Source: Macrostomum lignano
Taxonomy: Eukaryota
DNA length: 64,000 nucleotides
Direction of reading: 5' to 3'
NCBI GenBank assembly: GCA_002269645.1
Contig: NIVC01003437.1
Coordinates: 14,709 to 78,708, forward strand
The translations under genes and the position numbers were made by a program. Below the pieces are notes generated by a model. It searched no databases, had not been told where the DNA came from, and saw only the letters and a list, made by a program, of their open reading frames with translations. Shown here in pieces: positions 1 to 64,000 of this stretch; the first letter of the stretch is position 1; every line of letters starts with the position of its first letter.

Positions 1-351
1 GCCAAGAACAGACCGGGAGAAAAAGAGTGAGGAGTGCCCGCCGCCAGGCGGGGGGGGGTTTAATAAATGAGCGCAGAGAGGGGGGTAGCGCGAAGCACGA
101 GCGGTTTTCATTGGCTGGCGAGAGAACTTAAAATTATCGATCGTGCCAATTTTATACGGTCGCGAGAGAGGATAGCAAAATATACAGTGAATTAGAAATT
201 GCCACAAAATCGTTGGGCACTACTACAAGTAAACGTCGCAATAAACAAATGGAAAAGTTTAGTTGAAACGGTGAAACTGAAGGGTTGAAACTATAGAGAA
301 ACAGCAGTCCAACGGCCCTTTTCGGGACCACCTTAAACTGACAACGTCACA
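1..351 (-). mobile_element. Partial LTR, same family as the solo LTR at 28663-29441; runs off the window start
   Basis: Colinear with ~29100-29441 (shared blocks ccgccaggcggggg, ttttcattggctggcgagagaactt, aaattatcgatcgtgccaa, actacaagtaaacgt, agtccaacggccctttt) and ends in the same terminus aacgtcaca at 351. Confidence 0.65.
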
Positions 352-793
352 ATAGCTTATGCCTTGCTTCTTTAAATCACAGGAAATTATCATGTATAGG
401 GTGACATTTTAGCTATAAGGCCAAATAAGCATTCACTTATAAAAGATTAATAAGATTAATAAATCTGAACGGTTATCATTGTACAACCTGGTGAACGGTT
501 GGCTGCCAAACCTGTTTAAACTTGTATTCAAAACAAGAAAATCGTTGTGTTAAGTCACTTCAAAAGTTTAAAGCATTTTAAACGCTCGATCGCATCGAAG
601 ACGTCATAAATGCACGCATTTCTTACTTAAGGTTACATAAAAATAAAAATTTATTAGTCTGAGGATCCGAACTGTTACTTTAAAAAGCATTGATTCTTTG
701 TTTATAATTACTTAAATCAGTATTCTTTTTAGTTCTTTAAAGTACAGTAAACTTGTTTATCGAGTATTTACCGTTAGTCATCAAGGGATAAAA

Positions 794-2100
794 TTAGTTA
801 ACATCTAACACCCAGAGCTGCAGTTTTCTATTTTTTCCGGCGCACCAGTCATCGAGAGCATCCAGCTGCTTCAACGTCATCTGACCTTGGGCAATAGCGA
901 AGCACTCGATGAAGCCTTTAAAGTTACGTTTTGAATTACGACGTTTGTTGCCAAGACTGAGGCACCTGAAATTACCACGCCTGCCCCCATGTGTCGAGTT
1001 CAATACTTTAGCAGCTTTGTGCTCCAGGCTTCCGTTGAAGTAGTGCCTCAAACCATGTTTTCTAAATGTGAAGCCAAGTCCGACAAATCGTCCGTTTGAA
1101 GTCGCCTTACAATGGGAAAATCTTAAAAGTTGCATATTCCTATGCTCTACATATCGATACACAATACAGCCATCGTTCTTTAGACTGGCTACCATTCCTT
1201 TTCTGAAGTTCCGACATCTTGAAAAGCGAAAAACTACTTTAGAATTCTCGCTGAAAATAAGAGAGAATGAAATACGTTAGTTGTAAAAAGATTAGAAAGC
1301 GCTATTCGTAAATCCTTACTCACTCTCCATTGAAGACGAACTTGGCTCGCATGAGCACGGTCACGTTGGGCTCGGGCACAAACAGGTCCTCGATTCCGTC
1401 CGCCGTGCTCACACCGATGAAGGAGCCAGACTCTCCCGTCACGAACGCGCCCGCAGACCGGTTGAGCACAGCCGACACGAGCACCGGAGTGTGCGGATTC
1501 CGGTGCACAGGCGCCAGGTTGAACGAGCCCACACGGAAGTGGTACAGAATCCGCAGCGAGCTCACCGCGATGCTGCTGGGCAGGTCAGTCGTGTGAGCTG
1601 CAATTCGATAACGATTTAACGATATGAGCACATCGATGCCTGCATATAGACTCGCCAATGAGTGGACTTCCACAGCTGCATTCACGCACTGCATGGGCAC
1701 AGCTGTGCTCAAACACTGACTTGCTCATGCAGGAATGACAGAATGACTTCTCACCCTGCTGGAACTTTGCCAGCCTCCGCCTGTTCACAAACGAGTCGCA
1801 CTGGCCGTGTCCGTACAGCCATGCAGTGAGGAAGGCCTCAGCAGTCGCCAGCAGACACCAGCGATGCTCAGCGACCATGCTGGCAGCTGCACAGCTCTCT
1901 GTCGTGTGGCAGCTCAGCACGCAGCCAGCGATGCTGTGGTCAGGCAGTTGATGAGGCTCCAGCTTCCGCACTCCATCAGCGGACAGGTCGTCAGGCGGAC
2001 AGGCGACCAGTCTGTCGTAGTCGGCGAGCCCCACGATGGACGCCGAGGCGATGGCAATGAGGCAAAATAATTGCCCAAATGTGCTTAACAAAGCTAGCAT
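794..2100 (-). CDS. Secreted PAN/apple + LamG-like (concanavalin/pentraxin fold) protein, copy 1; join(1755..2100,1324..1597,794..1250), 358 aa
   Basis: Hydrophobic N-terminus; PAN-like Cys pattern (CVLSCHTTESCAAAS..RWCLL); GT-AG introns with matching phases (CAG G|GTGAG..ttgcag|CT; GA|GTGAGT..tttcag|C); C-terminal NFKGFIECFAIAQGQMTLKQL resembles the LamG3 terminal motif FxGxIxxxxI...L..xQ/EI. Domain names from motif recognition, not a search. Confidence 0.8.
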
Positions 2101-3112
2101 GCTGGCAAGAGCTAAAAATATTTCAAATTGCCGGTGAAACTGGCTTCTTTAGGCTGCTTTTTAAATATCGGGAAAATATCCTTTAGCTAATAGACCAGAA
2201 GAATGAGTTCCGTGTAGCATGCTGCCACTAGCTTACCCGAGATGAGGCCATATTTGCTCTTCAGGTGAGGATCTCACATCGTAGGAAAACCGCGCAAACT
2301 CAAAAATCGATTGCTCTGAAAGATAAGGATTGGTATTAACAGCTTAGACGAGGCTGTAGTAGTCGTGTCAGTTGACAAGGTGAAGAAAATTGACAGAAAC
2401 AAATTGAGAAAACACACGGCTTCTCATAATTTGCAAATGATTTTTGGGATGTTAAGACGTGATGCAGGAGTGGCTGCTTCTAATGCAAACCCCAATAATC
2501 CATCCATATTGCTTGTTCGCCGCAGGCGCAACTAAATTTGAAGGACGCAAAACGTAATAGTCCAGCAATATGATTTTTCTTTAAATTTTTTTAGTGTCAA
2601 TAACTGACTGGCTGACGTATCAGCAACGTTTTTACGGATCCCGGTTCTGACAGGCTTGCAACATCAGCACGCAATGGGAGGTTTGAAGATTCACAGAACT
2701 ACATGTAGGTTAGCTAAGGTTAAGAGCTGTGGCAGGAGATTATACAGTAAGAAGCATCTATGTCGCATCAGCTAGCATATGATATTTCATTTTTGTACGA
2801 CAATACGAGTGTATATCGATCTTGATTCGAGTCGAATAAAATCTGCGCTTGAGCTACAAGTATACCAGAAATAATGTAGTTTAAGTCTGCATGAAGAGAT
2901 ATTGTTATTATATGATTATGCTATCTTATTTCGTTCCCTAATATGAAAATGCTAATTGATTTCGTTTGCATCGCAACTTAAATACGAGCGTAATTTTGTA
3001 ACGACTCCGGCTTATTTACGAGTATTTACCGGAGACTATAGCACGGTTCTAGTAGTAGTACGTATTCAAGTGGCTACGCCCCTCAGGCCTGAACGATTTG
3101 CTAAAGAAAGTT

Positions 3113-3256
3113 ACCATAATCATAATCATAATCATAATCATAATAGTTTAAGGAAATAGTATTATTGTAATAATGATTATGATTGTGATTATGATTATGA
3201 CTATGATGATGATGATGATGATGATGATGATTATTATTATTATTATTATTATTATG

Positions 3257-3306
<50 letters not shown>

Positions 3307-3340
3307 CATTATTATCATTATTTTTATTACTATTAATATC
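3113..3340. repeat. Compound microsatellite (CATAAT)n, (ATG)n, (ATT)n
   Basis: Directly visible; explains the poly-Ile ORFs on both strands. Confidence 0.95.
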
Positions 3341-4262
3341 ATTAGATACATGCAGACGGAAAAGATTCTAATTAGTCTGAAAAGTTTGAATCTTGCATAG
3401 TGTTAGTGTGTTTTCAAGCCCAAGCATTCTATGCATTCTGTTGTACTATATTTCCTAAATCCCACGTTGTTAAAGTCCGCTTGCTGTAATACTAGCCTCC
3501 CATCGGTTTCAAATAAAAAAGCTTTAATTGCCTGGCTACGATTAGCCATCTGCGAATACTATACGTAAAATGAGTTTCCTGCATAACCAGTGCATCCTAC
3601 GGTCACAGCACATAGACTGCTTGATCAAAGTCAAAGACTGCTGCCACATGCTTACAGAAAAGACTGTAATAAGTTGTATTACATAAGTTGCATGTTTAAA
3701 ATCGTATGTGTCAAATTTCTTGGAAGCGTAGTCTACATGTAATTAAACAAAATAACTTATTATTAAAACCCTAGAAAAAATTTATGCACATAAATATAAC
3801 ACTTAAGAAGTACAAGTAGTATCTTGACTAAAGTTTAAAGAAATACACTTGCTTCTAATTACATAATTATCAAACCATGACAGATTTAGTTAGTTAAGTT
3901 ATGAATTATGCCCATGAAGGAGTGTAGGAGGTCGAAGAAGTCTGGGTATCATCGCCGGTCAGTCTAAAAATGTTGGCTTGTTTATCTAGAGGTAGCCACT
4001 ACTAATTCCTAGATTAATCAATCACACATTCTGGCACTGGGTGTTAAGGCCTTAAAGCGATGACAGAGCCGTTGCAATTGACCAACAAATAATAATTTAG
4101 ATATCTTTTTGGTTCACAAATATTGAAGCACATGGAATGAAGCAAATTCTTCAAATGGAGAATTTGAAACAAAGACTAAATAGGCCTTGAAAGTAAACAA
4201 ATCTAATCTTCGATGTGTTTACGGACAAAATATTTGGATCTTGATTGGTCTAATAACTTAAT

Positions 4263-4565
4263 AGTCACGCACTGCATGGGCACAGCTGCAGTCACGCACT
4301 GCATGGGCACAGCTGCAGTCACACACTGCATGGGCACAGCTGCAGTCACGCACTGCATGGGCACAGCTGCAGTCACACACTGCATGGGCACAGCTGCAGT
4401 CACACTGCATGGGCACAGCTGCAGTCACACACTGCATGGGCACAGCTGCAGTCACGCACTGCATGGGCACAGCTGCAGTCACACACTGCATGGGCACAGC
4501 TGCAGTCACACTGCATGGGCACAGCTGCAGTCACGCACTGCATGGGCACAGCTGCAGTCACACAC
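4263..4565. repeat. 27-bp minisatellite (gtcacgcactgcatgggcacagctgca), about 11-12 units, no adjacent exon
   Basis: Tandem units visible, a few shortened by 2 bp; same unit as in intron 1 of the PAN-LamG genes. Confidence 0.95.
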
Positions 4566-5506
4566 ACTCATTCTTGCTCAGCTAATAGCTATATTCATAG
4601 TAAGCTCTTAATCATGTACATTGCATGCACACTGTATCATTTGTTTATTTCAGTTTTACGAGCCTCGTACATGTATACATGTAACCACGCAATAAAAGCT
4701 GCAATACTACTCTAGCTATAATGTCTAAAATAACCAGCGACCCGGCCTTCTTAACTCAATCAGTCCCCTAGTGACACATTCACTAATTATCGAAGCCAAT
4801 TCTATCAGCCGTTCGTTCCCAGGAGTGATCTGCAGCAGGTGGTATTTTTCTTAAAGATTTGAGAATAGTTTGGCTGATCCTCCTCCTCATTCTCCAGGTT
4901 GACCTTACTCATTTTGATTGTTCCTCAAATAGAAAGCAAAAAGATAGCGCTTGCTTAAACTCTGTCTGAGCATGTGTATAGCAAATATCCAATTAAAATC
5001 TTCAAGTTATTTTTTATCTCTAGACCGCACAGCTTTTGCCAAAAGCATATTTTTTAATTTTGCATAAATGCTTTGTCTTGAATTTCCTTTGCATAAATGG
5101 TTCGAGCCTGCAACGTGCTGATCAATTTCAGCATAAGATTGAAGCATTAGAAATTGCATAAATTTGCATTTCTTGTAATTCCTATGCAGGTAAATGTAGA
5201 TTTACTATTGACAAATGACAAACAGAGCATATTGCTTCGAGTGGTGACAGACATTGACAGCATATTGCCTGTAGGCCACAATTGTTGCAATCAGTACCTT
5301 GCCTCCTTACAGGAAATGATCATAACTGATCCTAGCTGTTACTTTAAAAAGCATTTTTAAATAACATTAATAAAAAACATTATAATTGGTTAAATGAGTG
5401 TTATTTTTAGTTCTCTAAAGTATATTAAACTTGTTTATCAAGAATTGATAGTTAGTCATCAAGTGATAAAATTTGTTAATACGCTCGTATTCAGATCTGC
5501 AGCTGT

Positions 5507-6718
5507 CTATTTTTTTCCGGTGCACCAGTCATCAAGAGCATCCAGCTGCTTCAAGTTCATCAGACCTTGGGCAATAGCGAAGCACTCGATGAAGCCTTTA
5601 AAGTTGCGAAGTGAATTACGACGTTCGTTGCCAAGACTGAGGCACCTGAAATTACCACGCCTGCCCTCATGTGTCGAGTTCAATACTTTAGCAGTTTTGT
5701 GCTCCAGGCTTCTGTTGAAGTAGTGCAGCAAATCGCGTTTTCTAAATGTGAAGCCAAGTCCGACAAATCGTCCGTTTGAAGTCGCCTTACAATGGGCAAA
5801 TCTTAAAAGTTGCATATTCCTGTGCTCCACATACCGATACACAATGCTGCCATCGTTCTTTAGTCTGGCTACCATCCCTTTTCTGAAGTTCCGACATCTT
5901 GAAAAGCGAAAAACTACACTAGAATTCTCGCTGAAAACAAGAAAGAATGAAATACGTTAGTTGTAAAAAGATTAAAAAGCGCTATTCGTAAATACTTACT
6001 CACTCTCCATTGAAGTCGAACTTGGCTCGCATGAACACGGTCACGTTGGGCTTGGGCACAAACAGGTCCTCGATTCCGTCGGCCGTGCTCACACCGATGA
6101 AGGAGCCAGACTCTCCCGTCACGAACGCGCCCGCAGACCGGTTGAGCACAGCCGACACGAGCACCGGAGTGTGCGGATTCCGGTGCACAGGCGCCAGGTT
6201 GAACGAGCCCACACGGAAGTGGTACAGAATCCGCAGCGAGCTCACCGCGATGCTGCTGGGCAGGTCGGTCGTGTGAGCTGCAATTCGATAACGATATAGC
6301 GATATGAGCACATCGATGCCTGCATGGACTCGCCAGTGAATGAACTGGGCACAACTGCAGTCACTCATGACTTCTCACCCTGCTGGAACTTTGCCAGCCT
6401 CCGCCTGTTCACAAACGAGTCGCACTGGCCGTGTCCGTGCAGCCATGCAGTGAGGAAGGCCTCGGCAGTCGCCAGCAGACACCAGCGATGCTCAGCGACC
6501 ATGCTGGCAGCTGCACAGCTCTCTGTCGTGTGGCAGCTCAGCACGCAGCCAGCAATGCTTCGGTCAGGCAGTTGATGAGGATCCAGCTTCCGTACTCCAT
6601 CAACGGGCAGGTCGTCAAGTGGACAGGCGTCCAGTCTGTCGTAGTCGGCGAGACCCACGATGGATGCCGAAGTGCAACTCGAGCCAACGATCAATATTGC
6701 CAAAGCAAGCATATTCAT
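5507..6718 (-). CDS. Secreted PAN/apple + LamG-like protein, copy 2; join(6379..6718,6004..6277,5507..5930), 345 aa
   Basis: Same exon structure and phases as copy 1 (exon 2 again 274 nt); spliced length 1038 nt is in frame; signal-like MNMLALAILIVGSSCTSAS. Confidence 0.8.
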
Positions 6719-6974
6719 ATTTTTGTCAATCTAAAGCTTCAGCAATCTAGAATTTCTATCGTGCTCATACTTACTGTATAAAGAGACACGTCGGAATGGA
6801 AGAATTACAAGTAATTATTACTCATTTTTGGAGCCAATAATTTGACAATTTGTCATCCTCGTTTGGCTTCCGATTGGTCTAGCTGCGCATGTGCTATCGT
6901 GCAACCAGCACTGCATTCACAGATCCGATGCATACAGATAAAGCTGGACGGATTGCCGCAAAGATTTCTCTTAG

Positions 6975-10236
<3,262 letters not shown>

Positions 10237-10499
10237 ATCTGCTGATTAAAACAAAACACTTAATTGGTAAATATTTAAATTTTAGCATTTTAGATTTTGT
10301 TTTGTTGGATTGGTATATTTTTCAAGGACTTTTTTGATCCCCAAACATTGATTGAAACTAGATGACTGTCAGATCTTTGTTAATTCATACACAATAAAAT
10401 GAGTACAGTAATTTTTCCGAGATGCAGTTGTTAAACAATAAAAAAGCTTGTTTTGATTTCAACACAATCTCCCTCACACAGAAGCAAACCAGACAAGGT

Positions 10500-12038
10500 C
10501 TACTCAACCACAACGAACTTCTCCACCATTCCGTCTTCTCCAACGCAAGTTTCCACTTTGACATCCAAGTTGTCGACCTCCTGGGGCGTCAGGCCTCCGC
10601 TTCCGTCGGCGCTGCGCACGGAGATGAATTTCTTCTGTTGGCCATTGGGCAGATCGTGACCAGTGACCCTCACCGTGTAGGTCTTTTCGTCTTTGAGTTG
10701 CACACCAGTCGCCTCGGCTACAAATTCGCCTTCTTCAAGCGTAGCCGACTGGGCTTCCGTACCGAATTCTACAACTTTTTGATCCTTTGGTGGATTCTCC
10801 TCTTGCTTTGCAGGCTCAGGACTGAGCTTAAAGTACTTTAAATCCTCCGGGTCGGACGCAAAGATGCCTTCCTGCTTGTCATTGCTTGACGCTCCAGTGG
10901 CTTTAGCTTCAGGTTTTGGACCGAACTTGATGTACTTCAGGGCTTCTGGATCTGACGCAAAGATACCCTCCGGCTCGTCGTTGCTTGACGTTCCGGGCTT
11001 CGGGCCAAACTTGATGTACTTCAGAGCTTCAGGGTCGGATGCGAAGACGCCCTCTTGCTCGTCATTGCTCGACGCTCCACCGACTTTAGCTCCAGGCTTC
11101 GGACCGAACTTGATGTACTTTAAAGCTTCAGGGTCGGATGCGAAGACGCCCTCTTGTTCGTCGTTGTTCGAGGCACCGTCTTTCGGACCGAACTTGATTA
11201 ACTTTAGAGCTTCGGGGTCTGACGCGAAGATGCCTTCTTGCTCGCCAATGCTCAACACTCCACTAGCTTTTGCTCCAGGCTTCGGACCTAACTTGATGTA
11301 CTTCATGGCCTCCGGGTCCGACGCAAAGATGCCTTCCTGCTCGTCGTTGCTCGAGGCACCGTCTTTCGGACCGAACTTGATGTATTTTAGAGCTTCAGGG
11401 TCTGAGGCAAAGATGCCCTCCTGCTCGTCATTGCTCGACGCTCCACTGGCTTTCGCTCCAGGCTTCGGACCGAACTTGATGTACTTTAAAGCTTCAGGGT
11501 CGGATGCGAAGACGCCCTCTTGCTCGTCGTTGCTTGAAGCTCCTGTCCTTATTCCCATGTGAGCCTCGGGATTGGATTCCATGACTCCGAACTGTTGACT
11601 TGATCCACCTGAATCAGGCACGCGTCCATATCGAATGCTGTTTTGGGTATCAGAGTCGGAGGCGATCACACCTTCCTGTTTTTGACCATCCGCATCGAGA
11701 GTCGATCTTTTGCTACCTCTTAGGTGGACGATCCTCGACATGGTGGTAGATTCATTGTACTCTACCGGGGTTTCATGGACAGCAATGGTTGCATAGCTGA
11801 GTCCGTCGTGCTGCTCTTCCTTGGTGAATAGCACCTGCAGTGTCTTCTCAGGCAACTCATCGTAAGTGAGTTCAGCAGCCGGAGTGATGCAGACACTGTC
11901 GTATTTCATGCCAGACTTTGTTCCATGGTCTTTCACAACAACGTTGTAGGTGTCGCTGGTTGGAATACCTTCATCATCGAGGCCAAGTACCGTTTGCATG
12001 GACCGGACCTCGATTCCACCATCAACTGATTCAGCCAT
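10500..12038 (-). CDS. Intronless 512-aa acidic protein with eight SSNDEQEG(V/I)FASDPEALKYIKFGPK repeats; function unknown
   Basis: 1539-nt open frame with unique N- and C-terminal regions; repeat units differ mainly at third codon positions while the peptide is conserved; TATA-like TATTTAAG on the minus strand at ~12126-12133. No signal peptide seen. Confidence 0.8.
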   Translation of the reverse strand: MAESVDGGIEVRSMQTVLGLDDEGIPTSDTYNVVVKDHGTKSGMKYDSVCITPAAELTYDELPEKTLQVLFTKEEQHDGLSYATIAVHETPVEYNESTTMSRIVHLRGSKRSTLDADGQKQEGVIASDSDTQNSIRYGRVPDSGGSSQQFGVMESNPEAHMGIRTGASSNDEQEGVFASDPEALKYIKFGPKPGAKASGASSNDEQEGIFASDPEALKYIKFGPKDGASSNDEQEGIFASDPEAMKYIKLGPKPGAKASGVLSIGEQEGIFASDPEALKLIKFGPKDGASNNDEQEGVFASDPEALKYIKFGPKPGAKVGGASSNDEQEGVFASDPEALKYIKFGPKPGTSSNDEPEGIFASDPEALKYIKFGPKPEAKATGASSNDKQEGIFASDPEDLKYFKLSPEPAKQEENPPKDQKVVEFGTEAQSATLEEGEFVAEATGVQLKDEKTYTVRVTGHDLPNGQQKKFISVRSADGSGGLTPQEVDNLDVKVETCVGEDGMVEKFVVVE

Positions 12039-12602
12039 TGAGTCTCTCTATCTTATTGTTAACGAAGAAACGCACAAAAATTTCTCAAAAGTAGTTATCT
12101 TGCTAACTGTGCACTGTCTCGACGCTTAAATACAAGTTAGAAAAGAACAGTGAGTAAGAGCTGGCTGCACACTAAAACTGCTCGGGTACAATAGCCGCGC
12201 GTACAGTTCGTCTCGCAGCACACAAAAGCATCGGTCAGGGCCTGGGGCTGTAAACCCCTAAAAAGAGCCATGCCATTGTGCTACCTAGCTGACCCGCCTA
12301 AGAGATGCCGCGGTCTGCAAACTCTGGGGTTAATGAGTGCGCGTACAATCGAGTGAAGAATACTGGAAGGAGATCTACCATTGCATATAATTTCTCCTTA
12401 ATACTAAGCATAAACAAATTGACATTATAAAACTCGGGTTTTATTCACAAAAAACATTTCTTCATGCCAGGAACCGAAAGTCTATATAACTAAGTGAATA
12501 TGTCATGAAGTACTGAAATATCAAATTCATGATTTTTAAATGTATGTCTCATTAGCCTAAACCCAAAGACGATGTCCTGTTATGCAATAGGTTTCGATGA
12601 TA

Positions 12603-13142
12603 CTAACAACCTTCGGGGCGGCCAATAAGCATGAAACAATAATTATTTATGCTATTATGCTACTTTTTTTAAAGAACCAGTTCCTTCTTCAGTTTTATAG
12701 ATGACCTTTTTTAATTAAACTTGTCACGGACAAAGATGTTTGTTATGTATGAATCTCTTTTATTTCTAAAAGTAACAAAAGGAGAAAATAAAATAAAGCC
12801 TTCACAAAGATAGCAGACATTCCCCGTAAATAGAAAGCATCTCCCAGACAGCAAGCAACCCCCAAATGGCAAGTAGCTAGTGCAAAATTTCCTCAACTAG
12901 TGCAATAATATTTTACTCATAAAGTGCAATAATCCTTTTCTCAGCCAGTGCAATAATTCATGCAATTTCTTATCTACGAAACATGTAGCTGCCGTCACGG
13001 GAAAATTTGTGATTGAATCGTGTAAGTTTGAGAAAAATCGGTTGAGCCGTTTTTTTCTGAAATCGATCGCACACATAGATAGATACCTACATAGACAGAT
13101 GTATGGAAGTGATGTATACAACTGGGAAAATAAGAGATAGGA
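12603..13142 (-). mobile_element. Short non-autonomous Helitron-like element related to 48945-52598
   Basis: Shares aagtttga..aaaatcggttgagcc.ttttt.ctgaaatc.atcgca, a degenerate copy of the 18-bp unit (cccagacagcaagca) and agtagctagtgc.a.aatttcc with the large Helitron; left end a|ctaacaaccttcg resembles a|ctagcaatcttcg. Ends approximate. Confidence 0.55.
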
Positions 13143-13224
13143 ATGCATACCAACAAGAAGACTGCCAGTAGTTACAAAACACTTTTACACCACACCAACA
13201 GCTACTGCTTGTCTATGTGTCAAA

Positions 13225-13545
13225 CGATCTGCCCGCTGATGGAGTGCGGAAGCTGGAGCCTCATCAACTGCCTAACTGCAGCATCGCTGGCTGCGTGCTG
13301 AGCTGCCACACGACAGAGAGCTGTGCAGCTGCCAGCATGGTCGCTGAGCATCGCTGGTGTCTGCTGGCGACTGCTGAGGCCTTCCTCACTGCATGGCTGT
13401 ACGGACACGGCCAGTGTGACTCGTTTGTGAACAGGCGGAGGCTGGCAAAGTTCCAGCAGGGTGAGAAGTCATGCTCCGTCATTCCTGCATTTCTGCATAA
13501 GTCAGTGTTTGAGCACAGCTGAGCCCATGCAGTGCGTGACTGCCC
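13225..13545 (+). pseudogene. PAN-LamG family fragment (copy 3): PAN part of exon 1 plus start of intron 1 only
   Basis: NDLPADGVRKLEPHQL...AKFQQG|GTGAG is near-identical to copy 1, but no signal peptide upstream and no exon 2 or 3 downstream. Confidence 0.8.
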
Positions 13546-14116
13546 GAGGGCCTAAGGATACGTCAGGGAACGTAAAGACAAATAAGACAAAAATGCGCGC
13601 CGAAATTTCCGTGTAGGATGAAGTGAAAGACTGGGGGATGCTGGTTCGCGGGGAAGAATCAGGTGCCTCATCAAACACAACATTGCTTCCTGAAATTCTA
13701 CTCCTTGACAACCAAAAGCCGTGAAACATTGCAGCAGTTGGATGTTTTCATATCCGCCAGCTATACCAACTACCCTATCAGAAAAAAAACCAATTCAGGT
13801 CAGCTGTCAGCTGTTATTAAACTCTGAAGCAAGGCAGGAAGTCTCGCGTGTTTGATAAATGCAAACAGCGGAATATTCCAATGTTTGCATGCAGTCAGAA
13901 CATATTCGATAGAGCAGTTTCTTGCCACTGAAGTTTATAAAAGCTACCGTCATCTTTTCTGCATGCTAGTTGTAAGTTTTTGTCGATATTAAACAAATTT
14001 TACACTTTCTGAACAAAATGAAATCCTATTAACTGTTATAGTATTAAGAAGCATGAGTACATTACTAGCTGCCAAGGTATTGAAGTTTGAATTACTGATC
14101 GGACACTCGCTAAAAA

Positions 14117-14172
<56 letters not shown>
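14117..14172. repeat. (GATA)n microsatellite
   Basis: Directly visible. Confidence 0.95.
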
Positions 14173-14173
<1 letters not shown>

Positions 14174-14671
14174 GGATCAGCAGAGAAGCAACAAGTCATT
14201 CAGGAAACGACATTAGTAGAATGAGAAGCGACTTTGTTTCCAGCATCCGTCTTTACCTCATCTTGGCAATGAGTACGGTTTCCTGAGTATCTCCTTGGTA
14301 TGGTTTCCTGAGTTAAGTCGTTGTACGTACAATGCCTGTGGCCGGAAATTTCGTCCGCATGCCAACTTTCTGGAAAGCAACTCCAAAATCGGTTTTAGAA
14401 AGCTAAGCCGAAGGCTTTTCCTAGAAAGAATGCAGCTGTAGTCTGAAAGAAGGAATAGTGTGTAAGGAAACGATTTTTTTCACAAAAATTGATGCAAAAA
14501 TTTATTTATAGCCCACTAGCAAAACGTCTTTCTGACGGCTACCCAGTAGCTGCTACTCGAAGCTGCTTACTAAAAAAGATTTTTTGCTTTCGCAGAGCAG
14601 GACCTGACATTCCAAAGTCGCCTGAAAACCCAACCAAAGCGGACGAATTTATTCGTCTGTTTTCTAATAAA

Positions 14672-16242
14672 ATGAACCAAAAGACGTGCTCTCTCCGCCA
14701 TCTTCTGCCGCTGCTCTGCTGCCTCATCGCCGTCTCCTTGGCTTCCCGACTCGCCGACTACGACAAACTGCACGCCTGTCCGTCTGACAACCTACCCGCT
14801 GATGGAGTGCGGAAGCTGGAGCCTCATCAACTGCCTGAACGCAGCATCGCTGGCTGCGTGCTGAGCTGCCACACAACAGAGAGCTGTGCAGCTGCCAGCA
14901 TGGTCGCTGAGCATCGCTGGTGTCTGCTGGCGACTGCCGAGGCTTTCCTCACTGCATGGCTGCACGGACACGGCCAGTGCGACTCGTTTGTGAACAGGCG
15001 GAGGCTGGCAAAGTTCCAGCAGGGTGAGAAGTCATGAGTGAATGCAGCTGTGCCCATGCAGTGAGTGACTGCAGCTGTGCCCATGCAGTGTGTGACTGCA
15101 GCTGTGCCCATGCAGTGTGTGACTGCAGCTGTGCTCATGCAGTGAGTGACTGCAGCTGTGCCCATGCAGTGTGTGACTGCAGCTGTGCCCATGCAGTGTG
15201 TGACTGCAGCTGTGCCCATGCAGTGTGTGACTGCAGCTGTGCCCATGCAGTGAGTGACTGCAGCTGTGCCCATGCAGTGTGTGACTGCAGCTGTGCTCAC
15301 ATCGTTATCGAATTGCAGCTCACACGACCGACCTGCCCAGCAGCATCGCGGTGAGCTCGCTGCGGATTCTGTATCACTTCCGTGTGGGCTCGTTCAACCT
15401 GGCGCCTGTGCACCGGAATCCGCACACTCCGGTGCTCGTGTCGGCTGTGCTCAAACGGTCTGCGGGCGCGTTCGTGACGGGAGAGTCTGGCTCCTTCATC
15501 GGTGTGAGCACGGCCGACGGAATCGAGGACCTGTTTGTGCCCGAGCCCAACGTGACCGTGTTCATGCGAGCTAAGTACGAATTCAACTCGAGGTGAGTAC
15601 TTTAGAAAGTACATCTGTAACATAAAAGTGTAGTTGCATTGGTTGCAAATAAGAATTTTAAAGTGTTTGCCACCAACCGCACATTTGCTTTCCGAACCCA
15701 CCGCTTGCAGTGCTGCACGCTCGGTGGTTTTCAGCCTGCACAATTGCAGTTTTGGAGGTTTCGCAAGCCTGGTGTTGTTTGATCCTGAAAAAGACAAGCT
15801 CATCTTTCGCTTCGACGATCCGTATGAGCAGAAGAAGCGACGGTTCATTGATAGTTCCGGAAAATTTCCACACAGCTCTGGCAGTGCCTACAACTCCATG
15901 GGCTACACCTTCGATGGCTCGGAGTGTTCGACCTACTTCGAAGGCGGATTGGAGCGACTTGAAACAATTAGGAACGGATCGGTGCTAAGCAATTCATCCA
16001 AGTCAAACAAGGCGGAGTGCCTGAGCATCGGAGGAAAAATTCCACGGTTTCAGAACTCGATTCAAGGCTGGATTGAATGCTTTGCCATTGCGGAGGGTCT
16101 GTTCGATCTGCAGCAGCTCGATGGACTCAGCAGCTGGTGCAAGAATCTGATTCCAAAGTCAGGTGTGTTAGGCACCTTAGTCTGCAATTCTTTAAGCACA
16201 CGAGTCCAACATCGAAACTATTTATCGTTATTGCATGCCTAA
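14672..16242 (+). CDS. Secreted PAN/apple + LamG-like protein, copy 4 (class II exon 3); join(14672..15023,15319..15592,15711..16242), 385 aa
   Basis: ATG at 14672 then hydrophobic LLPLLCCLIAVSLAS; donors G|GTGAGA and AG|GTGAGT, acceptors ttgcag|; spliced length 1158 nt in frame; ends ...IQGWIECFAIAEGLFDLQQLDGLSSWC. A further donor at cag|gtgtgt near the C-terminus cannot be excluded. Confidence 0.8.
15036..15298. repeat. 27-bp minisatellite (~10 units) in intron 1 of copy 4
   Basis: Tandem gtgtgactgcagctgtgcccatgcagt between the donor at 15024 and the acceptor at 15318. Confidence 0.95.
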
Positions 16243-16286
16243 ATGATCACATGCGATAATCCATTCTATCACGAGCACTTTCCTTT

Positions 16287-16595
16287 GGGGTTGTAGCCTA
16301 TAGTGGTTAGAGCGTCGGACTCACGACTAAAAGGTCGGGGGTTCGATTCTCGACCAACTCGAAACAATTTGTGTCCTTGAGCAAGACACTTAACTCTGCA
16401 TTGGTTCAGTCCTCCCAGCCGTAAAATAGGTGCCAGCATTAGCTGGGGTAATTGAGGGTGTGTGGCGACCCGACACCCCAGTCCTTAGACTAAACAGCCG
16501 TACGCAGCCTTCAGATGCGCCGCGCAATAGCTGCGGCTGATCGAGCTGTCGATTGCACATCTGCCCACTGGGGCAGGTGTAATCAGTTATTATTA
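16287..16595 (+). mobile_element. tRNA-derived SINE with CORE/V-type central domain
   Basis: A-box-like tagcctatagtggttag, B-box ggttcgattc, then tgtgtccttgagcaagacacttaact...gtaaaataggtgcc and a TTA-rich tail; second copy at 36340. Confidence 0.75.
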
Positions 16596-16675
16596 CTTGA
16601 TGAGGACGCATCTTTTTTCAATCTTAAAACCGCACATTTCGTTTCGATGCAGTAGGTTACTGTACAGTAGGATAC

Positions 16676-18628
16676 TGTCAGTAGGCTAGCTTAGGAATCT
16701 CTCTCCATTCTCTCATCCAGGCTAAGTTCTACACTAATTTATGCTATCACTATTAATTATGATAAATACTCAATGTACTTCTCTTAGGATTCTAATTTTG
16801 GATTGTTTACGCATCTTTGAAGGTCAGACTGTCTGGGTTTGAGACGGATTGACCTCTAGCAGTCTAGACGGGCGACACAAGTCTGGGAGGAATGGTTTCA
16901 ACCCCATTCTGACCCCAGATTTGCGGCTTTTTCACTGATTTCAGTGATTTATGGCGGTCTAGCTGTCACTTTTGGCTCCAGCCTTTCTGGGTCAAAGAGG
17001 TCTTTCTAGCTTTCTCCCCACTCGCTCTGTTACTTTCTCCTTTAATTTATGGGTGTTTTGCTGTCACTTTTGGCGCCAGGATGTCTAGACAAGTGGCTTT
17101 TATTATGTTTTGCGCATGATTTATGACCGCACCTGTCATCTTTCCTGTGGTCTGAAGGCCACCTGGTGGGGTGGGTTTTGGGGTCTTGAGCTCAGCTAAT
17201 CAGAGTCGACCTGACTGCCCCCGGCTCGACCAATCAGAAGATTCGGCGCCTATTTTAACAAAAGCTCTCAGCCAATCGGAAAATTCGGCGTGCGTTATAA
17301 CAAATCGGCCTCGTGAGAGCTATAAAAGGCGGCAACTCGACCCGCGCTCTAGTAAACCCGGTCGTTTTCCTTGCCTTGGCCTTGGCCAGACCTGCCGACC
17401 TGATCCCAGTCGGCTTCTGCAGCGTCTTCGACGTCTGGTCCTTTTTCCCCCGGCAACTTCGGCTACTACAGCCAAGACCCCCCTGAAAGGCATCGTCAGT
17501 ACTTCCGGCCGTGAGCTAAGAGCTGCATCAACCACCGGCGAGAGAAGAGCAACGGCGTCACGCGTCAGTTAAGATCGGCAGCAGCATCCCGTCTGAGCGC
17601 TTCGGTCTCTGTGGATTCCTTGGCTACCGGCAGATAGGTCCTCTGATTGGTTTGGTGAGAGGCTCTCTTGACCTGCTTAACTGGGTGCGCCCTTTGTCTG
17701 ACACCTCCCTAGGTAGTCCGATAGGATTTGCACTTTTGCTTACTTGCTTTTGTGTGCCAATCTCGAGGCAGAAGTGTGAGTTAATATTAAAAGTAGCCAT
17801 TCGCTTTAACTCAATTTAAAGTGTCAAGGATGCAAGGATCAAGCATTTTCTTTCTTTCTTCGCAATGCCAGCTGAGATGAGCGACTAGATCTAAAGGCAG
17901 AGGTCACAGTGGACCGGAAGCGGCACAGTTCCCAGTCAATCAGTTGATCTCAGAAATCATGATAAGCATGCGAATTAAGCGCCAGACTGGCACTTTCGTG
18001 CAGTCTCAGGCAGTTAAGCGGCTAAAGTAAGTTAAATATTAGTCTAACGGTCTCCAAAAGTAACAATGCATTTACATCAGCGCTATCTGTCGACGTGTTA
18101 ACACATTTAGTGCCAAAAGCGTGCAGTTACGTGTACTTGTACATGTACTTCTGGGAATTTGGTAATTAAATAGTACTTTTAGTAGTGTATGAAGGCTCGC
18201 CAGCGCAAGAACCCCCTGCAAAAGTCCTCTCTGTCCCTGCATGGCCAATGCGATCTTAGTCCCAGCAGTGTCCCTTCTATTCGGCTATCACTTTTCGAGA
18301 TTTAGACAGCTAAAAGACACTAGATGGCAGGTAAGTGCAGTGCCCCTCTAGTCGGAAGTCCGATTTCGATAGCTCCCGTTTGGTGAGCCGGGGCGCACGG
18401 ACTGGTGGCAGCGGGTTAGTTGATCTGCGGATTAGCTAATCTCTACCTTTCAAATTCTCCCTGCTTGTCTCTCGCTGTCTTCTCTTAGCTATAGGACCTT
18501 GCTGCTCGCCCACAATCTAGCTACCATGGGGCTGACCATCTGACAGGAGTAAGAGGCCAGAGTTCTAAGTGATTCATTTCTGAGTTCTGAGGCCCGAAGC
18601 TGTAGGCTTAAAAAGGCCGAACCCATCA
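16676..18628 (+). mobile_element. ~1.95-kb non-coding LTR-like dispersed repeat (TG...CA), copy A
   Basis: Begins TGTCAGTAGGCTAG, ends CCCATCA; inverted homolog at 58284-60211; absent from the paralogous segment at ~36600; contains a CCAAT/TATA promoter. No convincing TSD, no ORF. Confidence 0.6.
17236..17330 (+). promoter_or_regulatory. Pol II promoter-like module inside the LTR-like repeat
   Basis: Two CCAATC boxes (~17236, ~17271) followed by ctataaaaggc at ~17320; the CCAAT pair is retained in the inverted copy at ~59615-59670. Confidence 0.5.
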
Positions 18629-19410
18629 TACTATCAATATTACTATTCCTTTACATGAGATAATGGTTAATCAACAAAATGTCAGATGCTTTTTAAACAC
18701 TTGCTGGCTCTCAAATGTAGTGCTCATTACATTTCTGAAGTAAATAATAGCTGTCATATCTTACCTGAATATTTTCTGAAAAGAACTTTTTGAAAAACAC
18801 ATTTTTTGTTTTTTTACACAAACTGAAAGCAATTAAAACCAATGGTGCTTTAATAATTTAGCCAATGAGAAAATTGAGTGTGTTGCTCGTATTTGCTTGT
18901 TTACCTGACATCATGCACGTGTACTAATCCAAATAGAATATCGAAAACAGCGGTCTCTTCAAAAAGTAGTTAATTGCATCTTTCAACATTCAATCGGAAC
19001 ACATCATGCAGCAACCAATGCGCTGAAAAAAGCATCTTGTAGATGAGTATGTTGGCTTTTGCTGTAATTAAGCGATGCCTTCGACAAAAACAGTACTGTT
19101 CTGTTTAAACAACAAATTTGCCAGTGGGTTTTTCTGCATTTTTTAAGAAAAAGCAGTTCAGCACATTCGACGCGCAATTAACAAGCAGCAAAGAACTTTG
19201 ACCCGGAGATTTAGACACAGCTTATTTCAGGGAGTCAGATAGTTGGAAAAGTGTTCGGACAGTCGAACGCGACTTTGTTTCCAGCATCCGCTGTTTTAAG
19301 AGATCTCCTCGCGGCAATTTAGCGACGCCCCAATCCAACAATGGATTGACAGGAGCTCAAATTTTTGCCACTTCTTAGACGTGGTCTGCAGGGGTCTATG
19401 AGAAGTTCCG

Positions 19411-19543
19411 CAGGGGGGTTTTTCCAGTCGGAATTTCAAGTCAAATCAAATCGGATTTGAAATCTAGTCTAGGCTAGTTCTAATCTAGTCCAGCATTGTC
19501 TATAGACTGGATTCGACTTGAAATTCCGACTGTAAAAACCCTG
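19411..19543. mobile_element. Small palindromic MITE-like element (CAGGG...CCCTG)
   Basis: ~30-bp imperfect TIR cagggg..tttttccagtcggaatttcaagtc / gacttgaaattccgactgtaaaaaccctg; left half also present at 37190-37250. No TSD seen. Confidence 0.65.
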
Positions 19544-20394
19544 TCTGACGTAGAGAGAAATGGTTTTCGATGATATTTCACCTTCACTTATTGCCGGCCC
19601 AAGTTAAATTTTCAGAATATAATAATAATATTAATAATAATAGTAGCAATAGTAGTAGTAATGAAAATAAAAATATTAATGATGCGCTGTGGGCATCCTG
19701 GAACAACGCTTTCAGAGACATTCGTCCGAGGCAATTCTTTCCATTCCGCTGGCTCCTGAGCACATACAAGCGCACCAGTGCTGTACGCAGGCACAGCACT
19801 CTAATCGTCAGTCATGTACACTCTACCGCTGAGCTGCTCTGCCTTCGGTCCAACGCACTGGTATTCGACACCGGCACGCGGATATCCGCTGTGTTAATTA
19901 GCCTTTTCCATTAAAATTCTAAGTTGACAGTCCCTTCTGCATTGACGATATTTTGTAGGCTTAAAAGAGCCATTGTCTACCGTGAAAAACACCGTGGAAA
20001 AGCTGACATCTGGGAGTGGAAATAAAAAAATTAGGCCGTATGAATAAACTGAGCAAATGCTCAAACTCAGATTCATGAGAAAGTTCTCGGCTGCAGAGCA
20101 ATTGCTCCAGTCAGTAAGAATAAAAACATGGTCATAGACAAAAGAGCGGAGCATTTGCTCAAAAAACGTTGAGGCAGCTTTAAAGTCATGCCATTTGAGA
20201 GCATCATGTGCACATGCTTACACGCCTTCGGTTCTTGTAAGGATACGAGAGCATGGCTTCAGTGAGATAATACAGCCGATGACTCTAAGGCATCCCTACC
20301 CAAGGAGCGGTAGGAAGGTAGAAAGAGTCGGTCTGGCGCACGTCGCTGATTGGCATGTCGGAGACGGGTCAGGGGGTTAGGAAGTCCTTTTGGT

Positions 20395-21810
20395 GAGTGT
20401 CCATGACTTGGGGATGAGTACCCAAGACACTCAGAAGTAGATCTCCATGATTTTGGGGATGAGTACCCAATGACACTCAGAAATGGGTGTCCATGACTTG
20501 GGGATGAGTACCCAATGACACTCAGAAATGGGTGTCCATGACTTGAGGATGAGTACCCAATGACACTAATAAATTGGTGTCCATGACTTGGGGATGAGTA
20601 CCCAATGACACTCATAAATTGGTGTCCATGACTTGGGGATGAGTACCCAATGACACTCAGAAATGGGTGTCCATGACTTGGGGATGAGTACCCAATGACA
20701 CTCATAAATTGGTGTCCATGACTTGGGGATGAGTACCCAATGACACTCAGAAATGGGTGTCCATGACTTGGGGATGAGTACCCAATGACACTCAGAAATG
20801 GGTGTCCATGACTTGAGGATGAGTACCCAATGACACTAATAAATTGGTGTCCATGACTTGGGGATGAGTACCCAATGACACTCAGAAATGGGTGTCCATG
20901 ACTTGAGGATGAGTACCCAATGACACTAATAAATTGGTGTCCATGACTTGGGGATGAGTACCCAATGACACTCAGAAATGGGTGTCCATGACTTGAGGAT
21001 GAGTACCCAATGACACTCAGAAATGGGTGTCCGTGAATTGAGGATGAGTACCCAATGACACTAATAAATTGGTGTCCATGACTTGGGGATAAGTACCCAA
21101 TGACACTCAGAAATGGGTGTCCATGGCTTGGGGATGAGTACCCAATGACACTCAGAAATGGGTGTCCATGACTTGGGGATAAGTACCCAATGACACTCAG
21201 AAATGGGTGTCCATGAATTGAGGATGAGTACCCAATGACACTCAGAAATGGGTGTCCGTGACTTGAGGATGAGTACCCAATGACACTCAGAAATGGGTGT
21301 CCATGAATTGGGGATGAGTACCCAATGACACTCATAAATGGGTGTCCATGACTTGAGGATGAGTACCCAATGACACTCAGAAATGGGTGTCCGTGACTTG
21401 GGGATGAGTACCCAATGACACTAATAAATTGGTGTCCATGACTCTGGGATGAGTACCCAATGACACTCAGAAATGGGTGTCCATGACTTGGGGATGAGTA
21501 CCCAATGACACTCATAAATTGGTGTCCATGACTTGGGGATGAGTACCCAATGACACTCATAAATTGGTGTCCAAGACTTGAGGATGAGTACCCAATGACA
21601 CTCAGAAATGGGTGTCCGTGACTTGAGGATGAGTACCCAATGACACTCATAAATTGGTGTCCATGACTTGGGGATGAGTACCCAATGACACTCAGAAATG
21701 GGTGTCCATGTCTTGGGGATGAGTACCCAATGACACTAATAAATGGGTGTCCATGACTTGGGGATGAGTACCCGATGACACTGAGAAATGGGTGTTCATG
21801 ACTTGTGGAA
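20395..21810. repeat. 45-bp minisatellite, about 31 units
   Basis: Unit ccatgacttggggatgagtacccaatgacactcagaaatgggtgt with a few recurring variant sites. Confidence 0.95.
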
Positions 21811-22289
21811 GTGTGTCCATTCGACACACAAGAATGAGTGTCCAGAGCTAGTGTCCATAGTTGGAGAGGATCGCGTGTGGTGACGCGTGATTATTGCAGA
21901 TGGGGCTTCAGCCCTTTGCGATTCGATAGGTTGAGAAAACATGGCGAGTTTCTGGGGTAGGATCCGTTAATATTTTTGGAATTTTTAGTTAGAGCGGTAC
22001 TGTTGAGAAATTATTCTATTGGTCGAGAGGTCCTGGTAGTAGGGGGTCGAACCAGCATTTCTCTGTTGGGCTGTTCAGTCGATACCATCGCACATAGACC
22101 CTTAGACAGAGAAACTATTTAAAAGCAGTTCAAACCAATTTAGTTGCGTAAAATATCAAAGTAAAACACAAATAGGAATTTCTAAACTTCTAACTAATCA
22201 CTGCTTGATCCAGTCAAGTCTGAAAATCTGGAATAAATGATAATTTTTAAGCAAAAATTAACGAAAGCAAAGAAAAGAAAAGACAAATT

Positions 22290-22620
22290 ATCTAAGCTAC
22301 TGGTCTATCACAAAACAAATTACCTAAGCTACTGGTCTATCACAAAACAAATTACCTAAGCTACTGGTCTATCACAAAACAAATTATCTAAGCTACTGGT
22401 CTATCACAAAACAAATTACCTAAGCTACTGGTCTATCACAAAACGAATTACCTAAGCTACTGGTCTATCACAAAACAAATTACCTAAGCTACTGGTCTAT
22501 CACAAACCGAATTACCTAAGCTACTGGTCTATCACAAAACGAATTACCTAAGCTACTGGTCTATCACAAACCGAATTACCTAAGCTACTGGTCTATCACA
22601 AACCGAATTACCTAAGCTAC
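22290..22620. repeat. 32-bp minisatellite, about 10 units
   Basis: Unit aattacctaagctactggtctatcacaaaaca. Confidence 0.95.
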
Positions 22621-22719
22621 GGGGCTAGGTAGGCTATGGAGTATCCAAAACGACAGCATGTAAACAACGGGGTATTTTACAAAACAAAACCGATGATCTA
22701 CGGTGTCTACATCACAAAG

Positions 22720-22940
22720 CATGTAAGCAACAGGACCTACATCACAAAGCATGTAAGCAACAGGACCTACATCACAAAGCATGTAAGCAACAGGACCTAC
22801 ATCACAAAGCATGTAAGCAACAGGACCTACATCACAAAGCATGTAAGCAACAGGACCTACATCACAAAGCATGTAAGCAACAGGACCTACATCACAGAGC
22901 ATGTTAAGCAACAGGACCTACATCAAAAAGCATGTAAGCC
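22720..22940. repeat. 30-bp minisatellite, about 7 units
   Basis: Unit atcacaaagcatgtaagcaacaggacctac; homologous to the array at 39700-40220. Confidence 0.95.
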
Positions 22941-23239
22941 ACTGTAAATTTACAAAACAAATCAGATAATCTACAGATATCCACTGTGCACTCACAAAAC
23001 AAACTATACCGGTATAAGCAACGAGGCATTCGCCAAACGACAGTCAGTCTACGGAGAATTTATGACATCGATTAAGACAACAAAAATGACATTTAAAATA
23101 CTGCTGAAAAATCTGGATTGCTACGCCACGATCAGAGCCTCTTGGTTTCTACGCCATTACTACGAGTATAGTGTTCTGCACTTTGAGACCGACTACGACC
23201 TGGACGACTTTCACGGCCGACTCGAGTGGCAGCACCACC

Positions 23240-24690
23240 AAGCACCACTCGGCAGGTTGGCGTGGGGCTCCTGTCAGGGAAAGTGGGAATCCTGTTTGAA
23301 CCAAGCTGGATAGAAGACGTCCAGGTTCACGCTGAAACTTGAGAGCATCTTGCCGATGGCATCCAAGCCGAGTACGCACTCTGGCTGAATGTCGGTGACC
23401 ACCATCACCTGATGCTCTGTTGGCGGCAGACCGTCCAGCCGTATGGCTAGCGTTGCACTTCTTGGGGACTCCGAGCGTCAGCCGTCGATATCGACCGGAG
23501 AGCTGAGAGTTGAATGCAGCTGAGCAGCGATTCCTGCTGACACCAGCGTCACCTGCGCACCGGTGTCGAACAGCCACCTGCAGGACCGGCCAGCAATGCT
23601 GACGGGAAGGAAGATGGAAGCGGTTTAGGCCGTGCTAGGCAGGGCTGGTGATGGCCCGCGGTCACCAGTCCTCAGAAGTTTCCCGAAGCTGGTGTCGGGC
23701 AGACCTCGGCTTGGTGTCCTTTGCCTGAGCAGCGGCCGCGCACCGACGGCATGGTTGGTGCGGTGTTGGACTCTGACTGACTCTGATCTTTTATGGACTG
23801 TGGGCTCTGGGATCAGTGTTTGGGGTGGGTTATTTGTCTGGTGAGGGTTTGCGTACTCTGTGTACATCGTTGCTCATTCTCTATTCCATCGTGCATGCCT
23901 TATCTCTGTCACCCACCCCCAAATGCTATGCTGCGATGCTTATTAAATGTGTTTCCGATCTAAGGTTGACTTCAATAAACTTTTGTCACAACTTCAGAGC
24001 TAAAGCTATTGACTTTCAGTGCGGCCTTCCTGCTGGGGCACGGAGCCGCGAAATTTGCCTGGCTGAGCGCAGTTGAAGCATCTTCCCCGGCTGCTGCCTT
24101 TGCGTCCGGCTCCTCTTCTTCTTCCACGTTGACTGCCACGGCTGCTGATCGTGGCGACTGTCGCGGCCAGGTCTGCCAGCTGCTCCTGAATCTGCTCCAG
24201 CCGATCAGACACTTGATTGCTAATCGATGTCACTGCAACGCTTGCAGAGGCTCCTTTGCTGCCGATGCTTTCCAGGGTCGTGGCGCGGTCCGCCAACCGT
24301 TCAGGGCTGACTTCGTCGCAATCGGCCTCTTTCGAAGGCAGCAGTGCCAGCATTCGGTGTCGCACTTCGCAATCTTTCAAACTCTGAAATGGAGCGGTAG
24401 GAGTTTTCCTTGCTGCTGTAGAACTGGATGAGTTTGCTTTTTACACTCTTGAAGCTTTTCTTCTCGTCCTCTGGCAGGTCCCAGACGAACACCAGCGCTT
24501 CGCCGCACAGAAGAAGCTTGCTTTTTGAGGCCATTTTAGCATCGTTCCACCCTGAATCTGCTGCAAAATCTTCAAACATTTGCAGCCATATGTTAATGTC
24601 GATGTCGTCTGCACTCGAAAACTTTGGTGGCAAAAGTGCATTTTCATGCACCATGAGTGACTGGCTTGATTTAGAGACCGCTACCACCAA
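23240..24690 (-). mobile_element. Decayed Gypsy-like LTR retrotransposon remnant: PBS, gag, Zn knuckle and aspartic protease; RT and integrase missing
   Basis: gag-like PPKFSSADDIDINIWLQMFEDFA..GWND; degenerate knuckle CFNCAQPG; protease LFDTGAQVTL...CVLGLD read by eye in a frame with an internal stop; PBS-like sequence just after ...TTTACA. Confidence 0.8.
24678..24689 (-). promoter_or_regulatory. Primer-binding-site-like TGGTGGTAGCGG
   Basis: Begins TGG (complement of tRNA CCA), one base after a CA end at 24691-24692; the LTR probably extends to the right but its far end was not located. Confidence 0.6.
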
Positions 24691-26042
24691 TGTAAACTAG
24701 CCAGAAGGCAGGTTTGAGCTAGTCCGAGAAATCACGAAGTGTCTAAAGGCACAGTCAGTAAAAGTCCCAACAGAATTTTTTTTAAATTTCTTCAAATGTC
24801 TCCGGGGTTCTCATTCACCGGAGCGGGCGTGCAGCAATTCTGCATCAATGTGTCTTTGGTCCATTCGAGCAACTGAATGTGGGACTGTCATTGGCTGACT
24901 CGAAGTGTCTGATAGAGCCATGCTCTGCTACGGGGTCAGCCTTGTAGCTTTGAATCTGAGCGAATTTCACCAGCTCGAGCTGTTGTGTTCAGGCAAGTGA
25001 AGTCCTTGAACACAGCAAGTCAAGCGTACATGGACGCGGAACTGCTCAATAAAAATCCTAACTGAGCTTCAAATGCCATCAATTTGTGCAACAGGTGACT
25101 TAATATCCAAATGATCGTGCAAGATATGCGAATATGTATTTTATTATTATCGTCTTTAGAGTGCAGCATTGGCCATTCACCCACCTCTGTGTCCAATTTT
25201 CTAAGTGAGGGAATTGCACTCAGTAGTTATAGCGAAAACTATATGTTTAACAAAACCTTGGAGGATGCTAAATGGGATCGAAGATTCATTGAAAGCAACT
25301 ACAGTCTTGCACCTAACAACTATCACGCAGTTAAAACAAAACTCAAAAAACCTCAGCTAATGAACTTATCAATGTTTGTACCTGTGCAGGTTTCTGCCAG
25401 CTCTTACAATGCCGGTTCGCAATCAGCGATCACCAAGCTACACTTGCTAAAACAAGCCGAGCTTTTGTCTCTTTAACTCTCTGGAAGTTTCTGCCTACTG
25501 ACGAGTAGCAATGAAATAATCTGAAGCGAATATTCTCTTGAGCGTTCGAAGCTTGACTTGTACCAGAACTCACAGATACTTGTACTCGTACAGACTGTTT
25601 CTGTGTTCCTGAAGGGTGCGAGAATGTGCTCTGAAGCCCCTCGCCCAATATCTATAAAAGTTGTGATGGGACAGACCAATGCCGCTGTTTGGATAGCAAA
25701 GCAAGAACAAACAAAGGTGCTTTCCGAGATTTTAAAGATACACTTTTCACTGTATATTCAAAACATTGATCGCATCTCACAATTATTAATTAAAACTTCA
25801 CGAAAAACCGTGCATCTAAAATCAACGAGAATAATTTTTATTTATTTTGCGTTTTCCTCTTGTCATATTAGTTGAAATTTTGAGCATGATCTCACACGAG
25901 GAAGCTAAAACAAAATAATTGTATTAATTTTTTAACCCGAATTCAGAAAAGCACCATGCACCAAGAAGCCTTGAATAAAGATAAGCAGTCATGAGTCAAA
26001 ACTGTCTGCTGAACAGCAGCTCGTGTGAGCGCCATAAGATCA

Positions 26043-27457
26043 TTAGCACTTCAATTTCATCAGAGTGCGCTGCATTGGGACGAATTTCCTGTGCAAGTAG
26101 AAGCTGTTGTACGTTGGATTGTTAGTGATCTTCCTGTCAGTGGCGTAGGCTCCGTTCAGGTTCAGGCTATGGCACCTGCTAAACCACCAACCACCGTAGC
26201 CAAACTTTCGAGAGCACGAATGCTTCCAAGTGTCGTGATCTCGGTCGAATGTGCTAAACCTCATCTCGTTGTGCGCCTGAAACCCGTTGCCCAACACCGA
26301 CCTGCCGACCTGCAGTCCGACGCGCAGGCGGTACTGCTGCTCAGGACCGAGCACTTGGAACATTCTGAACTCGGCTCTGTACCTCCCGCCTCTAAAGCTC
26401 TGGACCTCGATTCTCAACCGGCACCGGGAAGTCAGGGGGGAGCCGTTCTTTTCACCTGTTTTCGTCATCTCGGACAGACGGTCCAAGCCTGTGGTTTGGA
26501 AATAGAGAATAAACCACTATCAATTCCAAGTATTTTTGTAAAACTTTCTAAAACTGTAAAATAAAGGTTTGAAATTTCATGAAAAGAACCGGAAGGTAGT
26601 TGACTAGGTACCTGAAGTTCTTTATCAACTAATTATGCAAGCATGGAAGGAGTTTAGATACAGAACGAGCGTAGAAATCGACGACGGAAGAGCCCCGGAA
26701 CGAGGGCTTTCTAATTGCATTTTATATCCACTGATCAGCTCAACTAACCCATCCAGTAGTTGGAGCTGGGATTTCCGAATCCCTTCACATAGGAGTCCCA
26801 GTTCTGAGCGAACGAGAGGCTGCCGTCGACCCGCCTCTGGAACACGATCCAGCGGTGCCGGTTGCAGCTCAGCCTCGGCAGGTTGGCGCTGCTTCTGACG
26901 CCGAACCTCACCGGAATGCTGCCGACTCTGCCGAGAGCTTCGAACTGCAGCGCCCGGCCAATGTCCGACGGGTTGCTCACGAGCTCGTTTCTGAGATGCT
27001 GGCACCTGCGAAACGAGCTGCACAGGAAGACGAGGTCGGCCCTCCTGCCCGAGTTTTTTACCTTCACCATCACGGAAAGCCCGGACTGTCGGCTGGACAA
27101 GCCTCGGTCCGCCTTCACATTCAGCCCGATGATTGACACGCGGTCGACTTTCTTCGACGAGTCCTTAAGCGATCGGCGCGAGTTTGCATCGATGCGAATC
27201 GGCAGAGTCAGCTGGTACTTCTTGTACACCCAGCTGAACTTCACGGCACTGCATGAGGACTGGAAAGCAACTCTCGGCTCGGCAACGCGAACGCCATCGA
27301 TTTCAAAGACGCCCAACTTCGATCCTTTGAATGTGGTGGTGCCGACTCGAGCGAAGCTGCTCACGTCCATGTAACCCGACTGTCCGTTGGCATCTGCAGA
27401 AACCGTGCAGCAGGCGAGACCCAGCAGAACGGCGGTGAGCAGAGTCCAGGATTGCAT
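26043..27457 (-). CDS. Secreted fibrinogen-related protein (FReD); join(26749..27457,26043..26488), 384 aa
   Basis: Signal peptide MQSWTLLTAVLLGLACCTVSA; FReD motifs WIVFQRRVDGS, WDSYVKGFG, YWMGLDRL, FSTFDRDHD, GGWWFSRCHSLNLNG; phase-1 intron G|GTTAGT...cacag|GC; AATAAA on the minus strand near 25840. Confidence 0.9.
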
Positions 27458-28344
27458 TTTGGCTGCAAGTTGAGCTTGTTAGAGTCGTTGACTGAGTTCT
27501 AACCGATGCGATGAGGGCCGCGGCAAGACTAGGAATATATATACCCGATTGACACTGCGCTGAGAGGATTCGCATATCCGTATTATCCAGATGTCCATGT
27601 ATCTGCATATCCGTATTATCCATATGCCAATATATCCGTATATCCGTCTTTCTGTATTTCGCTGTATGGTGTTTACAAACTCATAAGAAAGAGCCACGCA
27701 GAAAACGAGCCAAGAAAAGAAGCGCAGAGTGAGTCGAGGCCAGTTTAAGTATAATAGTGGCACAATGAGAAAGCTGGAGCGAATAAATGAGAATATGAAG
27801 GCCCACAGTGGAAGGCAACTGGAGTGTGACAAGACTACAGCAGCCGCCATCCATTCCAGACAGAAGAAAAGGCGAGACGGCGAGTTTGGGCGAGGCGGTT
27901 GACAGGCGAGGCCAGTCAGCAGCAGAAGATTAATGAGCGCAGCACGTGGCCGGGCCGGAGTCCGCCGGAGGGTGAGGAGGAGCGAGCGCACCCAAGACCG
28001 GCGGCGGACCCCGAGAAGCGCAGCAAGCGAGGGGGTGGACCTGCGAACCGAGTCACAAAATGCTCAAATAATGACCTCCTCTAATTGCTCCAACTCAAGC
28101 AAAGAAAAAACACTCAACACCAGCTCCTCGCCCCGTCGAAACACACAAGTTTAATGTTTTGAACCAGAGAAAATCTTGATATAATTGTTTTTTAAGCTCC
28201 TGCCATTTCTGATCACGACATTGGCGGCAGGGGATGGAAAATCCAAATGCCTATGAAATAGATGAGGCCTCAGTTCTGAGCGGTACAACTCGCCGTTATC
28301 CGTAGCTTCCTGAAATTTCTTGCTACAGTTGCATAATCAAACCC

Positions 28345-28525
28345 CAATATTTATTTGTGAGAGCATGCAAAAGTGCCGTGACTCGTCGTGGCATCCTGAT
28401 CACCAGCCGGTTGATGAACTCCCGGGGCAGCTGCTGCCAGGCATTCAGCACCGCCAGTCGCAACTGTTCAGCATTCTGTGGGGCATCCTGCTGAACTCCT
28501 CTGTGGGGCACCCTCCTCTTTAACT
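28345..28525 (-). mobile_element. Tc1/mariner transposase C-terminal fragment
   Basis: LKRRV..PQNAEQLRLAVLNAWQQLPREFINRLVIRMPRRVTALL..KY matches the typical Tc1 C-terminus (L...l..aW..ip...i..Lv.SMprR..av). Confidence 0.7.
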
Positions 28526-28662
28526 ACTGATTGTTTACCATTGCGCAATGCAGCAACCAGTGGGTTGAGTTGCGCCACCCCCTCTCCGAATCCCCCATGC
28601 CGCACTTTGCGCTTGCGTCTGGCGGCGGCAGCCTTCACACATTTCTGAGTCACCGATGGCAT

Positions 28663-29441
28663 TGTCACGTTATTGGCGTAGAGGCTATGACCCTTAGAAG
28701 GGCCGTTTTACGAGAGTTGTCGTAAGTCGTAGTCCCAAAATGAATCGAGTCAAGTCTTGAGAAGCGGATTGTGTAGCGGAGCACTTGGCGTACAAGGCAG
28801 GGAACTGCCGTAGTTGATTTATTGTTGAGATCAATATTCGAATTGGTTAATGTCAATATAGAACTTATTGCGCTTTGGGACACTGGCGGCTGCAACAATG
28901 GTTTTGAATTGAAGGTGAGTTAGAAATTGCAGTCGAGTGGCAGGCGAGTGATGCAAGGCGATGCAACGTGGTGAGTAACGGCGATGAGCACAGAAGAGGC
29001 AGATGCGTAGTGGTGAGATTGGCGTTAGCCGTGGCAGACAGTGGCAGGTAGTGTAAACAGGCTGGCCCAGACAGAGGAGAGATAAGGGGGGCTCGAGGCA
29101 GCCCGAAACCAGACAGAAGGCAGGAGAAGGAGCGAAGGAGAAGAAGGTGAGGGGCCCGCCGCCAGGCGGGGGTTAATAAAGAGCGCAGAGGGCTAGCAAA
29201 ATACACGCGGAGATTTTTCATTGGCTGGCGAGAGAACTTGAAATTATCGATCGTGCCAAAATTCACAGACGAGCGCAAGGCCTACCAAATACACAGTGAA
29301 TTAGCAGTTGATACAGATTATTTGCACGCTACTACAAGTAAACGTTAAAATAAACTATTGGAGAAATTAAAATGAGAAATTGCAAGGGAAACTATAGTCC
29401 AACGGCCCTTTTGCGGGACCACTTAAACTAGCAACGTCACA
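28663..29441 (-). mobile_element. Solo LTR (779 bp) with 4-bp TSD GCAT
   Basis: TGTCACGTT...AACGTCACA termini (8/9 inverted match), GCAT on both sides; on the minus strand CCAAT, TATA-like TTTATTAA, a CT-rich tract and AATAAA occur in U3-R-U5 order. Confidence 0.85.
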
Positions 29442-32275
29442 GCATACAAAACTTTTAGGCCGTGTGACAGCGTGAGTGGGGGGGGTTTAGCTGTTGCTGA
29501 GTATATATGGACGGAGACTCCAAGCTAGGTTATAAGTAAACATTAAAATCAATTTAACTATATAATAAAACACAGCGAATCGCGATCTTGGTTGTAAAGC
29601 TGCCGACATTACGGCTGGGGAGAAGAGTAGGCTCTGAGATTCATACTGCTAGCGGAAAAATATAGCAAAAAAGATGCTGATGTCGGAGACAGAGTATAAG
29701 GCTCTAGCCGGCCGCTAACTAGAAACTTACGAGCCTACATATGAGTAATAATAACTCCGCTAAAACAAACGAGGTAGACGGTAGTTTCCGATTAACCAAA
29801 TAGTAAATTTGATAACTTCGTTTTACGGTTTGAATAAGTAAGTAGGTAAACAGATAAGCGAGCTACAGGCAGAGAGAATAAGTCCGAGACACTACGGTAT
29901 AACTAAGCTACTCCAATAATCTATCTCGTATTGTATATAGCTTACGCCTATCTACTTGGTCTGAGACCAATACGCTAATATTCATATATCAATAGCCATG
30001 GCAGTGCTCAGTCTTACCCACCATTCACAGGTGTCTGCAGAAGCAATAGGTACGCTTAGATCACAACAACGATGTGCAAACGAGTTTTTCAAGCAAGTCA
30101 GAAGTTAGTAAAGCGAGTAAAGATTAGGCATTTAATTCCTCGCTTATTTATAGTGAAATTTCCCGATGCAGTCACTGCAAAACTGTCCGCGTTAGCAACT
30201 TCTCACGCCTTCCAGACATCGTCGCAATTCCGGCCGATTCCCATGGTCTCCCTCACTCTTGCGACGTCTGGAGTGTCTCAGTGTTCAGAATGTAATTAAC
30301 CCCCCCACCCCCACATAAAGGCATGCAACCCTTTAAAGTGGAAGCAGACTTTTAGGGCGGCCTGCACTCGCCCTTTGCACTGCCGTCCTCGAGCGCTTGT
30401 GGCATTTTGTAAGAGTGCAGCTGTCCTCAACTGCTACGCTCCACCACACTCTGATAACAGTGCAATTCCCTAATAATTCCCTAAAACCTAAAACCTAAAA
30501 CCTAAAAGCGAAGTCTTATTTGTAATAGTTCTTACGATAGTTCCTAAATGACAGTCGATTATCATCCCTATCAGTAGTGATGGCATTCACACTGTTTATA
30601 AATGTTACGATTTATATAAGGTGTCAAATGCAACTAACAAGTGGCGGTCGTAGGAAAAAGGAAACAAGGACCCGAGGATAGCAGATCCCAGTGGGTGAAT
30701 GTATTTTGTGGCAGAAGGGTTCACATAGCGAGCGAGACGAGACGTGCACTGCGGTGACGGTTCTTCATCTCTCTGCCTCTCCTCTTACTTGATGCCGATA
30801 CCCGCCTAAGGCGCTGTGTACTGCTGACTCAGTGTCTTGGGTTGGCTGACAGCCACGGAATAGAAGATATGATGATTTTCTGCGGCTTACATATCTGCCC
30901 CACAAAATAAAATGAGAGAGTCCAGCGGTGAGAGTCCGATAGACAATGCGGTGAGGGACCGATAGACGATGCGGGGAAAGTCAGACAGACGATACGGTGA
31001 GATCAGTCCTAACCTTAAGCACAGAATGCAAGACCACCAGTTAACTATGTCCCTTGCCCTTCAGACTGTCGATATTTTCAAAAATGTTTCTAGAAGGTCG
31101 GATGTTTTGACAACGATAATTTGTAACGATTGACATTCAAATTAGCATGAAGTCCTAATAATCAGCAAATAAAAAACACACAGAAAGTCTCACGAGAATA
31201 CAAATGCGTTAGGTTGGAATTATTTTATTCAAATTATTAAGACATTTTATTCAAATATTGTCAGCGAAAGAGCGGTGCAAAAACTTTGACAGATTCGTTG
31301 GTTTCTAAATTGATAAAATTCGATTTAATGTCCGGGTTGCTACCAAAAAATTAAACATATTTCATAAACAATGGTGATATAAATATTGGTTTAAATCGCC
31401 TGATTAAAACGACAGATAGCATTTCATATATTAGTTAAACAAACAATCTTGGGATCGATAAGCTTTCTTGGAAGAATTCAATTAAGTGTCTTTCATAGCA
31501 GAGTAAAACAAGCTAAAAACGATAGTCTTACAATGATTTCAACGCCTTTATTTCAATTCGCCATCGCGCTATGCTACTTAAAACTGTTCAGTAGTGCAAA
31601 CGGACTCTTATAGATATAAATTAAAAACAGGCACTTGTCTAGGAAAAACTAAAGGCATATCTCTTACAAACAGTATTTGAACTTAAAACAAAAAATACAC
31701 CAACGAAAGTACAAGCTAAAAATATAAGGCCATCTTCCTGAACCTGGCGTGACCTGTAAGTTAAGCACAAAGTTAGTCTGTGATATTAAAGTACATGTAC
31801 ACGTGGTATGAAAATCAATATTAGAGTAATTTAATTAGTATAAGATGTTATTTTGAGATCCGAGAAAGCTCAGCGTCATTGAATATGAATATTAGCTATC
31901 AGCTGTTGAAAATACTCAGAAAAAATCTCTTTGAGACATCTCATCACCCAAAAATCAAGTAAACAAATTTATAGTCAGGAACTTTTGGTGTGTGCTACTA
32001 ATTCTCTCTTCAATTGTATATTTCTGCATTTTCTAGGAACTTATTGAAGTGTGGTCGTAGTTAACACCGAAAAGTTTTCCAGAATTCTACATGTAATTTA
32101 TGAGTGTTTTTTTAGTTCTAAAAGGATTCGACCTAGAAATGATACAAGTCTTTCTGAAGCTATCCCAAATATTTATATGTAGATTTGTTAGAATTTGCGA
32201 AAATCTAAAACCGAACATTTATTGAAGCCGAAACTGCCGCTAAAAAAGTTGTTTTACAAAACTCTACTGTTGCTG

Positions 32276-34325
32276 CTACTGAGGCGGTGACGTTGTCCGG
32301 GTGGCAGCACTTCCGAACGGATTCTTCGGCTCCACAGTGGTCACCACGCTGGACAGATTGCCGAAGCGACCGTGGCACGTCGATGAAGTCGACGCGGGTC
32401 TCGCTGGCATCGCCGGATGAGCGACGCTGCTCACCGACTGCTGCTGCTGCTGCTGCTGACTTGTTCGAGGCCCGACGCTGGACTGCACCGCAGCTCGACG
32501 TCCCGTGTAGCCGGGGATGTCGGTTGGACTGCAGCGAGCAGTGATTGGAAAGGAAGATTGGCTAGGAATATGATCTGGTTGAAAATTATTTTCTGAATAC
32601 TTTGAGGGTGTTTCGGCTACAAGCATACGAAATGAAGGATTTAAAATGCAGGAATGAGCGTCGCGCGATGGGGGACTGATTTGGAGGAGTTTAAAATGGG
32701 GTTAGTGTGTGGCGCCACCTAGCTAGGCGCGATAAAGGGTTGATTTGGAGAAGTTTGAAATGGGGTGGGTGTGTGGTGGAACTAAGATAGGCGCGATAGG
32801 GGTTGATTCGGAAGGGTTAGAAATGGGATGGATGTGTGGCGGCACTTGGGCGCGATAGGGGTTGATTCGGAAGGGTTAGAAATGGGGTGGATGTGTGGCG
32901 GCACTTGGGCGCGATAGGGGTTGATTCGGAAGGGTTAGAAATGGGGTGGATGTGTGGCGGCACTTGGGCGCGATAGGGGTTGATTCGGAAGGGTTTGAAA
33001 TGGGGTGGGTGTGTGACGGCACTTGGGCGCGATAGGGGTTGATTCGGAAGGGTTTGAAATGGGGTGGGTGTGTGGCGGCACTTGGGCGCGATAGGGGTTG
33101 ATTCGGAAGGGTTAGAAATGGGGTGGATGTGTGGCGGCACTTGGGCGCGATAGGGGTTGATTCGGAAGGGTTTGAAATGGGGTGGATGTGTGGCGGCACT
33201 TGGGCGCGATAGGGGTTGATTCGGAAGGGTTTGAAATGGGGTGGGTGTGTGACGGCACAATTAACTAGGCGCGATGGGGGTTGATTAGGGTTAGTCTAGA
33301 ATCAGGTGGGTGTGTGGCGGAAATATCGAGGCCGGATAGAGGCGAGGCGAATGGACCCACTGTGCCAGTGAGGCAATAAAACCAAATCGAGCTTACGCTC
33401 CGCTGACACCAAACTTAGGCTGCGGATTGCGCAGCACAGTGTAGGGCCGAAGCGGCTCGTACGGGTTGTCGATTTCTTGCGGATTGTCGGCGCCAACCCA
33501 GCCCGAGTAGGTTGGCAGATGGTTGGTGCGACGGGCCACGCTGCAGCTGCAGTTTTAAATAAAAAGATGTAAGATATTTGTTAATATATTTTCGGCTGTT
33601 CCCAAGGCAATGATACTTGGGTGGGTGTCTTGGGGTACTTACTAGGTGTATGGCCGCTGCCGATTGTAATAGTCGGGCCTCAGCTGCTTGAAGTCCCAGG
33701 TTAGACCGCGCTCCTGTGTGTAAAGAAGAGTATTAACGAGTAAATTGGTTTTCTTGAAAGGTGCTCGATAGCTAATGAAAGATTCCGGATAGTTAAGGTA
33801 GATACGGGATAGGCGGAAGTGATATCTAATAGCTGGAGAAGATACCCAGTAGACGGATAAGATACCCAATAGACAGAGAAGATACTCAATAGACCGAGAA
33901 TGAAGATACCCAATAGAAAGAAAAGATACCCAATAGAAAGATAAGATACCCAATAGACAGAAAAGATACCCAATAGACAGAAAAGATACCCAATAGACAG
34001 AAAAGATACCCAAAAGAAAGAAAAAAACCCAATAGACAGAAAAGATACCCAATAGACAGAAAAGATACCCAGTAGACAGAGAAAATACCCAATCCCAATC
34101 TCAGAGAAACTACCCAAATCTCACCTGAGAGCACCAAGTCTGAGCTGGTGGCAGCGTCTTTTTTGAATTGTTGGTCAGCGACACGGGGTCAGCGTGGGCC
34201 TCCAAGGTGTGGGTTGGCGGGAAGCGCTTGTAGCCGCCTCTTGGCATATCCTCGGCTGGCACGGCCTCGTACGCGCTAATAGTAGTGTGTATCGGGTAGG
34301 TAATGCGAAATTTAAATAGTAACTT
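32276..34325 (-). CDS. SPATA48: SPATA48/SPMIP7-like microtubule inner protein, 5'-incomplete; join(34125..34325,33643..33713,33397..33546,32276..32528)
   Basis: Four exons joined by phase-compatible GT-AG introns (phases 0, 2, 2; donors GTGAGA, GTAAGT, GTAAGC). Motifs HLPTYSGWVG, DIPGYTG and LSSVVTTVEPKNPFG recall the SPATA48 domain (IPGYTG..LSRLVTTVRPYNPF, from memory). The first acceptor and upstream exons are uncertain. Confidence 0.6.
32690..33290. repeat. 59-bp minisatellite (~10 units) in an intron of the SPATA48-like gene
   Basis: Unit gggcgcgataggggttgattcggaagggttagaaatggggtggatgtgtggcggcactt. Confidence 0.95.
33835..34100. repeat. ~20-bp minisatellite in an intron of the SPATA48-like gene
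   Basis: Unit agatacccaatagacagaaa and variants. Confidence 0.9.
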
Positions 34326-35109
34326 CTGTCTAAATGACCTAAGCGTGTTGAACAAAAATGTTCTTGTGCGTCATCACACAGGGCCGGAAATAAACAAGCA
34401 AAAATGCTGATTTTCCGTTGAATGCGTTGCATCATAAATAAAGTTTTCTTTAAATAACTGTGTTTAAAATAAATAGTCGTTATACTACTTGTAAACTACT
34501 TAGTTTTAGTGTGGAAAGTATGCTGAAGTATAATGAAGGTGATTACGAACTTTGAATCGGCTCAAATCGATAGAGAAAGCATGCTAATAAAAATATATTA
34601 ATCTACTAGATAGTTTGGCATAAAACAATGAAACCATATTTTATGGGGATGCTAGCAAACAGCGACAAAGACTCTTGACAAAGGCTTGATTGCTGGAAAA
34701 AGAGGCATCATGTCCGTAATTCTGCTGTTTGAGTTTACACGTCGTCACTGGCTCCTGGCCACTACAACCAAACTCTTGGCTGCTTATGCCTACTAACGTG
34801 TCTAACGTGTCTAACACAGCATGCCTGACGATTTGAAAGTCAGCTGGCCACTGTACATGATGTGTAAGCATCTGTATGAGTACTGTGCCTGCGTACAGTT
34901 ATTGGCATGCTTGCATGTGCCGATGGAGTCAGCGGAATGGGCAGAATTCTCGGAAAATGTCGGCCAAGTCGTTGAGCCAGGGTGTCCGCGCAAGCCCTCT
35001 TGCAAATAGTTTTTATTATTTAGCCCGACCGAGACAATGGGTCGTACTATGAAGCTGTCGTAGCGTAAGTTCGATCGTACGTCGGAACTTTTACACTGCG
35101 GAGAAACTA

Positions 35110-36295
35110 CTGAGCTGCCACACGACAGAGAGCTGTGCAGCTGCCAGCATGGTCGCTGAGCATCGCTGGTGTCTGCTGGCGACTGCCGAGGCCTTCCTCA
35201 CTGCATGGCTGTACGGACACGGCCAGTGCGACTCGTTTGTGAACAGGCGGAGGCTGGTAAAGTTCCAGCAGGGTGAGGAGTCATGAGTGACTGCAGCTGT
35301 GCCCATGCAGTGTGTGACTGCAGCTGTGCCCATGCAGTGAGTGACTGCAGCTGTGCTCACATCGTTATCGAATTGCAGCTCACACGACCGACCTGCCCAG
35401 CAGCATCGCGGTGAGCTCGCTGCGGATTCTGTACCACTTCCGTGTGGGCTCGTTCAACCTGGCGCCTGTGCACCGCAATCCGCACACTCCGGTGCGTGTC
35501 TGCTGTGCTCAAACGGTCTGCGGGCGCTTTCGTGACGGGAGAGTCTGGCTCCTTCATCGGTGTGAGCACGGCCGATGGAATCGAGGACCTGTTTGTGCCC
35601 GAGCCCAACGTGACCGTGTTCATGCGAGCCAAGTACGAATTCAACTCGAGGTGAGTACTTTAGAAAGTACATCTGTAACATAAAAGTGTAGTTGGTTGCA
35701 AATAAGAATTTTAAAGTGATTGCCACCAACCGCACATTTGCTTTCCGAACCCATCGCTTGCAGTGCTGCACGCTCGGTGGTTTTCAGCCTGCACAATTGC
35801 AGTTTTGGAGGTTTCGCAAGCCTGGTGTTGTTTGATCCTGAAAAAGACAAGCTCATCTTTCGCTTCGACGATCCGTATGAGCAGAAGAAGCGACGGTTCA
35901 TTGATAGTTCCGGAAAATTTCCACACACCTCTGGCAGTGCCTACAACTCCATGGGCTACATCTTCGATGGCTCGGAGTGTTCGACCTACTTCGAAGGCGG
36001 ATTGGAGCGACTTGAAACAATCAGGAACGGATCGGTGCTAAGCAATTCATCCAAGTCAAACAAGGCGGAGTGCCTGAGCATCGGAGGAAAAATTGCACGG
36101 TTTCAGAACTCGATTCAAGGCTGGATTGAATGCTTTGCCATTGCGGAGGGTCTGTTCGATCTGCAGCAGCTCGATGGACTCAGCAGCTGGTGCAAGAATC
36201 TGATTCCAAAGTCAGGTGTGTTAGGCACCTTAGTCTGCAATTCTTTAAGCACACGAGTCCAACATCGAAACTGTTTATCGTTATTGCATGCCTAA
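35110..36295 (+). pseudogene. PAN-LamG copy 5 (class II exon 3), 5'-truncated and frameshifted
   Basis: Homology starts abruptly at ctgagctgccac (35110), mid-PAN domain; exon 2 (35379-35650) is 272 nt versus 274 nt in other copies (ccggtgcgtgtc vs ccggtgctcgtgtc); exon 3 (35764-36295) is intact and near-identical to copy 4. Confidence 0.85.
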
Positions 36296-36339
36296 ATGAT
36301 CACATGCGATAATCCATTCTATCACGAGCACTTTCCTTT

Positions 36340-36600
36340 GGGGTTGTAGCCTATAGTGGTTAGAGCGTCGGACTAACGACTAAAAGATCGAAGGTTCGAT
36401 TCTCGACCAACTCGTAACAATTTGTGTCCTTGAGCAAGACAATGCATTGGTTCAGTCCACCCATCTGTAAAATGGGTGCCAGCAATTCCACTTGGGCTAA
36501 ATAGCCATTTAGACAGCATTCAGATGCGCAGCCCAATAGCTGCGGCTGAGCTGTCGGTTGTACATCTGCCCATTGGGGCAGGTGCCATCAATCATTATTA
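36340..36600 (+). mobile_element. tRNA-derived SINE, paralogous copy of 16287-16595
   Basis: Same insertion point downstream of the PAN-LamG stop codon; A/B boxes and tgtgtccttgagcaagac core retained. Confidence 0.75.
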
Positions 36601-39600
36601 GTATCAATATTACCGTTCCTTTACAGAGGATAACGGTTAATCAACGAAATGTCTAATGCTTTTCAAACACTTGCTTGCTGGCAAATGCAGTGATCAATAC
36701 ATATCTATATAATATAATTGATCAAAACGAATTAACAAAATACAATTTAACTTTTTTGGTATTTTTTCTCGGCACCAACTGAGGCAAGTAAAACGAATGG
36801 TTTTTCAATTATTCAGCAACTGAAAAAAATGAGCCTAGTAGCTCGTGTTTATTAGTTTACCAGACATTATGTATCTATACGTAATAATCCTAATAAATTA
36901 TCGAAAACACTTGAAAAAATAGTTAAATGCATCTGTCAGCATTCGATCGGAACACATAAACTACAAATTCGCTGAAAAAGCATATTGCAGATGGGTAATG
37001 TTGGTTTTCCGTTGTAATCAAGCATCTTATCAAGATGCCCTCGACAAAACAGTACTGTTCTGTTTACATGTAAACAATAAATTTTTCTAAATGGATTTTT
37101 ATGCAAGTTTAAAAAAAACTGATTAGCACATTGCGATGCGCAACAAGCAGCGAAGAGCCTTTCGCGCCGAGGTTTTCCCGCAGCGACGTTTTCCAGTCGG
37201 AATTTCAAGTCAAATCAAATCGGATTTAAAATCTAGTCTAGTCTAGACTCACTTGTCACACCGCTTGTCGCTAAAATTCATCTATTAGCTAGCTGTTAGA
37301 TAACCGACTCCAATATCGATTTCGGAAATTTGAACAGGAATGGTCAAACCATTCTCAAAGCTTTCCTGAGGAGAATGCTCCAATGGTCTCAGAGCAATTA
37401 TAACGAGAAACATTGACGCAATAAAACTTCTATCTGGCTGCTGCCCAGTCTTTGCTGCTACAAGCTGCATACTAAACTTTTGGCTCAACAGAGCAGAGCC
37501 GCATATCGTAAAAGCACCTAAAACGAAACCTTGATATAAGCTCAATTTGTCTGTATCGTGATCTGCAAAGTATCGGCCAGTTCGACTTTAACGGGAAGTG
37601 AAATAAACAGCTTAATTCGTTTACCATTTTTGTGTAACGGGAGGCGGGAGGAATGATGTTTCTTAAATTGGGTGGCCGTGCGAAGTACCGCTACATGCTC
37701 TTGAGCACTAAACCATCTCAGCAGTCAGAACATTCCCCCCAATCAGTACATGAGATGCCTTTATGGCCAATCAGCAAGTCTTGAAGGCTTGAATTTTCAA
37801 CCAAACTAAGCAGTCAATCACTGCTCCGGTTTTGACTGCAGCTCCATTGACCCACAATGTCGCAATTTTGTCCAGTTGTCCAGGGTAAACTGGACATAGA
37901 GCATTTCACTGAGCCTGGCAGTTGGTATTTTAAAAGTCACTAAAATGAATAAGACTAAAAATAGCTTTTAAAATGCATGCAGCATGTTTTCAAATACTCG
38001 ATCTCGTGACGATCGTCAATGCATGTACATCTCCGCAACTGGTCTAGTACACAGGGTTATTTTCTATTGGTCACAGGATCATGAGCAACAATAAGGATAT
38101 GAGACGTAGAGAGGAAGAGAGGAATTATTTTCAATGATCCTTCACCTTCACTAATTGCCCACCCAAGTTGAATAACAACAGCAATAATATTACCAACAGG
38201 GCTGTGGGCATCCTGGCGCAACGCTTTCGGAGACATTCGTCAATTCCGCTGACTCCTAAGCAGATACTAGGGCTCCAATACTGTACGCTAGCAAGCGCTC
38301 ATACTCGCTCACACAGGGTGTACAGCGGATCTGACTTTCTAATCCTGGCAGGCATGTACACTATCTGTGCCTTGGGGGTTGGCCTTCATGTCTGTGAATC
38401 GCAGGACAACTCACCGGGCAATTTTCGGTGCACAAGCATCAAGTGAATGTGGCCGCGCACGGAATCGAACTAAGGGTCACGTTTACCACTGAGCTTCTCT
38501 GTCCTTGGTCCAACGTAGTGGTATTCGATAGAGGCATGCATATAGCCGCTGTGTTAAGCCGCTTCTAATAAAATTCTAAGCTGGAATCTTCTTTTCCAGA
38601 GATATCCAATAGCTTAAAGAGCCATTGTTTACTGTGAAAACATGACGAGTTTCTGGAAAAGGATCCGTTAATATTTTTGGAATTTTCAATTAGAGCGATA
38701 CTGTTTAGAAATTACGAGTATTTTATTGGTCGAGAAGCAAAATACGAGAAGTTCGAGTAGTCCCTTTTTTCAACCAAGCAATTCTCTGCTGGGCTGTTCA
38801 ATTGATACCATAGCACAGATCGGCCATGACTAGACTATAGGTGTCCTTGAACCTTTGCCCATAGTTGGCTGAAAGTCAGCGCACTTCAAACAACCTGGGA
38901 CCGCTGGTTCAGCATGCGACACCTAGGTTACTCCGTCACAGCACAAGCTGCCCAACATCAGCTGAGGTGAATGGTCCAAGTGAGCGAGGCAGTGAATGTC
39001 GGCACAAGAGTAGCGCGCTCGGGGTTACAGAAAATGATATAATAATGATAGAACTCGTCTTGATTCATATAAAAAATATAATTTCTTCGTCACAAAATAG
39101 CATCGAGCGTATTTTTCTGGTGTAATTGATTTTGACTTTTGAAAAGAACTATTTAAACACTTCAAACACATCCAATTGTGTAAAAGAACAAAATAAAACA
39201 CGGAAATAAAAGTTTTATAAACTTCTAAGTTATTACTGTTTGATCCTGGCAAGTCTCAAAATCTGGGATAAATTGAATTTAAAAAGTAAAAAGTAAAGCA
39301 AGGAAATATTTTTGACATTTGAATATAAAATAGGAGGATAGTAGCGAGGATTAAAAAATTGTTTGTAGACAGATTTTCATTTGTAACGACATCAAAAAAT
39401 TGTTTTGTAAATGAAAATCTCGCAATAAATGTTTCAATGATTTGCTTTTGTTAGGAAAATAAAACTGGCTACAGAAATCAAAGTTAATTATTTTACGTAC
39501 ATGCCCTGCATGCTGATGGCTAAAAATAAATATGTTGCGTAACTATCACAGGACAAAACATCTAAGCCACGGAGCTTGCGTTATGGAGTATCCAAAAGCC

Positions 39601-39699
39601 AAAGCATGTAAACAAGGGAACATGTCACAAAAAACGGGTAATCTACGAGGCTTTCATCAGAAAGCAAGCAAGCATGGGGCGTTCACTAAAAATATCTAA

Positions 39700-40220
39700 G
39701 CAGCAGGACTTTCACAAAAACATGTAAGCGGCAGGACACTCACAAAAAACATGTAAGCCGCAGGACATTCACAAAAAACATTTAAGCGGCGGGACATTCA
39801 CCAAAAACATGTAAGCGGCAGACATTCACCAAAAACATGTAAGCGGCAGACATTCCCCAAAAACATGTAAGCGGCAGGACATTCACTAAAAACATGTAAG
39901 CGGCAGGACATTCACTAAAAACATGTAAGCGGCAGGACATTCACTAAAAACATGTAAGCGGCAGACATTCACCAAAAACATGTAAGCGGCAGGACATTCA
40001 CTAAAAACATGTAAGCGGCAGGACATTCACTAAAAACATGTAAGCGGCAGACATTCACCAAAAACATGTAAGCGGCAGGACATTCACTAAAAACATGTAA
40101 GCGGCAGGACATTCACTAAAAACATGTAAGCGGCAGATATTCACCAAAAACATGTAAGCGGCAGACATTCACCAAAAACATGTAAGCGGCAGGACATTCA
40201 CTTAAAAATAAGTAAGCGGC
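39700..40220. repeat. 29-31-bp minisatellite, about 17 units
   Basis: Unit ttcactaaaaacatgtaagcggcaggaca and variants. Confidence 0.95.
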
Positions 40221-41725
40221 AGGACTTCAGTTGAGGAGAATCAACGAATCAAAAGAGTCTCTGGTTATCACTTTATATAGGATTTTCTGTTTAACTTTAT
40301 AATACTGTCATAGTACTGCTCCAATACAGATTTCATCCACAGCAGCTGGCGGCGCACTAATGATGACTAGCTATGATAAGAAAATAAGAACGTTTTCCAC
40401 TTGAACTCATAACCTTGTGACTTGATTTCGATATGTCGATGGCTTGAGAGATCTAAGGGTAAAATTTCGATGGCAAAACCCATCCTCATGCTTTAACAGC
40501 CTGCAAATAAACATGCTGATATTTGAAGCACCTGTCAATCACTTTCAGTATGTGTAGCTTTTTAAAATAGTCTATGAAACGCAGCAGAATGACACTTGCT
40601 ATCAGAGCTGTAACCTGGGGTAAGCAGGTATCGGACGATGCTACGTCATAAATGGTTTAGCATCAATAAGTTGACTGGAGACTCGATGCGAATCGAAAAG
40701 CTGGATAAACCGAAATTCGGAGCACTTTATGTCATCCGACTGCTGAAATTCATATTGATAATTATAGGAAATATGGATTGTGACGCCTTTGATGGTTATT
40801 GTAGAGTTCACAGCGTTCACGGACGACCCGAGTGGCAACAGCCATGCCTACATTGAGACCAAATCGTTGTCAACTACAAATAACTTGAAATTCAATACTC
40901 AGAGATTCAGTTCACATCTCAAGCGATTTTTACTCCAATAAAAATGCAAAATCAAGTGGCAAGGTTATGAATGAGTTGAAGTGGAAAACATGGCAAACAC
41001 AGAACGCCTAGGGGGTTATGATAATTATACGCTCGTAGCTTTCCGAGAAACACATTTTTCATCTCCTTTAAAACATAAATAGTAAGATTTTTTGTGATAC
41101 TGCTGAATATTACCGAATGAAATCCCGAAGAACCGAAATTATGCTTTAAAATGTTGTTACATCTATCTTTAATTAACAATTTTTTTCAACTTTTGTTCAT
41201 AAAATAATGGAAACTTCATAGCAAAACTTCAAACAACTTAATTACTTTTAGCAGTTCTACTTAGTGTAATTTTCAGTAACCAGCAGGGTTTAAGACATTC
41301 CTAAATTAGTTAAAGCAGCCAGTTGCAAAAAAGAGGCTCACAACGATGAAAAGTTGGCAAAAGCAGAAGCTGGCAGATTTGCTCACAACGCGATTGGTCA
41401 GATGATGTAGTAGAGATCGTAGTCGAGCTTGTAGTTGAAGTTGTAGTAGAGACTGTTGTAGAGATCATGACGCCCATAAGAAAACACGAGCTGCTCATTC
41501 GCGTGCTGAGTCCGAAAGTCTGGAAATTGGCAGGTAATTTTGCAGCAATTTAATTTCCTCTGAAAGCTGTAACAGACTGATAAATCTCACTTTAATAAAA
41601 CCCACATTAAAAAAGGGCTCGTACTAGTAAACTTTGAATTGCTACCATTGCTTGCATCTTCTGCTTTGCTAGAGTTTTGACTTTATTGAATTCCTAAATT
41701 GGAAAACATTTAGCTTTTTTCTTAC

Positions 41726-44700
41726 CGCTGTATCTGCTGCTGAATCTGGTTCAAAGTGTTCGTCATCTGGGACAGTTGCTGCTCGATATTCAATTGTCGC
41801 ATTTCAATTGCTTCAGCTTTTCCATTCCATTGCGCCTCTATTCTATCGTTATCTAAACGCAAATCCAGGGCTTGGTTCTCCACGTGCGCCTTGAGCACAT
41901 CGGTGTCGCCCTTGTGCCTCTCCACAGGCCGCTGCAGCCGGGGCCGGTGCTCCCGCAGTCGTTTAGCCTGGGAAATCAGGAAGCGCTTGTAGCCTTCTGG
42001 GTAGCCGCTGAAGTCTTTTTTGTTTTTCCACCATGGCTGGAGAAGGACCAAATGCAAGAAGTCAGTGCTTATATATATATATATATATATACCAGTGTAT
42101 ACACATGAAAAAAACTGGCTTGACAATATTCTGCTAAGCTATGATCTTACCTCAGAACCGTCAGGACCCACTTTGCCACAGCGCCGCCCGCACCGACACC
42201 TCACCAGCAGTTTCCAGGCGTAGTGCAGGAATGACAGCGGCGGCGGAACTGGACTGACCTCCGCGAACTCCCGCAGCAGCTCGAACAGATTCTTGCGCCA
42301 CAGAACCTCCGCCCTGCTCGCCAACTCCGTCACGGTGCGGCTGAACAGCGCAATCAGCAGGTTCCACATCACAATATTCACCAGAAGGAGGTATACAAAC
42401 ACCAGAATTCCGTTGTAAGCCTTGTTTCCAGCTTCATCCGCACAGGACTCTCCAGTCGCGAGGTTGCTGGAGCTGCACGACTCGAACTGCGCGTTTTCGA
42501 AGATCCCAAAAGCCAGCGATACGGGTACGGTGAACACCTTTGTCAGAGCCTGAGCATCTTTTGAGTCTGAGAAGGCCGGAAATAGCAGGTTGAAGAAGAA
42601 GACGCCGAATGAGTACACCAGCACCAGCAAGATCAGTATGAATGGCAGAAGGTCTTGGAACAGAAGGCTCTTTAGCATGTTGATCTTCGGCCCGGTGACT
42701 TTGAAGTAGCTGAGCAGGGAAACAGAGCGGAATCCCAGTATCAGGAATGAGGCACTCAGCACAACCTGACTGCTGCGCAGGAGGCTGGAGTCGCTGAGCT
42801 CGCCGAGCAGCTTCAGGACCAGACCTGCCCACATCAGCAGTAACCCAGTCATGTCAAAGTAGTTGAACAGGTCTGTGAAGTAGCCAGGAACTCTTCGATG
42901 TCGGCCGAATATTGTCACTTCCTTTCGAGAAACATTGTTAAGAAAATCATTGATTTCCTGCAGAGTGAAGGACAGTGCGTACGACAGCAGAATGATGTCT
43001 GGAGCTGGAGACTGCTGGATCCGACTGAAGTCCGTCACGTACCAGGCAAAGTAGAGCAGGAAGAGCAGGAAAGCGACGACATGTATTATATATCTCTGCC
43101 AAACTGTTGTATTTGCAGGCCTCTTACCGGTGCAGCAGTGAGGAAAGCTGCTCCAGGGCAACGGTGGAGGCTTTTTCCAGTGCTGATCCACCAAATTGCT
43201 GATGCAGTCAGTGGCGAACAAGTCGTCACAGTCCAGAGTCTTCACAAGATGCATGACTGACACAAACTCTTTATCAACTTCATTTGAAGGCTTCTTCGCA
43301 GGTCGAGAAACGGATTCAATTGGTGGTAAAAACCTCGGCCCAGCATCAGCCTGTTTATCTGAGACACAAAACGAGCCAGTCAGGTAGTCGAACAGATTTT
43401 TCCGTTCATCTTCATCGCCATTGGCATATAGAGATGGTCCAGGATGTTGACAACAACATTTAACGCTCGAAGTTGCACCTTCTGCATAGTTTCACTTTTA
43501 CTTGACCTGACTTTTGGCTTGAGATAAATAAGCAACCTCAGGGTCTGAGAGATGATGTCGAATTGAGGCAGCAGCATGAGGTCGTTAAGAAGCTTTGGTT
43601 TCTCGAGCAGCACGGCGTATTCCATTAGCTCGAGGGCTTTTAAATTTTTGTCTTGCTCTGGGAAAAACTGCAGCAGAGTCGCTATAATGGGCGACTTTGA
43701 ACCTGGCTGCTGTTTTCGAATCTGAGATACAATATGCTTATGAAACTGGTCATCAATCTCATCGATAGCAAAGCCCAAACTGATCAAGCCTCGCAACATT
43801 TCCGCTGAGTCCAGCTCGAAGGCTCTGAGCAGCATCCGAACTTCTGGAGATTCTTCAGAATTTGGCATGATGCCATTTTCTCGTCCTTGCTTCCGCTCAT
43901 TTCTCTTGTCGCCATCTTCCTGAGATTTCCTCAGTGCAGGGCTTCTGTCATCTTCAATGCTAGCCTTGAGCGAGAAGTCATTAAACTGAGTCAAGTAATT
44001 CCGTGCGCTTTGCTTGTCAGGAAGTTTCAGCGCCCTCTTTGCAACATCCACTAACTTGAGCAGTTCTCTAATGGTAAATGACTTCTCTTTAGGAAGTTCC
44101 TTGATGTCATCTGCAAGCTCAACAAGAACTTCGAGCGTCTCCTTGTTGCAGGCAAAGTCGACGCACGTCTGCCCAGCTGCCGTCTCAGCCTCCAGTTTCG
44201 CACCATGCCTTAGAAGATATTTGATGTTTTCTTTGTTGCCACATTCGCAGGCAAAGTGCAAACATTTTGCTTCTTTAAATGGACCCGTAGTGACTCGAAC
44301 ATCTAAAAGTTCTTCAGAACTGAGACCACAAAGCCTGAATAACTCATCTGCAATCACCGGAAGCTCGTATTTTAGGCAAAAAACGTGAGTCACGTGCAGA
44401 CCTTCCGAGTTTTTTTGAAGATTCTTAAAAACCTTCGCTAGAGGAGACTTCGACAGAGCGTTCAAAACGTCTCTCAAGTTAGTTTCACTGGAAATTGAAG
44501 CAAAAAGACAATTATGCTTCTGCTTGTTTTCAGCTGCAGGATCAACACCGTTATCAACAAGACACTGTATGCGATTGATGAGTAGGGCCAGTCGATCTGA
44601 ATCACAAAACCGGTTCAGATTTCTGAACACTGCGTGTAACATACTATTGCCTTCGGAGTCTGTTTCACAAATATCAACCAAAGCGTGTCGATCCTCATTT

Positions 44701-46199
44701 TTGACTCGATCCCATAGCCATTGAAAAACGTCTGGCTGTGTGCAGTTAAGAGCAGAAAGATAAAACTGGGTTCGCTGCCGATGATTAGCAATGCTCAGAC
44801 AGTCTTTCCACCCAATTTTTTCGATAAGCGAATGCAGTGCCGTCAAATTTTGATGTGAAAATGCAAAGTGTATGGCAGTGTCACCATCGAAATCACGAAT
44901 AAGGAACTGCTGCTTGTCCTCGACAATGGATATGAGCCACTGAAACACTGCCGGATTCGCCGTGTTTGCAGCTGCTCTGAGCAAGACACTTTGATTTTTA
45001 GCAGTTTTATGATCCAGGCACTGCTGCAGACCGAGCTTCTCAGTCACTTGCTGTAGTGTGTCTAAATCCAGCTTTAAAAATGCAATGCTAACAGCACTCT
45101 CGCCGGAATCGTCTCGAGCAAAGAATTGCTGCTTGTCCTCGACAATGGGTATGAGCCACAGAAACACTTTCGGATTCGCCGTGTTCAAAGCTGCTCTGAG
45201 CAAGACACTTTGATTTTTAGCAGTTTTATGAGCCAGGCACTGCTGCAGACCGAACTTCTCAGTCATTTGTTGTAGTGTGTATAAATCCAGCTTGAAAAAT
45301 GCAATGCTAACAGCACTCTCGCCGGAATCTTCTCGAACAAAGAACTGCTGCTTGTCCTCGACAATGGATATGAGCCACTGAAACACTTTCGGATTCGCCG
45401 TGTTGAAAGCTGCTCTGAGCAAGACACTTTGATTTTTAGCAGTTTTATGAGCCAGGCACTGCTGCAGACCGAGCTTCTCAGTCACTTGTTGTAGTGTGTC
45501 TAAATCCAGCTTTAAAAATGCAATGCTAACAGCACTCTCGCCGGAATCTTCTCGAACAAAGAACTGCTGCTTGTCCTCGACAATGGATATGAGCCACAGA
45601 AACACTTTCGGATTCGCCGTGTTGAAAGCTGCTCTGAGTAAGACACTTTCATTTTTAGCAGTTTTATGAGCCAGGCACTGCTGCAGACCGAGCTTCTCAG
45701 TCACTTGTTGTAGTGTGTATAAATCCAGCTCAGAAAATGCAATGCTAATAGCACTGTAGCCGTCATTGTCTCGAGCAAAGAACTGCTGCTTGTCCTCGAC
45801 AATGGATATGAGCCATTGAAATACTTTCGGATTCGCCGTGTTAAAAGCTGCTCTGAGCAAGACACTTTCATTTTTAACAGTTCTTGCAGCCAAGCACTGC
45901 TGCAGATCGAGCTTCTCAGTCACTTGTTTTAGTGTGTCTAAATCCAGCTCAGAAAATGCAATGCTAACAGCACTGTAGCCGTCATTGTCTCGAGAAAAGA
46001 ACTGCTGCTTTTCCTGGACAATGGAAACGAGCCACCGAAACACTTTTGGATTCGCCGTGTTTAAAGCTGCTGCAACCAAGATGCTTTCATTTTTAGCAGT
46101 TCTTGCAGCCAGGCACCGCTGCAGACCAAACTTCTCAGTCACTTGTTTTACTTTGCTTAAATCACGCTTCAAAAATGCCTTGTAAACATTGTAATCCAT
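41726..46199 (-). CDS. Ankyrin-repeat + TRPM-type cation channel; exons ~46199..42151 (one frameshift near 43428) and 42036..41726, plus a probable short last exon near 41560; about 1450 aa if the frameshift is repaired
   Basis: Six 73-aa ankyrin-like units plus a canonical ANK pair (CLHFACECGNKENIKYLLRHGA); TRPM MHR4/pre-S1-like text (LMEYAVLLEK, NILDHLY, SVMHLV..DLFATDCISNLVDQHW); six TM segments with TGPKINML..QDLLPF, NLLIALFS, TRP box LWRKN..PVPPP; coiled-coil tail; intron GAG|GTAAGA..ctccag|CCA. An AG just upstream of the ATG allows additional 5' exons. Confidence 0.85.
44870..46090 (-). repeat. 219-bp coding tandem repeat (73 aa), six copies
   Basis: Period measured from gacactttc at 45642 and 45861; units are highly similar at the DNA level. 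Confidence 0.9.
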
Positions 46200-46416
46200 T
46201 GTAATCTGTGGATGTATGAATTGAAGAGTGAAAAGTTTTTTAAACTTTGTTGCTTGTGCTAAGTATTTAATAATGGTTGGAATTTCATTTTACTCTATCC
46301 TAATACTAAAACTCTAGTGCATATATAAATGGGCATTCAGTTTGCTGTTTAAGTATTTCTACGGAATATGTAAGTAATCTTCTCTCTCGTCCTAATACTA
46401 AAACCGACGCGATGTT

Positions 46417-46459
<43 letters not shown>

Positions 46460-47276
46460 ATGTTGCAAGTGAACTCCTACAATTCTGGCAAGTCGGCGTC
46501 GAAACTTATATAGGAAAACTGCAAATTTTCCCGATCAAGATTTAGGCTATTTTAATTTTTAATCTTCACATTTTAACATCCCTAAAAAACAGAAAACTGC
46601 TTTTTCAACCCCCAATAACCTTCTTTGGCCACTCTGCCTGGGGCTGCAGCCAGTTTGTAAAAATAGCCACCCCAACCTCCGCCCGCGGGTCGCTGTTTTT
46701 GGGGGGGGGGTGCGCGTGTTCTTGCGTTCAATGCAAATAAAACCCCCCGCGTGTTGAGGGTTGAGTTAAAGTTAACGATTCCCCCGAAACGGAGGGGGGT
46801 TGGGCTTGGACTGTGTGTACATAGCAGTTGTACAGTGTAAGCAGTAGATAGGACGGTGCCGAGATTTAATTGGTTTTATTATCGGTGCCTTTCAATACGC
46901 AGCCCTGTCTGTGTCTTGCTAGACAGTGAAATTCATTGAACAAACTTGCGAGCCTCTCAGGCAAGCAGTCGGGAAATTGGGAAATTACAAACGCTAACTT
47001 TTCCTCGAGTTTCCTCGAGTTTTAAACTTTGAGAGGAGAGACCTATATTGCTGGAAAGAGCTTGCAATGCTGAGTTCGGGGATAAAAGTTTTTGCTTTGA
47101 AAATGAAAACAAAAAGCACAGCATTCAAGAAAAAATCATTCTTTAAATTTTCTGACACGTGTTCTGCGTACAATTCAATTAAAACACTCTGTTGGCCAGG
47201 TGGCGCGATAGGGTTCAGTGTACACAGTGAATGCCCAGTAGAGGCTACAGATAGCAATGAAATGAAAGAACGATGA

Positions 47277-47304
47277 AACCCTAACCCTAACTCTAACCCT
47301 AACC
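47277..47304. repeat. Interstitial telomere-like (CCCTAA)n; also at 53403-53426
   Basis: aaccctaaccctaactctaaccctaacc, at the same position in units 1 and 2. Confidence 0.7.
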
Positions 47305-47899
47305 ACTGACGCCCTCTAACTTGAATATTTTTAAGTATGGAAAAAAACATCTTTTGGATCTCTATTTAGCAGTCATGATGGACTGCAATTTCATGGAGAT
47401 GTCAGGTATTATGATTAAAAATTGATGAATCGCAGCTTGACGGAGATGATATTGATGGATTGACGTTGAAAGGAGAGAATTTTGACGAAATTCAGTTTCA
47501 TGAAAAGAATTTTATACGTTCTGTTTCACGGAGACGATTTCGATGGCTTTCAGTTTCCCAAAAAAAATTTGATAAATTTCTGTTTCACGGAGAGAATTTT
47601 GATGGATATCCATTTGACGGATTTCGATGGTTTTCAGTTTCACGGAGATGCTTTTGATTGTGTTCTGTTCAATGAAGAGGCTTTTGATGGAGTTTTGTTC
47701 AACGAAGAGGACTTTGAAGCATTTCTGTTTCACGGAGAGGATATTAATGGAGTCATGTTTCACGGAGTAGCTTTTGATTGTGTTCTGTTCAATGAAGAGG
47801 CTTTTGATGGAGTTTTGTACAACGAAGAGGACTTTGAAGCATTTCTGTTTCACGGAGAGGATATTAATGGAGTCATGTTTCACGGAGAGGATTTCGGTG

Positions 47900-48560
47900 G
47901 TCAGAGATCAGATCAGAGATGAGAGAGGTAAGAGAAGAAAGTAGTGAGGAGAAAGAAGAGGCTAAAGATAAATTTGCAGAGAGGGGAGATAAGAGATGCG
48001 ATGAGAAAGAAGATGAGTGAGAAAATGAGAGAGAAGAGATTAAAGATTAGAGAAGAGAGAAGAGATTGGAGATTAAAGAAGAGAGGGGAGAAGATGAGAG
48101 GAGAAAGGAGAGGAGAGAAAAGAAAGGAGAGGGGACATGAGATGATAGAAAGCAGAGAAGAAAGATGGGAGATAAGAAAGGAGAGGGTGAGAGCATATAG
48201 GAGATATGAGAAATAAGAGCAGAGAAAAGAGAGAAAATTAGAGATATAGGGTAGGGGAAAGATAATAGATAAAAGAGTAGAGATATGAGAGAGGAGAGAA
48301 GAGGGGAGAGATAAGAGACAAAAGAGGAGGCAGGAGAGAGGAGATAGGAGAGGGTACATACGAAAGACAATGAAGAAGAGATAAATAAGGGAGTAGAGAT
48401 GAGAGGAGAGAGAGGAGAGAGAAGCCAGAAAGGGAGAGAGTACAGAGAAGATAGATGAACGATCAGATATAAGAGAGTTGAGAGGAAAAAAGTAGTGAGG
48501 GAAAAAAGGAGGGTAAGAGAGGAACACAGAGAGAAGAGATGAGAGACTTTAGAGCTGAGA
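47900..48560. repeat. GA-rich purine low-complexity tract; related tracts at ~53540-54560 and ~55950-57290
   Basis: Almost pure A/G on the plus strand; produces spurious Leu/Ser and Arg/Glu ORFs. Confidence 0.9.
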
Positions 48561-49082
48561 GAGCAAAAAGGAAACAGGAGACAGGGGAGTCTGAGTCTGG
48601 ACAATGGCAGTCAGTATTTGCAAACATGGAAAACAAGAATGTGGTATTTGATTTGAAAGGCTTTGTAGAGGATTTGGAGACAAGTTGGAAGATGGGATTC
48701 AAGACATGGAATTTCAGTTGATGGATATTTCAGGGAATGGAATTCCGGTGATGGGAGTTCTTCCTCTTTCTCCTCCGAAGGAAGAGTTCCACTTCTACTA
48801 ATACTAAAACTGACGCGATGTTTGTGTGTCTGTCTGTTGCAAGTGAACTCCTACAATTCTGCCAAGTCAGCGTCGAAACTTATATGGGAAAACTGCAAAT
48901 TTTCCGGAGCAGGCTTTAGGCTATTTTAATTTTTAATTTTCTCACTAGCAATCTTCGCCCCCCGATGGGGGACATCTGGATAGAATCTCTGTTTTCTAAA
49001 GTAACAAAAAGACAGCCAAAAATCCTTCAAAAAGACAACAGACAAACTGCTCAAATGAAGTGCATTGCAAAAAGAAATCATC

Positions 49083-49610
49083 CCAAGACTGCAAGCATCC
49101 CCCAGATAGCAAGCATCCCCTAGATAGCAAGCATCCCCAAGATGGCAAGCATCCCCCAGATAGCAAGCATCCCCCAGATTGCAAGCATCCCCCAGATAGC
49201 AAGCATCCCCAAGATAGCAAGCATCCCTCAGATAGCAAGCATCCCCCAGATAGCAAGCATCCCCCAGATAGCAAGCATCCCCCAGATAGCAAGCATCCCC
49301 CAGATAGCAAGCATCCCCCAGATAGCAAGCATCCCCCAGAAAGCAAGCATCCCTCAGATAGCAAGCATCCCCCAGATAGCAAGCATCCCCCAGATAGCAA
49401 GCATCCCCCAGATAGCAAGCATCCCCCAGATAGCAAGCATCCCCCAGATAGCAAGCATCCCCCAGATAGCAAGCATCCCCCAGATAGCAAGCATCCCCCA
49501 GATAGCAAGCATCCCCCAGATAGCAAGCATCCCCCAGATAGCAAGCATCCCCCAGATAGCAAGCATCCCCAAGATAGATAGCATCCCCAAATAGCAAGCA
49601 TCCACCAGAC
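49083..49610. repeat. 18-bp minisatellite, about 29 units, inside the Helitron
   Basis: Unit cccccagatagcaagcat. Confidence 0.95.
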
Positions 49611-49739
49611 AATAAGTAGCTAGTGCGACAATTTCCTTAGCATTATAGCGGCTCCTTTAAAATTCGCTTACTTTTACGTTTGAAATTGTGTATCTTTTTA
49701 TGTTTAACAGGGTGGCTCTTTTATGTTCTACGCTCGTAC

Positions 49740-52020
49740 ATGGTAACTCTTTTATGTTTGATACGGTGGTTTTTCAATGTCTGACATAGTGGCTCTTCTA
49801 TGTTTGACATGGGGGCTCTTCTATGTTTGACATGGGGGCTCTTCTATGTTTGACATGGGGGCTCTTCTATGTTTGACATGGGGGCTCTTCTATGTTTGAC
49901 AAAGTGGCTTTTTAATGTTCAAAAAGGTGGCTCTTTTATGTTTGACATGGTGGCTCTTTAATGTTTGACATGGTGGCTCTTTAATGTTTGACATGGTGGC
50001 TCTTTAATGTTAGACAAAGTAGCTCTTTAATGTTTGACATGGTGGCTCTTTAATGTTAGACAAAGTAGCTCTTTAATGTTTGACATGATGGCTCTTTAAT
50101 GATAGACATGGTGGCTCTTTAATTTTTGACATGGTGGCTCTTTAATGTTGGACATGGTGGCTCTTTAATGTTAGACATGGTGGCTCTTTAATGTTCGACA
50201 TAAAGTCACTTATATGTTTGACATGATGGCTCTTTTATGTTTAACATGGTGGCTCTTTAATGTTTGACATGGTAGCTCTTTTATGTTCGACATGGTGGCT
50301 CTTTAATGTTCGACATGGTGGCTCTTTTATGTTCGACATGGTGTCGCTTCAATGTTTGACATGGAGTTACGTATATGTTTTACATGGTGGCTCTTTTATG
50401 TTCGACGTGGTGGCTCTTTAATGTTTGACATGGGGTCTCTTCAATGTTTGACATGGAGTTACGTATATGTTTGACATGGTGGCTCTTTAATGTTTTACAT
50501 GGTGGCACTTTCATGTTTGACCTGGTGGCTCTTAAATGTTTGACATGGTGGCTCTGTAATGTTTGACATGGTGTCTCTTTAACGTTTGACATAGAGTCAT
50601 GTATATGTTTGACATGGTGGCTCTTAAATGTTTGACATGGTGGCTCTTTAATATTTGACATGGTGGCCCTTTTATGTTCGACATGGTGGCTCTTTAATGT
50701 TTGACATGGAGTCATATATATGTTTGACCTGGTGGCTCTTGTATTTTTAACACGTTGGCTCTTTAATGTTCGACATGGTGGCTCTTAAATGTCTAACATG
50801 GAGTCACGTATATGTTTGACATGGAGTCATGTATATGTCTGGTATGGTAGCTCTTTAATGTTTTACATGGAGTCACCTATATGTTTCACATGGTGGCTAT
50901 TTTATGTTTGACATGGTGCTTCTTAAATGTTCGACATGGTGGCTCTTTAATGTTTTACATGGTGGCACTTTCATGTTTGACCTGGTGGCTCTTTAATGTT
51001 TGACATGGTGGCTCTTTAATATTTGATATGGTGGCCCTTTTATGTTCGACATGGTGGCTCTTTAATGTTTGACATGGAGTCATGTATATGTTTGACCTGG
51101 TGGCTCTTTAATGTTTGACATGGTGGCTCTTTAATGTTTTACATGGTGGCACTTTCATGTTTGACCTGGTGGCTCTTTAATGTTTGACATGGTGGCTCTT
51201 TAATATTTGACATGGTGGCCCTTTTATGTTCGACATGGTGGCTCTATAATGTTTGACATGGAGTCATGTATATGTTTGACCTGGTGGCACTTTCATGTTT
51301 GACCTGGTGGCTCTTTAATGTTTGACATGGTGGCTTTTTAATATTTGACATGGTGGCACTTTCATGTTTGACCTGGTGGGTCTTTAATGTTTGACATGGT
51401 ACCTCTTTTATGTTCGACATGGTGGCTCTTTAATGTTTTACATGGTGGCTCTTTAATGTTTGACATGGTGGCTCTTTAATGTTTGATAAGGTGGCTCTTT
51501 AATGTTTGACATTGTGGCTCTTTAATATTTGACAAGGTGGCTCTTTAATGTTTAAAATGGTGGCTCTTTAATTTTCGAAATGGTGGCTGTTTTATGTTTG
51601 ACATGGTGGCTCTTTAATGTTCGACATGGTGGCTCTTTAATGTTCTTAATGGTGTCTGTTTTATGTTTGACCTGGCGGCTCTTTAATGTTTGACATGGTA
51701 ACTCTTTTAGGTTTGAAATGGTGTCTCTTTAATGTTTGCCATTGTGGCTCTTTAATGTTTGACATGGTGGCTTTTTAATGTTCGACATGGTGGCTCTTTT
51801 AGGTTTGAAATGGTGGCTCTTTAATGTTTGACATTGTGGCTCTTTAATGTTCGACATGGTGGCTCTTTAATGTTTGACATGGTAACTCTTGTATGTTTGA
51901 TATGGTGGCTCTTTTACGTTCGACATGGTGGCTCTTTAATGTTTGACATTGTGGCTCTTTAATGTTTGAAATGGTGGCTCTTTAATGTTTCGACATGGTG
52001 GCTCTTTAATGTTGAGAATT
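49740..52020. repeat. 23-bp minisatellite, about 100 units, inside the Helitron
   Basis: Unit gacatggtggctctttaatgttt with recurring variant monomers (gacatggagtcatgtatatgttt, gacctggtggcactttcatgttt). Confidence 0.95.
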
Positions 52021-54719
52021 TTGTGTTTTTTAACGTGTTTTAATAAAAAAAACATTTTTCACCACTAAGATTCGAACCAAGGTCGCTACATTAGCATTCC
52101 AGTCTGTTTGCATCCGGCTATCTCTTTTCAATTGAAGAACATGACTTGTGGCCCTTATAATTCAATACTTATAGCAAGTCGGTTAGAGTAAAAGTTATGA
52201 CATAATCAATTTCTCAGTCAGCCAGTATCAGTCTCAATTCAAGTTAGCAATATGGTTACGCAATTTCAATGAAGTCTTGTGTGCGTTTCTGTGGCACTGT
52301 TTTCACCTTGTTGTGATGCAATCTTTATCACAATCGTAATTCAGCCAGTCAGTTTTTTCTCTAGCATTCTTACAATGCATTTCAAGTCAAAAATTTGGCT
52401 TGACCTTTGCAAAAAAGCATGTTTTTCGAATATTTAATCCCTTTAACATTGAGCAATTTCTTAGCCAAGATACATGTACCGTCCCAGGAACATTTCTGAT
52501 CGAATGGTGCAAGTTTGAAGAAAATCGGTTGAGCCATTTTTTCTGAAATCTATCGCATAGCTAGTTAGTTACAGACATTTCATTTTTAGTATATAGGATT
52601 TTAACATCCCTAAAAAAGCAGAAAACTGCTTTTTTAACCCTCAATAACCTTCTTTGGCAACTCTGACTGGGGCTGCAGCCAGTTTGTAAAAATAGCCACC
52701 CCAACCTCCGCCCGCGGGCCGCTGTGTATTGAGGGGTGGTGGGTGCGCGTGTTCTGGGTTCAATGCAAATAAAACCCCCCGCGTGTTGGGGGGTTGAGTT
52801 AAAGTTAATGCTTCCCCAGAACGGGGGTTGGGCTTGGGCTGAGTGTACATAGCAGTTGTACAGTGTAAATAGATAGACTGTGTCGAGATTCATTTGGTTT
52901 TATTATTAGCGCCTTTTTTCCATAGGCAGCCCTGTGTATTAGTTTGGCAGTGAAATTCAATGAATTGCGAGCTTCTCTATCTCAAGCAAGCAGTCGGGAA
53001 ATCGGTAAATTTCTAACGCTAACTGTTCCTCGAGTTTTAAACTTTGAGAGGAGACACTTATATTGCTGGAAAGATCTTGCAACGCTGAGTTCAGGGATAA
53101 AAGTTGTTTGCTTTATATATGAAAAGAAAAAGCACCGCATTTAAAAAAACTATTTCCATACTTTCAACTTTCTGCAAAAATTGTACTCAGTTTTGCGAGA
53201 TGTAATAGATAAAGTTAGGGGACGGGTTCAACTTCTCACTGCTGCTGTGTATTGGAGGGTTGATTTAGATTGCGCAATGTTTTTGTTAACCTTAACTGAG
53301 ACTGATACTGACTGACTGACTGTGAAATCGGTTGCGCAATGAATTGATTCAATTAGTTGAATATTTTTATCAGTGCCCTTTAACACGAAGCTGTGCGTAG
53401 TTCTAACCCTAACCCTAACCCTAACCAATGAATCCGGAGAGTTGAGTTGTTTGACGGAAAAAATTCGATTGAGTCTAGTTTAGCGGAGACGATCTTGCTT
53501 CTGCTTCGCGGAGAGGATCTTGATGGATTTGGCATCTTCAATCAGTCATAGAAGAAAGTAAAGAAAAGAATGAAAAGAGAAGAGAGATGAGATGATAGAA
53601 AACAGAGTAGAAATGAGTGGAGAGATTAGACATGACAGATGGGAGAGAAAAGGGGAGTAAGGCGGGAACGAAGGAGAGAAGAGGAGAGAGGAGATGAGAG
53701 GGGAGATATGAGATAGCAGAGAGAGACAAGAGAGATGATAGGAGAGAGAATAGATGAGGGATAAGAGCGTACAGAGGAAATAGAAGAGAGGGGAAGTAGA
53801 GGAGAAAGAAAGAATGAGATGAGGGATGAGAGATGAGAGGGGAGGGGAGAGAGGAGAGAGAAAAGAGGAGAAAAGAGGGGAGAAAGGAGACAGGAGAGAG
53901 TAGAGACGAAAGACCAGGGAGAAGATATAAATAAGGTAGTAGAGATGAGAGGAGAGAGAGGAGATCAAGAAGCGAGAGGAGAAGAGAGAGCCGAGATAGG
54001 AGAGAGATGAAGGATCAGAGATGAGAGAGTTAAGAGAGGAAAGTAGTGAGGAGAGGAGAGATGAGAGATGCGATGAGAAAAGAAATGAGAGGTGCGATGA
54101 GAAAAGAGATGAGTGAGAACAAAAGAGAGAAGAGATTAGAGATTAGAGAAGAGAGGGGAGAAGATGAAAGAAGAAAGGAGAGAAGAGAAGAGACAGAGGA
54201 TAGTGGAAAGGAGAAAAAAGATGGGAGATAAGAAAGTAGAGAGTGAGAGCGTATATAAGATATGAGAAATAAGAGCAGAGAGGAGAGAAAAGAGAAGAGA
54301 GAGAGAGGGTTAAGGAGAGACGATAGATAAGTGAGTAGATATGAGATATGAGAGAGGAGAGGAGAGAAGACAGGAGACAGAAGTGAAGAGGAGAGATATG
54401 AGAGAAGAGAGGAGACAAGAGACAGGAGAGGGTACAGACGAAAGATGAGGGAGAAGAGATAAATAAGGGAGTAGGGGTAGAGATGAGATGAGAGAGAGGA
54501 GAGAGAAGAGAGTCACGATAATAGCGAAGAGAGGAGAGAGGAGATATGAGAGACGTGAGAGTCTTTAAGCCATGGGCTTTGAAAGGTTTTGTAAAGAATT
54601 TGGAGACGATTTGGAAGATAGGGTTCAAGACATGGAATTTCAGTTGATGGATATTTCAGGGAATGGAATTCCGGTGATGGGAGTTCTTCCCCTTTCTCCC
54701 CCGAAGGAGGAGTTCCACT

Positions 54720-57290
54720 CGTATACATATAAAAATCAAAACTCTGTCTGTCTGTCTGTGGACAATTTTGTTCGCTATGGACTCCCAAACCGCTCAACCA
54801 AATTACACCAAACTTTACACCCACCCTAAGCTTACTACGGAGAATGTCTTAGGCTACCTTCAAATTTCCTAGACTCAAGTCTTCTTCCTGCCTAAAAGTA
54901 CAAAAAACTGCTCAAAATGCGCAATTTTTTCACTTAATCCTCCATAGCGCCGTTCCACTTCTACCGATTCTCTTCAAATTTGACACATACAATCTTCAAC
55001 TATTTTGACATAATCATGTAAAATTTCAAATTTTAAAGTTAATCCTGAAAGCCGGTGTGCAATTTTAAAGTTAGGCTGTTTTTTTTCAGCGAGGCAGCCA
55101 CCCCAACCTCCGCCCGCCTGCCTCTCTTTCCCGATCTGGGCCCAGATGTGTAAAAGGGTTTCAAAATTGACTAACTTTCAGCTGCCATAAGTTTGCTCCA
55201 CGTAAAGCGATTGACTTCAAATTTGACACAATTCTTTATTGACTTATTCTCTGTCCAAATATAAAGTCTGAACTCTGTATCTCAATCAGAACAGAAACTG
55301 TAAGCATGTGAAGTTTGTCTGCTTTTTCTGTTGTTTGTTCCACTCACTCACTAATTCCCCCAGAGCCAGACCAAGGGTCAGGCGATAGGGCTGAATGTAC
55401 ATGGCAATGTACAGTGTTTTGGAATAGCTTTGTTTATGGCCTTCTCTGCACCCCCGTGGAGAGGCTACGTTAGCCATGCATAACAGTTTAGTGAGAAATT
55501 CTAACCACTGTCCTCTGTATAGGCAAACTCTGCATCAGTTTAACAGTGGGTGGCAGTTGGCAAATCAAGGCAATCCAGCATGGTTTGTAAAAGCGAAAGA
55601 TTTATGAAAAGGCAATGCAATGCGATTCAACCCTACTAAATTAGTCACAGTCACACCATGGAAATTTTAAGTTTCTCTTAAAAGTACTTTGAAATTTAAA
55701 TGGCCTCCTAAGAAATGCGTATTTCCTTGGTTGTTAGACTGATGCAGACTGCAGTGGAGCTGAAGATACACAAATTCTTTTCAGGGCTTGCAAATTGGCA
55801 AGAAAGATGACATGATCAAAGCATGAGAACAGCCATGAGAGTACTACGTCCCACAAACTGGCTTTCCAAGCAGGAATGGGCAGACTTTTACCTCAAAGTC
55901 CAGAAAAGAATCCAGCTTATGGCTGAGGGGCAGTTGAGAGTGTGGAGAAGAAGGAATAGACGATTCGAAAAGAGAGGAGAGGTGAGAGAGGGAATAAGAG
56001 AAAAGATAAAAGATAATAGGAGAGATGAGGGAGTGAGGACGATGAGAGGAGAGAGTGGAGAGGAGCAAGTAGAGAGGAGAGAGTAGAGGAGCGAGTAGAG
56101 ATGAGAGAGATGAAAGAAAAGATATCGAGAGAGTAGAGATGACAGATGAAGGAAGAGAGAGCAGAGTGCAGAGAGACGAGAGAAGAGAATAGAGGGGAGA
56201 GAGTATAAAAGAGGGAAGAGAAGAGAGGAGTAAGGAAAGAGAGGAGTCAGAAGAGGGGAAAGAGAAGAGTACACAGTAGAGAGGAGAGTAGAGATGACAG
56301 AAGAGAGAGGGGAATGAGAGAGTGAAGATGAGAGTGAACAGACGATATAAGAGAGGAGAGAGGAGAGTGGGAGAGAAGAGAGAAGACAAGAGAGGGAGAG
56401 AGTATAGAAGTGAAGAGACGAGAAGAAAGAAGAAAGGATCAAGTCCTCCTGAGTCAAAAAAGAGGAAAGAGAGGAGTAAAAGAGGAGCGAGGTGAGAGAA
56501 CATATGAGAGTAAAGATGACAGATGAGAGAAGGGAGATGAGAGAGCAGAAACGAGAGTGAACAGACGAGAGATGGGGAGTAGAGAGAAAAAAAGAGAGCT
56601 ATAAGAAATAAGAGATGAGAGGTGGAGACAAGGGAGAGATGAGAAGTGAGTGAGGAGAGAGGAGGGGAGGGGAGAGAATCGAGAGGACAGGGGAAATTGG
56701 TGAAAAGGAAGAGATAGGAGAGGAAAGAGGGGAGAGATTAGAGAGAAGAGAGATGGGACAGAAGAGAGCAGAAAAATGAGAGGAGAGAGAAAGAGGGGGG
56801 AGAAGAGAGAGTGCAGAGAGAAATGACAAAAGATAAGAGAGAGAAGATAAAAGAAGAGAAAGGAGAGAGAAGAGAGGTAATGGAAGAGACGATAGAAGAG
56901 ATGAGAGGAGAGAGTGTACAGAGGAGAGGAGAGAGTTGAGAGAAGAGAGGAAAAATGAGAGAGGAGAGATGAGGGAAGTGTTGAGAAAGGGTAGAGTAAG
57001 GGGTGAGAAGAGGAGAGAGGGAAGAGAGAGTAGAGAGCAGAGAGAAATGAGAAGAGATAAAAGAGGAGATATGAGTGACCAGAGACCAGAGAGAAGAGAG
57101 AAGAGAGGAGAAGAGAAAGAAAAGAATAGAGGGGAGAGGGAAGAGACGAGAGAAGAGACTAGAGAGGAGAGAGGAGAAAAGAAAGAAGGAGAGAGGAGAG
57201 GAGAGAGAGAAGAGACGAGAGAGAAAATAGGAAACAGAAGAGAAGATAGAAGTTTCAAAGGATGCAAAGGACATAGGGAGAGGCAGAGGT
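54720..57290 (+). mobile_element. Diverged Helitron-like unit 3 followed by a third GA tract
   Basis: Head tcgtatacatataaaaatcaaaactctgtctgtctgtc..ctatggactcccaaaccgctcaacc; shares cagccaccccaacctccgcccgc and gcgatagggct..tgtaca..gaggctac with unit 1. Right boundary uncertain. Confidence 0.4.
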
Positions 57291-57353
57291 AGAAGCCAGA
57301 GTTTGCCTGACATTCTGCGCAGCACCCCAGCCAACAATATCAATGTTAGCCTC

Positions 57354-57530
57354 AAATCTTCCTGTGGGCAAACTTCCTGTGGGCAAACTTCCTGTGGGCA
57401 AACTTCCTGTGGGCAAACTTCCTGTGGGCAAACTTCCTGCTGGCAAACTTCCTGCTGGCAAACTTCCTGCTGGCAAACTTCCTGCTGGCAAACTTCCTGC
57501 TGGCAAACTTTCCGCGGGCTAATTTCCTGC
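57354..57530. repeat. 15-bp minisatellite, about 11 units
   Basis: ggcaaacttcctgtg switching to ggcaaacttcctgct halfway through the array. Confidence 0.95.
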
Positions 57531-58283
57531 TGGCTATAGACCTTGGGCAGTATTAATCAAAAGGCGTGCGCCCTCTTCCTCGCTCACAACGCATATATAA
57601 TTATTTGGCCAATACCCCAATCCACAAGGTACCGACCCCAACCACCATAACTTGATCGTCACAACAGCCGGCCAATCAGGGCACGCGCAGGGCAGAGGGT
57701 ACATGATGGCTAGAGGGGGCACTGAGTGATGCACATGACTTGTGGGGGTTGCGTGCTAGCGGCAAGCATTAATGGGGACGGGCTGTGAATAAGAATTGGA
57801 CACGCCCCATGCCAAGCAGACAGAATTAATTGGTGGGGTTGAGCAAAATCAGTGGGGAGGGGTTAGAGTGTTAGAGGGTTAGAGCCAGTGATTTCTTATC
57901 GGTTCAGGTGTAACCGGGCTAATCTCCAACAGAAAAATTTCGTTTTTAAATTTAGCTCTATAAAATGCATTCACTTGCACATTTTGCCACCTTTTCAAGC
58001 GGTATTTCTGCCGCACAATAAACTTGCATGTGTCTGCCCTCAACATTCCAACATAGAATTGAACAATTACATGTACATCAAAATTAACATTTGCAACAGA
58101 CATAAATTGCTGCGTTTGCAAACGAAACCGAAGCTCGAGCTAAAATATTATACCTTTTCGCTGCATTTGAATTTTTTTTTAGTCGGAGAAATTGATCACG
58201 GTCGTTCGTTCATCAAGGCATGTTGATTTAAAAAGTGAAAGGCTGATGTTTTACGGCAAAATACATCCAACACTTTATATTTG

Positions 58284-60211
58284 TGATGGGTTTCGACCTT
58301 CGGGCCCCTTGTGGGGAAGCCTTCGGGCCTCAGGTCTCAGAAATAAATCAATTAGAGACCTAGCCCCCCACTCCTGTCAGATGGTCAGCTCCATGGTAGC
58401 TTGATCGTGTGGCGAGCAGTCTGGGTCCTATAGCTAAGAGAGGGACAGCGAGAGACAAGCAGGGAGAATTTTGAAGGTAGAAATTAGTTAATCCGCAGAT
58501 TAGCTAACTCGCTGCCACCAGCCCGTGCGCCCTGGCTCACCACACCGGGACTCTCGAAATCGGGCTTCCGACTAGAAGGGGCTTTGCACTTACCTGCCAA
58601 CTAGTGTCTTTTTGCTGTCAATCTCGAAGTCATAGCCGATGATAAGGGACACTGCTGGGACTAGATCGCGTTGGCCATGCAGGTACAAAGGGGACTTGTG
58701 CAGGGGATTCTTGCAGTGGCGAGTTTATGGGGTAGCTACATGTACTATTACATTGCTAAATACGAAGATATGTACTTTTGGACTTCAGCGCGCCAACTAG
58801 CCTCTCCTAGCGCTGATGATAGGCTAACTCGAACATCAGAGACCGCATGATTTATTTACCCGAGCCGCTTGGCTACCCTAGAGTGCACAAAGTACATCTC
58901 TGGCGCCGATTCTGCACTTCTGGCAGTTTTGCTCACTGATTTGATAGATTGGTCGACTGAGAACTGCCTTGCCATTGGTCCACTGTGACCGGCGCCTACT
59001 AGCTTAGCTACTCATCTGAGCCATCGGCGAACAAAGAAATAAAACCGATAAAAATAACTGTTAGATTTAACCTTCTCCTCAAATCAATCCGCACTTCGGA
59101 TTGAATTGGAGTTTTTAGACTACTAGCAGTATTATTGAATGACTTCTGCCTCAGCAACAGCACTACTGAACAAAATGAGCAAAAGTGTGCGCCTAATTCA
59201 ACTACTGAAACAGGGGACAGATAAGGGATCACCCAATCAAGCAAATCTAGGTAGCCTCTCACCCAACCAATCAGAAACTCAACAGCCGGAGACCAGGTAA
59301 TCCACAGTGACCGAACCGGCTTGATGCTTCGCAGCTGTAGACTCGGGATGATGCTGATGTCACAATCTTCGCTGATAGCTAGCAGGTGATGATCTTAACT
59401 TTGATGTTCGCTGCTGATTACCGGGGAACTACCTTGATGATGAGGGGGGGAAGTCGCAATCCGGGGATCAAGAAACGACGGTCAGTTCCTGGCCGGTGGA
59501 GCACAGAAATGCAAGTAGAGCGAAGGGCGAGCAAGTTGGAGTCCGAGCGGGCCAAAAACACCGGTTTAAATAGCCGCCAACTGGACCGCAGTTTGTTATA
59601 GTGGAACACGTCGATTCTGATTGGCTAAGCCGTTTTGTTAAAATGAGCGCCGAATTTTCTGATTGGCTGAGCTTGTTGCCACCCAGAATCACGTGACCGG
59701 GAGATCCTATCAGTTCCCACAGGGTCGTAAAAAGATGACAGGTGCGGCCATAAATCAATCGAAATCGCAACAAAATGATTTATGACTTTTCGCGTAGGAT
59801 TGACAGAAAATATATACATTAGAAAGCTCTTATTATATAGAAAGTGAAGATAATGAAGAGAAATCACTAATCGCTAATCCCAAAGTACTTTTAGGGGTAA
59901 AACGCATAGCTGTCAAAGCTGTCACACGCTTGAGTGAACCCGAACAATAGGCCCTGACCTCATAAATCTGATGGCCTGTCAAGAATGATGAGAAAAAAGC
60001 CATCATTCGCATCCCCTCAGACCATCTGGCGCCAGCCTCAACACTGAGTGAAGCGCAGGTGGCTGTCAGACCGACTTTGAAAGCGATGATTTATGACCCA
60101 AAAAGTTACGCCTATGCTATTATGACTATTAGTATGACCAAACCATATATCTAGTATAAATTCTATGTTACTTTGCAGAAAACGGATAAAAATGCCCCTA
60201 GCCTACTGATA
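58284..60211 (-). mobile_element. ~1.93-kb LTR-like dispersed repeat, copy B (inverted homolog of 16676-18628)
   Basis: 58400-58720 is the reverse complement of ~18200-18540 at high identity; CCAAT module at 59615-59670; same termini (TATCAGTAGGCTAG, CCCATCA). Confidence 0.6.
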
Positions 60212-60409
60212 GTAAGCAAGTAAGTTTATAGCCCATGTGCTAGCGCGGGATTTGGAAAAAAAGGGCGTCCTCATCACTTGCTCATTTATGTGCAAAAAAG
60301 ATGTTCACAAGCGAATTTTATCATATATTAACTTTGTTTTGATTGCTGCTAGCTGCATAAGCAGCAAACTGATGGTACTTCGCTTGCTGCTTGATAGCAC
60401 CTTTATGAG

Positions 60410-60640
60410 ATCCCCTCACCTGCGTTTTTTCTCCCCTTGAGATCCCCACCTAAGTATCTTATCCCCGTGTGATCCTCTTACCACTGTATCCGAATTAGCA
60501 TCCGTATCCGTATCCGTGGCCACGGATGCAGCTGAACAAAGTTCCGGATCCATTGGACTCTGCGGATTTACGAGTTGAAGCGCGATAAATGATAAACTGT
60601 TGTTGGTGCTAAAAATGAAAATGGGCCAAATTTCACTTTT
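60410..60640 (+). repeat. Direct repeat (~230 bp) with second copy at ~62470-62690
   Basis: Shared gagatcc..cacctgcgttttttctcccc, gcagctgaac.aag.tccg.atccattgga.tctg.ggattta.gagttg and tgttgttggt.ctaaaaat..aatgggccaaa. Confidence 0.85.
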
Positions 60641-60852
60641 TTCTGTACATAAATTTAAATTGAACAGCGTGCTGCAGAGATCTCCAAAATACAGTACAAA
60701 GTAAACTACTATAAGTAGTAACGTGAAAATGCTAAAAACTCGAAAGCTAAAAATTCCAAGTTGTCACAATCTATTTTTAAGACCACGAAACTAACGAATA
60801 ATAATATTTTGCAACATTTAAATTTAGAATTCCGAATATGGTATTCGATTCT

Positions 60853-61680
60853 TGAAACCTATTGTATTCGCGAAAATTTTATTCAATTTTCAAAGGGTTA
60901 AATTTCCAAAACGCGAACCCGTCACCCACCCAAAATAACCTAATTCTCGCAAAATGTTACTATACAAGCCAAAATCAGCGTTAAATATCTCAGACTCGGA
61001 GCAGCCTCTAAAGATCTTGGACTTTGCAAGAGCAGCCAAAGAGGCTACATCTCTGAGGGAGAAGTAAACCAATTGGTGATCTTTTGTTCGAGCCTTTGCT
61101 ATTTGGATTCATTGAGAGCGATTTTACTGCAGGCCGTTACTGATCAGTTGATTTCATTGAATTTGAGGCCTCCCATTTTCCTATGGGATTGGATAGGATC
61201 TGCGGACCGATTCCGATACCCTTAGAGGTTTATTGATTGATTTTGGATTATCCTAGATTAACTGAAAGAAGCACAAGACTCCGATTCCGTTAGTTCTAGA
61301 AGAAGACGCCCTTTCTGGAGGACCTCGTATTGTTATAGAAGTTGACTTGTTATTAGGGCTAACTTGTTACGCTCTCACCTTCGGCCAATTTTAGAATTCA
61401 AGAAGACTTCCCCGGGAAGAACAGCTCTGCGAAGACAAGCTCTACAGACACGCGCGACAAAGAAGAGGGGCCCGCATCAGTAAGTGATCACTACATTTTG
61501 TTACCAGGCTTAGGGCCTGAAGTGGAAGTTCGAGCGTCAAGACACTAGACAATTCTCTCTCTCTCTCTCTTTCCCTCTCTATCTCTCTAGTGTGCTAAAG
61601 CGAACTTTTCAGTGCCTTTAGTTCTTGTACGTAATTCTATTTAGTAAATATATATTAATCGATATAGTTTTTTACGAACA
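60853..61680 (+). mobile_element. Possible solo LTR (TG...CA with ATTCT on both sides)
   Basis: ATTCT|TGAAACC ... TTACGAACA|ATTCT; CT tract and AGTAAA near the 3' end. No terminal inverted repeat beyond TG/CA, and the TSD was found by searching for it. Confidence 0.3.
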
Positions 61681-62159
61681 ATTCTGCTCAAAGACTTGTC
61701 TGTTGTTTGTTTAAAATCGTAAATTTGTTCCAATATTCTTGAAGTTTGAGTTGACCATCCAACAAACAAAAAATTTCGTAGTAAAATTGACTCCATAAAG
61801 TGCTTCCACTGGCTGATTTTCAGTTTTTGATTATGAAAGAAACTGCAGGGTTTGTAATGTAAAGCGAAGCGCAAACTAACTTAAGTTGTATTTTTTCACT
61901 AAAATTAAATAATTTTTTTATTTACTTAATGTAAACTGATACTTTGGTTCATTGATGCATTGGTTACTAACATGTAAAAACGGCAAAAACACTTGAAAAA
62001 TTCGCCTGAGATTCCCTCAACCTTGATACAAATTCTCCCCTTGAGATCCGATCATTTAGAAATTGCTTCTCTTGAGATCCCCTCACCTAAGGCTTTGCTT
62101 CCCCGGATATTCCAAGCACCTGCGTTTTTGCTCCCCTTGAAATCCCAATATCACTGTCT

Positions 62160-62475
62160 TCATCTGAGATCCCCTCACCTGAGACATTTATCCCCTTGAG
62201 ATCCCTACCGAAGACATTTATCCACTTGAGATCCCTACCGGAGACATTTATCCCCTTGAGATCCCTACCGGAGACATTTATCCCCTTGAGATCCCTACCG
62301 GAGACATTTATCCCCTTGAGATCCCTACCGAAGACATTTATCCCCTTGAAATCCCTACCGAAGACATTTATCCGCTTGAGATCCCTACCGGAGACATTTA
62401 TCCGCTTGAGATCCCTACCGGAGACATTTATCCCCTTGAGATCCCTACCGGAGACATTTATCCCCTTGAGATCCT
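62160..62475. repeat. 30-bp minisatellite, about 10 units
   Basis: Unit ccccttgagatccctaccggagacatttat. Confidence 0.95.
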
Positions 62476-63239
62476 CACCTGCGTTTTTTCTCCCCATGAG
62501 ATCCCTTACCTCTACATCCGAACCAGCATCCACATCCGAACGCGCGGCCATGGACGCAGCTGAACCAAGCTCCGTATCCATTGGAGTCTGTGGATTTATG
62601 AGTTGGAGCGTGACAAATTGTTGTTGGTACTAAAAATTGATAATGGGCCAAACTTCACCTAATTCTAGAGATAAATTTAAATTGAACTACCAGGTACATA
62701 CCTTTATTTTTGCCTTGTAAGTTGAAATCAAAATTATTAGATCCAGCTCTTTTCAAACAGTTCTGCTTAATGACGTAACTATTTGTTTGTAACTTAATAA
62801 CGTAAATTTGGTAAGCATTCTGGTAAGCTTGAGTTCACCATTCGGCGCCCCAAAGAATAAAGCCGTAGAAGCTTTTAGAGAGTTCGCGCGGGAAAGTAAA
62901 ATGAGCAGACAGAATTGCTGCGGTAAGTCAAGCAAACGTGGCAGGCAGGAGTGCAGTATCCAGTCTACCTGAGTGAGAGCCAGAGATTGCTCATCGGTAC
63001 TGGTGTACCGGGAACAACATTTTGGCTAATCTCCAACCAAAAAACTGATTTTGTAGTGGATTTGGTTCCTTCATAAAGCGTCTGATTTTTCAACTTTTTA
63101 ATTTTGAAAGAAACTTCTGTTGTTTGCAAAGTAAAACAATCGCGCAAATTTGCTTTCAACAATTTTTCACTAAAGTTAAACTATTTTTTTGGCATTTATT
63201 TAGTCAGTGTAAACTGGTAGAGTGGCTTGGCGAAAAAAT

Positions 63240-63985
63240 GAGTCATTGCTTCCCTTGAGATCCCGTTACTCAGGGGCGTAGCCAGGAATTTTGATTGGGG
63301 GGGGGGCGTGAGTTAGGGGGCGCCAGCTTCTTATAGGGGGGCGCCAGTTTCTTATAGAGGGGGGGGCGCCAGTTTCTTTTAGGGGGGGGGGGGGGCGCCA
63401 GTTTCTTTTAGAGGGGGGCGCCAGTTTATTTTAGGGGGGGGGTGCCAGTTTCTTTTAGGGGGGGGGCGCCAGTTTCTTTTAGGGGGGGTGCCAGTTTCTT
63501 TTAGAGGGGGGGGCGCCAGTTTTCTTTAGGGGGGGGGGCGCCAGTTTCTTTTAGGGGGGGGGGCGCCAAGGCCAGAGTTGGTGATTGGGGGGGGGGCCAC
63601 GGCCCCCTTGCCCCCCCTCTGGCTACGCCCCTGCCGTTACTTGAGTCATTGCTCCCCTTGAGATCCAGTTACTTGAGTCATTGCTCCTCTTGAGGTCCCG
63701 TTACTTGAGTCATTGCTCCCCTTGAGATCCAGTTACTTGAGTCATTGCTCCTCTTGAGGTCCCGTTACTTGAGTCTTTGCTCCTCTTGAGATCCCGTTAC
63801 TTGAGTCATTTGCTCCCCTTGAGGTCCCGTTACTTGAGTCATTGCTTCCCTTGAGGTCCCGTTACTTGAATCATTGCTCGCCTTGAGGTCCCGTTACTTG
63901 AGTCTTTGCTCCCCTTGAGATCTCGTTACTTGAGTCCTTGCTCCCCTTGAGATCCCGTTACTTGAGTCTGCTCCGATTGAAAATC
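63240..63985. repeat. 32-bp minisatellite (~12 units) interrupted by a MITE
   Basis: Unit gagtcattgctccccttgagatcccgttactt. Confidence 0.93.
63271..63633. mobile_element. hAT-type MITE with 8-bp TSD
   Basis: TIR CAGGGGCGTAGCCAG / CTGGCTACGCCCCTG; TSD CCGTTACT at 63263-63270 and 63634-63641; interior is a G-rich tandem repeat (gggggcgccagtttcttttag). Confidence 0.92.
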
Positions 63986-64000
63986 CCCTGAGCTTGAAAA

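Follow-up and report, generated by a model that had tools for sequence, protein, structure and literature searches.

The window analysed here, a 64,000-nucleotide stretch of Macrostomum lignano DNA, carries a 1453-codon gene on its minus strand (46199-41722). We consider this locus, with a probability of about 0.75, to be one copy of an M. lignano 'TRPM-like' cation channel gene of the flatworm type that bears ankyrin repeats (ANK) and lacks SLOG, of which schistosome TRPM-MCLZ is the prototype. The encoded protein begins with an ankyrin-derived N-terminus, continues through a short, degenerate MHR4-like linker into a TRPM-type 6-TM channel, and ends in a C-terminal coiled coil. Schistosome TRPM-MCLZ (Smp_333650), described as 'TRPM-like', has been reported to lack MHR1/2-SLOG and to carry N-terminal ankyrin repeats (PMC10788528, PMC11731825, PMC12861061); the SLOG-less, ANK-bearing architecture is therefore already known.

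A sequence-only reading of this DNA had placed about 4 kb of coding sequence in one exon. A long minus-strand coding region is borne out, but the single exon is refuted by a 2-nt frame break (43427-43426) and a 114-bp intron (42150-42037). The gene is laid out as follows.

46206..46207, minus strand: AG acceptor, 6 nt upstream of the ATG (catccacAG/ATTACAATGG)
43428..46199, minus strand: coding segment 1, aa 1-924, with the ATG, the ANK-derived array and most of the juxtamembrane linker (939-aa ORF and frame analysis)
43426..43427, minus strand: two extra bases, AT, in CTCTAT[AT]GCC, which shift the frame (from the frames and comparison with P0001 and L001)
42151..43425, minus strand: coding segment 2, aa 925-1349, with the linker end, pre-S1, S1-S6, pore, TRP helix, PPP and a Cys-rich segment
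42037..42150, minus strand: GT-AG intron, 114 bp, phase 0 (GAG/GTAAGA ... CTCCAG/CCATGG)
41722..42036, minus strand: coding segment 3, aa 1350-1453 plus TAA, with the rib helix and the C-terminal coiled coil
41682..41687, minus strand: AATAAA polyadenylation signal, 35 nt past the stop codon (read from the sequence)

The AG at 46206-46207 may be a splice acceptor, possibly for trans-splicing, at which the coding exon begins; the UniRef M. lignano protein P0001 begins 'ITMDYN', exactly with the first base past it. Coding segment 2 is based on its ORF, a Pfam Ion_trans match and alignments with TRPM1, TRPM3, TRPM4 and TRPM2. The nearest paralogous locus, L001, has an intron junction at the same position as the 114-bp intron. 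In the window the ANK array runs into the linker within one ORF, and the earlier view that the ANK and TM parts form a single gene is supported by the paralogues: L001 runs in one frame from ANK to S6/TRP (5728-8964), and L003, a more distant member of the family, is an intact, intron-less ORF of 1537 aa.

The channel core and its landmarks are placed as follows.

42196..43266, minus strand: TRPM-type channel core, aa 978-1334 (alignment with 118 TRPM-like sequences; PDB profile search)
42693-42676, minus strand: GPKINM of the S4-S5 linker (motif read)
42300-42298, minus strand: TRP-helix W (motif read)
42246-42238, minus strand: PPP motif (motif read)

The core motifs are the pre-S1 W, S2 E..D, S3 N..D, GPKINM, the pore FGI, S6 NLLIALF, the TRP helix WRKNLFELLRE and PPP. 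Those that had been named from the sequence alone (GPKINM, S6, TRP box and PPP) are all present in the alignment, and the Group-I TRP fingerprint (PMC9242649) is conserved in the family together with the TRPM motifs. TRPM1 matches the TM region at E=7.5e-22 when the sequence is searched alone and at 1.4e-25 when the family profile is used, and the best solved-structure matches of the protein are TRPM1, TRPM3, TRPM4 and TRPM2. At the C-terminus, the HMMER alignment of the rib and coiled-coil helices extends through the C-terminal helices of TRPM1/TRPM3, and Pfam gave no TRPM_tetra match there. The AF2 model, which covers aa 431-1453 and is weak (mean pLDDT 58.7, pTM 0.44), ends in a helix of 60 residues. 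Pfam detected no Nudix domain in the window model or in the 33 family members scanned.

Upstream of the core lie the linker and a composite ankyrin solenoid.

44904..46178, minus strand: tandem repeat, 5.8 copies of a 219-bp (73-aa) unit (TRF: period 219, 92% matches)
44100..44909, minus strand: older, non-tandem ankyrin repeats, aa ~431-700 (Pfam Ank_2, Ank_4, Ank, Ank_3 and Ank_5)
43267..44099, minus strand: juxtamembrane linker, aa 701-977, including the conserved 'LLPQFDII'; degenerate MHR4-like, spanning the frameshift

The solenoid is composed of six recently amplified 73-aa double-ANK units and roughly eight older repeats. The best-scoring stretch of the older part is a canonical ankyrin pair at aa 639-698 (44285-44106; Ank_2 E=1.4e-17), and aa ~431-700 also match DARPin and ankyrin structures in the PDB and show a helix-pair pattern in the AF2 model. 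Residues 1-430 consist of the tandem units, which are 92% identical at the DNA level. Alone, these units reach Ank_4 at E=3e-4 at best, below the Pfam cut-off; they are 43% identical (E=4e-55) to the Pfam-positive ANK units of paralogue P0003, and, judged by such sequence similarity, each 73-aa unit is a degenerate ankyrin repeat pair. The proposal of some 700 residues of ankyrin repeats was thus right as to the presence of ankyrin (Pfam Ank_2) and overstated as to what Pfam recognizes, since aa 1-430 alone stay below the cut-off. Pfam matches of the tandem units to BTB_SANBR, DUF6352 and Focadhesin were treated as repeat-inflated artefacts.

The claim that the SLOG region is gone holds. Pfam found no SLOG/LSDAT domain in the window protein model; among the 33 scanned family members, ANK was matched in 22 and SLOG (LSDAT) in none, and a jackhmmer search seeded with the TRPM6 N-terminus likewise found no SLOG. 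The 64-kb window holds no upstream SLOG exon or other SLOG-like coding sequence: the best tblastn hit among 45 queries had E=0.01, and a SLOG HMM against the six-frame translation gave E values of at least 2.2, with the TM control at 1e-24. The description of the linker as MHR4-like stands only by an indirect route. It has no Pfam match to the MHR3/4 domain PF25508, and hhalign of the family linker with canonical TRPM MHR3/4 gave E values of at least 0.009 for every group. Nevertheless, the family aligns with the TRPM-MCLZ-type clade, which itself matches canonical MHR3/4 at E=3e-22, and an iterated search for the MHR3/MHR4 region reached family members P0006 and P0007 at ~1e-6.

The match to that clade spans 278 collinear columns from the last ANK pair (hhalign E=8.5e-11). 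Its M. lignano branch is aligned over 268 columns (E=2.4e-8), and the TRPM-MCLZ orthologues give E=4.7e-5. By these profile alignments, the last ANK pair and linker of the window protein are collinear homologues of the TRPM-MCLZ-type clade. The clade includes P0209 (Schistosoma, 1380 aa), which has ANK, an MHR3/4 match and no SLOG, with H946 in S4 and Y1038 in the pore, the same residues as published for Sm.TRPM-MCLZ (PMC10788528, PMC11731825). The TM domains are less informative. In a neighbour-joining (NJ) tree of 118 sequences and 321 columns (200 bootstraps), with a TRPA1-like protein as sole outgroup and no labelled TRPS, the family (93% support) stands apart from the TRPM-MCLZ-type clade (70%), a sister relation between them is not recovered, and the relation of the family to canonical TRPMs has 10-26% support. 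Its TM profile-profile scores are about equal for all groups (210-263). The family TM HMM scores the TRPM-MCLZ clade above other groups (103.5 vs 82.6 bits, p=3e-10), whereas the family sequences score higher with a broad canonical TM HMM than with the TRPM-MCLZ-clade HMM. Taken as sequence evidence, these comparisons make the window family a paralogous subfamily of the TRPM-MCLZ type and not its orthologue.

The family is large. Protein matches, from 94% down to 33% identity, all come from M. lignano, and an HMM search of 1.84 billion representatives yielded ~35 family representatives at 190 bits or more, followed by a gap to 144 bits or less. At 50% identity the family forms ~35 clusters, in which every named member is from M. 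lignano, and beside these the species has ~10 further genes that are closer to TRPM-MCLZ.

Like the window protein, TRPM-MCLZ and its trematode and cestode orthologues have N-terminal ANK in place of MHR1/2-SLOG; TRPM-MCLZ also shares the TRPM-type S1-S6, TRP helix and PPP, the lack of Nudix and kinase domains, the small number of exons and the restriction to flatworms. However, there are distinguishable differences. The two proteins are only ~19-20% identical; in the window protein the MHR3 part is mostly gone, MHR4 is far more degenerate, and the ANK array is much longer, some of it being tandem units of very recent origin. The S4 residue His946, required for meclonazepam action on TRPM-MCLZ (PMC10788528, PMC12861061), is Ser in the window protein (FRSVSLL vs MRTLHIT). 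Dozens of paralogues in M. lignano contrast with the single schistosome gene of the TRPM-MCLZ papers (PMC11731825). Between the two types stand M. lignano ANK + PF25508 (TRPM2-like domain) + Ion_trans proteins such as P0042, P0046, P0047 and P0049, which share the ANK-linker-TM order and the lack of SLOG with the window family and are its best linker match, but keep a Pfam-detectable MHR3/4 and cluster with the TRPM-MCLZ orthologues (70-82% support). Canonical TRPM1-8 have in common with the window protein the core, the Ca2+-site residues, the TRP helix, PPP and the C-terminal coiled coil; they differ in that the window protein has no MHR1/2-SLOG, no directly detectable MHR3/4, an ankyrin solenoid as N-terminus and the pore filter FGI rather than FGQ or YGE.

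The extra AT at 43427-43426, which L001 lacks at the matching position, is either a true disabling lesion or an assembly indel, and owing to this frame disruption the window copy may be non-functional. That it is a pseudogene with a real 2-nt insertion, yielding at most a 939-aa ANK and linker fragment and no channel, deserves serious weight, although we place it clearly short of even odds. Beyond the break itself, an in-frame TAG replaces a conserved Ser in S2 of L001, so that disabled copies do occur in the family; among the three related loci read as DNA, two have lesions (the window and L001) and L003 is intact. The dN/dS of ~0.6-1.1 among the tandem ANK units and an exact-product look-up that returned no recorded gene with the 939-aa product point the same way. 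On the other hand, the 529 codons past the shift contain no interruption other than the spliced intron, share 71-83% identity with paralogues and retain all channel motifs intact, and the splice sites and AATAAA are intact. P0001 reads across the site (..DHLYANGDEDE..) with identical flanking residues, and the TATAT context of the extra bases is typical of long-read indel errors. As for the origin of the architecture, it is unlikely that domain shuffling or retroposition in the Macrostomum lineage fused an ANK array to a TRPM core in an independent event unrelated to TRPM-MCLZ. The collinear profile match from the last ANK pair into the linker reaches the TRPM-MCLZ-type clade and no canonical TRPM group, M. 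lignano also has the intermediate proteins of that clade, and both ANK-bearing clades occur only in flatworms among members with a named source; this is set against the separate clade formed by the family, its unsupported TM link to the TRPM-MCLZ clade, its named members from M. lignano only and its different introns. The two introns of the Echinococcus TRPM-MCLZ orthologue follow aa 189 and 604, with none past the TRP helix, and no position common to this gene and the family was found. The earlier idea of a unique, one-off chimera is contradicted by the large M. lignano family and by the collinear homology of the linker to a described ankyrin-bearing clade; no evidence from this analysis supports retroposition: the family is intron-poor, but its one conserved intron lies at neither Echinococcus position.

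Placement outside TRPM proper was also weighed. A long N-terminal ankyrin solenoid joined to a 6-TM TRP channel is likewise found in TRPA1 and TRPN (NompC), but it is extremely improbable that the TM domain comes from the classical ankyrin-bearing TRPA, TRPN, TRPC or TRPV. The PDB holds many TRPV, TRPC and TRPA chains, and the best 60 of the 73 distinct PDB sequences matched by the TM region at E<=0.001 were all TRPM, with TRPA, TRPN, TRPC and TRPV absent among these 60. The TRPA1-like protein P0254 showed no significant similarity to the family TM HMM (E=1), the rib and coiled-coil helices can be aligned with those of TRPM1/3, and the post-TRP PPP motif, common to every TRPM-like group aligned, is missing in the one TRPA1-like sequence in that alignment; at the level of the tools used, membership in these families is refuted. 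The likeness to TRPA1/TRPN is one of analogy and suggests that the solenoid may likewise serve as a tether, a spring or a platform for interactions. A core of TRPS (soromelastatin) origin, or one that stems from a sister lineage of TRPM plus TRPS, is quite unlikely, although the TRPA1-rooted tree places the family near the base with 26% support, its deep nodes being weak. The linker chain runs via the TRPM-MCLZ-type clade, which in TM and MHR profile comparisons pairs best with a flatworm canonical TRPM clade (LSDAT_euk and PF25508); TRPM-MCLZ adjoins the TRPMs in the published flatworm TRP tree (PMC12861061); moreover, the combination of SLOG and Nudix that marks TRPS was found neither in the window model, which has no Nudix domain, nor in the 33 family members. 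A homologue search seeded with P0072 returned P0072 alone. Very unlikely, too, is that the ANK-bearing, SLOG-less flatworm channels, both this family and the TRPM-MCLZ clade, are not TRPMs from which SLOG was lost but remnants of an early ankyrin-bearing lineage at the TRPM/TRPS base. If this were true, the ankyrin-free TRPM-TRPS ancestor proposed by Himmel et al. (2020) would not hold, SLOG being an insertion into a channel that already had ANK. The flatworm TRPMs P0081 and P0082 bear both ANK and SLOG, which is compatible with such a lineage, as is the unsupported basal position in the TRPA1-rooted tree.

If the locus belongs to the ankyrin-bearing, SLOG-less flatworm type, as we propose, its product would tetramerise through the coiled coil and act as a cation channel gated via the S1-S4 pocket and the TRP helix. 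A Ca2+ site of the TRPM2/4/5/8 type appears essentially kept (S2 E and D for Q, S3 N and D, and the TRP-helix E), and intracellular Ca2+ would thus be a likely co-activator; the FGI filter, together with the loss of the filter glycine in more distant family members, makes the conduction properties uncertain. The ankyrin solenoid would replace the nucleotide-binding SLOG as a cytosolic sensing or anchoring module. The subfamily would have arisen from a TRPM-MCLZ-like ancestor and would evolve as genes are gained and lost and tandem repeats amplified, like expanded sensory receptor families.

The headline feature of the locus is already on record for TRPM-MCLZ, an anthelmintic target, and the locus therefore overturns nothing. 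Large TRPM/TRPS surveys describe the melastatin region as universal and ankyrin repeats as absent (Morini, 2026; Himmel, 2020); the species sampled in the former include no flatworm, and the latter gives no sign of Platyhelminthes sampling. Three features appear to be new relative to the papers searched: the dozens of ANK-bearing, SLOG-less genes in one free-living flatworm, ankyrin arrays that lengthen through very recent tandem amplification, and disabled copies, as seen in the window and in L001. This pattern is reminiscent of an expanded repertoire of sensory receptors, and M. lignano, a transgenic model, offers many natural variants of a drug-target architecture.

The gene under study lies on the minus strand at 46199-41722. 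Reading all frames gave three open reading frames (ORFs), which can be joined into a model of 1453 amino acids:

46199-43380, minus strand: first ORF, 939 aa
43263-42139, minus strand: second ORF, 374 aa
42126-41722, minus strand: third ORF, 134 aa
42150-42037, minus strand: GT-AG intron of 114 bp (GAG/GTAAGA...CTCCAG/CCATGG), joining the second and third ORFs
41724-41722, minus strand: TAA stop codon

The first two ORFs are joined by skipping the AT at 43427-43426, across which ...NILDHLY runs on into ANGDEDERKNLFDYL...; an AATAAA signal is located 35 nt past the stop. The sequence-only reading had placed about 4 kb of coding sequence in a single exon, a claim broken by the intron and by the frame-shifting AT. 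An AG at 46206-46207, a candidate spliced-leader trans-splice acceptor, lies 6 nt 5' of the ATG, and the M. lignano homologue P0001 (94% identity to the C-terminal 740 aa) starts with 'ITMDYN', exactly after this AG, and reads ..DHLYANGDEDE.. across the frameshift site. The closest paralogous locus, L001 (GCA_002269645.1, NIVC01001982.1), has no extra bases at this site and shares the intron position. The window copy is either disabled or mis-assembled at one dinucleotide. L001 itself carries an in-frame TAG (L001:8122-8124, YAL*FTLQE) in place of a conserved S2 serine, where its deposited model, BOX15_Mlig010093g1, ends at 707 aa; L001 is thereby the second subfamily copy that may be disabled.

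Minisatellites are abundant in the window, whose sequence is eukaryotic. Directly upstream of the gene, at 49091-52013 and 50000-58000, are large minisatellite arrays (29 copies of 18 bp and 99 copies of 23 bp) and a long segment in which GC skew is strongly positive; the start codon is preceded, at a distance of about 215 bp, by a (GACA)n microsatellite (46413-46463) with some 13 copies. Elsewhere, two adjacent plus-strand ORFs at 7298-10143 match RVT_1 (2.3e-28) and RNase H (3e-13) and are a retrotransposon pol region. A 512-aa minus-strand ORF (10500-12038), mostly 183-bp (61-aa) tandem repeats at 10819-11534, weakly matches the N-terminal domain of ATP:guanido phosphotransferases. The 522-aa minus-strand ORF at 20259-21827 is made up of a 45-bp unit repeated 31 times (92% identity); it encodes a repetitive protein, or else is a non-coding minisatellite open by chance. 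At 26744-27457 (minus strand), an ORF ends in a match to the first part of the Fibrinogen_C domain (1.8e-10); this ORF is probably an exon from a fibrinogen-related gene.

The channel core is of the TRPM type, as had been read from its motifs. The best PDB sequence matches were TRPM1 (7.5e-22), then TRPM3, TRPM4, Nematostella TRPM2 and others, in alignments that run from pre-S1 across the TRP helix and reach the C-terminal helices. A family profile built from four sequences matched TRPM1 at 1.4e-25, and its best 60 matches were all TRPM; only 73 distinct PDB sequences reached E<=0.001. A TRPA1-like protein gave E=1 against the family transmembrane (TM) HMM. An alignment of 118 TRPM-like sequences shows that the model keeps Trp in pre-S1 and in the TRP helix, Gly between S4 and S5 (GPKINM), NLLIALF in S6 and the PPP motif, and that it has E, D, N, D and E at the positions of the TRPM4 Ca2+ site, E828/Q831/N865/D868/E1068 in what is reportedly the numbering of Autzen et al. 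2018. Its filter is FGI; the filter Gly is missing in the distant family members P0006 and P0007. Although weak (pLDDT 58.7), an AF2 model of aa 431-1453 shows helices paired as in ankyrin repeats, six TM helices, a long helix running through S6 and TRP, and a terminal helix of 60 residues.

Pfam found Ion_trans in the model, along with ankyrin repeats (E=1.4e-17 for Ank_2) that are clearest at aa 639-698; LSDAT/SLOG, TRPM2-like, TRPM_tetra and Nudix domains were all absent. Aa 1-430 are poor as ankyrin repeats, reaching only Ank_4 at E=3e-4, below the cut-off, when tested alone. In this region a 219-bp unit is repeated in tandem 5.8 times (92% DNA identity); the units have lost the His of the TPLH motif and show dN/dS of about 0.6-1.1 among themselves. 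They are 43% identical (E=4e-55) to the repeats of the paralogue P0003, which Pfam identifies as Ank_2 (1.4e-18). The absence of SLOG was borne out across the window: 45 SLOG segments of TRPM relatives, M. lignano's own included, found none (the best match, at E=0.01, was distant and on the opposite strand), and the six-frame translation searched with a SLOG HMM gave E>=2.2, against 1e-24 for the TM control.

Since one L001 frame (5728-8964) holds the ankyrin repeats, linker and TM domain, and the family member at L003 (GCA_036350755.1), P0023, is an intact, intron-less 1537-aa ORF, the ankyrin and TM parts belong to one gene. In the homologue search the C-terminal 740 aa matched M. lignano proteins only, including P0002-P0005 (63-83% identity) and P0006 and P0007 (33-34%). 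Searching profile A1 against 1.84 billion representatives gave about 35 sequences of >=190 bits, covering linker, TM domain and C-terminus, before a drop to <=144 bits; all named members are from M. lignano. Ankyrin repeats were found in 22 of the 33 members scanned and SLOG in none. STIM1-like EF-hand and SOAR matches occur in one gene model of the family, and WSC and PAN matches in another; P0016 (UniRef name 'EF-hand domain-containing protein') and P0026 are the members listed for these, with no pairing of match and member in the table. Both may be fused neighbouring genes rather than real architectures.

The next score tier below this family (family A) also bears ankyrin repeats. Its M. 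lignano proteins combine them with Ion_trans and PF25508, the TRPM2-like domain, which we take to be MHR3/4, and it takes in Schistocephalus, Dicrocoelium and other cestodes and trematodes. The 1380-aa Schistosoma protein P0209, whose S4 carries H946 and whose pore carries Y1038, agrees with the published Sm.TRPM-MCLZ mutants and length (PMC10788528, PMC11731825). TRPM-MCLZ is without MHR1/2-SLOG and has ankyrin-like repeats at its N-terminus (PMC10788528, PMC11731825, PMC12861061); it is encoded by three exons, its activation by meclonazepam raises cytoplasmic Ca2+, and it forms a 'TRPM-like' clade adjoining TRPMs (PMC12861061). According to the large TRPM/TRPS surveys, the ancestor had no ankyrin repeats and the melastatin region is universal; the species list of Morini 2026 includes no flatworm, and Himmel 2020 mentions acoels only.

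In a neighbour-joining tree of the TM domain (118 sequences, 321 columns, 200 bootstraps, TRPA1 root), the window family groups with P0039 and the P0040 cluster (clade A, 93% support), and the M. lignano second tier with the TRPM-MCLZ orthologues (clade B, 70%); deep nodes have 10-26% support, and TM profile scores of family A do not favour clade B. The cytoplasmic juxtamembrane region does favour it: family A matches clade B at E=8.5e-11 over 278 collinear columns, beginning at the last ankyrin pair and with RQFD.IP common to both. The match is 2.4e-8 to the M. lignano branch of clade B and 4.7e-5 to the TRPM-MCLZ orthologues, against E>=0.009 for every canonical TRPM group. Clade B in turn matches canonical MHR3/4 at 3e-22, and its best TM and MHR profile partner is a flatworm canonical TRPM clade. 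Two members of that clade, P0081 (M. lignano) and P0082 (Clonorchis sinensis), carry a Pfam-significant Ank_2 match N-terminal to SLOG (LSDAT_euk), followed by PF25508 and Ion_trans, an architecture that could be intermediate towards the SLOG-less TRPM-MCLZ type.

We infer an order in which a flatworm TRPM would first have gained N-terminal ankyrin repeats and then lost SLOG to give the TRPM-MCLZ type, one Macrostomum branch of which would have diverged fast, shortened MHR3/4 and expanded. What the sequence-only reading observed is largely right, apart from the single exon and the quality of aa 1-430 as ankyrin repeats. The proposal of a unique chimera is unsupported, because the same architecture is already a described flatworm type. 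The window gene adds a new and divergent member to this ankyrin-bearing, SLOG-less channel type, and belongs to an M. lignano expansion that is itself undescribed.
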